Positions 1-64,000 of a DNA stretch of 64,000 bases are shown here, in pieces. Made by a program: the position numbers and the translations under genes. Under the pieces are notes generated by a model, which saw nothing but the letters and a program-made list of their open reading frames with translations, was not told the DNA's origin and did not search any database. Source of the stretch: an uncultured Clostridia bacterium (GTDB taxonomy: Bacteria; Bacillota; Clostridia; Oscillospirales; CAG-272); assembly GCA_947628165.1 (NCBI GenBank), contig CANQYV010000002.1, positions 33,575-97,574 on the forward strand. Direction: 5' to 3'. Within the stretch, counting starts at the first letter, position 1. Each line of letters begins with the position of its first letter.

Positions 1-1446
1 GCGCGCGGCGCGCTTGTGCCGGCGCGTCTCAACGGGGACGGGGAAGCATATATGCAGAGCCGCCGCCTGCTTGAAACGGCGCTTTTGATGAACGTCGTCT
101 ACCCCATCAACCGCCACGGCGAATGGATAAAGCATCACACCCCCGGCAAGCGCTGGGACTGCCTTTACACATGGGATTCGGGCTTTATAGGGCTCGGGCT
201 GCTCGAGGTGGAGCCCGCGCTCGCGCGGTATGTGCTCGACCTTTACCTTTCCGACGAGAAAAACGAGGACTTCGCGTTTCTCCATCACGGCTCGCCCGTG
301 CCGGTCCAGGCGTATCTGTTCCTCGAGCTTTTGCAGCGCGCGGGGGACAAAACGGCGCTTTACGAGCGGTACCCGCGCATGAGGAGGTATTACCACTATC
401 TTGCCGGCAAGGCGGAGGGCTCCGTTACCGACCCGTTCGAGAGCCGCATGACGACGACGTTTTCATATTTCTACAGCTGCAGCGGTATGGACGACCTGCC
501 GCCGCAGGCGGCGATGCACGCGCGCGGGATGCAGTTTGACTGCGCGCCCGCGCTCACGACCTCGCAGCTCATAAGGGTCGCAAAGATTTTGCGAATGACG
601 GCGGCCGAGGCGGGATATGAGGACGACGTGAAGGAATACGACGCCGACATAAAGCTGCGCTCGGAGGCGCTTTTGAAGTACGCGTGGGATGAGGAGAGCG
701 GATATTTCGGCTACGTCGTCCACGACAAGGACAAAAAGCCGATCGGCATCTTCCGCGACGAGGGAGGCGTCAATCTCTCGCGGGGAATGGACGGTGTATA
801 TCCTCTCGTTGCCGGCGTCTGCGACGCGGAGCGCGAGGCGCGCCTGCTTAGTCACATCTTCTCGGAGCGCGAGATGTTCTCGCCCGTCGGGATAAGCGCC
901 GTTGACATGACGGCTCCCTACTACCGCGACAACGGGTACTGGAACGGAAACGTTTGGTTCTCGCATCAGTGGTTTTTGTGGAAGACGATGCTCGATCTCG
1001 GCATTGGCGACGGGGCATACAAAATAGCGAAGTGCGCGCTTGACGCGTGGGCGCGCGAGGTCGACCACTCCTACTTCACGTTTGAGATGCTGAATATCAA
1101 AACAGGGCGCGGCGGCTGGTTCCATCAGTTCGGCGGGCTGTCCTCCCCCATCGTGATCTGGGCGGACGCGTATTTTCGCCCCGGGACTGTCAACGTCGGC
1201 TTCGATATGTGGATAGGGGAGCAGAATTACGACGAGAAAACGGACACCGTCACGGTGACGGTTACAAATCACGGCGGAAGGACGGGGCTTTTGCTCGCGG
1301 TGCTCAAAAACGCGGACGGCGCCTGTGTCACGATTGACGGAAAGGCTGCCCGGGCACGCCGCCGTACGGACGGCGCCGTCGAGGTGGAAATCCCCGAATC
1401 TGCGGTAGACATGCAAGTCGTTGTACGCGTAGGAGGCTCGGATTGA
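1..1446 (+). CDS. (alpha/alpha)6-barrel glycoside hydrolase (GH63/MGH1/GH15-like), 5' end probably outside the window
   Basis: ORF 16..1446 stays open back to base 1. Motifs WDCLYTWDSGFIGLGL and YWNGNVWFSHQWFLWKTM resemble six-hairpin glycosidases. Confidence 0.6.
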   Translation, partial: ARGALVPARLNGDGEAYMQSRRLLETALLMNVVYPINRHGEWIKHHTPGKRWDCLYTWDSGFIGLGLLEVEPALARYVLDLYLSDEKNEDFAFLHHGSPVPVQAYLFLELLQRAGDKTALYERYPRMRRYYHYLAGKAEGSVTDPFESRMTTTFSYFYSCSGMDDLPPQAAMHARGMQFDCAPALTTSQLIRVAKILRMTAAEAGYEDDVKEYDADIKLRSEALLKYAWDEESGYFGYVVHDKDKKPIGIFRDEGGVNLSRGMDGVYPLVAGVCDAEREARLLSHIFSEREMFSPVGISAVDMTAPYYRDNGYWNGNVWFSHQWFLWKTMLDLGIGDGAYKIAKCALDAWAREVDHSYFTFEMLNIKTGRGGWFHQFGGLSSPIVIWADAYFRPGTVNVGFDMWIGEQNYDEKTDTVTVTVTNHGGRTGLLLAVLKNADGACVTIDGKAARARRRTDGAVEVEIPESAVDMQVVVRVGGSD

Positions 1447-2153
1447 GGCTTGATAAATTCGTCTCCTCGGCGGCGGAGCTCTCCCGACGGGACGCGGGGC
1501 GCGCCGTCGGGAGAGGGCGCGTTTCCGTCGGGGGAGAGGTCATTCGCGACACGTCTTATCAGGTTGGCGAGGACGCGGACGTGACGCTCGACGGGAAAAA
1601 GCTCACGTTTTCGCGATTTGTGTACATTTTATTATATAAGCCCGCGGGCTTTATCACGGCGACGGAGGACGCGCGCCCCGGCGAGCGCGTCGTCATTGAC
1701 CTTTTGCCCGACGGGATACGGCGGCGCGGCGTGTTCCCTGTCGGAAGGCTCGACAGGGACACGACAGGGCTGCTCATCATTACCGACGACGGAAAGTCAG
1801 CGCACAGGGCGCTTTCGCCGAAGTCGCACGTTGCAAAGTCCTACCGATTCGGCTGCGAGCCCCCGCTGACGGAGGAAATGAAAGACGCGCTCTGCCGCGG
1901 CGTCGATATCGGCGAGCGTGACGGGAGAGGGAATGTGCTCCTTACGGCTCCCGCGAGGGTGGAGGGCGACGTGATAACGATAACGGAGGGCAAATTCCAT
2001 CAGATAAAGCGGATGTTTCACGCCGTCGGCAGCGAGATAACGTCGCTCTGCCGCGTGAGCTTTGCGGGGATAGAGCTTGACGGAACGCTTGCCCCGGGCG
2101 AGTGGCGGTATCTTTTGCCCGAGGAAATAAGGCTTTTCACCGGCGGCGCATGA
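1443..2153 (+). CDS. rsuA: RsuA/RluB-family rRNA pseudouridine synthase with N-terminal S4 domain
   Basis: S4-like N-terminus (MRLDKFVS..RRDAGRAV..GRVSVGG) and catalytic motif GRLDRDTTGLLIITDDG. The TTG start overlaps the upstream stop (TTGA). Confidence 0.85.
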   Translation: MRLDKFVSSAAELSRRDAGRAVGRGRVSVGGEVIRDTSYQVGEDADVTLDGKKLTFSRFVYILLYKPAGFITATEDARPGERVVIDLLPDGIRRRGVFPVGRLDRDTTGLLIITDDGKSAHRALSPKSHVAKSYRFGCEPPLTEEMKDALCRGVDIGERDGRGNVLLTAPARVEGDVITITEGKFHQIKRMFHAVGSEITSLCRVSFAGIELDGTLAPGEWRYLLPEEIRLFTGGA

Positions 2154-2179
2154 GGCGCGCGAAAGGACAAGGCACAGAC

Positions 2180-2359
2180 ATGAAAGACAGATTTTACTTT
2201 ATAGTTTCGATTTTGGAGCTTATCTTCGGCATACTCGCCGTCGCCTCATACATTATACTCGCCGTCAGGGGCGAAGATATGACGCCGTGGACGGTGACGC
2301 TCGTTCTTGCCTTCGCGCTGATTGCTATGGGGCTCTGGGGAATCAGGAATCGGAAATAG
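2180..2359 (+). CDS. small two-helix membrane protein, hypothetical
   Basis: Internal ATG at 2180 in ORF 2102..2359, preceded by gaaaggacaagg. The 59 aa form two hydrophobic helices. Confidence 0.45.
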   Translation: MKDRFYFIVSILELIFGILAVASYIILAVRGEDMTPWTVTLVLAFALIAMGLWGIRNRK

Positions 2360-2449
2360 CTGTTTGCTCCATTGCTCACCGCCGAATTTTCTCTTTACGG
2401 CGCGTGCAAACTGTGGTATACTATATGCGGTAAATCAATTATTCTGTAT

Positions 2450-2502
2450 GAAGTTTTTGAAAGGGGCGCGGGGAAAACTTTTTTTTAAAAAGTTTTCCCC
2501 GC
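2450..2502. repeat. dispersed hairpin element, copy A (15 nt upstream of the tex start codon)
   Basis: gaagtttttgaaaggggc + GCGGGGAAAACTTTT..AAAAGTTTTCCCCGC. Confidence 0.75.
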
Positions 2503-2516
2503 ATAATAAATAACCG

Positions 2517-4700
2517 ATGGACATCCTAAAAACAATATCCGAAGAACTGAACATTCCGCAGAAGCAGGTGGAGGCGGCGGTCGGCCTTATCGACGAGGGG
2601 AACACGATCCCGTTTATCGCCCGCTACCGCAAGGAGGTGACCGGCGGGCTCGACGACACGCAGCTGCGCGACCTTGAGACGCGTCTTTCATATCTGCGCT
2701 CGCTCGACGCGCGCCGCGCCGAGGTGCGCGACCTCATCGCGGCGCAGGAAAAGCTGACGCCAGAAATAGAGGCGGCGCTTGAGAAGGCGTCGATACTTGC
2801 CGAAATAGAGGACATATACCGCCCGTTCCGCCCGAAGCGCAAGACAAGGGCGTCCGTCGCGAGGGAGCGCGGGCTCTCCCCGCTCGCGGAGGCGATACAC
2901 GAGCAGAGGGACGTCTATGACCCGCCGCTGCCGGAGCTCGCCGAGTCGTTCGTGAACGCGGAGCTTGGGGTGAACACCGCCGCCGAGGCGCTCGCGGGCG
3001 CGGCAGACATAATCGCGGAGGACGTTTCCGACAACGCCGATTACAGAGGCCGTCTGCGCGAGCTTACGCGCGAGCACGGCGTCATCAAAACGTCTCAGGC
3101 GAAGGAAGGCGACAGCGTCTACGCCATGTACTACGACTATTCCGAGCGCGTCTCGAAGATGGCGGCACACCGTGTGCTCGCCGTGAACAGGGGCGAGAAG
3201 GAGGGCGTCCTCAAGGTGACGCTCACGCTCGACCCGGAGCTTGCGCTCTCGTACCTCTATTCAAAGGAGCTCAAAAAAGGCGAAAGTCCCGCAAAGGAGC
3301 TCGTCAGAGCCGCCGTCGAGGACGCTTATTCACGCCTCATCGCGCCGTCTGTCGAGCGCGAGGTCAGGGGCGAGCTCACGGACGCCGCGCAGGAGGGAGC
3401 GATCAAGGTCTTCGCCGACAATCTGCGCCACCTGCTGCTTCAGGCGCCTATCAAGGGCAAGACCGTCATGGGTCTCGACCCCGGCTACCGCACGGGCTGC
3501 AAGCTCGCCGTCGTAGACAAAACGGGCCGCGTCATAGACACGGCGGTCATTTATCCTACGAAGCCTCACGAGAGGATAGAGGAGGCGAAGCGTAAGGTCA
3601 AATCCTTCATCACAAAATATCACGTCGACGCCGTCGCGATAGGCAACGGCACGGCGTCGCGCGAGAGCGAGCGCTTTATCGCGGACACTCTGCGCGAGAT
3701 GCCGGACTGCGACTGCAAATACGTCATCGTCTCCGAGGCGGGCGCGTCCGTATACTCGGCGTCTAAGCTCGCGGCGGAGGAATTCCCCGATTTCGACGTG
3801 ACGCAGCGCTCCGCCGTCTCGATAGCGAGAAGGCTCCAGGACCCGCTGGCGGAGCTCGTTAAAATCGAGCCGCGCTCGATAGGCGTCGGCCAGTATCAGC
3901 ACGACATGAAGCCCGCCCGCCTTGACGAGGCGCTCGGAGGCGTCGTCGAGGCGTCCGTAAACGCCGTCGGCGTCGACGTGAACACGGCGTCGCACGCGCT
4001 GCTTTCATACGTCGCGGGAATAAACGCGGTGCTGGCGAAAAACATAGTCAAGTACCGCGAGGAGCACGGCGAGTTCTCGTCGCGCGCGGAGATAATGGCG
4101 GTGCCGAGAATGGGGGAGCGCGCATTCCAGCAGTGCGCGGGCTTCCTTCGCGTGCCGGGCGGCGAGGAGATACTCGACAACACGGGCGTTCACCCCGAAT
4201 CTTACGAGGCGACGAAAAAGCTCCTTAAAAAATACAAATACAAGCCCGAGGACGTGAGAGACGGCGGCGTGACGCTTTTGCGCTTCAAAATAAAAAAGGA
4301 CGGCGCTGAGGCCGTCTGCCGTGAGCTCGGGATAGGAGAGCCGACGCTTGCGGACATCGTGTCCGAGCTTGAAAAGCCGGGCCGCGACGTAAGAGACTCG
4401 TTCCCCGCGCCGGTGCTGCGCGAGGATGTGCTCGAAATGTCAGACCTTGAGCCGGGGATGCTCCTGACAGGCACGGTCAGAAACGTGACTGACTTCGGCG
4501 CGTTCGTCGATATCGGTGTTCACCAGGACGGGCTTTTGCATATATCGGAGATGTCGGACAAGTTCATCCGTCATCCGTCCGAATGCCTCGCCGTAGGAGA
4601 TGTGATAACGGTGAAGATAAAGGGCGTCGACACGGCGAAGGGGCGCATATCGCTCACGGCAAAGGGACTCGGCGCAAAACAGTCGGGAAAACGGAAATAA
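2517..4700 (+). CDS. tex: Tex-like transcription accessory protein (YqgF/HhH/S1 domains)
   Basis: 727 aa. N-terminus IPFIARYRKE, YqgF-like core, C-terminal S1 domain (GTVRNVTDFGAFVDIGVHQDGLLHISEM). Confidence 0.9.
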   Translation: MDILKTISEELNIPQKQVEAAVGLIDEGNTIPFIARYRKEVTGGLDDTQLRDLETRLSYLRSLDARRAEVRDLIAAQEKLTPEIEAALEKASILAEIEDIYRPFRPKRKTRASVARERGLSPLAEAIHEQRDVYDPPLPELAESFVNAELGVNTAAEALAGAADIIAEDVSDNADYRGRLRELTREHGVIKTSQAKEGDSVYAMYYDYSERVSKMAAHRVLAVNRGEKEGVLKVTLTLDPELALSYLYSKELKKGESPAKELVRAAVEDAYSRLIAPSVEREVRGELTDAAQEGAIKVFADNLRHLLLQAPIKGKTVMGLDPGYRTGCKLAVVDKTGRVIDTAVIYPTKPHERIEEAKRKVKSFITKYHVDAVAIGNGTASRESERFIADTLREMPDCDCKYVIVSEAGASVYSASKLAAEEFPDFDVTQRSAVSIARRLQDPLAELVKIEPRSIGVGQYQHDMKPARLDEALGGVVEASVNAVGVDVNTASHALLSYVAGINAVLAKNIVKYREEHGEFSSRAEIMAVPRMGERAFQQCAGFLRVPGGEEILDNTGVHPESYEATKKLLKKYKYKPEDVRDGGVTLLRFKIKKDGAEAVCRELGIGEPTLADIVSELEKPGRDVRDSFPAPVLREDVLEMSDLEPGMLLTGTVRNVTDFGAFVDIGVHQDGLLHISEMSDKFIRHPSECLAVGDVITVKIKGVDTAKGRISLTAKGLGAKQSGKRK

Positions 4701-4911
4701 ATTTTAATATATTAAAAAGGAATTCCATCCGTGAGGCAAAAAACCGACACCGCGGCGCTCAAGTTATACAACATACACAAACGCGAATTGTGATTTTTGG
4801 GGAAAAAAGCTCTTTTCACAAGGACGAAGTTTTGATAAAATATATAAAAACAAAAGATGGGTGCGAGGCTTTTTTGCCGGCAGCCGCAATTCTAAGGAGG
4901 ACCATTCCCGA

Positions 4912-6024
4912 ATGGCAAGCTTATCACTGAAACATATTTATAAGAAGTATCCCGGCGGCGTCACAGCCGTTTCAGACTTCTGCCTTGAGATCAAGGACAA
5001 GGAGTTTCTCGTTCTCGTCGGCCCTTCCGGCTGCGGAAAGTCCACGACGCTCCGCATGATAGCGGGTCTTGAAGAGATCTCGGAAGGCGAGCTCTTTATA
5101 GGCGACAAGCTCGTCAACGACGTCGCCCCGAAGGACCGCGATATCGCGATGGTGTTCCAGAACTACGCTCTGTATCCGCACATGTCGGTGTTTGACAACA
5201 TGGCGTTCGGTCTGAAGCTCAGAAAGACGCCGAAGGAAGAGATAAAGCGCCGCGTCGAAGAGGCCGCCCGCATCCTCGATATAACCCACCTGCTCGACAG
5301 AAAGCCGAAGGCTCTGTCCGGCGGTCAGAAACAGCGTGTCGCTCTCGGCCGTGCTATCGTCCGTAACCCGCGCGTCTTCCTTCTTGACGAGCCGCTCTCA
5401 AACCTCGACGCTAAGCTGCGCGCGACGATGAGAACCGAGCTCACGAAGATACATCAGAGAGTCGGCACGACGTTTATCTACGTCACGCACGACCAGACAG
5501 AGGCTATGACGATGGCTACGCGCATCGTCGTTATGAAGGACGGTCTCATTCAGCAGGTCGACACTCCTCAGAACCTCTACGACAGCCCCTGCAACCTCTT
5601 TGTCGCGGGCTTCATAGGCACGCCTCAGATGAACTTTGTCAACTGCACGCTGAAGCGCAAGGGAGAGGATACATACCTCGAATACGGTCAGAACTCGATA
5701 AAGCTCCCGGCAGAGAAGGGCAACGACCCGGCTCTCAAGGATTACATCGGTCAGGAAGTCATCGCAGGCATCCGTCCCGAGTCCATCCGCGACGACGAAG
5801 AGTTCATCGCAAAGCATCCCGACGCCGTCATCACCTGCGACGTCGAGGTCACAGAGCTTATGGGCGCCGAGATATATCTCTATCTCATCTCCGAAGAGCA
5901 GAACCTCATCGCCCGCGTTGCTCCGACGTCCACGGCCCGCGCCGGCGACAGCATAAAGGTCGCCGTCGACCCCGCGAAGATACACATCTTCGACAAGGAC
6001 ACCGAGCGCTGCCTCGTTCACTGA
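4912..6024 (+). CDS. msmX: MsmX/MsmK/MalK-type sugar ABC transporter ATP-binding protein (no adjacent permease)
   Basis: Walker A GPSGCGKST, LSGGQKQR signature, Walker B FLLDEPLS, C-terminal MalK-like regulatory domain. aaggagg RBS upstream of ATG 4912. Confidence 0.85.
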   Translation: MASLSLKHIYKKYPGGVTAVSDFCLEIKDKEFLVLVGPSGCGKSTTLRMIAGLEEISEGELFIGDKLVNDVAPKDRDIAMVFQNYALYPHMSVFDNMAFGLKLRKTPKEEIKRRVEEAARILDITHLLDRKPKALSGGQKQRVALGRAIVRNPRVFLLDEPLSNLDAKLRATMRTELTKIHQRVGTTFIYVTHDQTEAMTMATRIVVMKDGLIQQVDTPQNLYDSPCNLFVAGFIGTPQMNFVNCTLKRKGEDTYLEYGQNSIKLPAEKGNDPALKDYIGQEVIAGIRPESIRDDEEFIAKHPDAVITCDVEVTELMGAEIYLYLISEEQNLIARVAPTSTARAGDSIKVAVDPAKIHIFDKDTERCLVH

Positions 6025-6033
6025 GAATAAGTT

Positions 6034-6066
6034 AAAAAAGTCCTCGCTAAGGCGAGGACTTTTTTT
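6034..6066. terminator. bidirectional intrinsic terminator hairpin
   Basis: aaaaaAGTCCTCGCtaagGCGAGGACTtttttt: 9-bp stem flanked by an A-run and a T-run, between convergent genes. Confidence 0.8.
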
Positions 6067-6070
6067 AATA

Positions 6071-6096
6071 TCCCCGCAATTTGCGGGGACTTTTTT
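6071..6096 (+). terminator. second intrinsic terminator hairpin
   Basis: TCCCCGCaatttGCGGGGActttttt. Confidence 0.65.
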
Positions 6097-6111
6097 GCCG
6101 ATTTAGCTTTT

Positions 6112-6717
6112 TTATCCTTCGTAACGCCGGACGCGGAGAGCTGCGCCCACGGACTCGCATATTGCACGGCAGCGCGCCTGTTCTTCCTTTGAGGTCACGA
6201 CGTCGACGACGGTCATGACGACGTGAGGGACATAATTTGTGCAGTCGCGGGCGAAGGCGAGCATTGCGTCAAAAGAGCATATGCCGAAGCGGGGGCGGAC
6301 TACCTTGAAGTAGTCCTCTTTGTTTGACGCGTTGAGGCTTATCGAAACCGTGTCGACAGCGCCAGAAAGCATAGGCGCAGTCCTTTTGCCGTTTATAAGG
6401 TCGGAAAGGCCGTTCGTGTTTATCCTTATCGGGACCTCGAGCTTCGATTTGATATACCGCGCCGCATCGAGCAGCGCGTCAATGCGCTCGGTCGGCTCAC
6501 CGTATCCGCAGAATACGACCTCGTCGAAATCAGAGAGGTCGTAAGCATCGACGGCGGCCTTTATTTCCGCCTCCGTCGGCTCCCTTTCGAGCCAAAGGGA
6601 GTCCGAGCCGTAAACGCCGTCGCCGTTTTGCCGTAGGCAGAACGTGCATGCGCACGGGCAGCGGTTCGTGATATTCAAATAAAGCCCTTTTTTTACCTTG
6701 TACGCGACGGTCATCAT
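6112..6717 (-). CDS. radical SAM protein (small, TatD-associated-like family)
   Basis: CxxxCxxC motif (NRCPCACTFCLR). GGAGG lies 8 nt upstream of the ATG at 6717. The GTG at 6726 lies inside the RBS. Confidence 0.7.
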   Translation of the reverse strand: MMTVAYKVKKGLYLNITNRCPCACTFCLRQNGDGVYGSDSLWLEREPTEAEIKAAVDAYDLSDFDEVVFCGYGEPTERIDALLDAARYIKSKLEVPIRINTNGLSDLINGKRTAPMLSGAVDTVSISLNASNKEDYFKVVRPRFGICSFDAMLAFARDCTNYVPHVVMTVVDVVTSKEEQARCRAICESVGAALRVRRYEG

Positions 6718-6834
6718 GCGGCACACCTCCGTGCGGGAAGGTCTCCCGCAACGGTGATTTTATCACGCGGCGCGCAATATGTCAAGCGAGGGGGAAAAAA
6801 GCGCGGAAAAACTGTCCGCGCCGCAAAACTGTAC

Positions 6835-6863
6835 TTGAAAAAGTGCGCGGCTTGTGATATCAT
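6835..6863 (+). promoter_or_regulatory. sigma-70-type promoter for trkAH
   Basis: TTGAAA, 17-nt spacer, TATCAT, with a TGn extended -10. Confidence 0.55.
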
Positions 6864-6909
6864 GTACCCGTGAAAAAATGGATAACAGACAAAACAGAGA
6901 TAAAATAAT

Positions 6910-8286
6910 ATGAATATAATCATTGCGGGAGGCGGAAAAGTCGGCATCACGATTGCCGAGCGCCTCTCATATGAGGACCACGACATAACGCTCATAGATA
7001 CCGACACCGAGGTGCTCGCCGAGGCGCAGGAGACGCTCGACGTGCTGACTATCGAGGGCAACGGCGCGGCGATAGATACGCTCCGCCGCGCGGACGCCGG
7101 AAAAGGCGACGTGCTCATCGCCATGATGGACGCGGACGAGAAGAACCTGCTCTGCTGTATGTCGGCGAAGATGCTCGGCTGCCGCCATATGATGGCGCGC
7201 GTGCGCGACCCGCAGTATTCAAAGCACACGAATTTCCTGCGCGATTACCTCGGGCTCTCGATGGCAGTCAACCCCGAGCATTCGGCGGCGAATGAGATCT
7301 ACCGCATAATACAGTTCCCGTCTTTTCTGAAGCGCGACTCGTTTGACAAGGGGCGCGTCGAGCTCGTCGAGATAAAAATAGCCGAGGGCAGCCCGCTCGA
7401 CGGGAAAAAGCTTTACGAAGCCTCCGGCATACTCGGTCTGCGCGTGCTGATATGCGCCGTCGAGAGGGGAGACACCGTCACGATCCCGAACGGCAGCTTC
7501 ACGATACAGGCGGGCGACAGGATAACGGTCACGGCGGCGAGAATAGACTTGGCGGCGCTCATAAAGAGCCTCGGCCTTGTGAGGCAGAAGATACGCGACG
7601 TGCTCATAATCGGCTGCGGGCGCATTTCTGAATACCTGACAGACGAGCTTCTGCGTTCCGGCGTTGCCGTCAAGGTCATAGAAAAGGACAAAAAGCGCGC
7701 CGAGGAGTTCGGACTTCGCTTTCCGAAGGCGCTCGTCATAAACGGCAATGCGTCGCAGAGGGGATTTCTCGAATCCGAGGGCGTCGAGAATTTCGACGCC
7801 GTCATCTCGCTCACGGGAATAGATGAGGAAAACCTCATAATATCCATGTACTGCAGCCACATGGGCGTCAAAAAGACTGTCACGAAGATAGACAGAAACG
7901 AATACGCGCGCCTGTTTTCGGATAGGGAGCTCGGCTCCGTCGTCTGCCCGAAGGAGCTGACGACGAACGAGATACTCCGCTATATAAGGGCTATTTCCAA
8001 CAGCGGCGAGGACTCGATACGCTCGCTGCACAGGATAGTGGACGGAAAGGTCGAGGCGCTCGAATTCGCCGTGACGGAGCAGAGTCCGCACACGGAGATA
8101 CCGCTTTCGAGGCTCCGCTTCAAGCCGAACGTCCTTGTCGCCTGCATCACGCGGTCGAGCCAGGTCATAATCCCGAACGGAGACGACGTCATGCGCCCCG
8201 GAGACACCGTGATAATCGTCACGACGGCGGACCGCACGGTCGGCGACCTGCGCGACATCTTCGAGCGCGACGCCGTCAGAAACTAA
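6910..8286 (+). CDS. trkA: Trk potassium uptake system NAD-binding subunit TrkA
   Basis: 458 aa. Duplicated RCK_N/RCK_C architecture (MNIIIAGGGKVG.. and LIIGCGRISE..). Confidence 0.9.
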   Translation: MNIIIAGGGKVGITIAERLSYEDHDITLIDTDTEVLAEAQETLDVLTIEGNGAAIDTLRRADAGKGDVLIAMMDADEKNLLCCMSAKMLGCRHMMARVRDPQYSKHTNFLRDYLGLSMAVNPEHSAANEIYRIIQFPSFLKRDSFDKGRVELVEIKIAEGSPLDGKKLYEASGILGLRVLICAVERGDTVTIPNGSFTIQAGDRITVTAARIDLAALIKSLGLVRQKIRDVLIIGCGRISEYLTDELLRSGVAVKVIEKDKKRAEEFGLRFPKALVINGNASQRGFLESEGVENFDAVISLTGIDEENLIISMYCSHMGVKKTVTKIDRNEYARLFSDRELGSVVCPKELTTNEILRYIRAISNSGEDSIRSLHRIVDGKVEALEFAVTEQSPHTEIPLSRLRFKPNVLVACITRSSQVIIPNGDDVMRPGDTVIIVTTADRTVGDLRDIFERDAVRN

Positions 8287-8299
8287 GGGGGCCGCGCGC

Positions 8300-9754
8300 T
8301 TGAATTACAAGATAGTGTCAAATTACCTCGGCAGGATACTGCTGCTCGAGGCCATAACGATGACGCCATCGCTCATAATGGCGATCTTTGCGGATGGGCT
8401 TATGCCGACGCTCGCGTTCGCGTCGTCGATGCTCGCGGCGGCGGCCGTCGGCTCCGTTTTGCTTTTCTGCATCAGACCGAAGAACAGGAGCATATATTCG
8501 CGCGAGGGCTGCGTTATCGTGGCGCTCTCGTGGATCACGATATCGCTTTTCGGCGCGCTCCCCATGACGCTGTCGGGCGCGATACCGTCATATATCGACG
8601 CCGTTTTCGAGACGGTGTCGGGATTTACGACGACGGGGGCGACGATAATCGCGGATATAGAGTCGCTGCCGATGAGCGTGCTTTACTGGCGCTCGTTCAC
8701 GCATTGGCTCGGCGGCATGGGAGTTCTCGTCTTCATCCTCGCGATCGTTCCCGAAGGTCACGGGAGCGGTATGCCGTTTCAGATACTGCGTGCCGAGAGC
8801 CCGACGCCTACGGCGGGCAAGCTCGCGCCGAAGCTGCATCTGACGGCGCGGATACTGTACTCGATTTATTTCGGGCTTACGGTCATACAGATAATAATTC
8901 TCGTGATCGGCGGGATGCCGCTGTTTGACGCCGTCACGGCGTCGTTCAGCACGGCGGGGACGGGAGGCTTTTCGATAAAGAACGACAGCTTTGCGTCATA
9001 TAACCCGTTCTGCCAGACGACGCTCGCGGTCTTTATGCTGCTGTTCGGCGTCAACTTCAATATTTACTTCCTTATCCTTATAGGAGAGTTCCGCCGCGTC
9101 TTCAAAAACAGCGAGCTGCGGACGTATCTTTCGATAGTCGCCGTGTCTGTCGCCGCGGTGACGGTCAACGTCTTGAAAATGTTCAACTCGGCGGGCGAGG
9201 CGCTGCATCACGCGTTTTTCCAGGTCGTCTCGATAATCACGACGACGGGAGGCACGACGCTCGACTACGAGCCGTGGCCCGAATTTTCGCACGGCGTGCT
9301 GCTCCTTCTGATGGTAGTCGGCGCGTGCGCGGGCTCGACGGGCGGCGGCGTCAAAATATCGCGCCTCGTGATAATGTGGAAGGCGTTCCGGACCGAGATA
9401 AAGAAGCTTCTCCACCCGCACACGGTTTCGTCGATAGAGATGGACGGCGAGGTCATCGAGCGCAGCACGCTCTCGCGCTGCGGCGTGTTTTTCTTCGTAT
9501 ATATGATCCTCGTCGCGCTGTCGACGGTGCTTTTGGCGCTTGACGGCTGCGATATAGAGACTAATTTCAGCGCGGTTTTGGCGTGCATCAACAACGTCGG
9601 CCCCGGCTTCGGTCTCGTCGGGCCCGCGCTGACGTACAACTGCTTTTCCGCCGGCGGCAAAATCCTGCTCGCGTTTGATATGCTGCTTGGGAGGCTGGGG
9701 CTATTCCCGCTGATACTGCTCTTTGTACCCTCGACGTGGAGCAAGAGAAAATAA
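8300..9754 (+). CDS. trkH: Trk potassium transporter membrane subunit TrkH
   Basis: 484 aa polytopic protein with TTTG/TAGTGGF/STGGGVK selectivity-filter-like repeats. TTG start 13 nt after trkA. Confidence 0.9.
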   Translation: MNYKIVSNYLGRILLLEAITMTPSLIMAIFADGLMPTLAFASSMLAAAAVGSVLLFCIRPKNRSIYSREGCVIVALSWITISLFGALPMTLSGAIPSYIDAVFETVSGFTTTGATIIADIESLPMSVLYWRSFTHWLGGMGVLVFILAIVPEGHGSGMPFQILRAESPTPTAGKLAPKLHLTARILYSIYFGLTVIQIIILVIGGMPLFDAVTASFSTAGTGGFSIKNDSFASYNPFCQTTLAVFMLLFGVNFNIYFLILIGEFRRVFKNSELRTYLSIVAVSVAAVTVNVLKMFNSAGEALHHAFFQVVSIITTTGGTTLDYEPWPEFSHGVLLLLMVVGACAGSTGGGVKISRLVIMWKAFRTEIKKLLHPHTVSSIEMDGEVIERSTLSRCGVFFFVYMILVALSTVLLALDGCDIETNFSAVLACINNVGPGFGLVGPALTYNCFSAGGKILLAFDMLLGRLGLFPLILLFVPSTWSKRK

Positions 9755-9779
9755 GGCAAGAAAAATATTCACTCCGCTA

Positions 9780-9819
9780 TTGACAAGCCTCCGCATAAGT
9801 GATATCATTATGATATCAT
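9780..9819 (+). promoter_or_regulatory. promoter with tandem 11-bp repeat (TGATATCAT x2), upstream of the SPFH gene
   Basis: TTGACA (9780..9785), 17-nt spacer, TATCAT (9803..9808). TGATATCAT recurs at 9800..9808 and 9811..9819. Confidence 0.6.
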
Positions 9820-9843
9820 AAGGTATACGGAGGAAATATCGGT

Positions 9844-10878
9844 ATGCAGGAAAAGATTTTAACGAACAAGAAAAACGGCATGAGAGTGATGCTTATCTGC
9901 ATCGCGGTGCTTTTGGCGGCGATAATAGGCTTCATTGTCGGAATATGCGGTCTTGACGCGGCGGAGGAGAGCGGAAGCTCCGCGCCGGGGTCAACGGCCC
10001 TGTTTGTCGTCTCGCTCGTCGTTTTGTGCCTTGGGTGGATACCGCTCTGCGGACTGCGCGTCCTTGCGCCGAATGAGGCGCTCGTGCTGACGCTGTTCGG
10101 GAAATACATCGGCACGCTGAAGGGCAACGGCTTTTACGCCGTGAACCCGTTCTGTGTTTCCGTAAACCCGGCGGCAAAGACGAAGCTGAATCAGTCGGGC
10201 GACGTGTCCTCGCTCGCGAGCGCGGTCACATCAAACGGAACTTCCGCGTCGGTCGAGATGCCGTCAAAGAAGCTGTCGCTCAAGATAATGACGCTCAACA
10301 ACAGCCGTCAGAAGATAAACGACTGCCTCGGCAACCCTATAGAGATAGGGATCGCGGTGACGTGGCGCATCGTTGACACGGCGAAGGCGGTGTTCAACGT
10401 CGACAACTACAAGGAATACCTCTCGCTCCAGTGCGACAGCGCGCTGCGCAACATAGTCCGCCTTTACCCCTATGACGTCGCGCCGAACGTCGACACGACG
10501 GGTGACGGAATCGCGGACGACGGCAGCCTGCGCGGCTCATCGGAGCTCGTCGCGTCCCGCATAAGGGACGAGATACAGGCCCGCGTCGACGAGGCGGGCA
10601 TCGAGGTCATCGAGGCGAGAATCACTTATCTCGCATACGCGACCGAGATCGCGGCGGTAATGCTCCAGCGTCAGCAGGCGTCCGCAATAATAGACGCGCG
10701 CAAGATGATAGTCGACGGCGCCGTCGGAATGGTCGAAATGGCGCTCGAAAGGCTCGCGGAGAACAACACGGTCACGCTTGACGAGGAGAGAAAGGCCGCG
10801 ATGGTGTCAAACCTTCTCGTCGTGCTCTGCGGCAACCATGACGCGCAGCCCGTCGTCAACTCCGGCAGCCTGTATTAA
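9844..10878 (+). CDS. SPFH/band-7 domain membrane protein
   Basis: N-terminal TM helices followed by an SPFH core ([16 protein letters not shown].. and a QRQQA-rich coiled C-terminus). Confidence 0.85.
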
Positions 10879-10918
10879 CAAAAGCGGATAAGTGCATACG
10901 GAAAGGAGGGGGCCCCGG

Positions 10919-11134
10919 ATGGCAGATAAAGAAAAAGAAAACGAAAAGAAACAGATACCGCTGAGGCTCTCGCCGAAGCTGTACGCGGCGATCGCGTCGT
11001 GGGCGGAGGACGACTTCCGCTCCGTGAACGGGCAGATAGAGTACCTTTTGTCGGAATGCGTGCGTCAGCGGAAGAAAAACGGTCGGTACGTCTCGGATGA
11101 GATAGACGTTCCGCCCGAGCTTGATATAGAATGA
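10919..11134 (+). CDS. small Arc/MetJ-type ribbon-helix-helix protein
   Basis: Internal ATG 10919 with a ggaaaggaggggg [37 protein letters not shown] fits a beta-strand/helix/helix RHH layout. Confidence 0.6.
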
Positions 11135-11144
11135 GCTTGATGCG

Positions 11145-11180
11145 GCGGGGAGAGAAAAATCTTTCTCTCCCCGCATATTT
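11145..11180 (+). terminator. intrinsic terminator hairpin (related to the dispersed GGGGAGA..TCTCCCC family)
   Basis: GCGGGGAGAGAAAaatcTTTCTCTCCCCGC followed by atatttt. Confidence 0.65.
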
Positions 11181-11200
11181 TAAAAGGAGCAGTTAAAAGA

Positions 11201-11668
11201 TTGGCAAACACAACGAGGATATTATTCGTCTGTCACGGCAACATATGCCGCTCGCCGATGGCGGAATTTGTTATGAAGTATATGGCAGAAAAGCGTGGGC
11301 GCGAGACGGAATTTTATATCGAGTCCGCCGCGACGAGCACGGAGGAGATCGGGAACGACGTCCACTACGGCACAAAAAGCAAGCTGCGCGCCGAGGGGAT
11401 ACCGTTTGAAAAAAGGCGCGCGCGGCAGATGACGAGGCAGGACTACGAAAAATTCGACCTCATCATAGGCATGGACAGGTACAATATTTCAAATATTCTT
11501 CGTATCACGGGCGGCGACCCGAAGGGTAAGGTGAAAAAGCTGCTCGATTTCACGCGCCGCGCAGGGCAGGATATCGCCGACCCGTGGTACACGGGAGATT
11601 TTGACGAGACGTATCGAGACGTTTGCGAGGGCTGCCGCGGCATCCTCGATTGTGCGGGCGTAAAATAA
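11201..11668 (+). CDS. low-molecular-weight protein tyrosine/arginine phosphatase
   Basis: Active-site loop LFVCHGNICRSPMAE and a DPWY motif. TTG start preceded by aaaaggagc. Confidence 0.9.
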   Translation: MANTTRILFVCHGNICRSPMAEFVMKYMAEKRGRETEFYIESAATSTEEIGNDVHYGTKSKLRAEGIPFEKRRARQMTRQDYEKFDLIIGMDRYNISNILRITGGDPKGKVKKLLDFTRRAGQDIADPWYTGDFDETYRDVCEGCRGILDCAGVK

Positions 11669-11713
11669 AGGCTTTTATTGCGGAGGTGACAGTATGCCGA
11701 CGGACTGTTCACA

Positions 11714-11998
11714 GTGCTTTTTGTTGTGCTTGGGGTCGTTTTCCGTTTTGAAAAGGGCGGCTTTCTCATAGCGGGATATAACACGGCATCGACGACAGAA
11801 AAGAGGTCATATAACGAAAAGAAGCTGTACAAATATATGAGCAGGATGATGTTTTTGTGCGCGGCGTCTTCTTTGCTCGCTGTTTTTGCGGCGGTATTCG
11901 ATAAAATGTGGCTTTTGTGGCTCAGCATCGGGCTTATCATTGCCGTGTGTATCGGCGGGTTGATTTTCATGAATACGGGCGGAAGGCTGAAAAGGTAG
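11714..11998 (+). CDS. DUF3784-like small membrane protein
   Basis: GYNTAS..EK..YNEKKLYKYM motif between hydrophobic helices. The GTG start is uncertain. Confidence 0.5.
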   Translation: MLFVVLGVVFRFEKGGFLIAGYNTASTTEKRSYNEKKLYKYMSRMMFLCAASSLLAVFAAVFDKMWLLWLSIGLIIAVCIGGLIFMNTGGRLKR

Positions 11999-12026
11999 TG
12001 AAAACTGAAAACGCGTGGAGGTAAAG

Positions 12027-13304
12027 ATGGAGTTCTGCGGTTTTGAAACTAAAACGGTGACGTACCCCTGCCCTGCCGGCGGTTGGTGTGACGGCGTCTA
12101 TCACGAAAGAAGGGCGCGCGTTGTCGACAGCGGGGGTCCCTCTTATATTTCGCGGCGGTTTCGCGAGAAAGAAGAGACAGGCTGGGGTGTTTATGACTAC
12201 CGCGAGGGGACGAGCTTTTCCTTTCCCGCAGGATACTGTGACTGGAGCATCTCGGCGCGCGTCCGCGCGGAGGAGAATTGTAGGCTCGACGTTTTCTGCG
12301 ACGGGGTGTGCGTTCTTTCGGGAGCCGATGCTGCGTCTGACGAAAGCGGGACGGAGCTTTCGTTTGTCGTCCGCTCGTGCAGCGATGTGTCGGAGCTCAT
12401 GTTCTCGCCCGCATATGAAGGGGATAAGAAAGAAAGCTCCGCCGCGCTCACGGTCATGGAAATTTCGGCGGAGCGGGTGCCTATGCAAAAGGCGGGCAGA
12501 AAGCCGAGAGTGTTTTTGGCGTCAGACTCGACGGTGCAGACGTATGACGCATATTATTATCCGCAGACGGGCTGGGGCGAGGTCTTTTATAAATATTTCC
12601 GCTTCCCGGAGCTCGTCCGCGAGTTTTGCCCCGAGGGGAGCACATACTCCCATTGCCGCGCCTATGAGCTGCCGGATTTGACGATAGAGAACCGCGCTAT
12701 CGGCGGGCGCTCGGCAAAGTCCTTTTACCTTGAGGGGAAGCTCTCGGAGCTTTTTTCCCGCGCGCGGGAGGGGGACCTCATATTCATCCAGTTTGGGCAT
12801 AACGACTGCACGAAGGCAAGGCCGAACAGGTACTCCCCGCCGGAGGAATATAGATTATTCATAGAAAAATACATCCGCGCGGCGCTCTCGCGAAAGATGA
12901 CGCCCGTGCTCGTCACGCCGGTCATGAGGCGCAACTGCCGCGAGGGCGGAAGAGAGGGGATATTTGCGCCCTCGTTCCCCGAATTTGCCGAAAAGCTTTA
13001 TGATCTCTCGGCGGAATTCGGAGTTCCGCTTCTGGACCTCGGGGCGGCGAGCCTCAGGCTTTGCGAGGCGCTCGGGGAAGAGAGAACGAAAAAGCTCTAC
13101 CTCCACGCGGAGGCGGGGCAGTTTTCGGGCGCGTATGAAAAAGGCGTTGCCGACAACACGCACCTGTCGCGGACGGGCGCGCTGCTGTACGCGGGGCTTG
13201 CCGCCGGTCTGCTCGCCGGCAGCAAGGACGAAAGGCTTTTGCCAGTCTCGTCCCTCGTCGAGGTGACGCGCATCGAAGAAATAAGGAGGGCACTTCTTTG
13301 CTGA
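12027..13304 (+). CDS. SGNH/GDSL hydrolase, rhamnogalacturonan acetylesterase-like, with an N-terminal ~165-aa extra domain
   Basis: SGNH blocks: VFLASDSTVQ (block I), GGRSAKSF (II), IQFGHNDC (III), DNTHLS (V). ggagg RBS before ATG 12027. Confidence 0.8.
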   Translation: MEFCGFETKTVTYPCPAGGWCDGVYHERRARVVDSGGPSYISRRFREKEETGWGVYDYREGTSFSFPAGYCDWSISARVRAEENCRLDVFCDGVCVLSGADAASDESGTELSFVVRSCSDVSELMFSPAYEGDKKESSAALTVMEISAERVPMQKAGRKPRVFLASDSTVQTYDAYYYPQTGWGEVFYKYFRFPELVREFCPEGSTYSHCRAYELPDLTIENRAIGGRSAKSFYLEGKLSELFSRAREGDLIFIQFGHNDCTKARPNRYSPPEEYRLFIEKYIRAALSRKMTPVLVTPVMRRNCREGGREGIFAPSFPEFAEKLYDLSAEFGVPLLDLGAASLRLCEALGEERTKKLYLHAEAGQFSGAYEKGVADNTHLSRTGALLYAGLAAGLLAGSKDERLLPVSSLVEVTRIEEIRRALLC

Positions 13305-14191
13305 CACTATCCGAGCTCTGCTCGCCCGCGTTCGTGCGGGAGCTGATGGCGCGTCACGGTATTGCGCCGCGCCGCGAATTCGGGCAGAATTTTCTCATAA
13401 ATCCCGCGATACCGAGGCGGATAGCGGAGGCTGCCGTCGGCGGTGAGGCGGACGTCAACGTGCTCGAAATAGGCCCCGGCATCGGAACGATGACGACGGA
13501 GCTTTCAAGGCTTGCGGGAAAAGTGGCGGCAGTCGAGATTGACCGCGCGCTGATACCGGTGCTCGCGGAAACGCTTGACGGCTGCGAAAACGTCGCGGTC
13601 ATAAACCGCGACATAATGAAGTGCAGCCTCCCCGAGCTGACGCGCGAGGCGTTCGGAGATGAGGACTACCGCGTCTGCGCGAATCTCCCCTACTACATCA
13701 CCTCGCCTATAATAATGAAGCTTTTGGAGGAGGGCGGAGAGCGGCTGCGCTCCGTCACCGTCATGATACAGACCGAGGTCGCCTCAAGGCTGACGGCGTC
13801 GCCCGGCACGCAGGACTACGGCTCGATAACTGCCGCCGTCGCGTATTACGGGACGGCGAAAAAGCTCTTCACCGTGTCGCCCGGCAGCTTTCTGCCCGCG
13901 CCGAAGGTGACCTCGACCGTCATAAAAATCGAGCTGTACCGCCCGGGCGAGCGCCCGGTCACGGCAAAGGACGAAAAAACACTGTTCCGGGTAATTTCAT
14001 CCGCTTTCGGTCAGCGGCGAAAAACGCTGCCGAACGCGCTGTCGGCGGGGATGCCGGAGCTTTCAAAGGACGCTGCCGTCTCGCTCGTCACCTCGCTCGG
14101 CTACGACGAGAGGATAAGGGGCGAGGCGCTCGGTATCGGGGATTTCGCCCGCATCGCGGACGCTATAACAGCAGAAACAGCAGAAAAATAA
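13298..14191 (+). CDS. rsmA: 16S rRNA (adenine1518/1519-N6)-dimethyltransferase
   Basis: GQNFLINP, SAM motif VLEIGPGIGTMT, and NLPYYITSPI. Confidence 0.92.
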   Translation: MLTLSELCSPAFVRELMARHGIAPRREFGQNFLINPAIPRRIAEAAVGGEADVNVLEIGPGIGTMTTELSRLAGKVAAVEIDRALIPVLAETLDGCENVAVINRDIMKCSLPELTREAFGDEDYRVCANLPYYITSPIIMKLLEEGGERLRSVTVMIQTEVASRLTASPGTQDYGSITAAVAYYGTAKKLFTVSPGSFLPAPKVTSTVIKIELYRPGERPVTAKDEKTLFRVISSAFGQRRKTLPNALSAGMPELSKDAAVSLVTSLGYDERIRGEALGIGDFARIADAITAETAEK

Positions 14192-14258
14192 AAAAATGAG
14201 CCCGCAGGCGCACGTTGCGAAAGAAGCGCGCCTGCGGGCATATTTTTCATGGGATTTC

Positions 14259-14897
14259 TTATTCCGAAAGTATTTTTTCGACGAGCGCGCGGAGCTTTTC
14301 GCACTTGCAGTCGGCGAAAAACAGCTCCCCGAAGCGGCTGCCGGAGAGGGCGCCCTTGACGAGCGCGGGGTCAAGCTCGGGGAGGATATCCTCGAGCGGA
14401 CGGTATGTCACTTTCTTCACCTCGTCGAGTATCTTCTTGTTCGCCTTCTCGGGAACGGCGCGCTCGCGCGGATACCCTTGACCAGGCTCCTCGCAGAAGA
14501 GCTTTTCAAAAATATATTCGAGATTGAGGTCGCCGCCCCAGCCGAAGCCCTTGGCGAACGGGATCGCGATCGCGTTGCCGTCGTTTATCTGCGCAAATGT
14601 GTAGGCGTCGAGCGGATCCTCAACGTGACCGCAGATGACGCCGGGGAACGAATTGCACGCGAGCATAGCGCCTTCTCCCGTGCCGCAGCCCGTGATGACG
14701 TAGTCGGCGGCGCCGGAGTTAAGAAGAACCGAGGCGAGGATGCCGATCTGCACATATGTGAGCTGGTTGTCGTCCGGCGAGTACATGCCGTAGTTTACGA
14801 CGGTGTGCCCCATCGGCTCGACGACGCGGCGCAGCGCGCCCTCGATCACGGTGTTTTTCGCCGCCTGGCTGTTTTCGTTGATAAGAGCTATCTTCAT
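14259..14897 (-). CDS. RpiB/LacA/LacB-family sugar isomerase, long form (DhuI-like)
   Basis: MKIALINENSQ.. and GCGTGEGAMLACNSFPGVICG. 212 aa with a C-terminal extension. Confidence 0.8.
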   Translation of the reverse strand: MKIALINENSQAAKNTVIEGALRRVVEPMGHTVVNYGMYSPDDNQLTYVQIGILASVLLNSGAADYVITGCGTGEGAMLACNSFPGVICGHVEDPLDAYTFAQINDGNAIAIPFAKGFGWGGDLNLEYIFEKLFCEEPGQGYPRERAVPEKANKKILDEVKKVTYRPLEDILPELDPALVKGALSGSRFGELFFADCKCEKLRALVEKILSE

Positions 14898-14934
14898 TTT
14901 TTGCTGCCTCTTTAATAAATTAAAATAAAGTATC

Positions 14935-14983
14935 AGAAAAGTTTTGCGGGGGCCCGGGGGAGCTTTTTCAAAAGCTCCCCCGG
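14935..14983. repeat. dispersed hairpin element, copy B
   Basis: agaaaagttttgcgggggc + CCGGGGGAGCTTTTtcAAAAGCTCCCCCGG, between the SDR and isomerase genes. Confidence 0.7.
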
Positions 14984-14998
14984 TTATTATGTGCCCCT

Positions 14999-15790
14999 TT
15001 ACGGCTGCTTGCCGATGTAAGCGAGGATGCCGCCGTCAACGTAGAGGATGTGGCCGTTGACAAAGTCAGAAGCATCGGAGGCGAGGAACACCGCCGGCCC
15101 CTTGAGGTCATCGGGCACGCCCCAGCGCTCCGCCGGCGTCTTTGATATTATGAACGAGTCAAACGGGTGGCGGCTGCCGTCGGGCTTAGGCTCGCGGAGC
15201 GGCGCCGTCTGCGGCGTCGCGATGTAGCCGGGGCCGATGCCGTTGCAGCAAATGCCGTACTTGCCGTACTCCGAGGCTATGTTGCGCGTCAGCATTTTGA
15301 GCCCTCCCTTCGCGGACGCGTATGCGGATACGGTCTCGCGGCCGAGCTCGCTCATCATGGAGCAGACGTTGATTATTTTCCCGTGCCTGCGCTCCATCAT
15401 AGACGGCAGCACGGCCTTTGAAACGATGTAGGGCGCGACAAGGTCTATCTCGACGACCTCGCGGAATTCGGACGCCTCCATCTCGTGCATGGGGATACGT
15501 TTGATTATGCCCGCGTTGTTGACGAGAATGTCGACGGGGCCGAGCGCGCACGTTATGTCGGCGACCATTTTCCCGACGGCGGCCTCGTCCGTGACGTCGC
15601 AGATATAGCCGCGCGCCTCGATGCCGCGCTTTTTATATTCCTCAAGCGCCGCGTCGAGGTGTGCCTGACTGCGGCAGTTGAAGGCTATTTCGGCGCCCGC
15701 CTCGGCGAGCGCCTCCGCTATCGCAAATCCTATGCCGTATGCCGCGCCGGTAACGAGCGCGACTCTGCCCTTGAGAGAGAACATATCCAT
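14999..15790 (-). CDS. SDR-family oxidoreductase (gluconate 5-dehydrogenase / KduD / DhuD-like)
   Basis: TGAAYGIG cofactor motif, NNAG, and catalytic YASAK. Confidence 0.85.
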   Translation of the reverse strand: MDMFSLKGRVALVTGAAYGIGFAIAEALAEAGAEIAFNCRSQAHLDAALEEYKKRGIEARGYICDVTDEAAVGKMVADITCALGPVDILVNNAGIIKRIPMHEMEASEFREVVEIDLVAPYIVSKAVLPSMMERRHGKIINVCSMMSELGRETVSAYASAKGGLKMLTRNIASEYGKYGICCNGIGPGYIATPQTAPLREPKPDGSRHPFDSFIISKTPAERWGVPDDLKGPAVFLASDASDFVNGHILYVDGGILAYIGKQP

Positions 15791-15920
15791 ATGCGTCTAT
15801 GCTCCTTTTTTACCCGAAACGCTTTTTATTACATGTATATAATAGCAGAAATTCGCGCGTTTGTAAACCGAGACGCGGCAAAAAACACGGCGGAAAGCCG
15901 TTCTCTTTCGCAGTTTGCAC

Positions 15921-15949
15921 TTGAAAAACGGACAAGGATGGTATATAAT
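15921..15949 (+). promoter_or_regulatory. sigma-70-type promoter for the LCP gene
   Basis: TTGAAA, 17-nt spacer, TATAAT. Confidence 0.55.
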
Positions 15950-15990
15950 ACTCTCTGACGGAAAAAACCGATGAGGAAAAAGGCCGAGAA

Positions 15991-17070
15991 ATGCTTGCAG
16001 CAGTAAGAAATTTTGTAATAGCGTTCCTGATAGCCGCAGTCGTATTCGGCTCGATAGCATGGCTCATCACGGGATTTATAGCCGAAAACGTCATAGGGAT
16101 CGCGGAGTCGCCGGAGGACACGGGCATATCGGAGCCGTCGAATAATCCGACCGTCACCCCGCCGATAATAACGCCGCCGTCTCAGTCTGACGGGGAGGAC
16201 CTCGAGGGCTCGTCGTTCAGCGTGCTGCTCATAGGCACCGACTACCGCCCCGACGATTTCAACGACTATATAGAGGATCTCTCCGCCGCCGGAATAGGAG
16301 CCGGCGTTCAGCTCGGTCTGCTCGAAAAGCCGATAAGGACGAAAAACGCGGACATACTCCTGCTCGTGACCGTCTCGGAGGAAAAGAAGCAGATAACGTT
16401 CACCCTTATCCCGCCGAACACGCGCGTGTCCGTCAACGGCTCGTATTATCTTCTCGGCACGCGGTACGACAAGGGAGGCTGCGACGAGCTCGTGGATTTC
16501 GTGAGCTATCTCACCGCCGTGCCGATAGACTACTACATAAAGGCGAACGTCACTGACGCGGGCGCGATAATAGACACGATAGGCGGCGTCGACATGAGCC
16601 TGCCGAGGGATATAATAAATCCGTACTACAACCCCGACAGGACGGAGGAGAACGCGCCGTATTCGGGCATAACGGGGGACCGCGATTTCGAGACCGAGAT
16701 TTTGATAGAGGGCGGCAGCAGCCACATAGACTCTACGAACCTCTTCGGCCTGCTCCATTACAGGACGAAGGGCGGCACGGCGGAGGAGAGGACGTCAGTT
16801 CTCGCGACGCTCGCGAGAACGACGCTTGAAAAGGCCGTCAGCGCCGAGTATCTGCCGCGTGCGGCGGAGCTGTTCTCAAGCATCGTCCAGTACACGGAGA
16901 CGAATATGAAGGTCGAGGACCTGACGGCAAACCTCGGGCTGTTCTCGCATTACGGAGAATTCACCGTAACGACGCTCGAGTATCCGGGGACGAGCGCGAT
17001 GCTCGGCGAGGTCGAATGCTTTATCCCGAGCCTGAACGAGGCATATACCATGTACCGTTCGTACAGGTGA
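15991..17070 (+). CDS. LCP (LytR-CpsA-Psr) family cell-wall polymer ligase
   Basis: N-terminal TM helix, then FSVLLIGTDYR.. and ADILLLVTV.. blocks typical of LCP domains. Confidence 0.85.
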   Translation: MLAAVRNFVIAFLIAAVVFGSIAWLITGFIAENVIGIAESPEDTGISEPSNNPTVTPPIITPPSQSDGEDLEGSSFSVLLIGTDYRPDDFNDYIEDLSAAGIGAGVQLGLLEKPIRTKNADILLLVTVSEEKKQITFTLIPPNTRVSVNGSYYLLGTRYDKGGCDELVDFVSYLTAVPIDYYIKANVTDAGAIIDTIGGVDMSLPRDIINPYYNPDRTEENAPYSGITGDRDFETEILIEGGSSHIDSTNLFGLLHYRTKGGTAEERTSVLATLARTTLEKAVSAEYLPRAAELFSSIVQYTETNMKVEDLTANLGLFSHYGEFTVTTLEYPGTSAMLGEVECFIPSLNEAYTMYRSYR

Positions 17071-17146
17071 TAAGGTGATACGTCACAACAAAAGAAAAAG
17101 CACGCCGCCGGACGCCGCGTGAACAGAAAGGCACAAGGACAAGAAC

Positions 17147-18526
17147 ATGGAAAACACCGAAAAGACAATGGACAAAATAGTCGCGCTCTGCAAGAACCGC
17201 GGCTTCATCTTCGCGGGGAGCGACATATACGGCGGTCTTGCGAACACATGGGACTACGGCCCGCTCGGCGCGAGGATGAAAAACAACGTCAAGGACACAT
17301 GGCGCAAGAGATTTATACAGGAGCGCAAGAACAGCTACGAGGTCGACGCCGATATTCTCATGCACCCGAGAGTCTGGGAGGCGAGCGGCCACGTCGCGAG
17401 CTTTTCCGACCCGCTCCTTGACTGCAAGGAGTGCAAGACGCGCCACCGCGCGGACAATCTCATAAACGATTTCGACCCCGACGCTCACGCAGACGGAATG
17501 ACGAAGGAGGAGATGTTCGAGTACATCAAGGCGCACGCGATACCGTGCCCGAAGTGCGGCAAGCACAACTTCACCGACATCCGTGAATTCAATCTGATGT
17601 TCCAGACGTTCCGCGGCGTCACAAACGACTCGAAAAGCGTCATTTACCTGCGCCCTGAGAACGCGCAGGGCGAATACGTCAACTTCCTCAACGTGCAGCG
17701 CACGATGAGGGCGAAGCTCCCGTTCTCGATAGGACAGATAGGAAAGGCGTTCCGCAACGAAATCACCCCCGGCAACTTCACGTTCCGCACGATAGAGTTC
17801 GAGCAGATGGAGTTCCAGACGTTCTGCCATGAGGGGCAGGACGGCGAGCTCTACGACTATTTCAAGGCATACGGCAGAAAGTATTTTGAGGATCTCGGCA
17901 TCGCGCCAGAGCATCTGCGCTATCACGACCACGAAAAGCTCGCCCACTACGCGAAGGCGGCGTGCGACATCGAGTTCCTCTTCCCGTTTGGATGGGGCGA
18001 GATAAACGGCACCCACAACCGCACGGACTTCGACCTCACGCGCCATCAGGAATACAGCGGCACGAACATGAGCTACCTCGACCCCGAGACGAACGAGCGG
18101 TTCATACCTTACATCATCGAGTCGACATACGGCCTTGACAGAACGGTGCTTGCGCTGCTCTGCGAGGCTTACGACGAGGAGGTCATAGACGCCGAGAAGA
18201 ACGACACGCGCGTCGTGCTTCACCTTTCGCCCGTCGTCGCGCCCTACAAGTGCGCGGTGCTCCCGCTCTCTAAAAAGCTGTCCGAAAAGGCACTCGAGGT
18301 ATACGATATGCTCTCAAAGCGCGTCATGACGGACTTTGACGAGACGGGCTCCATCGGAAAGAGATACCGCCGCGAGGACGAGATAGGCACGCCGTACTGC
18401 GTGACATATGACTTCGATTCCGAAAACGACGGCTGCGTCACCGTCCGCGAGAGAGACTCGATGGAGCAGGTGCGCCTGCCGATATCGGAGGTCGCGGACT
18501 ATATAGAAAAGGCGATAAAATTCTGA
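17147..18526 (+). CDS. glyQS: glycine--tRNA ligase (single-chain class II)
   Basis: 459 aa. KNRGFIFAGSDIYGGLANTWDYGPLG, FRNEITPGNFTFRTIEFEQME, and a C-terminal anticodon-binding domain. Confidence 0.95.
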   Translation: MENTEKTMDKIVALCKNRGFIFAGSDIYGGLANTWDYGPLGARMKNNVKDTWRKRFIQERKNSYEVDADILMHPRVWEASGHVASFSDPLLDCKECKTRHRADNLINDFDPDAHADGMTKEEMFEYIKAHAIPCPKCGKHNFTDIREFNLMFQTFRGVTNDSKSVIYLRPENAQGEYVNFLNVQRTMRAKLPFSIGQIGKAFRNEITPGNFTFRTIEFEQMEFQTFCHEGQDGELYDYFKAYGRKYFEDLGIAPEHLRYHDHEKLAHYAKAACDIEFLFPFGWGEINGTHNRTDFDLTRHQEYSGTNMSYLDPETNERFIPYIIESTYGLDRTVLALLCEAYDEEVIDAEKNDTRVVLHLSPVVAPYKCAVLPLSKKLSEKALEVYDMLSKRVMTDFDETGSIGKRYRREDEIGTPYCVTYDFDSENDGCVTVRERDSMEQVRLPISEVADYIEKAIKF

Positions 18527-18534
18527 TGATAAAT

Positions 18535-18569
18535 GCGCGGGAGATTAGCTTCTCCCGCGCACCTTTTTT
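18535..18569 (+). terminator. intrinsic terminator after glyQS
   Basis: GCGCGGGAGAttagctTCTCCCGCGC followed by accttttttc. Confidence 0.8.
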
Positions 18570-18597
18570 CGGCGGGCATGATAAAAAATGCCGGCCT

Positions 18598-19452
18598 TTA
18601 TTTTTCGACGTACACTATTATGCAGAGCTCCCCTTCATCGCCGTAAACGACGGGCTCCAAAACGTCGCCGCCGCTCCACGAGAGGACGGCGTCCTCCGCC
18701 TCCTTCGTATAGGGAACGGAAAAGCCTTGCCCGTCGAATTTTGCGCCGAGCGACTTCGCGAGCGACGCCGCCGCGTCATAGGATCTTGCCGTTATGGGGA
18801 TGATGAGCGCGCGGTCATATCCCGCGCCGTAAGTGCGGAAGAGCTCTTCGTATTTATCTTCACTGTCTGATGCCGTCGGATTTTCGGAGCCGGTTTCGCC
18901 CTCTGCTCCGCCCATGTTTTCGGGGAGGCGGTCAATGTCTTCGTCTTGGTTTTCGTCTTGAGCGTTTCCGTTTTCGTCGGGCTTGAAACCGGGCGCCGCC
19001 GCCTCGCCGGCGAGGCCGTCAAACGAGGAGTTGCCGGACTTCATGGGGCCTATCATAAAGACGAAGGCGCCAATGCCGACAAAGAGCGTGAGCACGGCGG
19101 CGGCAGCGGCAATATTCCGCCAGCGCCTTGCAGCCTGCCGCTTTTTCGCGGCGGCGTCTTTGTGCACGGCGGACATTATCCTGTCGTGCAGGTCGGCGGG
19201 CGGCGAGGGAATATTGTCCTTCCCGACAGCGGCGGCAGCGGCGCTCTTGGCTTTGAGGCAAGATTCGAGCTCCGCGCGGCATTCGGGGCATCCTTCGAGG
19301 TGCTCCTCTATGTCGCGCGCCGTCTCGGCGTCAGTCTCGCCGTCGGAGTATTCGTAAAGAAGCGCTTTTATTTCATCGCAGGAATATTTTTTCACGGCGG
19401 CAGCTGTTCTCCTTCGGTATGAGGGGCGGCAGCGGGCTGCCCCTCTCTTCAA
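18598..19452 (-). CDS. anti-sigma factor (zf-HC2) with TM helix and extracytoplasmic C-terminal domain
   Basis: zf-HC2 motif CDEIKALLYEYSDGE..HLEGCPECRAE, followed by a TM helix (IAAAAAVLTLFVGIGAFVFMI). Alternative GTG start at 19395. Confidence 0.7.
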   Translation of the reverse strand: MKRGAARCRPSYRRRTAAAVKKYSCDEIKALLYEYSDGETDAETARDIEEHLEGCPECRAELESCLKAKSAAAAAVGKDNIPSPPADLHDRIMSAVHKDAAAKKRQAARRWRNIAAAAAVLTLFVGIGAFVFMIGPMKSGNSSFDGLAGEAAAPGFKPDENGNAQDENQDEDIDRLPENMGGAEGETGSENPTASDSEDKYEELFRTYGAGYDRALIIPITARSYDAAASLAKSLGAKFDGQGFSVPYTKEAEDAVLSWSGGDVLEPVVYGDEGELCIIVYVEK

Positions 19453-19497
19453 TCATTTGACGTTTCGTTTTGTGCTTTTGTTCCCTGAGGCGGGAGG

Positions 19498-20082
19498 TCA
19501 CGGCGAAAAATTCTCACCGAGAGACTTATTTAGTATTTCCGCGAGCGCCGCGCGCGCACGCGAGAGCCGGCTTTTGACAGTCCCGATGTCGGAGTCTGTC
19601 GCGTTTGCTATCTCAATATAGCTCATCCCGTGCAGCTCGCGCATGACGATCGCCTCGCGCTGCGCGTCGGGCAGCGCGTCTATCGCTGCCCTCACCTCGC
19701 GGATAAGCTCCTGCCTTCCGGCTTCCTCTTCCGGTGTCGGGGACGGGTCCTCGGGCTCGGCGCCCGTCTCGGAGAGCTCGTCGGAGGATATGACGGCGTG
19801 CGCGCTTCGGCTCCTGAGAATATCGAGCGCCGCCGTTTTCGTCAGTGTGTAGAGCCATGATTTTACTTCACATTCGCCGCGGTACTTACCGGCGGCGCGC
19901 CATAGGCGGAGGAATGCGTCCTGTACCGCGTCTGCGGCGTCCTCACTGTTGTGAAGGACCGAGAAGGCGACCCCGAACGAAAACGACTCATGGCGGGAAA
20001 CGAGTTCTGAGAACGCCGCCTCGTCGCCGCGCTTTGTGAGCGAATATAGCTCCTTGTCGGAAAGAGCGCCGTATTTTTTCAT
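19498..20082 (-). CDS. ECF-type RNA polymerase sigma-70 family factor
   Basis: Region 2 (DAVQDAFLRLW..WLYTLTKTAALDILR) and region 4 (REAIVMRELHGMSYIEIANATDSDIGTVKSRLSRAR). Confidence 0.88.
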   Translation of the reverse strand: MKKYGALSDKELYSLTKRGDEAAFSELVSRHESFSFGVAFSVLHNSEDAADAVQDAFLRLWRAAGKYRGECEVKSWLYTLTKTAALDILRSRSAHAVISSDELSETGAEPEDPSPTPEEEAGRQELIREVRAAIDALPDAQREAIVMRELHGMSYIEIANATDSDIGTVKSRLSRARAALAEILNKSLGENFSP

Positions 20083-20121
20083 ATTGCCCGGGACCTCCTC
20101 TCTTAGAAAATTTTTATGTCC

Positions 20122-21132
20122 TTATGCCTTCCCGGCGGCGTCGCCGAGAGCCGTTACAAGCTCCGCCATCTCCGAAAGCGTGCGCGCGCGCATTATTTTG
20201 TCGCGGCAGGCGGGCGCGCCCTCGATGCCGCGCGTGTACCATGCCATGTGCTTTCTCGCCTCGCAGACGCCGACGGCCTCTCCCTTGTCGGCGACTATGA
20301 GGGCGGCGTGGCGCACTGCCTCGCGGCAGCGCTCGCGCGGCGTCGGCGGGACAAACGTCCCCCCCTCCGCGGCGGCGGATAGTTCATCGAATATCCACGG
20401 GTTTCCGAGCGCGCCGCGCCCGACCGCGATGCCGTCGCAGCCTGTCGCCTCCGTCATCCGCACGGCGTCGACGGCGGAATATATGTCTCCGTTGCCGATA
20501 ACGGGGATACTGACCGCGCGTTTTACGTCCGCAATGACGGACAGATCGACGGGAGGCGAGTACATCTGCTCCCGCGTCCTCCCGTGGACGACGACGAGCG
20601 CCGCCCCCGCGTCCTCCGCCATGCGGGCGACGAGAGGCGCGTTGACGTTTCCCTGCCAGCCGGCGCGCAGCTTTACGGTGACGGGGATGCCGGTTCCTTC
20701 GAGCGCGCGGACGCAGGCTGAGACTATGCGGGCGGCAAGCTCCGGGTCCTTCATGAGGGCGGAGCCGTCGCCGTTTTTGACTATTTTCGGCGCGGGGCAG
20801 CCCATGTTTATGTCTATCGCGGCGGGGGCTGCGGCCGATGTGCAGTGAGCGTATGATAATGATGCGGCCTCGTATGCGGCGCGCGCCATCTCGTCGGGAT
20901 CGTGACCGAAAAGCTGAAGAGATATCGGCGTGTCGCCGCGGCGTATGTCGGCAAGACGTGCCGTTTTTCTGTCGCCGTGCGCCATCGCCTTTGCGGATAT
21001 CATCTCCGTCACGGCGTAACCGGCGCCGTGACTGCGGCATACGGTGCGCATTGCGCGGTCGGAGGCTCCCGCCATCGGCGCCAGCATGACGCCGCGAGTT
21101 ATAACGGCGCATCCGAGTCTTATATCTCTCAT
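20122..21132 (-). CDS. dusB: tRNA dihydrouridine synthase
   Basis: LAPMAGASDRAMR, IDINMGCPAPKIV, TVKLRAGW, VHGRTREQMY. Confidence 0.9.
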   Translation of the reverse strand: MRDIRLGCAVITRGVMLAPMAGASDRAMRTVCRSHGAGYAVTEMISAKAMAHGDRKTARLADIRRGDTPISLQLFGHDPDEMARAAYEAASLSYAHCTSAAAPAAIDINMGCPAPKIVKNGDGSALMKDPELAARIVSACVRALEGTGIPVTVKLRAGWQGNVNAPLVARMAEDAGAALVVVHGRTREQMYSPPVDLSVIADVKRAVSIPVIGNGDIYSAVDAVRMTEATGCDGIAVGRGALGNPWIFDELSAAAEGGTFVPPTPRERCREAVRHAALIVADKGEAVGVCEARKHMAWYTRGIEGAPACRDKIMRARTLSEMAELVTALGDAAGKA

Positions 21133-21230
21133 GCTTTTCCTCCGATTTAAAATAAGCCTTCCGCTTATGTATCATTCACGCATTCGCGCCGCGTGCGGTT
21201 ACTTTTTTGTAAAAAGCGCCCTTTGCGGTA

Positions 21231-21259
21231 TTGACACGTTGCCTCAAAAGCGATATAAT
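21231..21259 (+). promoter_or_regulatory. consensus sigma-70 promoter upstream of the solute-binding lipoprotein gene
   Basis: TTGACA, 17-nt spacer, TATAAT. The spacer shares TTGCCnCAAAAGnGnTATAATTTT with the pcp promoter. Confidence 0.65.
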
Positions 21260-21401
21260 TTTCTTACAGGTTTAGTATGATAGCCTTTTGTGCGCGTATC
21301 GGCGGAAGTGCGGGACCTCCGACGGCGCATATAGTTACGCATATCGTTATAGGATATTATACTACAACAGAGACTCCATATCAATAATCAAAAAAGGAGA
21401 A

Positions 21402-22919
21402 ATGACAGTGAAAAGATTTGTGGCGCTTCTTCTCGCGCTCCTCATGCTTTCGACCGCGCTCGTCGCCTGCAAGGATACTACCGGAAACGGCGGAAACGAA
21501 GGCAACAACGGCGACTCGGGGACGCCGGAAGATACGGGACCGAATTACGCAGAGGGCCCCGCGCTCCCCGACATGAAATGGGACCGTGACTTCAACGTGC
21601 TCGGCAAGGGCAAGACTCAGCCGCACTGGCAGAGCCGCGACCTCACCGCAGAAGAAATAGGCGACGACAACATAAACAACGCCGTCTACTACCGCAACAA
21701 CGCCATATACGAAAGATACGGCATCAATGTTGTTGAGTTCGAGGTGGCAGATTACTTTGCTCAGGAAAAGGAAGCAATGGCCGCGTGCCAGATGGGTGTT
21801 GACGACTACGATATGTTCTGCCTCAAGCCCGAGGCGGTGCTTTCGACGCTCATAAACAACGGCTATCTGCTCGACCTCAACACGACGATGAACTACATGG
21901 ACCTCTCGGCTCCGTGGTATGACCAGAACTCGATAGAGCAGCTTTCGCTCGCGCACCGCGTATATCTTGTGACGGGCGCAATGCTGATAATGGACGACGA
22001 CGCGACGGCCGGCGTGTTCTTCAACAAGCAGACGGCAGCCGAGCACGCCGATATCCCGGACCTTTACAAGCTCGTCGATGACGGCGAATGGACGATAGAC
22101 CGTATGACTGAGATCGCGGGCATCGCGTCCCACGACGACAACGGCGACGACGTCTGGACGGTCGGACCCGACAGATGGGGCTGCCTCTCCGAGCGCTCCG
22201 TCACGCTCGCGCTCATTGCGGGCGGAAATCTCCGCATAATAGACAAGGATAAGGATACCGATATTCCGTTCGTCGCGGCAGACAGCGAAGAATATCTCGC
22301 AATGCTCGACAAGGTACTTAAGCTCCAGAACAACTTCAACGTGACGATGTTCGCAGAGGCTCTTTCCGGTTACGGCGACGTCTGGGTCGAGGCTCTCGAC
22401 AAGACGTTCAACAACAACAAGGCGCTCTTCTACGCCGCATGGCTGAACCGCGCGACGATTTTCCGCGACATGGAGACGGACTTCGGTATACTCCCGTATC
22501 CGAAGTATGACGAAAATCAGAAGGACTACTGCTCGTTCGTGTCCCTCTACTGCGCGAACTCCATCTCCGTCCCGAATACGACGACGGACACAGACTTCGT
22601 CTCGTTCGCTATCGAGGCGCTGTCCGCAGAGAGTATGAACGGTACGAACAGTCTTACCGAAGCGTATTACGAAAAGACGCTCGGCTCGAAGAACATCCGT
22701 GACCCCGAGTCGAAGCGCATGCTCGACAAGATTTTTGCAAATACGCTCTTTGACCTCGGTTATATGTTCAACTGGGGCAGCATTTGCTCCACGATCATGG
22801 ACATGAGCGGCGTTTCCGGCGGTGACGCATCGAGCTTCGCAAGAAGGATGACGGCGACGAAGAAGCCCGTTCAGACGGCGCTCGACAAGACTATAGAGGT
22901 TCTGACGAATCAGGAATAG
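21402..22919 (+). CDS. extracellular solute-binding lipoprotein (ABC substrate-binding, family-1-like), orphan
   Basis: Internal ATG 21402 after aaaaggaga. Lipoprotein signal LLALLMLSTALVAC followed by a Gly/Asn-rich linker. Confidence 0.8.
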   Translation: MTVKRFVALLLALLMLSTALVACKDTTGNGGNEGNNGDSGTPEDTGPNYAEGPALPDMKWDRDFNVLGKGKTQPHWQSRDLTAEEIGDDNINNAVYYRNNAIYERYGINVVEFEVADYFAQEKEAMAACQMGVDDYDMFCLKPEAVLSTLINNGYLLDLNTTMNYMDLSAPWYDQNSIEQLSLAHRVYLVTGAMLIMDDDATAGVFFNKQTAAEHADIPDLYKLVDDGEWTIDRMTEIAGIASHDDNGDDVWTVGPDRWGCLSERSVTLALIAGGNLRIIDKDKDTDIPFVAADSEEYLAMLDKVLKLQNNFNVTMFAEALSGYGDVWVEALDKTFNNNKALFYAAWLNRATIFRDMETDFGILPYPKYDENQKDYCSFVSLYCANSISVPNTTTDTDFVSFAIEALSAESMNGTNSLTEAYYEKTLGSKNIRDPESKRMLDKIFANTLFDLGYMFNWGSICSTIMDMSGVSGGDASSFARRMTATKKPVQTALDKTIEVLTNQE

Positions 22920-22955
22920 AGCCGCATCGGTGACGGAATAATTTCGATAATAAAC

Positions 22956-22995
22956 GCGGTCCCGGGACGCAAATGCGCCCCGGGACCCGTTTTTC
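22956..22995 (+). terminator. intrinsic terminator
   Basis: GGTCCCGGG..CCCGGGACC stem followed by cgttttt. Confidence 0.7.
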
Positions 22996-23028
22996 TTTGT
23001 AAAATAATCGTGCTTGCAAAAATAGTTT

Positions 23029-24234
23029 ATGTGTGATAAAATAGATACAACTTTGACCGCAATGTCAATGACGAAAGCGCGGGCACGGCGGCGGAAAATG
23101 AAATCGGAGGCTAAAGCACAAGTGGACACGGAACGGCTTGATTTCTTTTCTCTCATAATACCGTCGCTCGACCCGGACGAAAAACTCGCGGAAACGGTTA
23201 CGTCCGCGATAAACGCGGGGATATCGGACATAATCCTCGTCGACGACGGCAGCGCGGAGGACAAAAGACAGATATTTGACGGGCTGAGGGATTCTCATCC
23301 CGAGGTGACGCTTTTGCGCCACGAGGTCAACAGGGGAAAGGGAGCCGCGCTCAAGACCGCGCTCTCATATATAAAAGAAAACCGTCCCGGAACGGGCGGC
23401 GCCGTCACGGCGGACGGAGACGGTCAGCACAGGACGGAGGACATAATCGCCTGCGCGAAAGAGATGAGGGACACGGGCTGTGTCATCCTCGGCTGCCGTG
23501 ATTTCTCCCTTGAGGGGGTGCCGTTTAAGAGCCGCTTCGGCAACGGGATGACGTCCGCGGTATTCAGGATATTCTGCGGGATGAAGCTGTCTGACACGCA
23601 GACGGGGCTTCGCGCCATACCGGCGGCGTATTTTGACGATATGACAGGCGTCGACGGCTCGCGATACGAATACGAGACGAATATGCTCATACACATGGGC
23701 AGATACGGCATACCGTACCGCGAGGTAAAAATAGAAACGATATATTATGACGACAACAAGGCGTCTCACTTCCGCCCGATAAGGGATTCGATACGCGTTT
23801 ACGGGCTTATCCTCAAATATATAGCAAGCTCTATGATATCGTCGGGCCTCGACCTGCTCCTCTTTTATCTTTGGGGAGAGTTTGTGTTCGGCTCGGACTT
23901 CTGGGGCGTTTTCGCGTCGACGGTGACGGCGCGCGTCATTTCGATGGCGGTCAATTTTACAATAAACAAAAATCTCGTATTCGGCAGCAGAAAGGGAATT
24001 TTCGGCACGGTCGTGCGTTACGTCTGCGTCGCCGTTCCCGTGATGCTTGCGTCATGGCTGAGCGTTTACGCTATCTCGGAGGGACTTGCCGTCCTGTTCG
24101 ACGTTGACGAGGTAATTCATATCGGACGCACGATAATAAAGATACCGATAGATATAATCCTTTTCCTTATCAGCTTCCGCATTCAGCAGAAATGGGTGTT
24201 CACGGACAAAAAAAGGGGGAACGCGCATGGATAA
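23029..24234 (+). CDS. bifunctional family-2 glycosyltransferase / GtrA-like membrane protein (polyprenyl-phosphate sugar synthase-like)
   Basis: GT2 motifs (SLIIPSLD, ILVDDGS, DGDGQH) plus four C-terminal TM helices with VNFTINKNLVF (GtrA-like). The exact start is uncertain (ATG 23029, 23062 or 23098). Confidence 0.8.
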   Translation: MCDKIDTTLTAMSMTKARARRRKMKSEAKAQVDTERLDFFSLIIPSLDPDEKLAETVTSAINAGISDIILVDDGSAEDKRQIFDGLRDSHPEVTLLRHEVNRGKGAALKTALSYIKENRPGTGGAVTADGDGQHRTEDIIACAKEMRDTGCVILGCRDFSLEGVPFKSRFGNGMTSAVFRIFCGMKLSDTQTGLRAIPAAYFDDMTGVDGSRYEYETNMLIHMGRYGIPYREVKIETIYYDDNKASHFRPIRDSIRVYGLILKYIASSMISSGLDLLLFYLWGEFVFGSDFWGVFASTVTARVISMAVNFTINKNLVFGSRKGIFGTVVRYVCVAVPVMLASWLSVYAISEGLAVLFDVDEVIHIGRTIIKIPIDIILFLISFRIQQKWVFTDKKRGNAHG

Positions 24235-25924
24235 GTATAACGGCGGGGCGGACGGCGGGCTCCCCGAGGAAAAAAGACCGCCCGTAAAGCCGCGCATAGT
24301 GAGAGAACCGAGGCAGACTCCGGTTCGGGAGAAAAGGACAGCGGAAACCGGCGAAGAAAAAGTTACAAGGCCCGCGTCCGAACGCAATAATTCCGACGCC
24401 GGTGCGAATACAGGCGCACCGCGTCCGGCGCAGGGATCGCAGAATGTGCAGAGCACACCGCGTCCGGCGCAGGGATCGCAGAATGTGCAGAACGCACCGC
24501 GTCCGGTAGAGAGAGCACATAATGTTCAGAGCACACCGCGTCCGGCTGAGAGAGCGCAGAATATGCAGAGCGCACCGCGCCCGGTCGGGAGCACACATTA
24601 TGTTCAGGGTGCACCGCATCCGGCGCAGGTATCGCAGAATATGCAGCGCCCACCGCGCCCGGCACAGGCATCGCAGAATGCTCAGGGCGCACCGCGTCCG
24701 GTCGGGAGCGTGACGCAGGGGGCTCCCGAAGGGGGGCGCAGAACGCCGGCGGGCGTCGAGCAGAAGCTGCGGACCACATCGAAGCGCAAGGGGAAAATGT
24801 CGACGATAGTGGGCAGGGTGTTGCTCGTCATTTTTACTGTCATATTCGTACTCATATTTGCCGTCGTCGCACTTTGCGGCACGCTCGTAAACGGTCCGTC
24901 GGAAACGGTGCGCGACCTGCTCGTCCTTTCCGCGATGCAGGCGAGCGCGACGAAGTGGCTGCCCGGCCTATTCCTTGACGACGCGGTCGTCGACGAAATA
25001 ATGGCGAAGAGCGAAGAGGTAAACGAAGAGGTCATCCCGATGGGGACGTTTACGAACAAGACGCCCGAGAAGGACGACGAAACGTCGTCTCCCGACGACA
25101 CGGCGGGGAGCAGCGGGGCGGAGACGCCCGAGCCGCCGGTCGACGAATGGGCATCCGCCATAGACGGGATGATATACAAGACGTTCGTCCGCTCCACATT
25201 TAAGGCTTATATGCTCATAGTCAAGGATCCGTCCCGCGTCTATGTCGGCACTTCGAGCAATTTCAAGAGCAACAAAATCGGCGCGCGCATATTCGATATA
25301 GTTAAGCGCGAGGACGCAATTGCGGGCATAAACGCCGGAGAGTTTGCGGACCCGAACGGCAGAGGCACCGGAAACAACCCGATAGGACTGACTTATTCCA
25401 AGGGCGAATGCGTCTGGGACGACGGAAAAAAGCGCACGTTCATAGGCTTTGACAACAACGGCGTGCTCCACGCAGTCGAGAGCATGACGAAGAGCAAGGC
25501 TGACGAGCTCGGCATACGGGACGCCGTCTCGTTCCAGACGGGCAACGTGCTGATCACCAACGACGGCGAAAGCGTCAAGCTCTATTATTCCGAGGGCAAC
25601 CTCGGAATGTCGCAGCGCACCGCGATCGCACAGAGGGCGGACGGCGCCGTGATCCTGCTCGTGACGGACGGAAGATCCGGCTCGAGCCTCGGCGCGACGA
25701 AAAACGACGTCATCGACCTGCTCGTTTCGGAGGGGGCGGTCGTCGCCGGCATGCTTGACGGCGGTTCGTCCACGATGATGTATTACGAGGACTACTATAC
25801 GAAATATAACATTGACACCGCAGGACTCGACGAATACCAGCGCCAGGGACTGACGAACAGGTACAAGGCGTTCACGACGCCGCGTCACCTGCCGACGTTT
25901 TTCCTCGTATCGCCCGAAAAATGA
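24227..25924 (+). CDS. phosphodiester glycosidase (NAGPA-like) family protein with repeat-rich N-terminus and TM anchor
   Basis: C-terminal RTAIAQRADGAVILLVTDGR..LDGGSSTMMYY. TM helix IVGRVLLVIFTVIFVLIFAVVAL. Start overlaps the upstream gene by 8 nt. Confidence 0.75.
   Translation: MDKYNGGADGGLPEEKRPPVKPRIVREPRQTPVREKRTAETGEEKVTRPASERNNSDAGANTGAPRPAQGSQNVQSTPRPAQGSQNVQNAPRPVERAHNVQSTPRPAERAQNMQSAPRPVGSTHYVQGAPHPAQVSQNMQRPPRPAQASQNAQGAPRPVGSVTQGAPEGGRRTPAGVEQKLRTTSKRKGKMSTIVGRVLLVIFTVIFVLIFAVVALCGTLVNGPSETVRDLLVLSAMQASATKWLPGLFLDDAVVDEIMAKSEEVNEEVIPMGTFTNKTPEKDDETSSPDDTAGSSGAETPEPPVDEWASAIDGMIYKTFVRSTFKAYMLIVKDPSRVYVGTSSNFKSNKIGARIFDIVKREDAIAGINAGEFADPNGRGTGNNPIGLTYSKGECVWDDGKKRTFIGFDNNGVLHAVESMTKSKADELGIRDAVSFQTGNVLITNDGESVKLYYSEGNLGMSQRTAIAQRADGAVILLVTDGRSGSSLGATKNDVIDLLVSEGAVVAGMLDGGSSTMMYYEDYYTKYNIDTAGLDEYQRQGLTNRYKAFTTPRHLPTFFLVSPEK
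24416..24721 (+). repeat. imperfect 39-bp (13-aa) tandem repeat, about 7.8 copies, in-frame within the CDS
   Basis: Units (A/T)PRPAQGSQNVQ(S/N), APRPVERAHNVQS, TPRPAERAQNMQS and so on. The DNA periodicity is visible directly. Confidence 0.9.
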
Positions 25925-25939
25925 TCGGAGGAAAATGCT

Positions 25940-27088
25940 TTGGCTATGAAAAAAGGACCGCTGCACGGCTTTCATATATCGCGGTTTTATGTGATATATC
26001 TTGCAGTGACCGTTTCGGTCATACTTATAATTATCGCCTCGCTCGGAGTCGTCTCAAAAAGGCTCGCGGAGTATGAGGAGGCGCAGCCGAAATACGTCGC
26101 CGCGGAGGTGTTTGAAAAATACTTCACCGTTCCGCTGAAATACGACACGCTCCTGGCTGACGCGGTGTTCGAGCGCGGGGAAGCGACGGACGCCGAGATA
26201 ATAGAATACCTTTCGTCCGAGATAGGCAGCTCCGAGCTTTCGTATTCAAAAGGGCTCGCCGCCGAGGACGGGACCGTAAAATATGTCGTCAAGGCGGGCT
26301 CAAAGCAGCTCGGCGCGATAATACTTTCCGTTTCGGACAAGAAGACGGAGCACGGTTTTTCTCTCTACGAGCTGTCGCGCGTAGAGCTGAATCTGAACGT
26401 CAGCGGACCCGAGGAAACGGAAACGGAGGGACCGCCCGCGCTCACGCTGTTCTTTGACGTGCCCTCGTCGTATACGGTGACCGTCGACGGCGTCGGACTT
26501 TCGACAGAGAACGTCACGTCGACTCACCTGCGCCCAGACGTGCTCGAATATTACCCCTCGGGCGTCGAGGGCGTCGAATATACCGTTTACACGCTTACGA
26601 CGCTTTATGAGCTGCCGGAAAAGGTCGAGGTTAAGGACCTTTTGGGCGGGGAGGCGGAGGTCACGTTCGACGCGGACACGAACACATATACCGCCGGCAT
26701 CATATACAGCGAGCAGCTTGCGTTAGAGCATACGGAATTTGTCACGGAGGCGCTCAAGTGGTACGCGGCGTATCTGCAGCGCGTGCCGGGATACAGGGCG
26801 TCGAAGATAAGCAGCTATTTTGAAGAGGGCTCCGTCGCATACGAAAACATAAAGACGGTGGCGAAGGATCTCTGGATGATGACAGAGCCGTCGGGGAGCG
26901 ATTTTGAAAACGTCACGGCGAGCGAATTTTACGCGCTGTCCGCGGACGTTCTGACCTGCCGCGTCAAGCTGACGCAGATACTGCATAGAAGCGGCAAGGA
27001 GGACAACGCCGACACGATAGATATGTACCTCTTCTTCCGCCCGACGGCGGACGGATACCGCATATACGAGATGTATAACGCTCAATAA
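25940..27088 (+). CDS. membrane-anchored hypothetical protein
   Basis: ggagga RBS 7 nt before TTG 25940 (ATG at 25946). One N-terminal TM helix, then a ~330-aa domain I do not recognise. Confidence 0.6.
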   Translation: MAMKKGPLHGFHISRFYVIYLAVTVSVILIIIASLGVVSKRLAEYEEAQPKYVAAEVFEKYFTVPLKYDTLLADAVFERGEATDAEIIEYLSSEIGSSELSYSKGLAAEDGTVKYVVKAGSKQLGAIILSVSDKKTEHGFSLYELSRVELNLNVSGPEETETEGPPALTLFFDVPSSYTVTVDGVGLSTENVTSTHLRPDVLEYYPSGVEGVEYTVYTLTTLYELPEKVEVKDLLGGEAEVTFDADTNTYTAGIIYSEQLALEHTEFVTEALKWYAAYLQRVPGYRASKISSYFEEGSVAYENIKTVAKDLWMMTEPSGSDFENVTASEFYALSADVLTCRVKLTQILHRSGKEDNADTIDMYLFFRPTADGYRIYEMYNAQ

Positions 27089-27116
27089 ATAAACGTAAAA
27101 GAGAGGATGTGACAAT

Positions 27117-27671
27117 ATGAACCAGGGCGAGCTCGCGGTGCTTGATTTCATCGCGGAGCACATGAGGTGCGGATTTCTCGACTTCCTCATGCCGAAGATA
27201 ACGATGCTCGGAGATGCCGGCATATTCTGGATACTGCTTGCTGTGGCGCTTCTCATACCTAAGGCGACGCGGAAAACAGGCGTCATGATGGCAGTCGCAC
27301 TCATACTCGGACTAATCGTCTGCAATATCACGATAAAGCCGCTCGTCGCGCGAGTGAGACCATACGACGTAAAGGGCATCATGCCGTATCTTTGCGACGT
27401 GCAGAAGGACTTTTCCTTCCCGTCCGGTCACACGACGGCGAGCTTCGAGGGGGCGACCGTGCTGCTTATGAGGCACAGAAAATGGGGGATCGCGGCGTGC
27501 GTCCTCGCCGCTCTCATCGCGTTCTCGCGGATGTATCTTTACGTCCACTATCCGACCGATATTTTGGGCGGCCTCGTCCTCGGCGTGCTCTTCGGCATAC
27601 TCGGCGTCATCATTGTCAACAAATGCTGGGACCCGATAGTGAACCGCCTCAAAAAAGAACAGGCGCAATAA
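27117..27671 (+). CDS. PAP2-family phosphatase (undecaprenyl/lipid phosphate phosphatase-like)
   Basis: PAP2 motifs KPLVARVRP, FPSGHT, and SRMYLYVHYPTD. Confidence 0.85.
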   Translation: MNQGELAVLDFIAEHMRCGFLDFLMPKITMLGDAGIFWILLAVALLIPKATRKTGVMMAVALILGLIVCNITIKPLVARVRPYDVKGIMPYLCDVQKDFSFPSGHTTASFEGATVLLMRHRKWGIAACVLAALIAFSRMYLYVHYPTDILGGLVLGVLFGILGVIIVNKCWDPIVNRLKKEQAQ

Positions 27672-27690
27672 GCAAAAAGTACATAATAAG

Positions 27691-27756
27691 TTTTAAAAAG
27701 AGGGTCCGGGAGGAAAACTTTTACAAAAGTTTTCCTCCCGGATCTGTTTTATTTTT
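27691..27756. repeat. dispersed hairpin element, copy C (acts as a bidirectional terminator)
   Basis: ttttaaaaagagggt + TCCGGGAGGAAAACTTTTacAAAAGTTTTCCTCCCGGA followed by tctgttttattttt. Confidence 0.75.
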
Positions 27757-28036
27757 CGATTTTATCCCACCTGTGCGGCAGGTCGGGGCAGTTTTGGGCT
27801 CGCTTTGCGGCGCGAACCTCGACGAAGCAGCCGCAGAGCGCGCACATCCCGTCGCTGAGGCGGTCGCAGGCGCGGCAGACGGCGAGACGGGCGGCGTAAT
27901 CATCTGCACTGCATTTTACGTCGTCGCCGAGCGAGGACAGATACTCGCGCACGGTCTTATATACGCCGTCGCGGTCTATCTCTGCCAACAGGCACCGCCT
28001 GCATCGCGGGGGAGAATAGCCGGTCTCCTCGTCCAT
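27749..28036 (-). CDS. cysteine-rich small protein (three CxxC pairs), hypothetical
   Basis: 9 Cys in 95 aa (CRRC, CRAC, CALCGC). Starts 3 nt after the abfA stop. Confidence 0.6.
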   Translation of the reverse strand: MDEETGYSPPRCRRCLLAEIDRDGVYKTVREYLSSLGDDVKCSADDYAARLAVCRACDRLSDGMCALCGCFVEVRAAKRAQNCPDLPHRWDKIEK

Positions 28037-28039
28037 CTT

Positions 28040-29518
28040 TTACCGCTTCGCCGTTATCCTTAAAACGGAGCATTCGGGCAGCGTGAACGAGAGCCCCTCG
28101 TCAGTTACGGACACTCCGTCGAAAGGCTCCGCCTTGACGTTTTCGGGGGACTCGAACGTGTTGAAGGCATCCATTTTGCCGGTCACTATCTCGGCGTCGA
28201 CGGAGGCGGGCTTGAAGCCGACGAGAACGGCTTCTATCTTTTTCGCGTCCGTGCAGGAGAGGTTGCAGACGGTTATCGTGAGGTTGCCCTCCGCGTCGAG
28301 GGACGCCGACTCGGAAAGGTCGTCAACGCGCACCTTTTCCTCAACGCCGATCTTTTCCTTTTCTATGAAGCTGCCGACGAGCGTCGCGTCCTGATGGGGC
28401 GCGTACATCTTGAAAACGTGGTATGTGGGCGTCAGTATCATCTTCTCGCCGTCGGTCAGTATGACTGACTGGAGCACGTTTATGAGCTGGGCGATGTTCG
28501 CCATTCTGACGCGCTCGCTGTGGTGGTTGAAGATGTTGAGCGTGGCGCCGGCGACGAGGGCGTCGCGGATCGTGTTCTGCTGATAGAGGAAGCCAGGGTT
28601 CGTGCCGGGCTCGACGTCGAACCAGTTGCCCCATTCGTCGACGATGAGGGCGATGCGGCGGTGCGGGTCATAACGGTCCATGATGCGCTCGTGGCCGGAG
28701 ATTATCTCCTCCATTCTGAGCGCGCCCTTCATTGTGAGATACCACTCGCTCTCGTCAAACGCGGTCGCCGAGCCCTTGTGGTCCCAGTTGTGGCATATCG
28801 TGTAGTAGTGGAGCGAAAGACCGCTCATATGGTGACCTGCCAATTTCATCACCGTCTCGGTCCAGTTGTAGTCGTCGGCGTTCGGTCCGCACGCGATCTT
28901 AAAGAGGCGGTGCTCGCCGTAATTGCGGCAGAAGTTTGCGAACCTGCGGTATTCGTCGGCGTAATATTCGGGCCGCATAGAACCGCCGCAGCCCCAGTTT
29001 TCGTTGCCGACGCCGAAGAAGCGGACGCCGAACGGCTCGGGATGCCCGTTTTCTGCGCGCAGATTTGCCATCGGGGAGGTGCCGTCAAAGTTCATGTACT
29101 CTATCCATTCGGACATCTCGGCGACTGTGCCGCTGCCGACGTTGCCGTTTATGTACGGTTCGCAGCCGATCTGACGGCAGAGCTCGAAGAACTCGTGCGT
29201 GCCGAAGCTGTTGTCCTCCGTGACGTCGCCCCAGTTGGTGTTGACCATGAGCTTGCGGTTTTCCTTCGGTCCTATGCCGTCGCGCCAGTGGTATTCGTCA
29301 GCGAAGCATCCGCCCGGCCAGCGAAGGACGGGCAGCTTCATCTCGCGCAGCGCCTTCACGATATCGGTCCTCATCCCTGCTTCATTCGGGATGGGGGAGC
29401 CTTCTCCGACATAAATGCCGTTATAAATGCATCTGCCGAGATGCTCTGAAAAATTGCCGTATATGTTTTTGTCGATACGGCTTCTCTTGTCGTAGGTGTT
29501 GATGACGAGCTTGCTCAT
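28040..29518 (-). CDS. abfA: GH51 alpha-L-arabinofuranosidase
   Basis: 492 aa. [44 protein letters not shown] (acid/base Glu context), DEWGNW. Confidence 0.9.
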
Positions 29519-29753
29519 AATTGTCCTCTTTCGGGTTTGGGGCGGGAGCCCATGATGATTTTTTCTTTTTTGCAGCCTTTGCCGTGTACATTTTAACCGA
29601 TACCGCCGCGTTTGTCAACAACAACAAGCGCCGTTCGGGAAAAAAACGGCGAAAGGAAAAAAACGGGACGAAAATCATAAAATCTATTGGCGCGGGGACG
29701 AAAATGTGGTATCATTTATAGCGTAGATATGTCAGGAAAGGAAGCATTTCAAA

Positions 29754-30806
29754 TTGCTCGATTTTTATGATCTGCTCTCCTCTCTGTCGTCGCTTTCGTC
29801 GCTGACGGGAAACGAAAAGGCGGAGTCGGAGAAGCTGTTTCTGCTTTTGTCGCAATATTTTGACGAGTGGCATTCGGACAACGTCGGGAACCACATCTTT
29901 CACCGACGCGCCGGGACGCCCGACGCTCCGAAGCTCATGATAGACGCGCATTACGACGCGGTCGGTCTCGTCACGACGGAAATAACGAAGGAGGGCTGCC
30001 TTCGCGTGACGCGGCTCGGCGGCGTCGACAGGCGCGTTCTTCCCGCCGCGGAGGTCACGATACACGCGAAAAAGGAGCTGTTCGGCGTCATCGCGTCGAC
30101 GCCGCCTCACCTGCTCTCGGGTGACGCGAGGAAAAAGGTCCCCGAGATAGAGGACATGATAGTAGACACGGGATACACGAAGGCGGAGCTTGAAGAAATG
30201 GGCGTCCGCGCGGGCGTGCCCGTCAGCTTCAGGGCGCCTTTCACGCGGCTGCTCGGCAACAGGGCTGCGGGCGCCGCGTTTGACGACAAGGCGTGCCTCG
30301 CCACAGCAATCCTCGCCGTCGACATGATGGGAGAGGACAGAGGCAGATTCGACACATACGTCGTCGCGTCCGCGGCGGAGGAGACGGGAATGTCGGGTGC
30401 CGCGAAGGCGGCGTTCGCGATAAAGCCCGACATCGCGCTCGTGCTCGACGTCGGCTTCGGCACGTCTCCGTGCGCGCCCGAGAAGAACGGCACGTCTCCT
30501 TTAGGCTCGGGCGTCATCGTCTCGGTCTCAGCATCGACGAGCGTGAAGCTGACGCGCCGCATCATGAGGCTCGCGGACGACAGCGAGATAAAGTACACGG
30601 TCTCGGCGGAGCCCTCGGACACGGGCACGAACGGGGACGATGTGACGCTCACGGAGGCGGGGATCCCGACGGTCGTTTTGGGAATACCGCTCCGCTCCAT
30701 GCACACTCCCGCCGAGGTCATAGACGAGGACGATGCAAAAGAGCTTGCAAAGCTCGTATGTGCGGTCATGAGAGACCGCGGAACGGAGGTGTTCTGCCGT
30801 GGGTAA
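29754..30806 (+). CDS. M42-family (TET/FrvX/CelM-like) metallopeptidase, paralog 1
   Basis: [23 protein letters not shown], and SMHTPAEV motifs. TTG start. Confidence 0.85.
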
Positions 30807-31878
30807 AGAGCTGCTTTCGGGAGATATGCTCCTGCGCGCGCTTTCGCTCGCGTTCGGTCCGACGGGCTGCGAGGACAACGTGGCGGAGCTCATAGAGGAA
30901 CAAATAAGGGACTTTGCGGACGAGATAAAGAAGGACAAGATGGGCAGCCTCACGGCCGTTGTGTACGGAAAGGATCACGGCACCGAAAACGAGCGCCGTG
31001 TGATGTTCTCCGCTCACATGGATGAGGTCGGCTTCATGATAACGAACGTGAACGCGGACGGGACGCTGTCGTTTGCGACGCTCGGCGGCATCGTCGGCGC
31101 CGCGCTGCCTGCGCGCCGCGTCACCGTCGGAGACGAGAACAACAAGCTCCCCGGCGTCATCGGGACGAAGGCGATACACCAGCTCGAGGGCGACGAACGC
31201 GCCGCCATGCCGAAGGTGTCGGAGCTTTATATCGACATCGGAGCGAAGGACCGCGAGGATGCCGAGCACTATGTGAAGCGCGGCGACTTTGCGACATTCT
31301 CCTCGGAATACGTCCGCTTCGGCCCGGGGGAAAAATATATAAAGGGCAAGGCGCTTGACGACAGGGTCGGCTGCGCGGTCCTGATAGGGCTTCTGCGCTC
31401 GCTCAAGAAGAGAGAGGAGAGGCTGCCGCACGACGTTATATGCGCCTTCACCGTTCGCGAGGAGATCGGCAAGTCGGGAGCGATGACGACGGCATATGAC
31501 AGGGACCCGCACATGGCGTTCGTGCTCGAGGCGACGGCAGTCGCCGACAATACGGGCGCGCCACGCGAAAAAGAGGTCGCGCGTCTCGGAGAGGGACCCG
31601 CGATATCGTTCTTTGACCGCTCGACGATATATCTGCGCGACGTATACGAGTTCGTGCTTGAGACTGCACGCGAGCACGGGATAAAGGCGCAGCCGAAGAG
31701 GTACGTCTCCGGCGGCAACGACGCCGGCCATATCCACAAGACGCGGGCGGGCATAAGGACGGCGGCGATATCGGCGCCTGCGAGATATATCCACACGGCG
31801 TCCTGCGTTATAAACGACGACGACTTCCATGCGATGGAGAGCCTCGCGCTCGCTCTCGCGGAGAGCGTCAGACTGTGA
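30799..31878 (+). CDS. M42-family metallopeptidase, paralog 2
   Basis: [33 protein letters not shown] start with a ggagg RBS, overlapping paralog 1 by 8 nt. Confidence 0.88.
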
Positions 31879-31896
31879 TTTTTGGGAGGGAAAACG

Positions 31897-32886
31897 ATGT
31901 ATACGCTGCTTCGTGAGCTTACAAAGCCTCTCGGCGTTTCGGGCAGAGAGGAAAAAATAAGAGAGGTCATAAAGGAAAAGATCGCGCCGTATGTCGACGA
32001 GGTTTACGCGGACGCGCTCGGCAACCTCATCGCGCACAGGCGCGGGGAGGCGGGAGCGGAGAAGCTGATGTTCGCCGCGCATATGGACGAGATAGGCTTT
32101 TTCGTCACCGAGATAGACGACGACGGCTGCGTTCACTTTTCAAACGCGGGCGGCATCCACTACGACGCCGCCGTGTTCGGAAACGTGGTATTTGAAAACG
32201 GCGTCCGCGGCGTGCTCGTGCCGAAGGGAGGCGTGAGCGAGCCGAAGGCGGACGACTGCCGAGTCGACATAGGCGCACGCTCGCGCCGCGAGGCGGAGCG
32301 CCGCGTCAGGACCGGAGACACGTTCGCGCTCGAGTCGGGCGTCAGAAGGATCGCGGGCGGCAGGGTCGCCGGCAGACCGATAGACGACAGGATAGGCTGC
32401 GCCGTCCTGATAGAGGCGGCAAAGAGGATGAAGAACTCGAAGTACGACGTCTACTTCTGCTTTACGGTGCAGGAGGAGGTCGGCTGCCGCGGCTCTAAGA
32501 CGGCGGCATACGGCATCATGCCCGACATCGCTGTGGCGGTTGACATCACGGGCGCGGGAGACACGCCCGGTGCGCCGCGAACGGGGGTAAAGCTCGGCGG
32601 CGGCGCTGCGATAAAGATAAAGGACGCCTCCGTCATCTGCGACCCGAAGCTCGTCGACAGGATGGAGGAGCTCTGCCGCGAGCACGGCATAAAGCATCAG
32701 TTCGAGGTGCTGACGCGCGGCGGCACGGACACCTCGTCGATGCAGTCCGCGGGCGCGGGCAGCAGAGCCGGATGCATCTCGATCCCGACGAGATTTTCGC
32801 ACACCCCGGTCGAGATGATAGATATGGCGGACGTCGAGGAGTGCGCGAAGCTCGCGGTCTGCCTCATCGAAAACGGCGCGGAATAA
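31897..32886 (+). CDS. M42-family metallopeptidase, paralog 3
   Basis: AAHMDEIGF, IDDRIGCAV, VQEEVG, TRFSHTPVE. gggaggg RBS before ATG 31897. Confidence 0.88.
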   Translation: MYTLLRELTKPLGVSGREEKIREVIKEKIAPYVDEVYADALGNLIAHRRGEAGAEKLMFAAHMDEIGFFVTEIDDDGCVHFSNAGGIHYDAAVFGNVVFENGVRGVLVPKGGVSEPKADDCRVDIGARSRREAERRVRTGDTFALESGVRRIAGGRVAGRPIDDRIGCAVLIEAAKRMKNSKYDVYFCFTVQEEVGCRGSKTAAYGIMPDIAVAVDITGAGDTPGAPRTGVKLGGGAAIKIKDASVICDPKLVDRMEELCREHGIKHQFEVLTRGGTDTSSMQSAGAGSRAGCISIPTRFSHTPVEMIDMADVEECAKLAVCLIENGAE

Positions 32887-32923
32887 TAAAGAAAATCGAA
32901 ATAAAAAGGAAAGGGCAAAAAGT

Positions 32924-33517
32924 ATGGAAAACCTGAAAAGATATTCGATGCAGATAATAGAGGCGGCGGCGGAGCTCCTGCTCGGCGTCGTGCTCCTTAT
33001 CGACCCCAAGGGCTTCACCTCCGCTGTCGTGGTCGTCGCCGGCGCGTTCGCGCTCGTGGCGGGTGTCGTCTCCGTCGTGAAATATCTCGGGACGGACCCC
33101 GTCTCGGCGATGAAGGAGCACGCGCTCTCAAGCGGGCTGTTCTTTGTCGCTGTCGGTCTCTTCTGCATATTCAAAACGTCCTGGGTCATTGACACCTTCA
33201 GCGCGGTAACGGTGCTTTACGGATTTGTGACGCTCGTTTTCGGCTTCGTAAAGATACAGAATACGGCGGACCTTCTGCGCCTGAAGCAGCGCGGCTGGGC
33301 GTTCTGCGGGGTGAACGCGATACTTACTGTCGCATTCGCCGCCGTGATGCTGCTGAATCCGTTTGAAACGCTCGACATGCTCTGCCGTTTCACGGGCGCA
33401 TCTCTTGTGGTGATAGCGGTGCTCGACTTTGCGGCGATGATAGCGGGCGCTGTCGTGTCGCGCAAACGCGGCGACAGGGGCGTGCTCGAAGAGGAAGACC
33501 ACGGGGACGAGGCGTGA
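32924..33517 (+). CDS. HdeD/DUF308-like membrane protein
   Basis: Six hydrophobic helices with repeated G-x-hydrophobic-x-x-G DUF308-type segments. Confidence 0.65.
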   Translation: MENLKRYSMQIIEAAAELLLGVVLLIDPKGFTSAVVVVAGAFALVAGVVSVVKYLGTDPVSAMKEHALSSGLFFVAVGLFCIFKTSWVIDTFSAVTVLYGFVTLVFGFVKIQNTADLLRLKQRGWAFCGVNAILTVAFAAVMLLNPFETLDMLCRFTGASLVVIAVLDFAAMIAGAVVSRKRGDRGVLEEEDHGDEA

Positions 33518-33550
33518 GATCCTTATTCCGGCGGGAAAATAAAGCGCAGC

Positions 33551-33589
33551 AAAAAAAGGGAGGGGTGTGTCCCCTCCCCGATTTTTTTG
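33551..33589. terminator. bidirectional intrinsic terminator
   Basis: aaaaaaaGGGAGGGGtgtgtCCCCTCCCcgattttttt, between convergent genes. Confidence 0.8.
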
Positions 33590-33591
33590 TG

Positions 33592-35514
33592 TCACTTTGT
33601 CTCTTCTATTTCGTCGAGCTCGTCGAGCCATATGCGGGCGCAGGCGTCGCTCGGCATACGGAGGTCTCCGCGCGGGGAGACGGCGACGCTTCCGACCTTC
33701 GGCCCGTCTGGCAGGCAGGAGCGCTTGAACTGCTGAGCGAAAAAGCGCTTCAGGAATACGCGGAGCCAGTGAAGAATGACGGGCGGCTCGTATTCGCCCT
33801 CGAACGCGCGGCAGGCGAGCCTGTATATTTTCTTCGGCGAAAATCCGGCGCGGAGCATGTAGTAGAGGAAGAAATCGTGCAGCTCGTAGGGCCCGACGAG
33901 ATCCTCCGTTTTCTGCGAGATAACGCCGTCCTCGGGCGGCAGAAGCTCGGGGCTGACGGGGGTGTCGAGAATGTCGTTGAGCGTTTTAGACAGCTCCGCT
34001 TTGCCGCAGGTGTCGGCATAATATCCGACAAGGTAGCGCACAAGCGTTTTCGGGACCGAGACGTTGACGGCGTACATAGACATGTGGTCGCCGTTATACG
34101 TCGCCCAGCCGAGCGCGAGCTCCGAGAGGTCGCCGGTTCCGATGACGAGCCCGCCTGTCTTGTTCGCTGTGTCCATGAGAACCTGCGTCCGCTCTCTCGC
34201 CTGCGAATTTTCGTAAGTCACGTCGCGGACGTCCTCGCTTTGCCCTATGTCTCGGAAATGGAGGCGCACGGCGTCCGATATGGGGATGTTTTTGAGCGTT
34301 GCGCCGACGCTTTCGGCGAGGCGGCACGCGTTGCCGTATGTGCGGTCGGTCGTGCCGAAGCACGGCATCGTGACGGCGATGATGTTTTCGCGCCGCAGAC
34401 CGCAAAGGTCGAAGGCGCGGGCGGTCACGAGCAGCGCGAGCGTCGAGTCGAGCCCGCCCGAGATGCCGATGACGGCGCTCCCGCAGCCGGTGTGGCGGAG
34501 GCGCTTTTCAAGCCCCTTTGCCTGCATCGTCAGTATCTCGTCGCAGCGGCGGTCGCGGTCCTCCTTTCCGCCGGGAACGAACGGGCGGGGAGAAAAGCGG
34601 CGCGTCAGCTCGGTTTTCTCCATCCGCAGGTCGAAGGGGATGACGGTGTAGCCCTCATCATGACATTTCGGATACGTCGTCATGCGGCGGCGCTCCGAGA
34701 CGAGGCGCGAGACGTCGAGCTCGGTATAGACGGTGCCGTTTTTAAACCTCGGGGACTCGGCGAGCACGGTTCCGTTTTCGGCTATGATGTTGTGGCCGCC
34801 GAATACGAGGTCCGTTGTCGACTCGCCGTCTCCGGCACAGGCGTAAACGTATCCGCAGACGAGGCGGGCGGACTGCCCCGAGACAAGGTCGCGGCGGTAT
34901 GCGTCCTTCCCCGCCGCCTCGTCGCTCGCGGAGAGATTGACGATGACGGTCGCGCCCGCCTCCGCGTGCCTTATGCTCGGCGGACACGGCACCCAAAGGT
35001 CCTCGCATATCTCGCAGGCGACTGTGAGCGCGGGAACCGAGGCGCAGGAGAAGATTATGTCCGTGCCGAACGGCACCTCCTCTTTGCCGAGCGTGACATG
35101 GGTGACGCGGCGGTCCCCGGGCGTAAAGTGGCGTCCTTCGTAAAATTCGTTATATGAAGGAAGGTATGTTTTCGGAATAAGGGCGAGAACGCGCCCGCGG
35201 CAGAGCGCCGCCGAGACGTTATAGAGCTTGCGTCCCGCCTCGAACGGGAGCCCGACGAAGATGAGGGCGTCAAGGTTCTTTGTTGCGTCCGCGAGAGCGA
35301 GCAGCTCGTCCTTTGCGGCGTCCGTCATGCGCGGCTGCCAGAAGAGATCCTGACATGTGTATCCCGTGAGGCAGAGCTCGGGAAAAACTATGAGCTTCGC
35401 GCCGGCGCCGGCTGCCTCTTTTGCCGCCGCCTCGATGCTTTGCCTGTTGTATACGCAGTCGGCGACCTTTATGTCCGGCGTGCACGCCGCTGTCTTTATA
35501 AATCCGTCTTTCAC
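33592..35514 (-). CDS. nadE: glutamine-dependent NAD+ synthetase (C-N hydrolase + NAD synthetase domains)
   Basis: 640 aa. N-terminal nitrilase-like domain (LIVFPELCLTGY), SGGLDS PP-loop, and LALGWATYNGDHMS. Confidence 0.92.
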   Translation of the reverse strand: MKDGFIKTAACTPDIKVADCVYNRQSIEAAAKEAAGAGAKLIVFPELCLTGYTCQDLFWQPRMTDAAKDELLALADATKNLDALIFVGLPFEAGRKLYNVSAALCRGRVLALIPKTYLPSYNEFYEGRHFTPGDRRVTHVTLGKEEVPFGTDIIFSCASVPALTVACEICEDLWVPCPPSIRHAEAGATVIVNLSASDEAAGKDAYRRDLVSGQSARLVCGYVYACAGDGESTTDLVFGGHNIIAENGTVLAESPRFKNGTVYTELDVSRLVSERRRMTTYPKCHDEGYTVIPFDLRMEKTELTRRFSPRPFVPGGKEDRDRRCDEILTMQAKGLEKRLRHTGCGSAVIGISGGLDSTLALLVTARAFDLCGLRRENIIAVTMPCFGTTDRTYGNACRLAESVGATLKNIPISDAVRLHFRDIGQSEDVRDVTYENSQARERTQVLMDTANKTGGLVIGTGDLSELALGWATYNGDHMSMYAVNVSVPKTLVRYLVGYYADTCGKAELSKTLNDILDTPVSPELLPPEDGVISQKTEDLVGPYELHDFFLYYMLRAGFSPKKIYRLACRAFEGEYEPPVILHWLRVFLKRFFAQQFKRSCLPDGPKVGSVAVSPRGDLRMPSDACARIWLDELDEIEETK

Positions 35515-35665
35515 AGTTTATTACCTCGCAAAAGCGCCTTTTCGTTTCTATTATAACCTCCGCGGACGAAAAATTCAAGTATAAGCAAGATATTGCCGCC
35601 GTACGGTGTTGCACCGGAGCGGCAAATCTGATAAAATAGAATCGGAAAAAAGGAGGAGCGGACAT

Positions 35666-36673
35666 ATGCCTTTTTATATCGTAAGGAACGACATAACGAA
35701 AATGGAGTGCGACGCCGTCGTAAACGCGGCGAACAACTCGCTGCTCGGCGGAGGCGGCGTCGACGGAGCCATCCATCGCGCGGCGGGCCCGGAGCTGCTC
35801 GAAGAGTGCAGAAAGCTCGGCGGCTGCGAGACGGGGCAGGCGAAAATAACGTCCGCATACCGGCTGCCATGCAGGTATGTCATACATACCGTCGGACCCG
35901 TGTGGCAGGGCGGCGGGCACGGCGAGCGCGCGCTTCTCGCCTCATGCTATAAAAACTCGCTCTTGCTCGCGGAGGCGAACGGGTGCGAAACGGTCGCGTT
36001 CCCGCTCATTTCCGCCGGAGTCTACGGATACCCGAGGCGCGAGGCGATGAACGTCGCAGCAGAGACGATAGAAGACTTTCTTCGCGGCTCCGATATGACA
36101 GTATATCTCGTTGTGTTCGACCGCGGCTCGTACGAGGCGGGCGGCGAGCTCTTCCCCGAGATAAAGGCATATATCGACGACGTTTATGCCGAGGCGCACG
36201 CGGACAAAATGCGGCGGCGTACAGCGTTCGGCGAGTCAATGCCGATGTATAATGCGGCGGCGCCGAGCGCCGTGCCGAGCGCCGCGCGCAAAGCGGCGGA
36301 CCCGGGGCTCGCGGCAGCCGTCAGAAGGCTTGACGAGAGCTTTTCCGAGATGCTTTTGCGGAAGATTGACGAGCGGGGCATAAAGGACAGCGTCTGCTAC
36401 AAGCGCGCAAACGTTGACAGAAAGCTCTTTTCAAAGATACGGAGCAACAAAAACTACCATCCGAAAAAGGAGACCGCGATCGCGTTTGCAGTGGCGCTCG
36501 AGCTCGATATAGACGAAACTAGGGAGCTTCTCATGAAGGCGGGGTTTGCCCTGTCGCACAGCAGCAAGGCGGACATCATCGTCGAGTATTTCATAAAACA
36601 CGGCGAATACGACGTGATGAAGATAAACGAGGCGCTGTTCGCGTTCGATCAGTCGCTGCTCGGCGGACAATAA
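35666..36673 (+). CDS. macro-domain (MacroD/YmdB-type ADP-ribose hydrolase) protein fused to a C-terminal HTH-like domain
   Basis: [26 protein letters not shown] and [13 protein letters not shown]. Ala/Pro linker, then ~110 aa of predicted helices ([22 protein letters not shown]). aaaggagg RBS. Confidence 0.85.
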
Positions 36674-36691
36674 AAATTAATCCGAAATACT

Positions 36692-36726
36692 AAAAAAAAT
36701 GTCGCCTTCCGGGCGACCTTTTTTTC
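36692..36726 (+). terminator. intrinsic terminator
   Basis: aaaaaaaatGTCGCCttccgGGCGACcttttttt. Confidence 0.75.
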
Positions 36727-36789
36727 TCCCGACCCGGGTATAATGGACACAGAAAAAGCCCGGGAGGGACGAAAACGGAGGTAGAAATA

Positions 36790-37446
36790 ATGAAAAATAC
36801 GGAAAAGAAAAACGGGATAACGGAGCTTGTGTTCATACTCGACAAAAGCGGCTCCATGTCGGGACTCGAGGACGACACCGTCGGCGGCTTCAATTCGATG
36901 CTGGAAAAACAGCGCGAGCGCGACGGGGTCTGCTTCGTCTCGACTGTGCTCTTCAACGAGAGAAGCACCGTCATACACGACAGGGTGCGCCTTTCCGATG
37001 TGGAGAGGCTGACGCGGGCGGACTACGTTCCCTGCGGCTCGACGGCGCTGCTCGACGCCGTCGGAGACGCGATACATCACATTGCGAACATACACAAATA
37101 CGCGCGCCCCGAGGACGTCCCGGAGCACACGATGTTCGTCATCACGACGGACGGAATGGAAAACGCGAGCCGCCGCTACGAAAAGGAAAAGATAAAGCGC
37201 ATGATAGAGGAAAAGCAGAGCCGTGACGGCTGGGAATTTCTCTTCATCGGCGCTAACATTGACGCCGTTTCGACGGCGGCGGGCTACGGCATAAAGCGCG
37301 GGCGCGCCGTCGAATACCGCGCCGACAGAGAGGGCACGCGTGCCGTCTACGAGGCGGTCTCACTCGCCGCCAACATGGTCAGAGGCGGCGGGGTCGATGA
37401 GACCTGGAGCCTCGGCATATCGGAGGACATGAAGAAAAGAAGATAG
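36790..37446 (+). CDS. stand-alone von Willebrand factor A (vWA) domain protein
   Basis: MIDAS motif ILDKSGSMSG, plus ..GSTAL.. and ..ITTDGMEN. Confidence 0.8.
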   Translation: MKNTEKKNGITELVFILDKSGSMSGLEDDTVGGFNSMLEKQRERDGVCFVSTVLFNERSTVIHDRVRLSDVERLTRADYVPCGSTALLDAVGDAIHHIANIHKYARPEDVPEHTMFVITTDGMENASRRYEKEKIKRMIEEKQSRDGWEFLFIGANIDAVSTAAGYGIKRGRAVEYRADREGTRAVYEAVSLAANMVRGGGVDETWSLGISEDMKKRR

Positions 37447-37483
37447 AAAAACAAAGGCTGCCGCATCTCGGCAGCCTTTGTTT
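37447..37483. terminator. bidirectional intrinsic terminator
   Basis: aaaaacaaaGGCTGCCGcatctCGGCAGCCtttgttt. Confidence 0.8.
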
Positions 37484-37531
37484 AACATATGTGCAAAGGG
37501 AAAATCAGCCCAAAGGTCAAATCCTGTTTGT

Positions 37532-39403
37532 TCACTCGCCGGCAGTGTTCTTTTTGAATATCACGAGCGAGTCGCCGTAGGAGGATATCCTTTCGTATCC
37601 GTTCGCACGCAGGCGGCTCTCAAAGACGGAATATCCACCCTGACCGTATTTTTTGTAGTTTCTGTCCTCTTTCGGATTGACGACGATATAGTCCGTCTCG
37701 AAAATATTCTTATCCGAAGAATAGCGGACGTCGTGAAGCACCGCGCGCTGAGAAAGGTATGTGGAGTAGAACGTCGTCGCGGTGACGGAGGCGTCGTCGG
37801 GGACGGTGTCGAGCACCGCGCGCAGCCCGTCATAATAATCGCGGTACACAAACGCGCGGGAAATATATGAGGACGCCTTCGGAAAAACGACGGAGGAGAA
37901 GAGGACAGCGCTGACCGCCGCGGCGGAGAGCGCCGTACACAGCCGCACGCCCGCGGCCTTTATGTCGGCGAGATTTACAATGAGAAGGTAGAAGAGGCAC
38001 GCTGCGGAGCCGAACACATATTGGAAGAACACGTCGTGCATATATTGATAGTCGGAGATAAGATTGACGAGCACATAAGGGATAAGGAGGATAAGGCGCT
38101 CCCAGCGCCGCGTGAATAAGGGGAGGGCGAGCGTCGGCAGAAGCGTTTCCGCTATGAACACGAGCTTTTCGGGGTCCGCGCATTCAAACACGAGCTTCAT
38201 CGGGCATAAAATCGCCGTTTTTATTATCGTCACAAGGGGAGACGCCTGCCCTATTATGAAGTTCGGATACCTGTCGTTCGTGAGCGTGCCGTCGCCGTGA
38301 GTTGTGAGATAATATGACGCTGCCGCGAACGCGGCGACGGACACGGCGAGTATGACGCCGCCTGTGACGGCGCCGCGCCTGTCGCGGCGAAGCAGGGACG
38401 AGACGAGGACGAAGAGCGCGATTACGGCGGCATACACCGCGGCGTCTTCCTTTATCATGAGCGTCAGAACAAGGGACACCGAGATGACGGGGATGCTTTT
38501 TTTGTCAATTCCGTAAAGCAGCCACAAGAGCATCGGCGCGAGAAAGCAGTTTTCGTGCAGGTCGTAGCTCGTGCCGCCTATGAGCGCGGGATAGAGAAGA
38601 AACGCGACGCACACGGCGCACCGCTCGGCGCCAGAAAGGCCGTGGCGGCGGCAGAGCAGAAAGAGCGGCAGCACGGCGGAGGCGATGACGATTGCCTGGA
38701 GCACCTCGAGCGTTTCGGGCACCGGGCATATCATGTAGAACGGCAAAAGAACATAATAGATGGGGGAGGTGTGGACGCTCATGTGGGAGAGAAGTCCGTC
38801 GCGCTCGACCGTCGTGTTCATCAGCCCCGTCGTTCTCATGTGGTAAAACATTTGCGAGAATATGCCGAAATCAAACGTCGGCGTCGCAAAGCTGCGGACG
38901 CGGCATATCGTCCATATGCTGTCGAAGATGACGAACGCGAGAGCCGCGGCGGCGGTCAGAATAATAAATATGCGGTCGTTTTTGCCGTCCTTCGGCACGT
39001 CCTCAGAGCACGGGAGGGGAGACGTGTCATGCCCGAGAAAGGCGTAACATGCGAACCCCGCGGCAATGAGAAGGCACAAAATCGCGAACGGGAGCGTCGG
39101 TGATGTGAGCACGGCAAGAGCTGCAAGAAGGACGAAAACTACGGCGGACGCGGCGCGCTCGGGGGCGGCGGTATCCCGTTTTATGATAAACGGCAGGCAT
39201 GACGAAAGAACAAAGACGGCGGCAAAGACGCCGGCGAAAAAGAGCGGGGATATATGTTCGAGCATCAAAAGCCCGCCGAGCGCGCGCGCCTCACCCGGCA
39301 GCACCGCAAAACAGAGCGCGGCAGAGGCGAGCCACGACAAAACGGCGCGGCGTATCACGGCGCCGACGGAAAAAACGCCTCTTTTTATCTCATCGGTCTG
39401 CAT
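37532..39403 (-). CDS. DUF2079-like polytopic membrane protein (putative glycosyltransferase-C-type)
   Basis: 623 aa with more than 12 TM helices, the motif TPTFDFGIFSQMFYHM, and a soluble C-terminal domain. Confidence 0.7.
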   Translation of the reverse strand: MQTDEIKRGVFSVGAVIRRAVLSWLASAALCFAVLPGEARALGGLLMLEHISPLFFAGVFAAVFVLSSCLPFIIKRDTAAPERAASAVVFVLLAALAVLTSPTLPFAILCLLIAAGFACYAFLGHDTSPLPCSEDVPKDGKNDRIFIILTAAAALAFVIFDSIWTICRVRSFATPTFDFGIFSQMFYHMRTTGLMNTTVERDGLLSHMSVHTSPIYYVLLPFYMICPVPETLEVLQAIVIASAVLPLFLLCRRHGLSGAERCAVCVAFLLYPALIGGTSYDLHENCFLAPMLLWLLYGIDKKSIPVISVSLVLTLMIKEDAAVYAAVIALFVLVSSLLRRDRRGAVTGGVILAVSVAAFAAASYYLTTHGDGTLTNDRYPNFIIGQASPLVTIIKTAILCPMKLVFECADPEKLVFIAETLLPTLALPLFTRRWERLILLIPYVLVNLISDYQYMHDVFFQYVFGSAACLFYLLIVNLADIKAAGVRLCTALSAAAVSAVLFSSVVFPKASSYISRAFVYRDYYDGLRAVLDTVPDDASVTATTFYSTYLSQRAVLHDVRYSSDKNIFETDYIVVNPKEDRNYKKYGQGGYSVFESRLRANGYERISSYGDSLVIFKKNTAGE

Positions 39404-39526
39404 CGTAAACCTCTGAATATCGGAAAATCAGGATAAAATATGATAATAATATATCACACAGCACGAAAAAAAACAAGGGGGAGAGGACAGCGCCGCCCGA
39501 AGCCTTCGATTTTTTCGACAAAACGA

Positions 39527-39556
39527 TTGACAAGGGGATACGGCGTGTGATATACT
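39527..39556 (+). promoter_or_regulatory. promoter of the lysine-riboswitch/dap operon
   Basis: TTGACA, 18-nt spacer, TATACT, with a TGn extended -10. Confidence 0.6.
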
Positions 39557-39579
39557 GACAAAAGAACAGGAAAAATAAA

Positions 39580-39752
39580 GTCTCAGGGTAGAGGCGCGCC
39601 TCGCAAAGAGTCGCCCCCGTCGGAAAAAGGTCATCGCCGGCCTTCGCGGGAGCAAAAGGTGCGGGCGCCGAAAGCGTGCGGATGGCGGGACGCGCGGCTT
39701 GGGCCGGGAGAGAACATCTTTCGGACTGTCGTTTTAAACGGAGAGCTATCGG
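39580..39752 (+). promoter_or_regulatory. lysine riboswitch (L-box) aptamer
   Basis: GGTAGAGGCGCGCC .. AGAGTCG .. GGAGCAAAAGGTGCGGGCGCCGAAAGCGTGC .. GGACTGTCG .. CGGAGAGCT. Order and sequence match the conserved L-box cores I remember from the B. subtilis lysC and T. maritima aptamers. It lies upstream of dapA. Confidence 0.85.
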
Positions 39753-39790
39753 GATTAAAGAACGTTTTCCGAGGGGGAGCGTTCGGTTTC

Positions 39791-39847
39791 GGTGGCGGAT
39801 GAAATTTGTCGGCCGCCTTTTGTTTTGCGCGGGGGCAAAGCCCGCGC
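39791..39847 (+). terminator. candidate riboswitch expression platform (weak GC stem + TTTTGTTTT, then a GCGCGGG/CCCGCGC hairpin)
   Basis: GGCGG..CCGCC followed by ttttgtttt (39794..39826). A perfect 7-bp hairpin at 39827..39847 has no T-run. Confidence 0.4.
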
Positions 39848-39911
39848 GCGGAACGGACAGAGACATGAAAAACACTGAGAACCGCAAAAAGCGGAGAAAC
39901 GGAGGCTTTTT

Positions 39912-40805
39912 ATGAAAAAAGAGGTTTTCAGAGGCGTCGCGACGGCGCTCATCACGCCGTTCTGCGACAGGCGCGTAGATTATGAGGCGTTCGGCAACAT
40001 CATAGACGCGCAGATAGAGGCGGGGGTCGACGCGCTCGTCGTCTGCGGGACGACGGGAGAGGCGTCGACACTGACGGACGAGGAACAGATAGACACGATA
40101 GCGTTCGCGGTGAAGCGCGCCGCGGGCCGCGTACCCGTCATCGCGGGCGCGGGAAGCAACGACACGCCGCACGCGATAGCGCTCTGCAAAGGCTCATGCG
40201 AGGTCGGAGCCGACGCGCTTCTGCTCGTGACGCCGTATTACAACAAGACCTCGCAGCGCGGGCTCATACACCACTATTCGGAAATAGCCGACAGCGTGAC
40301 AAAGCCTCTCATCCTCTATAACGTCCCGTCGCGCACGGGACTCAACATCGCCCCCGAGACATACGCCGCCCTTGCAGACCATCCGAATATCGCCGGCATC
40401 AAGGAGGCGAGCGGGAACATCTCCGCGATCGCGGATTCGATATCGCTCGTCGACGGAAGGCTCACCTTTTACTCCGGCAACGACGACCAGATAACGCCTA
40501 TGCTGGCGCTCGGCGCCGAGGGCGTCGTGTCGGTGCTCTCGAACATCCTGCCCGCGGAGACAAAGAAGATATGCACGCTCTTTTGGGAGGGAAAGACGAA
40601 GGAGAGCGCGGAGCTTCAGATACGGCTGCTGCCGCTCGTAAGGGCGCTGTTCTCGGACGTCAACCCGATCCCCGTCAAGGCCGCAATGGCGATGCTGGGC
40701 GTATGCCGCGAGGAGCTTAGAATGCCGCTCTATCCGATGGAGGACGGCAAGCGCGAAAAGCTGCGCGCATTTATGGAAAAGGCGGGACTTAAGACCGTTC
40801 GCTGA
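39912..40805 (+). CDS. dapA: 4-hydroxy-tetrahydrodipicolinate synthase
   Basis: GVATALITPF, VVCGTTGE, YNVPSRTG, and the active-site Lys context IAGIKEASG. Confidence 0.95.
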   Translation: MKKEVFRGVATALITPFCDRRVDYEAFGNIIDAQIEAGVDALVVCGTTGEASTLTDEEQIDTIAFAVKRAAGRVPVIAGAGSNDTPHAIALCKGSCEVGADALLLVTPYYNKTSQRGLIHHYSEIADSVTKPLILYNVPSRTGLNIAPETYAALADHPNIAGIKEASGNISAIADSISLVDGRLTFYSGNDDQITPMLALGAEGVVSVLSNILPAETKKICTLFWEGKTKESAELQIRLLPLVRALFSDVNPIPVKAAMAMLGVCREELRMPLYPMEDGKREKLRAFMEKAGLKTVR

Positions 40806-40833
40806 AAAAAGATAAAAGGAAAAATAAAAGTAT

Positions 40834-41589
40834 ATGGATGTGATCCTCAACGGCGCCTGCGGACGAATGGGCGTCGTGATAAGAGAAAAGCTCGCGTCCG
40901 AGCCGAGAGGGATCCGCCTCGCGGTCGGGGTCGACCCCACGGCGAATGAGGGAGAGAACGGTATACTCCGCTCCCTTTCCGAATACTCGGGGTACGCGGA
41001 CGTAATAATAGATTTTTCAAACCACAAAAGCGCGTATGAACTTATGGAATACGCGGTATCTCGCGGGCTGCCGTGCGTTGTCGCAACGACGGGACACACG
41101 GATGAGGAGCGCGCCGCGATAGAGCGCGCCGCCGAAAAGATACCGGTCTTTATGTCGGCGAATATGTCGCTCGGCGTCGCCGTCACGGCGAGGCTCGCGA
41201 AGCTCGCGGCGTCTCTTCTGCCGGAGCCCGAGGTCGAGATCGTCGAGACGCACCACGACAAAAAGCTCGACGCGCCGAGCGGGACGGCGCTCATCCTCGC
41301 CCGCTCCGTGAAAGAGTCGCTGCCCGAGGCGGAGTTCGTCTGCGGCAGGTCGGGGCACGGCGCGCGCACGAAAAACGAGATAGGGATACATTCGCTCAGG
41401 ATAGGAGGCGTCGTCGGCGAGCACGAGGTCATCATCTCGTCCGGCGACGAGATGATATCGATAAAGCATACGGCGGCGAGCCGCTCGCTCTTTGCGGACG
41501 GCGCACTCGCGGCGGCGGAGTTTCTCATGGGAAAGCCCGCGGGGCTTTATGATATGAACGACGTCGTAAAGGACGCGTTCGGAGACTAA
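40834..41589 (+). CDS. dapB: 4-hydroxy-tetrahydrodipicolinate reductase
   Basis: GACGRMG N-terminus and the EIVETHHDKKLDAPSGTA signature. Confidence 0.93.
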   Translation: MDVILNGACGRMGVVIREKLASEPRGIRLAVGVDPTANEGENGILRSLSEYSGYADVIIDFSNHKSAYELMEYAVSRGLPCVVATTGHTDEERAAIERAAEKIPVFMSANMSLGVAVTARLAKLAASLLPEPEVEIVETHHDKKLDAPSGTALILARSVKESLPEAEFVCGRSGHGARTKNEIGIHSLRIGGVVGEHEVIISSGDEMISIKHTAASRSLFADGALAAAEFLMGKPAGLYDMNDVVKDAFGD

Positions 41590-41594
41590 ACGGT

Positions 41595-42437
41595 ATGAAG
41601 ATAAATTTCACTAAAATGCACGGGTGCGGCAACGACTATATTTACGTCGACGCGCGTGCGGGGATCCCGTTTGACCCGTGCCGCCTGTCGGCGCAGATGT
41701 CGCCGAGGCACACGTCAGTCGGCGCGGACGGCCTTGTGCTCATCTGCGCGTCAGACGTCGCCGACGCGAAGATGAGGATGTTCAATCTCGACGGCAGCGA
41801 GGGCATGATGTGCGGCAACGCGATACGCTGCGTCGGCAAATACCTTTACGATAACGGCATTACGGACAAAACGGAGCTTAAAATAGAGACTAAGAGCGGC
41901 ATAAAGGAGCTTTCCCTTGCCGTAGAGGACGGAAAGGTGACGTCCGTCACTGTCGGAATGGGCAAGGCGTCGTTTGCAGCGGCGGACGTTCCCGTAATTT
42001 GCGGGGGCGGCGAGCTGATAGACGCGCCCGTGTCGGTCGGTGGGCGGACGTGGCGGCTGACGTGCGTTTCGATGGGAAATCCGCACGCCGTCACGTTCAC
42101 GGACGAGGTGTCTTGTCTCGACCTTGAGGCGATAGGACCGCGTTTCGAGCATCACGAGATGTTCCCCGAACGGGTGAACACGGAGTTCGTCCGCGTCATA
42201 GACAGGCGGACGCTTGAAATGCGCGTGTGGGAGCGCGGCAGCGGCGAGACGTTCGCGTGCGGCACCGGGGCGTGCGCCTCGGCGGCAGCTGCTGTCAGGC
42301 TGGGCCTCTGCGACGCCTGCGTTCCCGTGACCGTGCGGCTCAGGGGCGGCGAGCTTATTATAACCGTCGACAATGACGGAAACGTCACGATGACGGGCGG
42401 CGCCGTCCGCGTTTACGACGGCGTGTATGATTTCTGA
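41595..42437 (+). CDS. dapF: diaminopimelate epimerase
   Basis: FTKMHGCGNDYIYVD plus both catalytic Cys contexts (MCGNAIRC and ACGTGACAS). Confidence 0.95.
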   Translation: MKINFTKMHGCGNDYIYVDARAGIPFDPCRLSAQMSPRHTSVGADGLVLICASDVADAKMRMFNLDGSEGMMCGNAIRCVGKYLYDNGITDKTELKIETKSGIKELSLAVEDGKVTSVTVGMGKASFAAADVPVICGGGELIDAPVSVGGRTWRLTCVSMGNPHAVTFTDEVSCLDLEAIGPRFEHHEMFPERVNTEFVRVIDRRTLEMRVWERGSGETFACGTGACASAAAAVRLGLCDACVPVTVRLRGGELIITVDNDGNVTMTGGAVRVYDGVYDF

Positions 42438-42455
42438 TACTGCGGGAGCATTTGC

Positions 42456-43637
42456 ATGAAGATACTTTTAAACGACAACTACAAAAATCTGAAGAAAAAC
42501 TACCTCTTTTCGGAGATAGGCGCGCGCGTGCGCGCGTATTCCGAGGCGCACCCGGACGCAAATATCGTCCGCCTCGGCATCGGGGACGTGACGCTGCCGC
42601 TCACTAAGAGCGTTACCGTGGCGATGGCAAAGGCCGTCGCCGAGATGGCGGACAAGGCGACGTTCCGCGGGTATTCTCCCGAGTACGGATACGATTTTCT
42701 CATCCGCGCGATAGCGAACCATTATAAAAGATACGGCGTCACGCTCGCGTGTGACGAGATCTTCGTTTCCGACGGGGCAAAGAGCGACGTCGGAAACATA
42801 ACGGAGCTTTTCGGCGACAATCCGGTGCTCATTCCCGACCCTGTGTATCCTGTTTATCTCGACAGCAACATAATGGCGGGCAGAAGGGTGTCTTTCCTGC
42901 GCGCCGGTGAGGAAAACGGATTTCTCCCGACGCCGGAGGGGCTGTCGGGCGAGGGGTATATCATATACATCTGCTCGCCGAACAACCCGACGGGCGCCGT
43001 CTACGACAGGGCGGGCCTTTCGGAATGGGTGAATTTTGCAACGGCGTCGGGCTCGCTCATCATATTCGACAACGCGTATGAGGCTTATATAAACGGGGAC
43101 TACCCGCATTCGATATACGAGATCGAGGGCGCGCGCGGCTGTGCCATAGAGATTTGCAGCTTCTCGAAAACGGCGGGATTTACGGGGACGAGGTGCTCGT
43201 GGACCGTCGTCCCGCGCGAGCTTTCCTCGGGCGGCGTCTCGCTCTGCGAAATGTGGGGCAGGCGGCAGGCGACGAAATTCAACGGTGTGCCTTACGTCGT
43301 CCAGCGCGGCGCGGAAGCGGCGCTCTCCGACGAGGGCTTCCGCGAATGCCGCGAGCTCGTGGGCTATTATATGGAGAACGCCGCGCTCATCTCGGGCGTC
43401 ATGAGAGACAAGGGCATCTACTTTACGGGCGGGACGTCGTCGCCCTATATCTGGATGAAGTGCCCGGACGGCTGCCCGTCGTGGACGTTCTTTGACAAGC
43501 TGCTCTCCGAGGCGGAGGTCGTCGGAACGCCCGGCGCTGGCTTCGGCGCGTGCGGCGAGGGATATTTCAGGCTGACGTCGTTCGGTTCGCGCGAGGCGAC
43601 CGAGGAGGCGGTCAGGAGACTTTACAAGTTCCTGTGA
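42456..43637 (+). CDS. dapL: LL-diaminopimelate aminotransferase
   Basis: NDNYKNLKKNYLFSEI, LGIGDVTLPL, and SFSKTAGFTGTR (PLP lysine). Confidence 0.9.
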   Translation: MKILLNDNYKNLKKNYLFSEIGARVRAYSEAHPDANIVRLGIGDVTLPLTKSVTVAMAKAVAEMADKATFRGYSPEYGYDFLIRAIANHYKRYGVTLACDEIFVSDGAKSDVGNITELFGDNPVLIPDPVYPVYLDSNIMAGRRVSFLRAGEENGFLPTPEGLSGEGYIIYICSPNNPTGAVYDRAGLSEWVNFATASGSLIIFDNAYEAYINGDYPHSIYEIEGARGCAIEICSFSKTAGFTGTRCSWTVVPRELSSGGVSLCEMWGRRQATKFNGVPYVVQRGAEAALSDEGFRECRELVGYYMENAALISGVMRDKGIYFTGGTSSPYIWMKCPDGCPSWTFFDKLLSEAEVVGTPGAGFGACGEGYFRLTSFGSREATEEAVRRLYKFL

Positions 43638-43659
43638 GCCGGAAGGGGACAATAGGACG

Positions 43660-44964
43660 TTGAAACACGGATTTCTGCATTCCAATATAGAAGAACGGGA
43701 CGGAAGGCTCTTTTTCGCGGGCGCCGACACCGTCGGTCTTGCCGAAAAGTATGGCACGCCGCTGATGCTGCTCGACGAGGACAGGATACGCGCGCGCTGC
43801 CGCATGTACCGTCGTGCGGCGGAAAAATATTTCGGCGAGGGGTCGAAGCCTCTCTACGCCTCAAAGGCGCTCTCGTTCCGAGGCATATATCGCATAATGG
43901 CGGAGGAGGGAATGTCGGCGGACATCGTATCCCCCGGCGAGCTCTACACCGCCGCGAGCGCGGGCTTCCCGATGGAAAACGCGTATTTCCACGGAAATAA
44001 TAAGTCCGACGCTGACGTCGAGTACGCGGTGAAAAACGGGATAGGATATTTTGTCGTCGACAGCGTGGAGGAGCTCTCTGCCGTCGACAGGATCGCGGGC
44101 GAGGCGGGGATAAGGCAGAGAATACTTCTGCGGATAACGCCCGGCATCGACCCGCACACGCATGAAAAGATAAACACGGGACGCGTCGACTCAAAATTTG
44201 GGTTCGCGATCGAGACCGGGGCGGCCGAGAGGATCACGGGCGAGGCGCTCTCTAAAAAGAACGTCGAGCTCTGCGGCTTCCACTGCCATATCGGCTCTCA
44301 GATATTCGACGCCGCGCCGTTTATGCTCGCGGCGGAGCTGATGATAAGGTTTATCGCTGACATAAAGGAAAAGACGGGATATGAGGCCGAGATCCTGAAC
44401 CTCGGCGGCGGCTTTGGCGTCCGCTATGTGGAGGACGACCCAAAGGCAGATATCGAGGCGATGATAGAGGCATCGGCAAATACCGTGAAGAGGGCGTGCC
44501 GCGAGTGCGGCGTCCGTATGCCCCGCATACTGCTCGAGCCGGGGAGAAGTATAGTCGCCGACGCGGGCATGACATTGTACACGGTCGGCACCGTAAAGGA
44601 GATACCGGGCTTCCGCAATTACGTCTCCGTCGACGGCGGCATGACGGACAACCCGAGATACACGCTTTACGGCGCGAGATATACTATGGCGGTGGCGAAC
44701 AGGGCGGACGCCGAGGCGGATTTTGAATGTACCGTCTGCGGCAGGTGCTGCGAGAGCGGAGATCTTCTCGGCGAGAGGATAATGCTTCCGCGCCCCGAGC
44801 GGGGAGACCTGCTCGCCGTGTTCGTGACGGGGGCATACAACTATTCGATGGCGTCGAATTACAACAGAGTCTGCCGCCCGCCCGTCGTGATGATAAGAGA
44901 CGGGAAAGACACGCTCGCCGTCCGCCGCGAGAGCTTCTCTGACATGACTGCGTGCGATATTTGA
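43660..44964 (+). CDS. lysA: diaminopimelate decarboxylase
   Basis: YASKALS (PLP Lys), HCHIGSQI, GGGFGVRY, EPGRSIVA, and CESGD. TTG start. Confidence 0.93.
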   Translation: MKHGFLHSNIEERDGRLFFAGADTVGLAEKYGTPLMLLDEDRIRARCRMYRRAAEKYFGEGSKPLYASKALSFRGIYRIMAEEGMSADIVSPGELYTAASAGFPMENAYFHGNNKSDADVEYAVKNGIGYFVVDSVEELSAVDRIAGEAGIRQRILLRITPGIDPHTHEKINTGRVDSKFGFAIETGAAERITGEALSKKNVELCGFHCHIGSQIFDAAPFMLAAELMIRFIADIKEKTGYEAEILNLGGGFGVRYVEDDPKADIEAMIEASANTVKRACRECGVRMPRILLEPGRSIVADAGMTLYTVGTVKEIPGFRNYVSVDGGMTDNPRYTLYGARYTMAVANRADAEADFECTVCGRCCESGDLLGERIMLPRPERGDLLAVFVTGAYNYSMASNYNRVCRPPVVMIRDGKDTLAVRRESFSDMTACDI

Positions 44965-45023
44965 AAAGAACACAAAAAAGCGCGGGGAAAGCCTTTTAAA
45001 AAGGTTTTTCTCCGTGCTTTTTT
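44961..45023. repeat. dispersed hairpin element, copy D (bidirectional terminator after lysA)
   Basis: ttgaaaagaacacaaaaaa + GCGCGGGGAAAGCCTTTTaaAAAAGGTTTTTCTCCGTGC followed by tttttt. Confidence 0.75.
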
Positions 45024-45031
45024 GACGGGAA

Positions 45032-45847
45032 TTATTCTTCCGAGCCCTCGATAAAGTCTACCGTTGGATATCTGACGGCGTCGGAATAGTGCCACCATTC
45101 GTAGGGATAGCCGTTAAAGCCGTATTTGAGCATTATTTTTTCGAGGAGCTGCGAGTTTTTCGCCGCTTCCTCGGACACGTCGTCGTAGTTCCTGTTGGCG
45201 AGCGGGGAGAATTCGTCAAAGCCGCTCGGCATCGGGATCTCCGTGCCGTCCGCTTTAACGAGCGTCACGTCCACGGTGTCGCCGCGCGTGTGCCCCGAAT
45301 ATCCTCGGTAAGGGTTTGATATGTACTTTGAATTCGGGAACGCATTCCAAAGAATGAACTGCGCCGCGGCGGGACGGTAGGCGTCCCAGAGCTTGAGGCT
45401 GAGACCCATAGAGGCAAACTCCGCCTGCGCGGCGGCGAGCTTTTTCACCGTGCCGTACCTGAGGTACGGTACGGCGCTTTCGTAAACGACGCCGCCAGTA
45501 AAGTTGTCCGCCGTCGCGTATTTTAAGTCGACGATGAGATCGGGAATATAGTCAAGCACGCGCACGAACTCGCCGTCGACAGGGGGTGGGGGCTCGGTTT
45601 CGGGGGCCTCGGTCTCGGAGGGCTCGGTCACGGGCGGCTCGGTCTCGGGGGAGAGAGTTTCGGCGGCGTCGGTTTCAGTCGCGCATGTAGATGTGCCCGC
45701 AGGCGTATCTGTCGGGGCGTCGGTTTCCGTCGTGTTCGCATGGGATGGCGTCTTCTCGCCGCCGGGCCTGAGCGCGAAGCATAGGGCGAATACTGACAAG
45801 ATAAAGGCGAGCAGTATCGCTGTTATAAGCAGAGATTTTCTGTTCAT
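45032..45847 (-). CDS. membrane-anchored M15 D-Ala-D-Ala dipeptidase (VanX/DdpX-like)
   Basis: N-terminal TM helix, Thr/Glu/Pro-rich linker, then DLKYATADNFTG, SGHTRGDTVDVTL, and EWWHY. Confidence 0.85.
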   Translation of the reverse strand: MNRKSLLITAILLAFILSVFALCFALRPGGEKTPSHANTTETDAPTDTPAGTSTCATETDAAETLSPETEPPVTEPSETEAPETEPPPPVDGEFVRVLDYIPDLIVDLKYATADNFTGGVVYESAVPYLRYGTVKKLAAAQAEFASMGLSLKLWDAYRPAAAQFILWNAFPNSKYISNPYRGYSGHTRGDTVDVTLVKADGTEIPMPSGFDEFSPLANRNYDDVSEEAAKNSQLLEKIMLKYGFNGYPYEWWHYSDAVRYPTVDFIEGSEE

Positions 45848-45865
45848 TTTGCGACGGCGACCACG

Positions 45866-46081
45866 CTACCTGCCGATGATTTCGATTTTTTCAATTTCAT
45901 CATCTCTGCATCCCGTCAATATATTCGACGAGAGAACTTTAAAATCAACCTCCATAAATTCCGTTCCGTCGTCGTCATAATCGTAGTTGTATCCGTAAAG
46001 CCTTCCCACAATGACCGTCCCGTCGCAAAGATGCACTTTCAGCTTTTTTCCGTAGTAGTCTTCCGGCACTAAATCTTTCAT
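45866..46081 (-). CDS. small hypothetical protein (71 aa, beta-rich/SH3- or Sm-like by eye)
   Basis: ORF only, in the same orientation as its neighbours. KLKVHLCDGTVIVGRLYGY motif. I recognise no family. Confidence 0.45.
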   Translation of the reverse strand: MKDLVPEDYYGKKLKVHLCDGTVIVGRLYGYNYDYDDDGTEFMEVDFKVLSSNILTGCRDDEIEKIEIIGR

Positions 46082-46134
46082 AATAACCTCAAAATCGTGA
46101 CGCCGAAGCGTCGATTTTTAATATCTGCCGTCCG

Positions 46135-46713
46135 TCACGGCTCGATGACGGAGATGGCGGCTGTCAGAGCGGCGGCTGCGTCTGCGGTACTGAGAGCGTC
46201 TTTTGCGGGGACGTGGATAAATCCGACGCGCACGCCCGTCCCGTCGAGCATACGGAGCAGGCGGTAGAAGAGGTCGTTGCAGACGTAGGAGCCGGCGGAG
46301 AGCGAAAGTGAGGCGGGAAATCCGGCGGCGGATATCGCGTCCGCCATGCGGCGCGCCGGAAGCGTTGAGAAATATGCCTCCCTGCCGCCGCTTATAACGG
46401 GGACGTCAAACGGCATATTTCCCTCATTGTCGGGAGTTTTTGCGGAGGCGTAGTTCACGGCGAGAAGCTCGGGCGTGACGGCTTTGCGTCCCGCGGCAAC
46501 ACCTGCCGACAGCACGCAGTCGACGCCGAGGCTGACCGCTTTCGCATACGCCTCGGCGGCGCACTTTCCGAAAACGACGGGGAGCGTCATCTTGTATATA
46601 TCAAAATTCCCTACCCTGTCGGGAACGGAAGCTGCGGCGAGCGCGGAAGCGTTTTCCGTCTCCCCTCCGAACGGCTCAAACGATGTTAAAAGGAGCTTGG
46701 AACGCGCATACAT
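46135..46713 (-). CDS. pcp: pyroglutamyl-peptidase I
   Basis: LLTSFEPFGGE, catalytic SAGSYVCNDLFY, and FIHVP. Internal ATG at 46713. Confidence 0.9.
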   Translation of the reverse strand: MYARSKLLLTSFEPFGGETENASALAAASVPDRVGNFDIYKMTLPVVFGKCAAEAYAKAVSLGVDCVLSAGVAAGRKAVTPELLAVNYASAKTPDNEGNMPFDVPVISGGREAYFSTLPARRMADAISAAGFPASLSLSAGSYVCNDLFYRLLRMLDGTGVRVGFIHVPAKDALSTADAAAALTAAISVIEP

Positions 46714-46770
46714 AATACGGCGCCTCCCCCGACCGGCGGCGTTCACGCCGCAGCATTTTTGACGTATAAA

Positions 46771-46799
46771 ATTATACCTCTTTTGCGGCAAAAAATCAA
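46771..46799 (-). promoter_or_regulatory. promoter for pcp, with the palindrome TTTTGCCGCAAAA in its spacer
   Basis: Reverse strand reads TTGATT, 17-nt spacer, TATAAT. Confidence 0.6.
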
Positions 46800-46845
46800 C
46801 GCCCCGACAAAATGCCTCCGATGACACGAATAAAATGTGTCATAA

Positions 46846-46886
46846 AGCGCCGCCGTATTGACACGGCGGCGCTTTGATGATATAAT
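46846..46886 (+). promoter_or_regulatory. consensus promoter of the TerB/ATPase/helicase cluster, with its -35 box enclosed by a perfect 10-bp inverted repeat
   Basis: AGCGCCGCCG-tatTTGACA-CGGCGGCGCT. TTGACA at 46858..46863, 17-nt spacer, TGaTATAAT at 46878..46886. The ATG follows at 46924 after gaggtggag. Confidence 0.7.
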
Positions 46887-46923
46887 CAAAAGATACAGAA
46901 AATATGTTTGCCGAGGTGGAGAA

Positions 46924-48696
46924 ATGGCAAAAGAACGCGGTATCCCGGACGATTTCTGGGACATAGGCTCGCTTTTGCCTAAAAAGCGCCCTCCCGTCAT
47001 GAGGGAGCGGAAGCCGGACGTTGAGACGGTGGAGCTCGAGCTGCCCGTGATAAAAAAGCCGGACGGCGGGCTGTCCGCGCGCTTCCGCGAGGTCAATGTT
47101 GATATCGTGAAAAGGGACGTCCGGACGGAAACGGTTAAGATAAATATAAACGCAGGGCGGAGGGGTACCGACACCGCCGCCGTCAATGTCAACGTCAAAA
47201 TTGATGCAAATGCAAACGTCAATACAAATTCGGGCTCCGGCTCCGTCGGCGCGGACGCGCTCAGGCTGCCGGAGAGACGGCGGACGGAGCGGCAGACGGC
47301 GGAGGTCGTCGACGAATACTTTCCCGAGGGCGGGCTCGTAAAGCGCGTCCGCATCATGAAGTGGGCGTCGAAATACAGTTTTTACGAGCAGTTCCGCTTC
47401 GACGCGAAGAGATATTCCGGCGAGCGCGGCGAGGAGTGCCCTGAGGTCGATTTTTTCTCATACACTCCGCAGTACAGGCAGATGTCGCGCGCGCAGCTTT
47501 CGTATTATTTCTGGTGGAGAAGGCGCGCGCTCGAGGGGGAGTGGCTGCCGGCGTCGTTTTCGTACGTTCTTCTGTTCGTTTACGAGACGATAAACCTCGG
47601 AGACGAGCTTACACCCGAGGAGGGGCTCGACAGGCTCACGGGCGTTTGGCTCGCGTACCGTGACAAATATCATGTGCTCGACAAATACCTGTCCGAATGG
47701 CTCGCCGACTACTGCATGATACACAGGCTGCCGCCTCCGAGGGAAAGGCTTTCCCCCATAATGCACGCGATAATGGAGAACGCGAGCTTCCGCGAATTTT
47801 ACATGGCGGGCGGCGAGGAAGGCATCCCGGCGGAGACGATGATAGCGCTCTCTTCCGACTACGACTGGCACAAGAGCAAATTTGCCGCCGACAACGGCGA
47901 GCTTTACGCGCGGCACATTCCCGCCGCCGTCGCGTATGTCGCAAAACGCTGCGGGGACGACACGTTTTCCGCAAAGGGGATGAGGTCCGCCGTCGTGTCG
48001 AGGGACGCGTACTGCGGCTCGCTCTGCGCCCACAACGTCAAATGCAGGATAGATATCGAGTACCTCTCCTTCGTCCGTTCGCGGGAGCTGAGGGGGCTTA
48101 TGACGGAGCTCGTGAAATATTCCGAAAACAGGCTGCGCGCCGCGCTCGGCGTGCGCTCGCGCCTGCGCGTCGGCGAGCTGCCGGAAAAATACCGCCTCAT
48201 CGCGGACGAATACTTCGACCGCGAGTTCCCGGAGACAAAAAAGCGCATGTCCCGCGCGGCTGAGGAGGCGGCGTATGAAGCATCGTATGAGGCGGCGTAT
48301 GACGCGCTCTCGCACGGACTTGACACGGGCGACGCGCTTTTGATAGAAAAGAGCTCGTGGGCGTCGACGGAGCTGCTCGTCGACGAGCCTGAAGAGACAG
48401 AAAAAGCAGAAAAGACGGAAGAGACGGAAAAGAAAGAGACCGACGCGGACACGGAGACGCATGAGGGCGGCATATTCGCACGGCTCGACGATGTGTCGGG
48501 GGAGTATCTGTCGGCGCTTTTGAGCCTCGGCGGGGACGCCGCGCATCGGCTGACTCTCGAGCGCGGCGTTTACGAGGACGAGATCGTCTCGCGCATCAAC
48601 GAGGCGGCGGTCGACGAAATAGGGGACATAATAATCGAGCCGGCGGACGGCGGATACAAAATCGTCGAGGATTACAGGGACGACATAACGGCATAG
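46924..48696 (+). CDS. TerB-N / TerB-C domain protein (Shango SngA-like)
   Basis: TerB-N-like core (VDFFSYTPQYRQMSRAQLSYYFWWRRRALEGEWLPASFSYVLLFVYETINL). Acidic linker. TerB-C-like tail (YEDEIVSRINEAAVDEIGDIIIE..YKIVEDY). Confidence 0.8.
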   Translation: MAKERGIPDDFWDIGSLLPKKRPPVMRERKPDVETVELELPVIKKPDGGLSARFREVNVDIVKRDVRTETVKININAGRRGTDTAAVNVNVKIDANANVNTNSGSGSVGADALRLPERRRTERQTAEVVDEYFPEGGLVKRVRIMKWASKYSFYEQFRFDAKRYSGERGEECPEVDFFSYTPQYRQMSRAQLSYYFWWRRRALEGEWLPASFSYVLLFVYETINLGDELTPEEGLDRLTGVWLAYRDKYHVLDKYLSEWLADYCMIHRLPPPRERLSPIMHAIMENASFREFYMAGGEEGIPAETMIALSSDYDWHKSKFAADNGELYARHIPAAVAYVAKRCGDDTFSAKGMRSAVVSRDAYCGSLCAHNVKCRIDIEYLSFVRSRELRGLMTELVKYSENRLRAALGVRSRLRVGELPEKYRLIADEYFDREFPETKKRMSRAAEEAAYEASYEAAYDALSHGLDTGDALLIEKSSWASTELLVDEPEETEKAEKTEETEKKETDADTETHEGGIFARLDDVSGEYLSALLSLGGDAAHRLTLERGVYEDEIVSRINEAAVDEIGDIIIEPADGGYKIVEDYRDDITA

Positions 48697-48711
48697 ATAT
48701 CGGAGGAAAGC

Positions 48712-50130
48712 ATGGAAAACGCAAAAACGGGCGGCGGCACGGCGCGCGTGCCGAAAAGGATACTGTCGCAGCTTATGAGCTCGCTTTCCGCGGGCGTCGT
48801 TCCGCGCGCGGGCGCGCCCTATATCGCGATAGGCAGGACCGAGGAGATAGCGGCGCTGACGGGAGACCTCGCCCGTGTCTCCGACGGCGAGGGCGCTATG
48901 CGCTTTATAATAGGAAGATACGGCTCGGGCAAGAGCTTTCTGCTCCAGCTCATGCGCGGATACGCGCTCGAGCGCGGCTTTGTCACGGCGGACTGCGATC
49001 TCTCGACAGAGCGCAGACTCTGCGGCTCGTCGGGCACGGGGCTTGCGACGTACCGCGAGCTTTTACGAAATCTCGCGACAAAGTCGTCGCCGGACGGCGG
49101 CGCGCTGCCGCAGCTTCTGGCAAGGTGGATATCGGATATAAAGTCCTCCGTCGCATCCGGCGGCGCCGAGGTCGGCGGCGAAAGGTTCGACGCGGACGTG
49201 AAGGCAAGAATATTCGAGGTCATAAGAGGGCTTGAGGCGGGCGTCGGCGGATTTGACTTCGCGCTCGTGCTGTCGAGGTATTACGAGGCCTGCGAGGCGG
49301 GCGACGAGGAAAAAAAGAGCGCATGCCTGCGCTGGCTCAGAGGGGAATATTCGACAAAGACGGAGGCAAAGGCGGCGCTCGGCGTCGGAATGATAGTGAA
49401 CGACGACAACTGGTACGACGAGATAAAGCTCATCTCGCGCCTCGTCTCCGGGATAGGGTACGCGGGGCTCGCCGTGTTCATAGACGAATGCGTCAATCTC
49501 TATAAGATACCGAACAGGATCTCAAGGGAGAACAATTACGAAAAGATCCTGTCGATGTATAACGACACGCTCGAGGGCAGGGCGGAGCATCTTTTCCTCG
49601 TCTTTTGCGGCACGCCGCAGTTTCTCGAGGACAGGCGGCGCGGGCTCTTCAGCTATGAGGCGCTGAGGGGAAGGCTCGCGGACGGGAGATTTGACAACGG
49701 CGAGTACAAGAACATGCTCGGCCCCGTCATAAGGCTGAGAAGGCTATCTGACAACGAGCTTCTGGCGCTCGTTCTGCGCGTGACGGCGCTGCACGCGGAA
49801 AATTACGGCTGGACGCCGCGCATCTCCGACGGCGACCCCGAGGCGTTCGTCCGCGCGAGCCTCGAGATGGCGGGGGCAAATGTAATGATAACTCCGCGCG
49901 AAATAATAAGGGACTATATCTCGGTGCTGAATATTCTTTATCAGAACCCCGAGGCGGCCTTTTCCGACGTCGTCGGCACGGCGCTGACGCTGACGCCCGC
50001 AGGCGAGGCGGACGACATCACGGAAGAAACGGATGCCGCAGCCAAAGCAGACACGAGAGCCGACGCAAAAGCCGACGCGGCAGAGAAAAATCCCGCCTCA
50101 AGCTTCGACCCCAACGATATCGTAATATAA
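48712..50130 (+). CDS. DUF2791 / BrxD-like P-loop ATPase (Shango SngB-like)
   Basis: Walker A IIGRYGSGKSFLL, Walker B LAVFIDECVNL, and a TYRELLRNLAT block. ggagga RBS 15 nt after the upstream stop. Confidence 0.8.
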   Translation: MENAKTGGGTARVPKRILSQLMSSLSAGVVPRAGAPYIAIGRTEEIAALTGDLARVSDGEGAMRFIIGRYGSGKSFLLQLMRGYALERGFVTADCDLSTERRLCGSSGTGLATYRELLRNLATKSSPDGGALPQLLARWISDIKSSVASGGAEVGGERFDADVKARIFEVIRGLEAGVGGFDFALVLSRYYEACEAGDEEKKSACLRWLRGEYSTKTEAKAALGVGMIVNDDNWYDEIKLISRLVSGIGYAGLAVFIDECVNLYKIPNRISRENNYEKILSMYNDTLEGRAEHLFLVFCGTPQFLEDRRRGLFSYEALRGRLADGRFDNGEYKNMLGPVIRLRRLSDNELLALVLRVTALHAENYGWTPRISDGDPEAFVRASLEMAGANVMITPREIIRDYISVLNILYQNPEAAFSDVVGTALTLTPAGEADDITEETDAAAKADTRADAKADAAEKNPASSFDPNDIVI

Positions 50131-50162
50131 GCCAAATTTCCCCACGCACCCGAAAAAATCCC

Positions 50163-50229
50163 TAAAAAGTTTTGGAAAAGAGAGGGCGCGGGGGAGAAAA
50201 ACCTTTCTCAAAAGGTTTTCCTCCCCCGC
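50163..50229. repeat. dispersed hairpin element, copy E, inside the candidate defence cluster
   Basis: taaaaagttttggaaaagagagggc + GCGGGGGAGAAAAACCTTTctcaAAAGGTTTTCCTCCCCCGC. No T-run follows on the + strand. Confidence 0.75.
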
Positions 50230-50248
50230 ATATAAAAAGCAAACCTAT

Positions 50249-52507
50249 ATGAGAACAGCCGAAGAAGTAATAGAGCGGTTTGCGCCGTTCATACAGGAAT
50301 ACATCTATTCGCACGGCTGGGAGAGCCTGCACGATGTGCAGCTCTGCGCCGCCGAAACAATATTCTGCACAGACAACAATCTGCTCATAACGTCGGCGAC
50401 GGCGTCCGGCAAGACGGAGGCGGCGTTTTTCCCCATTCTCTCCGAGTTCTGCTCGGACCCGCCGAAGAGCGTCGGCGCGCTGTATATAGCGCCGCTCAAG
50501 AGCCTCATAAACGACCAGTTTTCCCGCATCGACGAGCTTCTCGACATGACGGGGATCCCGGTATATCACTGGCACGGCGACGTCGCGCAGTCGCACAAGA
50601 CGAAGCTTTTGAAGTCGCCGTCGGGTATCTTACAGATAACGCCGGAGTCGCTCGAATCGATGCTGATGAACAGGCCGAACGACATACCGCGCCTTTTCGG
50701 AGACCTGCGCTACGTCATAATAGACGAGATACACACGATGACGAACACGGACCGCGGGAATCAGGTCATCTGCCAGCTTGAGCGCATATCGCGCTCGATA
50801 GGGCACAGACCGAGAAGGATAGGTCTTTCGGCGACGGTCGGCGATCCCGAGGCGGCGGCAAGGTGGCTCTCGGGCGGCGATACTCGCGACTGCGACATCC
50901 CGCGCCCGGCGGAGCGCCCGCTTCGGTGGCGGCTGGGGCTCGAGCATTTCTTCCTCGCGGACGAGGAGACGCTTCACACGGGGACGCACGAGATAAGAAA
51001 AACGCCGTCGCAGGGCGACCTCGGATTTTCCGACGGAGAGGGGCCGACGGAGATCGACCCCGGATACGAATACGTCTACGACTGCGTAAAGGGCAGGCGC
51101 GCGCTCGTCTTCTCAAATTCGCGCGAGGAGACGGAATACGTCTGCGCGACGCTGCGTCAGATAGCGGAAAACAGGCACGAGCCCGACATTTTCCTCATAC
51201 ATCACGGCAATCTTTCCGCCTCTATAAGAGAGGAGGCGGAGCTGCTCCTCAAGAGCGAGGAGGAGAGGATGGTGGCGTGCGCCACTGTCACGATGGAGCT
51301 GGGGATAGACATCGGAAAGCTCGAAAGGATCGTGCAGATAGGCTCGCCGACGTCCGTTTCGAGCTTCCTTCAGAGGCTCGGGCGGTCGGGGAGGCGCGGC
51401 GACCCGCCGGAGATGATGATGGTGTTCCGAGAGGAGCCGCACGTTCCGAACACGCCGCTCCCGCAGCTTATGCCGTGGGAGCTTCTGCGCGCCATAGCGA
51501 TAATACAGCTCTATATAGAGGAGCGGTTCATAGAGCCGCCGCTGACGAGAAGAATGCCGTTCTCGCTCTTGTTCCAGCAGACGCTGTCCGTCCTCATATC
51601 GTCGGGCGAGCTCACGCCGAAAGCGCTCGCGGAGCGCGTTTTGTCCCTGCCGCCGTTCAGGCAGGTCGACCGCGAGGATTACAGGACCCTGCTCGTCTCG
51701 ATGATAAAAAACGATTTTCTCGAATATACAGACGAGGGCGGGCTCATAATCGGAATAAAGGGAGAGAGACTGACGTCGGGCTTCAAGTTCTACGCGGTAT
51801 TCAAGGATTCGGAGGACTACACGGTGCGCTGTGAGTCCGACGAAATAGGCACGATATCGGAGGCGCCGCCCGTCGGCGACAGGTTCGCGCTCGCCGGGCG
51901 CGTCTGGGAGGTCGAGGAGCTCGACCTGCCGAGAAAGCTCATATATGTAAAGTCCGTCGGCGGAAAGATGGAGATATCGTGGCCGGGCGAGTTCGGAGAG
52001 ATACACACCCGCATACTCGAGCGGATGTACCGCGTCCTTGCCGAGGATACGCAGTACCCGTACCTCAAGGCGGGCGCGATGAGGAGGCTTGACGCGGCGA
52101 GGCACACGGCGAGAAACACCGGTATGCTCGACGGACCGATAGTGTCGCTCGGCGGGCTGTCGTACTGCATGTTCCCGTGGCTCGGGACGAAGAGCTTCCG
52201 CACGCTGAGGCGGTACCTTGCGAAGAACGCGCAGAAATACAAGATATCGGGGATAGAGTTCGAGGGCTGCTGCTTCATAGAGTTCAAAATGGAGAAGGCG
52301 GACAAAAACGCGCTGATGGAGGATATAAACCGCGACTTTGCCGCGGGCGTCGACAAATACTCCCTCGTCGGCGAAAACGAGACTCCGGCGTTCGACAAGT
52401 ACGACGACTACGTCCCCTCGGAGCTTTTGCGCCGCGCTTACGCCGAGGAAAGGCTCCGCACCGACGAGATAGAGGCGCGGGCGAAAAACGGCTGGCGCAT
52501 AGAATAA
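50249..52507 (+). CDS. Lhr-like DEAD/DEAH-box superfamily-2 helicase (Shango SngC / BrxHI-like)
   Basis: Motif I TSATASGKTEAAF, motif II VIIDEIHTM, motif III SAT, motif VI LQRLGRSGRRG, plus a long C-terminal domain. Confidence 0.85.
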   Translation: MRTAEEVIERFAPFIQEYIYSHGWESLHDVQLCAAETIFCTDNNLLITSATASGKTEAAFFPILSEFCSDPPKSVGALYIAPLKSLINDQFSRIDELLDMTGIPVYHWHGDVAQSHKTKLLKSPSGILQITPESLESMLMNRPNDIPRLFGDLRYVIIDEIHTMTNTDRGNQVICQLERISRSIGHRPRRIGLSATVGDPEAAARWLSGGDTRDCDIPRPAERPLRWRLGLEHFFLADEETLHTGTHEIRKTPSQGDLGFSDGEGPTEIDPGYEYVYDCVKGRRALVFSNSREETEYVCATLRQIAENRHEPDIFLIHHGNLSASIREEAELLLKSEEERMVACATVTMELGIDIGKLERIVQIGSPTSVSSFLQRLGRSGRRGDPPEMMMVFREEPHVPNTPLPQLMPWELLRAIAIIQLYIEERFIEPPLTRRMPFSLLFQQTLSVLISSGELTPKALAERVLSLPPFRQVDREDYRTLLVSMIKNDFLEYTDEGGLIIGIKGERLTSGFKFYAVFKDSEDYTVRCESDEIGTISEAPPVGDRFALAGRVWEVEELDLPRKLIYVKSVGGKMEISWPGEFGEIHTRILERMYRVLAEDTQYPYLKAGAMRRLDAARHTARNTGMLDGPIVSLGGLSYCMFPWLGTKSFRTLRRYLAKNAQKYKISGIEFEGCCFIEFKMEKADKNALMEDINRDFAAGVDKYSLVGENETPAFDKYDDYVPSELLRRAYAEERLRTDEIEARAKNGWRIE

Positions 52508-52510
52508 AAA

Positions 52511-54949
52511 ATGAAGACGGAATACGACAGGGAGATAGGCACCGTCACGGTCTCGGTGCGCGACCTCGTGGAGCTTGTCTGCCGCGGAGGCAGCATAGGA
52601 GGGCGGCAGGGAGTCAGCGCCGCCGACGGGATATCGGCGCACAAAAACGAGGAGGACGGCGCGCGGGACGCAATGACGGAGGTCCCGCTCGAATGCGAAT
52701 TTCAGACGGGAGGCATAACATACCGCGTGCTCGGTCGGGCGGATATGATAATCCCCGGCGAGCCCGACATTGTCGAGGAGCTCAAAACGACGCCGTCGAC
52801 ATTCGTCGGCGGAAACGACGCGATCCCGAAGGCGCACATCGCGCAGGGCGTGCTATACGCGCATATGTGGTGCCGCGGAACGGGAGCCGCCTCGGCGGCG
52901 GTAAGAATAACTTACGTTCCGAAAAAGGAGGGCAGACGCCGCAGCTTCGAGTGCGTCTTTTCGGCGCAGGAGCTGAAGGCCGAGGCGGAAGCTCTTGTCG
53001 GGAAATACGCGAGGTGGGCGTCGCTTGAGATATCGCGCGCGACGGAGCGCGAGGCGTCCGTCAAGGCGATAAGGTTCCCGTTCGGGCAGCCGCGCGAGGG
53101 ACAGACCGAGTTCATGGAGGCCGTCATGAGGGCGGCAAGACGGCGCGGGCGTGCGCTGATTCAGGCGCCGACCGGGACGGGAAAGACGATGGCGGCGCTC
53201 TACCCGGCTGTGAAGGCGCTCGGCGTCGGCTATACGGACAGGATCTTTTATCTGACGCCGAAAACCTCGACCCGGCTTGCCGCGGAGGAGGCGGCGGGCA
53301 CGCTCGCGGCGGCGTGCCGCGTGCTGCGGTCAGTGACGATACTTGCAAAGGAGCGCGTCTGCCCCGCGGCCGAGAGACTGCGGTCGGGAGAGGTCTGCTC
53401 GGCGGAGAGCTGCGAGCGCGCGAACGGTCACTACGACCGCGTCGGCGACGCGCTGTGGGAGCTTATAGCGGAGTTCGGCGCCGGCCGCCACATCGGTCCC
53501 GGAGATATAGTGCGGACGGCGGAGAAATACAAGGTCTGCCCGTACGAGCTCTCGCTTGACGTCTCCGATATGTGCGACATAATAATCTGCGACTACAATT
53601 ATGTTTTCGATCCGCGCGTATATCTGCGTCGCTTCTTTGAGGACGCGCCTCAGAGCGAGCACAAGGGGGAGCGGTACATGTTTCTCTGCGACGAGGCGCA
53701 CGACCTTGTCGACCGCGCGCGGGATATGTTTTCGGCGGGGATATCGCTCGCCGAGGCGGAGTCTGCGCTCGTGTTCGCGGAGAAGGAGAGCGGCCTTCAC
53801 GACGCGCTCTCTGCCGTATGCGATGAAATGAAAAGGCTGCGCGGCCTCTGCGGGGAGGTGACGCGCGGCGAGGACGGAGAGGCGAGCGGATATTACGTCG
53901 GAAGGGAGCCGTTTTCGGCGCTCGCGTCCCTTTCCGCGAAGGCGGCGGACGAATGCGGAAGAGAGGCGTTCTTCCTGCGCCGTTCGGAGTCTGCGGATGA
54001 GAGGCGGCGCGCCTCGTCGCTGTCGTCGTTCAGACGCACGCTGTCCGACTTTGCCGCGTCCGCGGACGGGTTCGACAAGCGGCACACGGCGTATATAGAG
54101 ATGTCGGGCGGGGACACGAGGATATCGCATCTGTGTCTTGACGCGTCGGGGCACCTCTCGGAAAGGTTCGGCAGGGCGTCGTCCGCCGTGCTGTTTTCGG
54201 CGACGCTTGAACCGCCGGACTATTTCGCGAGCGTGCTCGGGCTCGGCGACTGCGACACGGTGGAGCTGCCGTCCCCGTATTCGGAGGAAAATCTCTGTCT
54301 GCTCGCGGCGGACAAAATAAGCACCCGCATGGGAGACAGGGAGACGACGTCGGCAGATATCGCCGCTATGGTGTACGCGCTCGCGATGGCGAAGACGGGA
54401 AATTACATCTGCTATCTGCCGTCGTACAAATATCTCGAAACGGTGTCCCGCGTTTTCTGCGGCAGATATGCGCAGGGCGAGGTCGACGTCGTCATTCAGG
54501 AGAAGAGGATGACGGAGCGCGAGCGGGAGAGGTTCCTCTCGTCGTTCTCGCCGTCGCCGAACAGGAGCCGCGTCGGGTTTGCAGTGCTCGGCGGCGTCTT
54601 TTCCGAGGGAGTCGACCTTCCGGGAGACAGGCTCTCGGGCGTCGTCATCGTCGGCGTCGGGCTGCCGGGGCTTTCGTCGGAGACGAATCTGCTCCGCGAC
54701 TACTACGAGCGCGTCTGCGAGCGCGGATACGAGTTCGCGTATGTATTCCCCGGGATGAACAAGGTGCTGCAAGCGGCGGGACGCGTCATAAGGGGCGAGC
54801 GAGACCGCGGCGTCGTCCTTTTGATAGACGACAGGTTCGCGTCGAGGGAGTACACGAGGCTCTTCCCCTCGCACTGGCGCGGCATCCGCTACGTCGGAGA
54901 TCTGCGCTCGCTGGGAGTCGCGCTGCGCGCTTTCTGGGACGGAAAATGA
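52511..54949 (+). CDS. PD-(D/E)XK (RecB/Cas4-like) nuclease domain fused to an XPD/DinG/Rad3-type Fe-S helicase
   Basis: N-terminus GRADMII..IVEELKT..QGVLYAHM. Helicase motif I IQAPTGTGKT. Four-Cys cluster (VCPAAE..VCSAESCE..VCPYE). DEAH box LCDEAHDL. C-terminal QAAGRVIR. Starts 3 nt after the upstream stop. Confidence 0.8.
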   Translation: MKTEYDREIGTVTVSVRDLVELVCRGGSIGGRQGVSAADGISAHKNEEDGARDAMTEVPLECEFQTGGITYRVLGRADMIIPGEPDIVEELKTTPSTFVGGNDAIPKAHIAQGVLYAHMWCRGTGAASAAVRITYVPKKEGRRRSFECVFSAQELKAEAEALVGKYARWASLEISRATEREASVKAIRFPFGQPREGQTEFMEAVMRAARRRGRALIQAPTGTGKTMAALYPAVKALGVGYTDRIFYLTPKTSTRLAAEEAAGTLAAACRVLRSVTILAKERVCPAAERLRSGEVCSAESCERANGHYDRVGDALWELIAEFGAGRHIGPGDIVRTAEKYKVCPYELSLDVSDMCDIIICDYNYVFDPRVYLRRFFEDAPQSEHKGERYMFLCDEAHDLVDRARDMFSAGISLAEAESALVFAEKESGLHDALSAVCDEMKRLRGLCGEVTRGEDGEASGYYVGREPFSALASLSAKAADECGREAFFLRRSESADERRRASSLSSFRRTLSDFAASADGFDKRHTAYIEMSGGDTRISHLCLDASGHLSERFGRASSAVLFSATLEPPDYFASVLGLGDCDTVELPSPYSEENLCLLAADKISTRMGDRETTSADIAAMVYALAMAKTGNYICYLPSYKYLETVSRVFCGRYAQGEVDVVIQEKRMTERERERFLSSFSPSPNRSRVGFAVLGGVFSEGVDLPGDRLSGVVIVGVGLPGLSSETNLLRDYYERVCERGYEFAYVFPGMNKVLQAAGRVIRGERDRGVVLLIDDRFASREYTRLFPSHWRGIRYVGDLRSLGVALRAFWDGK

Positions 54950-55130
54950 GGCGCAGTTGTGCTTTTTCACAGGAAAACGGCGCCCGAGCACAAAATTATT
55001 GTATAATGCCCCTGCATAATTGTGTTGCAATTTTTTCATCTTTATAATATAATAGATACACTGCCCGTACAAAAATGAAATTGTGTTGCTTTCAAATTGC
55101 AAAAAAATGAAAGCGGGAGAGGACTTCACT

Positions 55131-56534
55131 ATGGAAAGAGCGGACATAACGACGGTAAAACAGATATTCGCTTCCCCCGAGGCATACGCAGACCGCGAGC
55201 TTCACGTCGCGGGATGGGCGCGCAAGCTGCGCGCATCGAACGCGTTCGGCTTCATAGAGCTGAACGACGGGACGTATTTCTCCAACATTCAGATAGTGTT
55301 CGAGGCGGATGTCCTTGCAAACTACGACGAGATAGCGCACCAGAACATAGGCTGCGCGCTGCACGTCAGAGGCAAGCTCACGCTCACGCCGGAGGCGAAG
55401 CAGCCGTTTGAGATACACGCGTCGTCGGTGACGGTGGAGGGCGCGTCCACGCCCGATTACCCGCTTCAGAACAAGCGGCATACAATGGAATATCTGCGTT
55501 CCGTCGCGCACCTGCGCCCGAGGACGAACACGTTCAACGCGGTGTTCCGCGTCCGCAGCGAGGCGGCGTTCGCGATACACAGCTTCTTCCATGAAAGGGG
55601 CTTCATTTACGTCCACACGCCTATCGTGACGTGCTCCGACTGCGAGGGCGCGGGCGAGATGTTCCGCCTGACGACGCTCGATATGGAAAACCCGCCGAGG
55701 GGAGAGGACGGAAAGATAGACTTCTCGAAGGATTTCTTCGGCAAGCCCGCGAACCTCACGGTGTCGGGCCAGCTGAATGTCGAGACGTTCGCGCAGGCGT
55801 ACTCGAACGTGTACACGTTCGGGCCGACGTTCCGCGCCGAAAATTCCAACACGCCGCGTCACGCCGCGGAGTTCTGGATGATAGAGCCCGAGATCGCGTT
55901 TGCGGATCTCGAGGACGATATGGAGCTTGCGGAGGCGATGATAAAGCACATCATCCGCCACGTCCTCGAAACGTGCCCCGCCGAGATGGACTTCTTTGAC
56001 AAGTTCGTTTCCCCGGGCAAAAAGGAGCAGCTTACAAAGCTCGTCGAGAGCGATTTCGGCAGGGTGACTTATACCGACGCCGTCGAAATGCTCGCGAAGT
56101 CCGGCGCGGATTTCAAGTTCCCCGTGTTCTGGGGCATGGATATGCAGACCGAGCACGAGAGATACCTGACGGAGCAGATATTCGGCAAGCCGGTGTTCGT
56201 CACCGACTATCCGAAGGAGATAAAGGCGTTCTATATGCGTCAGAACGACGACGGGAAGACGGTCGCTGCGTGCGATATGCTCGTGCCCGGCGTCGGCGAG
56301 ATGATAGGAGGCTCACAGCGCGAGGAGAGGCTTGACTTTTTGCTTTCCGCGATAGAGCGCTGCGGGCTCCGCGAGGAGGATTACTCCTGGTATCTTGCGC
56401 TCCGCCGCTACGGGAGCACGAAGCACGCGGGCTACGGTCTCGGCTTTGACAGACTGCTCATGTATATGACCGGTATGCAGAATATAAGGGATACCGAGCC
56501 GTTCCCGCGCACCGCGGGAAGCGCGGAATTCTAA
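55131..56534 (+). CDS. asnS: asparagine--tRNA ligase
   Basis: [14 protein letters not shown]-fold, class II motifs [21 protein letters not shown] and [12 protein letters not shown]. gggagagga RBS before ATG 55131. Confidence 0.93.
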
Positions 56535-56546
56535 TAAGACGGGGCG

Positions 56547-57857
56547 GTGGAAATTTTGACTGTGACGCGCTCTGAGATAAGAAGACACGACATTCGGAGG
56601 CATAGTAACTTGGAAACGGAGAATACGGCGGAGCTCAGGCTCCGCTATGAAGAGATAAAATCACGGGGGCTCGCGCTCGACCTGACGCGCGGCAAGCCCG
56701 GGCGGGCGCAGCTCGACCTTTCGATGGGGATGCTGGACGTTGTCAAAAACAGCGCCGACTGCCTCTCGGAGGGCGGACTCGACTGCCGAAACTACGGCGT
56801 CCTCGACGGACTGCCGGAGGCAAAGCGCCTCTTTTCGGACCTGCTCGGAATACCGGCGGAGAACATACTCGTCGCGGGAAACTCGAGCCTCAATATAATG
56901 TACGACACGATGATACGCGCGATGCATTTCGGCGTTTACGGGAGCCCGCGTCCGTGGGGACGCGAAAAGACGGTGAAGTTCCTCTGCCCCGTCCCGGGAT
57001 ATGACCGCCACTTCGCCATATGCGAGTCGCTCGGCATCGAGATGATAAACGTTCCGATGAACGCGGACGGCCCCGACATGGACATTGTCGAGAGGCTCGT
57101 ATCCGAGGACGAGCAGATAAAGGGCATATGGTGCGTCCCGAAGTACAGCAATCCGTCGGGGCTCACATACAGCGACGAGGTCGTTAAGAGATTTGCGGCG
57201 CTCGAGCCGAAGGCGCCCGATTTCAGAATATTCTGGGACAACGCGTATGCGGTGCACGATCTCTACCCCGACAAAAAGACAGTGCTCTGCGACATCTTCG
57301 CCGAGGCGAGAAAGCTCGGGCGGAGAAACGAGAACATGATAATGTACTTCGCGTCAACGTCGAAGATAACGTTCCCGGGCTCCGGCGTCGCGATAATGGC
57401 GGCGAGCAGGGACAACCTCGACCAGATAAAGGGGCTCATGACGTATCAGACGATAGGATACGACAAGATAAATCAGATGAGGCACGTCAAATACTTCGGC
57501 TCCGCAGACGGGATACTCCGCCACATGGAGCATCACGCGGAGATACTGCGCCCCAAGTTCGACATCGTGCGCGAGGTGCTCGAGCGCGAGCTCGGAGGGC
57601 TCGGCATCGCGGAGTGGACGCCGCCGCTCGGAGGGTATTTCATCAGCCTCGACGTCCTGCCCGGCAAGGCAAAGCGCGTATACGAGCTTTGCCGCGACGC
57701 GGGAGTTAAGCTGACGGAGGCGGGAGCTACATATCCCTACCACCGCGACCCCGACGACAGAAACCTTCGCATCGCGCCGACATTCCCCGACAACGACGAC
57801 CTCAGGCTCGCGATAGAGATCCTCTGCCTCTGCGTAAAACTCGCGTCCGCAGAATAA
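56547..57857 (+). CDS. class I/II-fold PLP-dependent aminotransferase
   Basis: LDLTRGKPGRAQLDL, VPKYSNPSG, and SKITFPGSG (PLP Lys context). Start uncertain (GTG 56547 or TTG 56610 after cggagg). Confidence 0.8.
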   Translation: MEILTVTRSEIRRHDIRRHSNLETENTAELRLRYEEIKSRGLALDLTRGKPGRAQLDLSMGMLDVVKNSADCLSEGGLDCRNYGVLDGLPEAKRLFSDLLGIPAENILVAGNSSLNIMYDTMIRAMHFGVYGSPRPWGREKTVKFLCPVPGYDRHFAICESLGIEMINVPMNADGPDMDIVERLVSEDEQIKGIWCVPKYSNPSGLTYSDEVVKRFAALEPKAPDFRIFWDNAYAVHDLYPDKKTVLCDIFAEARKLGRRNENMIMYFASTSKITFPGSGVAIMAASRDNLDQIKGLMTYQTIGYDKINQMRHVKYFGSADGILRHMEHHAEILRPKFDIVREVLERELGGLGIAEWTPPLGGYFISLDVLPGKAKRVYELCRDAGVKLTEAGATYPYHRDPDDRNLRIAPTFPDNDDLRLAIEILCLCVKLASAE

Positions 57858-57904
57858 AAAACGTGAAGCCGCAGCTTCACGCCCAATGGTAACCCACCCC
57901 CAAG

Positions 57905-58026
57905 ACAAAAAGCCTTAGAAGCTTTTGAAAGAGGGGCCCGGGGGGAAGGAAGATGCCGCGAAAGCGGCATCTTCTGCTTTTTCGCAAAGCGAAAAAGCCC
58001 ATTTTCTCGAAAAGTTTCTCCCCCGC
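57905..58026. repeat. dispersed hairpin element, copy F: composite form with two extra perfect hairpins nested between the outer arms
   Basis: Leader acaaaaagccttagaagcttttgaaagaggggc. Outer arms CCGGGGGGA..TCTCCCCCGC. Inner stems GAAGATGCCGC/GCGGCATCTTC and GCTTTTTCGC/GCGAAAAAGC. Confidence 0.7.
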
Positions 58027-58031
58027 AGTTT

Positions 58032-60368
58032 TTATACTAATCCCTTCCTGACGGCGCACCAGCGACGGAAGCAGATGACGGCGGCGGCGACGCCTGCGGC
58101 GAGCCACACGACCCATGTGATGACGGACGACACGTCGACCTGCGACGAGCAGAGGGACCACATCCCCTCGGCGGATGAGACGGCGAGCACTGGAGTTATG
58201 AGCCGCATCACGTCTATGCCGAGCGCGAAGAGAAGCGCCGGTATGCCGAAGAAGAGAAGGTTCAGCATGTAGGAGAGCTCGTTTGTCCTGACGCACGAGC
58301 TAACGAGCATGACGGCGAACGAGAGGATGAGGAGGGCTGCAAGCCTTGCGGCATAGAGGAGCAGCAGATACTGTCCGATCGTGACGTTCAGAGGCGAGGA
58401 CGCGAACACGTCGAAGTTCCGTATCGGAACGTCAAGCTCGATCGCGGACGGGAAGGCCGATTTCAGCCAAAGAAATTCGCGGATGTAGACGATGCCGAAC
58501 GAGAACGCCGCTGCCCCGAACGAGACAAGCATTTTGCGGACAAAAATGTGCCCGCGCCCGCGCTTCTGCGCGCGAAGCATATAGACAACGCCGGACTGAT
58601 TTTCAAACGACATCACGGCGGCGCACGAAACGACAGTGAAAACTATGGCGACGGCGGCGTTTACGCGCTGGAGGTCCACGGCGGTGGGACCGTATACGGA
58701 TCTATAGTAGTTGTCGTTCGCTATCCACGGCTCATATCCGCCCGCCTCTGCCCGCGCCCGGAGCTCTGCGACGCGCGCCTCCACCTTGTCGAGCGCGGAA
58801 AGCAGTTCGCCGTTCCCGTTCGCGTATTCGCGGGCGTTTTCTATATATTCGTCGGTCTTTTGCGTTATCGGACCCGCCATATCTTTCAGGTACGCGTCAT
58901 AAATTGTGCTTTTTGATGAAGAGTACCGGAAATACGACAGGCTGCCGCTCGCGATGAATATTATGACGAGCAGAATTATGCCGCGCTCAAAGACGAGGAA
59001 TTTGTACGCCTCCCAGCCTCCGGTCGTGAAGTGCCTGCGGAAGAAATCAGCACATTTGTCCCATACGCCGACGACGGCGGAGATGAGGTCGCGCCTGCCC
59101 TCGGGCCGCTTGCGGCAGACGAGGAGCACAAGTGCGAAGCATGCGGCGGCGAATACGGGCAAAAATGCGAGCGAGAGCCGCCTTATCCCGAACGGGAATC
59201 CGAAGAGGTCAATATTCAGGTATTCGGTATAAAGCTTCGATGTTCTTATATAGGAGAAGAGATTGAAGTATTTGACGGGATTGAAGATGCTCTGTACCGG
59301 CAGAAACGCGAAGAGGATGTATTCGACGGCGACAACGACGCCGAGCACCGCCACAGAGTACTGGACGTTTGAAACGGAGCCGAGGATCGCCCAGAGAAAG
59401 AGACCGACCGCAAAGCCGGACGCCGCTTTCACGAGCAGATATTCGATGATGAAGCCGCCTATCGTTATTTTCTGCGTGAACGTGCGGAAGCTGACCATCG
59501 ACTGTATCGCGCGGCCCGTATCGCCCCATCCGCCGGAGAGGGTGAGCGAGAAGAGAAGGTTCACGCCGTATATGAGGAACACGCCGAGCACACAGGCGGA
59601 CGCAAGGATCAGGACACGCGTGAGCCCGAGACGCAGTCGGCCGCATTTGGAGCTCCTTATGACGCCCCAAAGTCCCGCCCTCCTTTCCTCAAGGAAGGAA
59701 AGGACGAAGATAACTATGACGAGAAGATAGAAATAGTCGGCGAGCTCGTAGGAAATCCAGCCCTCATACGCGCGGTTCGCGCCGAACTCGACCTCGGTCC
59801 CGCGCAGCTTGTCAAATTCCTCCGCAGTCTTGACGATGTTGCGGTGCGAAAAGCTGTTTTCGTCGCCGAAGATGGACGTCATCGACTGCTGCTCCGCCTG
59901 CCGCTGGACTTTGTCGAGGTATTCGGCATATCCGGAGATATATTCGTGCTGCTCGAAGAGCTCAGAAAGCCTCATATCCGCCGCGTTCAGAATGTGCTCC
60001 GCGCTCTCGTCGTCAAGCTTCTCGACGGACGATAGAAACTCGCTTTTTTCGACTTCGGCCTTAAGCTCATCCTCGGGGATGAGGAGAAAATCGCTGTGTT
60101 TCATCACGCGCAGCATATAGTACGAGTCGAGTACGTTGTATTCCTCGTCGAGCATGGCGCCGATCTCCTCGTCAGAAAGCCCGCGTGAACGCCCGATCAT
60201 GTCTGCGTAGTAGCGCTCGCCCTCGATAAGAGCGGAGACGGAGCCGGGCCCGAAGTAGGGCATGCGTCCGTAGAAAAAGAAGACGACGGACAAAAGCGAG
60301 ATGAGAAGAAGCGTAAAAATACGCCTCGGATTGGAATATATTCGTTTCCATTCACCCATGCTGACCAC
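58032..60368 (-). CDS. large ABC-2-type permease-like membrane protein (778 aa)
   Basis: N-terminal TM helix, ~190-aa soluble region, two blocks of about 6 TM helices separated by a soluble domain. Lies 8 nt downstream of the ABC ATPase. Alternative ATG at 60359. Confidence 0.65.
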   Translation of the reverse strand: MVSMGEWKRIYSNPRRIFTLLLISLLSVVFFFYGRMPYFGPGSVSALIEGERYYADMIGRSRGLSDEEIGAMLDEEYNVLDSYYMLRVMKHSDFLLIPEDELKAEVEKSEFLSSVEKLDDESAEHILNAADMRLSELFEQHEYISGYAEYLDKVQRQAEQQSMTSIFGDENSFSHRNIVKTAEEFDKLRGTEVEFGANRAYEGWISYELADYFYLLVIVIFVLSFLEERRAGLWGVIRSSKCGRLRLGLTRVLILASACVLGVFLIYGVNLLFSLTLSGGWGDTGRAIQSMVSFRTFTQKITIGGFIIEYLLVKAASGFAVGLFLWAILGSVSNVQYSVAVLGVVVAVEYILFAFLPVQSIFNPVKYFNLFSYIRTSKLYTEYLNIDLFGFPFGIRRLSLAFLPVFAAACFALVLLVCRKRPEGRRDLISAVVGVWDKCADFFRRHFTTGGWEAYKFLVFERGIILLVIIFIASGSLSYFRYSSSKSTIYDAYLKDMAGPITQKTDEYIENAREYANGNGELLSALDKVEARVAELRARAEAGGYEPWIANDNYYRSVYGPTAVDLQRVNAAVAIVFTVVSCAAVMSFENQSGVVYMLRAQKRGRGHIFVRKMLVSFGAAAFSFGIVYIREFLWLKSAFPSAIELDVPIRNFDVFASSPLNVTIGQYLLLLYAARLAALLILSFAVMLVSSCVRTNELSYMLNLLFFGIPALLFALGIDVMRLITPVLAVSSAEGMWSLCSSQVDVSSVITWVVWLAAGVAAAVICFRRWCAVRKGLV

Positions 60369-60376
60369 CGTGCCCT

Positions 60377-61114
60377 TTATTCGCCGAGAAAATAGAGATA
60401 TACGTCCTCAAGCGAGAGCCTGTATGCGACGGGCTCCCAGTCGTCGGGGACGGCGGCGATAAGCTCGGCGGGAGGCGCCGAGCGCAGAAGCTCGCCGCGG
60501 CGGAGCAGGAGGACCTCGTCCGCTATCGACTCTATGTCGGAGACGATGTGAGTCGCGAGAAGGACGATCCTGTCGCTCGCGAGCTGCTTTATGAAGCCGC
60601 GTATGCGGACGCGCTCCTTCGGGTCAAGACCCGCCGTCGGCTCGTCGAGAATGAGGACCTTCGGGTCGCCGAGCAGCGCCTGGGCGAGCAGGACGCGCTG
60701 CTTCATGCCGCCGGAAAATCCCCCGATCTTCTTGTGACGGACGTCGGAAAGATTCGTCAGCTCGAGGACGCCGTTTACCTCGGAGGCGAGCTTTTTGCCG
60801 CGCAGTCCCTTCAGCCTGCCCATGTAGGTGACGAAGCTCTCGGCTGTCATCTGCGCGTAGACGCCCTGCTGCTGCGGCATATATCCGAGCTGCGCGCGGA
60901 ATTTGTCGCCGAGCTCGAGTATTTCTTTGCCGTCAAACGTTATGCTGCCGCCGTCTCGCTTTATGTTGTCGGTGATGAGGTTCATCATCGTCGACTTGCC
61001 GGCGCCGTTCGCGCCGAGGATACCGTAAATTCCGGGGGTGAAGGTCATGGAAAAGTCCGAAAGCGCGACGAGCTTTCCGTATCGCTTTGTTACGTTTGTA
61101 AGTGCAAGCTCCAT
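60377..61114 (-). CDS. ABC transporter ATP-binding protein (ABC-2/CcmA-like)
   Basis: Walker A GANGAGKST, signature FSGGMKQR, and Walker B LILDEPTAGLD. Confidence 0.9.
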   Translation of the reverse strand: MELALTNVTKRYGKLVALSDFSMTFTPGIYGILGANGAGKSTMMNLITDNIKRDGGSITFDGKEILELGDKFRAQLGYMPQQQGVYAQMTAESFVTYMGRLKGLRGKKLASEVNGVLELTNLSDVRHKKIGGFSGGMKQRVLLAQALLGDPKVLILDEPTAGLDPKERVRIRGFIKQLASDRIVLLATHIVSDIESIADEVLLLRRGELLRSAPPAELIAAVPDDWEPVAYRLSLEDVYLYFLGE

Positions 61115-61307
61115 AATGTCTCCGTTCCGCCGCGCCTCGGCGGCAGTGTTTTTTTTATTCCCGATACCTTTTTAACGCGCGTTTTTAAATGAAATCACAT
61201 ATTAAAATGATACACTATTTAATTCTGTGCGTCAACCTTTTGCGCCAAAAAATGCATTATTTTTTCAAAGCAGCCACTGCTTGCTGTATTTTTTATTGAT
61301 GATAATA

Positions 61308-61335
61308 AAAGAGGGACTTTATAAAGCCCCTCTTT
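61308..61335 (-). terminator. probable terminator after rhaD
   Basis: AAAGAGGG.ctttataaag.CCCTCTTT hairpin in an AT-rich spacer. Confidence 0.5.
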
Positions 61336-61353
61336 ATCTTATTGTTTATTTTG

Positions 61354-62166
61354 TCAGTCGAGAAAATCCTCGCGGAAGCTGACACCGAATGACGCGGCGA
61401 GCGTGCGCAGCTCGTCGTCGTGTATCGTATTTATGCGCGGCTTCCCTACGGTGAGCATATATATCTCCGCCGCCTTTTCAACCGTCTCGACAAGACCGAA
61501 CGCCTCATCCATGGACTTTCCGGTACAGTAGAGGCCGTGCATGCCCCAGACGACGACGCGGTATTCCTTCATTTTTTCCGCCGTGGCAAGACCGATCTCG
61601 TTCGTGCCGCAGACCATCCAAGGGAGAACGCCAACCCCGTCCGGGAACACCACGATGCACTCGGTGCACATCTGCCAGAGCGTGTGCGTGAAGGAGCGGT
61701 CGTCGAGAGGGTGAACGTAGTTCATTGCGAGCGTGTTTGTCGGATGGCAGTGCATGATGACGCGGTTTTCGGGTTCGACGGAGAGGCGAGCCATGTGGCT
61801 CATCATGTGCGCGGGGAATTCGCTCGTGAACTTTCCCCCGTCGGAAAATCCCCAAAGAAGCTCCGCCGTCCTGCCGCCGTCCGCAATGCGGACGACGCCG
61901 AGCGTGTTTTCCGGGTCATGGGCGACGTGGCGGAAATATTTGCCCGTGCCTGTGACGAGAAAATATCTGCCGTCAAGGGAGGGAGCGTCAAATCCCGTCG
62001 GTATCTTGCGGAGCACATGCTCCGTGTCAAGGTACGGGGAGACGTCTTTTTCGTCGAGAAGAACGCTGATGTTGCCGCCGTTGCGCTCGTTCCAGCCGAG
62101 GCGGTACATGTTGGACGTTATTTCGCACATTTCGGAGATGAAAGGGGAAGCCAATATATCTTTCAT
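61354..62166 (-). CDS. rhaD: rhamnulose-1-phosphate aldolase (class II aldolase)
   Basis: RLGWNERNGGNISVLL, FLVTGTGKYFR, HCHPTN, and GMHGLYC. Confidence 0.88.
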   Translation of the reverse strand: MKDILASPFISEMCEITSNMYRLGWNERNGGNISVLLDEKDVSPYLDTEHVLRKIPTGFDAPSLDGRYFLVTGTGKYFRHVAHDPENTLGVVRIADGGRTAELLWGFSDGGKFTSEFPAHMMSHMARLSVEPENRVIMHCHPTNTLAMNYVHPLDDRSFTHTLWQMCTECIVVFPDGVGVLPWMVCGTNEIGLATAEKMKEYRVVVWGMHGLYCTGKSMDEAFGLVETVEKAAEIYMLTVGKPRINTIHDDELRTLAASFGVSFREDFLD

Positions 62167-62323
62167 AAAACAGCCCTCGTTTTTGCTTTGTCCGTTTTTA
62201 TAATTATATCAGCTTTACATCTCCTCGGCAATATATTATTGCGGGAAAAAATAAAAAATCCGTGCGCGCGCTTCGGGAGCCTTTGGCGAAGTTCGCTTTA
62301 TACAAAATTTATAACGCCTGCCG

Positions 62324-62842
62324 TTACAGCAGCCGTACCCTGCCGACTTGGCGTATTACTCCGCACGCGATGCGGCTGCCGGAGTTGCCGGCGGGCTGGG
62401 ACGTGAAGTCGTCGGGGCTGTCGTGGATCACTACGGTCTTGCCGACGACTTCCGAAACGGTGAAGCGGTCGGTGAGCGTGAGCAGGAGCGCAAAGCCGCC
62501 GCTGCCGAAAAGCGGAGGCAGGTCGCCGGCGTGGTACGGGTGCGCGCAGCCGTCCGGGTCGTAGTGTGAGCCCGCCCCCGAGAACGGCTCCTCCGGCGTG
62601 CCGCCGCAAGAGGAGCCGCCGTGAATGTGAAATCCGAAAATGCGCCCCTCGCACGGGGCGTCCGAGGCGGGAAGCCCCGAGACCTCCGCATAAACGATGA
62701 CGCCCGCGCGCGTCTGATAGAGACGCAGCGCGCCTTTGATGTCGGGATACGCGTCGCCGCCCGTAATTTCCGCCGCCGCCTGCGGACGGTAGCGGAGAAC
62801 TGATAACAGCCTGATTGAAAACGGTGTTGGAGAATTTTTCAT
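62324..62842 (-). CDS. Cu/Zn superoxide dismutase family protein, no recognisable signal peptide
   Basis: FGFHIHGG, GSHYDP, HPYHAGDLP, VVIHDSPDD, and a C-terminal ACGVI. All metal-ligand positions appear present. Confidence 0.85.
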   Translation of the reverse strand: MKNSPTPFSIRLLSVLRYRPQAAAEITGGDAYPDIKGALRLYQTRAGVIVYAEVSGLPASDAPCEGRIFGFHIHGGSSCGGTPEEPFSGAGSHYDPDGCAHPYHAGDLPPLFGSGGFALLLTLTDRFTVSEVVGKTVVIHDSPDDFTSQPAGNSGSRIACGVIRQVGRVRLL

Positions 62843-62908
62843 ATTCGCACCTGCCTGTGTAAATTCTTTAAATCATTATATTCTCCGCTCCCCTCAGACG
62901 TTAATAAG

Positions 62909-62971
62909 AAAAAGCCCTAAAAGTTTAGAAAAGGAGCGCGAGGGAAAACCTTTCCAAAGGTTTTCCCTCGC
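62909..62971. repeat. dispersed hairpin element, copy G
   Basis: aaaaagccctaaaagtttagaaaaggagc + GCGAGGGAAAACCTTTccAAAGGTTTTCCCTCGC. Confidence 0.75.
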
Positions 62972-63077
62972 AAAAATCCGTATCAGAACATAAGCCAGTC
63001 GGGGTCGGAGTGAGCTCAAATGAGATAAAGACGGTGAGGATCGCCATATTTAACAGCGAGAACCGTACTCACATAAA

Positions 63078-63476
63078 TTATTCTGGCAAAGTTTCTTTTT
63101 TATCCCTTTCAAAATTGCGAACTCTGCTGCCTTGCCATGTGAGAGATCCTGTATCGCCTACAACAAGACCGCACTGCGCCTTGGCATTCAGACGTAAGCG
63201 ACGGCCGTCTTCGGTTTCAAACAGAAACCAAATTAATGTTGACGGCAGAACTATGGCGTTGCTCGCAAGCTGTTGCTTATCTATTAATTTGGCTTTTGCA
63301 GTGTTTACGGGCTGTGCGTTGTCGCTTGCCTCCTGCCCTTTTCTCGATACATACGCAATGATCCAAAAAACGAGGCAAAGTCCGGCGCACACACCTATCA
63401 TCATTATCCAAGATTGAGGATCAGTAATAAAATCCTCCAAATCGATTTCACAAACAACATTATAAACGGTCAACAT
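63078..63476 (-). CDS. DUF2500-like small membrane-anchored protein
   Basis: TM helix IMMIGVCAGLCLVFWIIAYV, then a beta-rich domain (WFLFETEDGRRLRLN..GDTGSLTWQGSR). Low-GC codon usage. Start chosen at ATG 63476. Confidence 0.55.
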   Translation of the reverse strand: MLTVYNVVCEIDLEDFITDPQSWIMMIGVCAGLCLVFWIIAYVSRKGQEASDNAQPVNTAKAKLIDKQQLASNAIVLPSTLIWFLFETEDGRRLRLNAKAQCGLVVGDTGSLTWQGSRVRNFERDKKETLPE

Positions 63477-63477
63477 T

Positions 63478-63696
63478 TTAAAATTTACTCCCCCCGTTAT
63501 TCTTTTTATTGATAATGAACGCAAGAACAATTATTATTACGCCCATTATGATAGATAAGTAGGATAAGAAAATAATAAAATCCTCATGTGAGTTTCTGAG
63601 TCCGGCTGCGTTGTAAAGAACTAGCATCAAGATCCCCAATACAACTAAAATTGCTCCCGATGCAATCATAGCTGCGCGTTTTCCTGCAGGCTGCAT
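63478..63696 (-). CDS. small two-helix membrane protein
   Basis: Strong aaggagag RBS before the ATG. 72 aa forming two hydrophobic helices. Confidence 0.6.
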   Translation of the reverse strand: MQPAGKRAAMIASGAILVVLGILMLVLYNAAGLRNSHEDFIIFLSYLSIIMGVIIIVLAFIINKKNNGGSKF

Positions 63697-63860
63697 TTTT
63701 TCTCTCCTTGAAATAAAATATAATTTTTAGCATTGTGTTGGATACAATCCGCCACAAGACAAATTATATCATATTAAATACCACATGTCAATAATAATAT
63801 CAGAAACAATATTATATTTTTTCGATAATATTGGTTACAATTGTGGTATGGAGGTGATAT

Positions 63861-64000
63861 CATGTACGAGGATGAATTTGCAGACCGGTTAACTAAACTC
63901 AGAATAAAAAAGGGCGTTTCCGCACGCGACATGAGCTTGTCGATCGGGCAGAACGCCGGATATATAAACAGTATCGAATCGGGCAAAGCGCTCCCGTCGA
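63861..64000 (+). CDS. XRE-family helix-turn-helix regulator, 3' end outside the window (not in the supplied ORF track)
   Basis: ggaggtga RBS, then ATG 63861. Translation MYEDEFADRLTKLRIKKGVSARDMSLSIGQNAGYINSIESGKALPS is a typical HTH_3 pattern. The frame stays open to the window end. Confidence 0.75.

Follow-up and report, generated by a model that had tools for sequence, protein, structure and literature searches.

A gene for a large nuclease-helicase that lies directly behind a defence operon raises the question of whether its product belongs to the defence system, as an effector, or whether a resident chromosomal gene has come to be transcribed as the last member of that operon. Such a gene is carried by a metagenome-assembled genome of an uncultured Clostridia bacterium from the rabbit gut, in the 64-kb stretch of DNA analysed here (the window). 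A first-pass annotation had proposed that its product, which comprises 812 aa, fuses a RecB/Cas4-like PD-(D/E)XK nuclease to an FeS helicase of the XPD/DinG type, and that this enzyme has an effector-like activity linked to a TerB/ATPase/helicase module encoded upstream. The sequence is carried by four rabbit-gut DNA metagenome runs, with no RNA run among the matches. The coordinates of the features are given in Table 1.

Table 1. Features of the Shango-EndoDinG locus and of its downstream neighbours (positions in the window; aa, residues of the 812-aa protein)
Feature	Position	Strand	Remarks
Consensus sigma-70-type promoter	46858..46886	+	TTGACA, 17 nt, TATAAT, TG extension; 12/12 match
SngA (TerB_N + TerB_C)	46924..48696	+	Pfam TerB_N 2.4e-14, TerB_C 1e-11; PADLOC SngA 1.3e-46
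SngB, BrxC/BrxD-type P-loop ATPase	48712..50130	+	Pfam BrxC_BrxD 7.9e-155; PADLOC SngB 2.2e-163
Near-perfect strong hairpin	50188..50229		~18-20 pairs; in the SngB-SngC spacer
SngC, Lhr-like DEAD/DEAH helicase	50249..52507	+	PADLOC SngC 1.1e-242, full model; Pfam DEAD, Helicase_C
SngC-EndoDinG spacer (AAA)	52508..52510	+	SngC TAA ends 52507, EndoDinG ATG 52511
EndoDinG-family nuclease-helicase gene	52511..54949	+	ATG to TAA, 812 aa
PD-(D/E)XK (Cas4/RecB-like) nuclease domain	52511..53080	+	aa 1-190; profile and AlphaFold model
Nuclease catalytic core	52640..52786	+	FmaDinG alignment, conservation and published residue roles
H44	52640-52642
E57	52679-52681
D78	52742-52744
E90	52778-52780
K92	52784-52786
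GRADMII	aa 75-81
IVEELKT	aa 87-93
QGVLYAHM	aa 112-119
Walker A / helicase motif I, APTGTGKT	53165..53188	+	aa 219-226
FeS domain	53360..53539	+	ligand cysteines C284, C296, C301, C343; 57/57 conserved
CPAAE	aa 284-288
CSAESC	aa 296-301
CPYE	aa 343-346
Walker B / motif II, DEAH	53690..53701	+	aa 394-397
Arch domain, boundaries approximate	53741..54145	+	~aa 411-545; helical insert of the model, aligned to 9KQH
Helicase motif VI, QAAGRVIR	54770..54793	+	aa 754-761
Promoter-like site	55025..55053	+	TTGCAA, 17 nt, TATAAT; 10/12; in the 133-nt spacer before asnS
Asparagine-tRNA ligase (asnS)	55083-56534	+	NCBIfam AsnS 642 bits, above cut-off
Aspartate aminotransferase type Ic (aspAT)	56547-57857	+	NCBIfam AAT 633 bits, above cut-off
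Terminator-like hairpin after aspAT	57948-57975

The fusion architecture proposed by the annotation proved right, although the named family to which it belongs, EndoDinG, had not been recognised. All the motif strings quoted are present in the ORF, each of them once only. A phmmer search of PDB sequences aligns aa 12-790 with residues 5-748 of 9kqh_A (E 1.1e-119), and Foldseek returns the same chain as the best match of the full-length model (pLDDT 89.9, pTM 0.88; E 4.7e-65, TM 0.79 normalised to the target length), XPD and DinG coming next. The motif set together with the full-length match is far beyond what chance would give, and the ORF is predicted, from its sequence and model, to encode an intact EndoDinG, that is, a DinG/XPD-family SF2 helicase with an N-terminal Cas4/RecB-like PD-(D/E)XK nuclease. 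The nuclease-helicase fusion is therefore real but already described and crystallised. The EndoDinG subgroup was named in 2025, in a work that describes the B. bacteriovorus EndoDinG (PMC11981726), and the DinG of Finegoldia magna (FmaDinG, PDB 9KQH) was characterized in 2026 by a 2.26 Å structure and by biochemistry as a Mn2+-preferring endonuclease and ATP-dependent 5'-3' helicase (PMC13650095). The 5'-3' unwinding and nuclease cleavage anticipated for the window protein have thus been shown biochemically for a homologue. Like FmaDinG, the window protein is built from a PD-(D/E)XK nuclease, an MD1 with FeS and Arch inserts, then an MD2; the two proteins align from end to end (33-37% identity) and share the H-E-D-E-K set, the four FeS cysteines and the helicase motifs, but differ in length (812 aa versus 748 aa).

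The helicase part is detected by Pfam on the whole protein (Helicase_C_2 3.8e-38, DEAD_2 5e-9). In an alignment of 57 full-length homologues, from which all the conservation counts given here are drawn, the motifs GxGKT, DEAH and QxxGRxxR are invariant, and likewise Q754, G757, R758 and R761. The four cysteines lie between Walker A and DEAH, as claimed for an FeS helicase of the XPD/DinG type, and all four are kept in 57/57 homologues; the FeS cluster itself is seen in the 9KQH structure (PMC13650095). Per-domain identities indicate that the Arch domain and the nuclease domain are the fastest-evolving parts.

The genes of the upstream module had also been seen, their identity being missed. Each of the three PADLOC Shango models finds its match among them, in the canonical order A-B-C, and on these matches the TerB, ATPase and Lhr-like genes are assigned as a full Shango system (SngA, SngB and SngC), for which an anti-phage function is predicted by homology. 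One consensus promoter heads the SngA-SngB-SngC-EndoDinG string; it is followed by GAGGTGGAG, then by the ATG at 46924, which is likely the start of SngA because the TTG of the ORF at 46858 is the -35 hexamer. The SngA-SngB spacer measures 15 nt and the SngB-SngC spacer 118 nt. Folding of the latter gives an MFE of -36.1 kcal/mol (z = -3.8, 0/200 shuffles as good), but its hairpin is not a canonical operon terminator since the T-run is found on the minus strand only. An Rfam scan of the operon found nothing. The 3-nt gap to the Lhr-like helicase gene was correctly reported; there is no Shine-Dalgarno sequence in the 20 nt before the EndoDinG ATG and no terminator-like site between the two genes. 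Such a gap without Shine-Dalgarno makes co-transcription likely and translational coupling probable. As judged from this layout, the Shango promoter at 46858 very probably drives EndoDinG as well, and translation of EndoDinG is very probably coupled to that of SngC, so that its synthesis in this species would depend on SngC translation.

This setting differs from that of canonical Shango, which comprises three genes and is found in defence islands (Millman et al., 2022 preprint, 10.1101/2022.05.11.491447; Johnson et al., 10.1101/2022.11.11.516204). The window cassette lies instead among housekeeping genes, is vertically inherited (SngC and AsnS are conserved to the same degree) and carries EndoDinG as an additional, fourth cistron; PADLOC has no fourth Shango model. 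It also sets the window gene, as the last gene of a Shango-type operon, apart from the EndoDinGs of PMC13650095 and PMC11981726, neither of which mentions a Shango context. The flanks of the window carry lysine-biosynthesis genes, peptidases, asnS, aspAT and an ABC transporter but no mobile-element genes, and the GC content is unremarkable. Downstream, asnS and aspAT (55083..57857) are conserved neighbours that lie outside the module; the promoter-like site that precedes them suggests that the pair can have a transcript of its own, separate from the genes upstream. Rfam detects no T-box before asnS.

We consider it likely that EndoDinG is a nuclease-helicase of the repair type, resident in the chromosome, whose gene has come to close the Shango operon in this lineage. 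The strongest competitor, which we nevertheless hold to be unlikely, makes it a fourth Shango component: SngABC (TerB sensor, ATPase and Lhr-like helicase), which has no nuclease of its own, would recruit or activate EndoDinG as a DNA-degrading effector against phage or plasmid DNA, with AddAB or UvrA as its equivalent in sister lineages. The 3-nt spacing without Shine-Dalgarno, suggestive of translational coupling, speaks for this reading, as do the short SngC-EndoDinG spacers (3-48 nt) of all colinear relatives and an adjacency kept through four arrangements in 13 genomes. At locus L087, the SngC-EndoDinG pair is kept without SngA and SngB; at locus L161, the proximity of Shango and EndoDinG is kept although asnS and aspAT have been lost from the neighbourhood. 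That the neighbourhood has outlasted at least four rearranged layouts could mean that linkage is under selection. Moreover, the literature searched describes neither a mechanism nor an effector of Shango, defence against mobile elements is among the roles that the EndoDinG authors consider possible (PMC13650095), and the defence nuclease-helicases DdmD and Hna are among the structural neighbours of the protein.

The distribution of the two partners goes against this fourth-component reading. EndoDinG is not a regular component of Shango, since at 71 of 80 SngC loci no EndoDinG gene lies within 8 kb; reciprocally, of 79 EndoDinG loci, 74 (in Bacilli and other Firmicutes) are devoid of Sng genes over 10 kb and have metabolic genes as their conserved neighbours. 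The 13 genomes in which Shango adjoins EndoDinG all belong to one Oscillospirales-like clade, which amounts to one evolutionary event, and five of them have the cassette divergent from EndoDinG, which rules out co-transcription in these genomes. For canonical Shango, three genes are enough. As EndoDinG-asnS-aspAT is equally conserved at the same loci, synteny alone proves little. The proposal that EndoDinG is the effector of the module thus stands in part: the gap without Shine-Dalgarno argues for translational coupling, whereas an effector role fits poorly with an adjacency limited to one clade, divergent in five genomes and missing from most loci.

The genes that follow SngC in other lineages bear on the same choice. 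SngABC-AddB-AddA, with overlapping stop and start codons, occurs in about 14 species-level genomes of a rumen clade and is conserved down to 42% AddB identity (a scan with a single AddB sequence found only 2 loci and was repeated with an alignment). SngABC-UvrA is found in three genomes of a separate clade. These sister-clade operons hint that EndoDinG may be a Shango effector. However, unrelated metabolic genes follow SngC just as tightly, with a 3-nt gap or an overlap (a 2-keto-3-deoxy-galactonokinase at L128, an aminotransferase at L153), and of about 48 distinct contexts downstream of SngC, only 3 are DNA-repair genes. The largest context cluster encodes a sugar-phosphate isomerase-like TIM barrel (PF01261, AP_endonuc_2); it was rejected as endonuclease IV, as NCBIfam finds weak similarity to sugar-phosphate epimerases/isomerases only and no nfo match.

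The history of the locus is consistent with a resident gene. Across the 13 genomes, SngC, AsnS and EndoDinG rank concordantly by identity, in line with vertical co-inheritance of the three genes. In outgroup Oscillospirales (43-44% identity), the arrangement is MecA / EndoDinG-AspAT-radical SAM, without Shango. In B. subtilis, PdinG drives dinG-ypmA-ypmB-aspB (PMC10938345). That EndoDinG is a mobile or phage gene was also considered and rejected, since searches of plasmid and phage collections give no support for mobility: apart from one distant homologue (27%), which lies inside an SOS/translesion cluster on a Legionella plasmid, these protein searches returned nothing but 'plasmids' that resemble chromosomes and 'phage' contigs without annotation (from Listeria, Enterococcus and faecal samples).

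The N-terminal domain is predicted, from its residues, to be a working nuclease. Its assignment as RecB/Cas4-like PD-(D/E)XK was borne out by a profile match and by the predicted fold. The homology emerged only through PDB sequences, a family profile and structure prediction: residues 1-200 alone match nothing in Pfam and NCBIfam, and a protein homologue search with the N-terminal 200 aa returned nothing, whereas the full-length query gave homologues. The profile of the domain hits the N-terminus of 9KQH (1.4e-48) and Cas4 SSO0001 (4IC1; 3.6e-10) among PDB sequences. The AlphaFold model of aa 1-192 (pLDDT 86.8) has the 9KQH N-terminus as its top structural match (TM 0.78), followed by Cas4 (Foldseek E 3.3e-9), RecE, EXO5, AdnA/AddA, MGME1 and lambda exonuclease. 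Residues 27-31, modelled with low confidence, occupy the position of the 'gate' loop of FmaDinG (PMC13650095). In the phmmer alignment to 9kqh_A, H44/E57/D78/E90/K92 correspond to FmaDinG H40/E54/D75/E88/K90. Conservation of the D/E/K triad, suggested as a check, was found for D78 in 57/57 homologues and for E90 and K92 in 54/57; H44 and E57 are kept in 47/57, Q112 and Y116 in 48/57. It could be argued that the fold is degenerate and only binds or guides DNA, as it does in DinG variants of the 'pseudo-exonuclease' kind, the protein being a helicase alone, since H44, E57, R76 or E90 is lost in about 5-10 of the 57 homologues and the domain is among the least conserved parts (about 25-27% identity to distant family members, 27% mean). 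This is very improbable, as the full H-E-D-E-K set plus R17, R76, Q112 and Y116 is kept in the window protein and in every one of its close relatives, and as mutations of the equivalent residues reduced or abolished the nuclease activity of FmaDinG (PMC13650095).

Several other families share parts of this architecture. ExoDinG (S. aureus and Bacillus DinG; PDB 8ZEF, 9II8) likewise joins, in Firmicutes, a DinG-family helicase to an N-terminal nuclease that acts in step with 5'-3' translocation, and the gene context is similar, B. subtilis dinG being co-transcribed with aspB while EndoDinG here precedes asnS-aspAT. Its nuclease is, however, a DEDD/DnaQ-like 3'-5' exonuclease and not a PD-(D/E)XK enzyme, and some members have a pseudo-FeS domain according to a review. 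Membership of ExoDinG was rejected: the equivalog models TIGR01407 and PRK08074 give 88-103 bits against cut-offs of 548-789, on the C-terminal helicase part only, and the N-terminus shows no DnaQ match. The N-terminal fold, with ordered D, ExK and QxxxY motifs, is common to Cas4 (SSO0001, 4IC1) and to the RecB-family nucleases AddA/AddB, AdnA, Dna2, EXO5, RecE and MGME1 (Foldseek E 3e-9 to 1e-3). Unlike in Cas4 and AddB, the nuclease domain has no FeS cluster, which sits in the helicase; the helicase, to which it is fused in cis, is an SF2 enzyme of the XPD type and not an SF1 one. Membership of the Cas4 family was discarded, as the N-terminal cysteines (C24, C62, C121 and C148) are not conserved and the window has no repeat array and, among its scanned ORFs, no cas gene. 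DdmD (of DdmDE) and Hna also join an SF2 helicase and a nuclease in a single polypeptide, but they are weak structural neighbours of the full model (Foldseek E 1e-10 to 1e-9, TM 0.3-0.4), differ in domain order and nuclease position, lack an FeS domain and show no detectable relationship at the sequence level. Finally, a type IV CRISPR-associated DinG (CasDinG) can be dismissed: the best PADLOC label, PDLC01439 'typeIV_DinG, CAS-IV-A associated' (1.5e-118), covers the generic helicase core only (aa 189-789), the Csf4 equivalog TIGR03117 reaches 21 bits where its cut-off asks for 400, no CRISPR-like repeat array occurs in the 64-kb window and no cas gene among its scanned ORFs, CasDinG has, according to a review, a degenerate FeS module whereas all four cysteines are invariant here, and Foldseek places CasDinG structures a long way behind 9KQH and XPD.

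Taken as a whole, the activity and history of a resident EndoDinG can be viewed as follows. By homology to FmaDinG, the two RecA-like motor domains would bind a 5' single-stranded tail and translocate 5'-3' with ATP, while the 4Fe-4S and Arch domains would split the duplex. The DNA would then be threaded past the flexible gate loop (~aa 20-35) into the nuclease site H44/E57/D78/E90/K92 and cut there endonucleolytically, probably with a preference for Mn2+. EndoDinG would be a resident chromosomal gene of the DNA-processing or repair type rather than a mobile defence gene, its repair role being one that we infer. Ancestrally, it would have been followed by an aspartate aminotransferase gene, asnS lying in between in this clade; this EndoDinG-aspAT unit would be of the same kind as dinG-ypmA-ypmB-aspB of B. 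subtilis and represent the older, housekeeping arrangement. In the common ancestor of a single gut-Clostridia clade, the cassette SngA-SngB-SngC would have come to adjoin EndoDinG upstream, and in the sub-lineage of the window colinear, tight packing (3 nt, no Shine-Dalgarno) would have produced an operon with EndoDinG last. The data do not require any functional dependence between Shango and EndoDinG.

The window protein adds one more divergent member to EndoDinG, a family that is here re-discovered, and the only new point is the location of EndoDinG directly behind a Shango-type cluster, in the rabbit-gut bacterium as in its relatives. What value remains comes from this context, as the locus and the parallel SngABC-AddBA and SngABC-UvrA operons lead to a concrete and cheaply testable hypothesis of a Shango-EndoDinG link. 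In its broadest and admittedly speculative form, which is probably wrong, an effector-less Shango would have been wired at least three separate times, in Oscillospirales-like gut Clostridia, onto resident DNA-repair machines by operon fusion (EndoDinG, AddB-AddA and UvrA); SngABC would act as a sensor/loader that passes foreign or damaged DNA to a host helicase-nuclease, and EndoDinG would be the long-sought nuclease arm of this Shango variant. If the link is false, the locus would still show that genes packed tightly into an operon beside a defence system need not belong to it; if it is true, this wiring would supply the first in vivo role for EndoDinG.

EndoDinGs, a subgroup named in a 2025 review (PMC11981726), are DinG-like helicases that carry an N-terminal PD-(D/E)XK nuclease (PMC13650095). 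The first structure of the subgroup, that of Finegoldia magna DinG (FmaDinG, PDB 9KQH), came out in July 2026; this protein is an endonuclease that prefers Mn2+, has a Mg2+/ATP-dependent 5'-3' helicase activity and carries an FeS cluster in its helicase (PMC13650095). Its nuclease centre consists of H40, E54, D75, E88 and K90, R10 and R73 touch the substrate, and a helix-to-loop "gate" lies near residues 18–28 (PMC13650095). The window protein is an EndoDinG by every sequence and structural feature of the subgroup, so that the nuclease-helicase fusion was already known and the protein is a new, divergent member. ExoDinG, CasDinG and Cas4 proper were rejected as identities, as it lacks features that define membership of each.

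All the peptide strings quoted in the first-pass annotation were found once, and in the order given, by a string search of the 812-aa protein (see the table). Pfam covers only the helicase part (Helicase_C_2, 3.8e-38; DEAD_2, 5e-9; HBB, weak), and residues 1–200 searched alone against Pfam and NCBIfam gave zero matches. The outstanding match of the PDB sequence search is 9kqh_A (748 aa, "DNA 5'-3' helicase"; E 1.1e-119), and the alignment spans residues 12 to 790, thus including the N-terminal domain. Pairwise alignment places H40/E54/D75/E88/K90 of FmaDinG at H44/E57/D78/E90/K92, and R10 and R73 at R17 and R76. Among 57 full-length homologues (39–82% identity), D78, C284/C296/C301/C343, GxGKT, DEAH and Q754/G757/R758/R761 never vary; E90 and K92 occur in 54, Q112 and Y116 in 48, and H44 and E57 in 47; the proposed D/E/K triad and four cysteines are thus largely or fully conserved. 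H44, E57, R76 or E90 is substituted in roughly 5–10 of the 57 (e.g. GVADA...VEQIK), while D78, K92 and the helicase motifs stay; these homologues may form a "pseudo-nuclease" sub-branch.

The AlphaFold2 model of the whole protein (pLDDT 89.9, pTM 0.88) has 9kqh_A as its nearest PDB neighbour (Foldseek E 4.7e-65, TM 0.79, 792 aligned columns), followed by archaeal and eukaryotic XPD, E. coli DinG, S. aureus ExoDinG and CasDinG. Modelled by themselves, residues 1–192 (pLDDT 86.8) match the 9KQH N-terminus (TM 0.78) and also Cas4 SSO0001 (4IC1, E 3e-9), RecE and the Argonaute-associated Cas4-like ACE1, with EXO5, AdnA/AddA, MGME1 and lambda exonuclease as further neighbours, and the sequence profile of the domain retrieves 9KQH (1.4e-48) and 4IC1 (3.6e-10). 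The initial call of a RecB/Cas4-like PD-(D/E)XK fold was therefore right. Unlike Cas4 and AddB, the nuclease domain itself lacks conserved cysteines, and the sole FeS cluster is that of the helicase. A low-confidence segment of the model (27–31) coincides with the position of the FmaDinG gate loop.

Features of EndoDinG and its surroundings in the window
Feature	Position	Strand	Description
Lysine riboswitch	39581–39756		Rfam RF00168, 76.6 bits
dapA-dapB-dapF-aminotransferase-lysA	39912–44964		lysine-biosynthesis operon downstream of the riboswitch
Promoter	46858–46886	+	TTGACA-17-(TG)TATAAT, 12/12 consensus, extended -10
SngA			TerB_N + TerB_C (Pfam); PADLOC 1.3e-46
SngA-SngB spacer			15 nt
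SngB			BrxC/BrxD-type ATPase; PADLOC 2.2e-163
SngB-SngC spacer			118 nt, holds strong hairpin
Hairpin in SngB-SngC spacer	50188–50229		near-perfect, 18–20 bp stem
SngC	50249–52507	+	Lhr-like DEAD/DEAH helicase; PADLOC 1.1e-242
SngC-EndoDinG spacer			3 nt
EndoDinG ORF	52511–54949	+	ATG to TAA, 812 codons
Nuclease motif strings	aa 75–81; 87–93; 112–119		GRADMII; IVEELKT; QGVLYAHM
APTGTGKT	aa 219–226
Cysteine strings	aa 284–288; 296–301; 343–346		CPAAE; CSAESC; CPYE
DEAH	aa 394–397
QAAGRVIR	aa 754–761
EndoDinG-asnS spacer			133 nt, promoter-like site inside

The three genes upstream of EndoDinG form a complete Shango anti-phage system. Shango was validated in E. coli and Pseudomonas as a three-gene system, and no description of its mechanism or effector was found in the literature searched. 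The TTG at which the ORF finder lets SngA begin belongs to the -35 hexamer of the promoter, so that SngA probably starts at ATG 46924, preceded by a GAGGTGGAG ribosome-binding site. The SngB-SngC spacer folds with an MFE of -36 kcal/mol (z = -3.8); the T-run of its hairpin is on the minus strand only, where no gene ends, and the hairpin could be a processing/stability element or a partial attenuator. Another, terminator-like hairpin stands after aspAT. The SngC ORF ends three bases before the EndoDinG ATG, as noticed at first reading, and no Shine-Dalgarno sequence precedes this ATG (junction ...GCGCATAGAATAAAAAATG). Given this spacing and junction, EndoDinG is likely co-transcribed with Shango and coupled to SngC by termination-reinitiation; the co-translation with the TerB/ATPase/helicase module proposed earlier is thus likely from the sequence, as a prediction. 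Expression of EndoDinG would be tied to the Shango operon in this species, whose sequence is present in DNA metagenomes only.

Housekeeping genes make up the wider region: besides the lysine operon, it holds asnS, two peptidase genes, an ABC transporter and a type Ic aspartate aminotransferase. Its GC content shows nothing unusual, and integrases, cas genes and repeat arrays are absent from the 64-kb window. Elsewhere, a 355-aa protein (35606–36673) has an N-terminal Macro domain (2.8e-48), the rest being unannotated, and a 39-nt tandem repeat (24414–24701; 7.4 copies, 76% matches) within a 565-aa ORF (24227–25924) is presumably a 13-residue coding repeat. A 778-aa ORF (58032–60368, minus strand), 94% conserved in the GTDB representative L005 and with no Pfam or PADLOC match, lies just downstream, on the same strand, of an ABC-transporter ATPase gene (60377–61114); because relatives carry ABC_tran+FtsX fusions at the same position, its product may be an FtsX-type permease that has diverged.

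The scans used one genome for each GTDB species, with EndoDinG (best 79 loci of 257 relatives) and SngC (best 80 loci of at least 554 relatives) as queries; all loci were searched with the window's proteins, and six further EndoDinG homologues were examined on annotated contigs. EndoDinG and Sng genes occur together in 13 genomes (the window and L005, 98% identical, counted as one), all from one clade of uncultured gut Clostridia (EndoDinG 50–98% identical). Six of them (window/L005, L001–L004, L084) have the colinear order SngA-B-C, EndoDinG, asnS, aspAT; in L084, SngC and EndoDinG are separated by a 260-aa ORF (10286–11068) whose product has a retropepsin-like aspartyl protease domain (Asp_protease_2, 1.5e-12). 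In five others (L085, L086, L160, L165, L166), the arrangement is divergent: SngC-B-A lies on the opposite strand, followed by EndoDinG-asnS-aspAT. In L161, whose sequence is the most diverged of the 13, two unrelated genes separate SngABC from the EndoDinG that follows. SngA is directly preceded there (1–2903) by a DUF6870 gene and a serine recombinase (Resolvase/Recombinase/Zn_ribbon_recom), which may be left over from movement of the cassette. In L087, an anaerobic-digester Clostridiales MAG, EndoDinG follows SngC after 48 nt (6822–12776), and the 8 kb upstream hold ABC transporters and an alpha/beta hydrolase in place of SngA/B; the two helicases form a pair that lacks the other Shango genes. 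SngA/B were not detectable beside SngC in several other loci (e.g. L122, L137, L140, L142, L151).

No Sng gene lies within 10 kb of 74 other EndoDinG loci among the best 79 (33–40% identity; Paenibacillus, Neobacillus, Tissierellaceae, Defluviitaleaceae and others), whose conserved neighbours are genus-specific metabolic genes (proB/proA, amylase, alcohol dehydrogenase); in Listeria, EndoDinG is flanked by a Crp/Fnr regulator and yidA. Outgroup Oscillospirales (43–44% identity) have MecA / EndoDinG-aspAT-radical SAM without Shango, one locus continuing into the mraZ/dcw cluster. From these loci, EndoDinG beside aspAT is the older arrangement, echoing dinG-ypmA-ypmB-aspB of B. subtilis, which lies downstream of PdinG (PMC10938345), and the Shango cassette is a newcomer that arrived once. 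Likewise, no EndoDinG lies within 8 kb of 71 other SngC loci among the best 80 (64–69% identity), which hold SngABC or SngC alone in ~48 unrelated downstream contexts. Across the 13 genomes, identity ranks of SngC (99, 91–92, 86–87, 79–80, 75–76%), AsnS (99, 89–90, 86–88, 76–81%) and EndoDinG (98, 63–65, 60–61, 53–54, 50–52%) agree, and the whole neighbourhood was therefore vertically inherited. In every comparison (L001–L005, L084–L087, L160–L166), SngC is conserved like AsnS (55083–56534), e.g. 91% vs 89% and 79% vs 76–81%, whereas SngA (33–57%) and EndoDinG (50–65%) evolve much faster. For a "defence" helicase, SngC is unusually stable; it has been inherited vertically and lies outside any defence island.

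It is unlikely that EndoDinG is functionally linked to Shango as its effector, the role first suggested for it. In favour of such a link, SngC and EndoDinG are 3–48 nt apart in every directly colinear genome examined, their proximity outlasted four rearrangements, and L087 and L161 keep the pairing although other neighbours changed. However, the association is a single phylogenetic event, most loci of either gene are unlinked, EndoDinG is not co-transcribed with Shango in the five divergent genomes, and EndoDinG-asnS-aspAT is equally well conserved in the same 13. Parallels in other clades also speak for the link. A SngA-SngB-SngC-AddB-AddA string is found in a clade of rumen/gut Clostridia (L099/L171 5023–17003; also L105, L108, L109, L116, L119, L172–L178, L185, L096, L193), with SngC stop and AddB start overlapping by 4–8 nt; ~14 genomes at species level keep this arrangement, with AddB identities as low as 42%. 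AddB, like EndoDinG, joins a RecB-type nuclease to a helicase-like fold and has an FeS cluster. Outside this clade, AddBA loci (AddB <=34%) lack an upstream Shango. Three genomes (L143 4377–13383, L144, L149) have a genuine uvrA (NCBIfam 1490 bits) 110–320 nt downstream of SngABC, in the same orientation, and after it a conserved 565-aa ORF without family match. Against the link, an unrelated sugar kinase (L128) and aminotransferase (L153) follow SngC as closely (3 nt or overlapping), DNA-repair genes occupy only 3 of the ~48 downstream contexts, and the largest context cluster, considered as endonuclease IV, proved instead to encode a sugar-phosphate isomerase-like protein.

The window EndoDinG has the domain architecture of FmaDinG, its homologue, and intact catalytic, FeS and ATPase residues. 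Taken as a whole, its action could be viewed as follows, by homology and after the model of PMC13650095: EndoDinG would translocate 5'-3' on one strand, driven by ATP, its FeS/Arch wedge would part the duplex, and the DNA would be threaded through the gated N-terminal nuclease and cut endonucleolytically. The conjugative Legionella longbeachae plasmid pB1445CHC_73K (L170 7001–11009) encodes an EndoDinG-like helicase that is distantly related over its full length (27% identity); its gene overlaps a downstream GIY-YIG nuclease gene by 8 nt in a cluster that also holds umuD, dinB and the genes of a Y-family polymerase, an endonuclease and an SOS-response-associated peptidase (SRAP). This context suggests that EndoDinG may act in genome maintenance. 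Neither EndoDinG paper nor the searchable Shango papers in the literature searched mention the Shango context, SngABC-AddBA or SngABC-UvrA. The first-pass annotation is confirmed in what it saw, and its interpretation is supported in part. The fusion itself is of low novelty, and a possible connection of Shango with nucleases of DNA repair offers a modest, though testable, lead.
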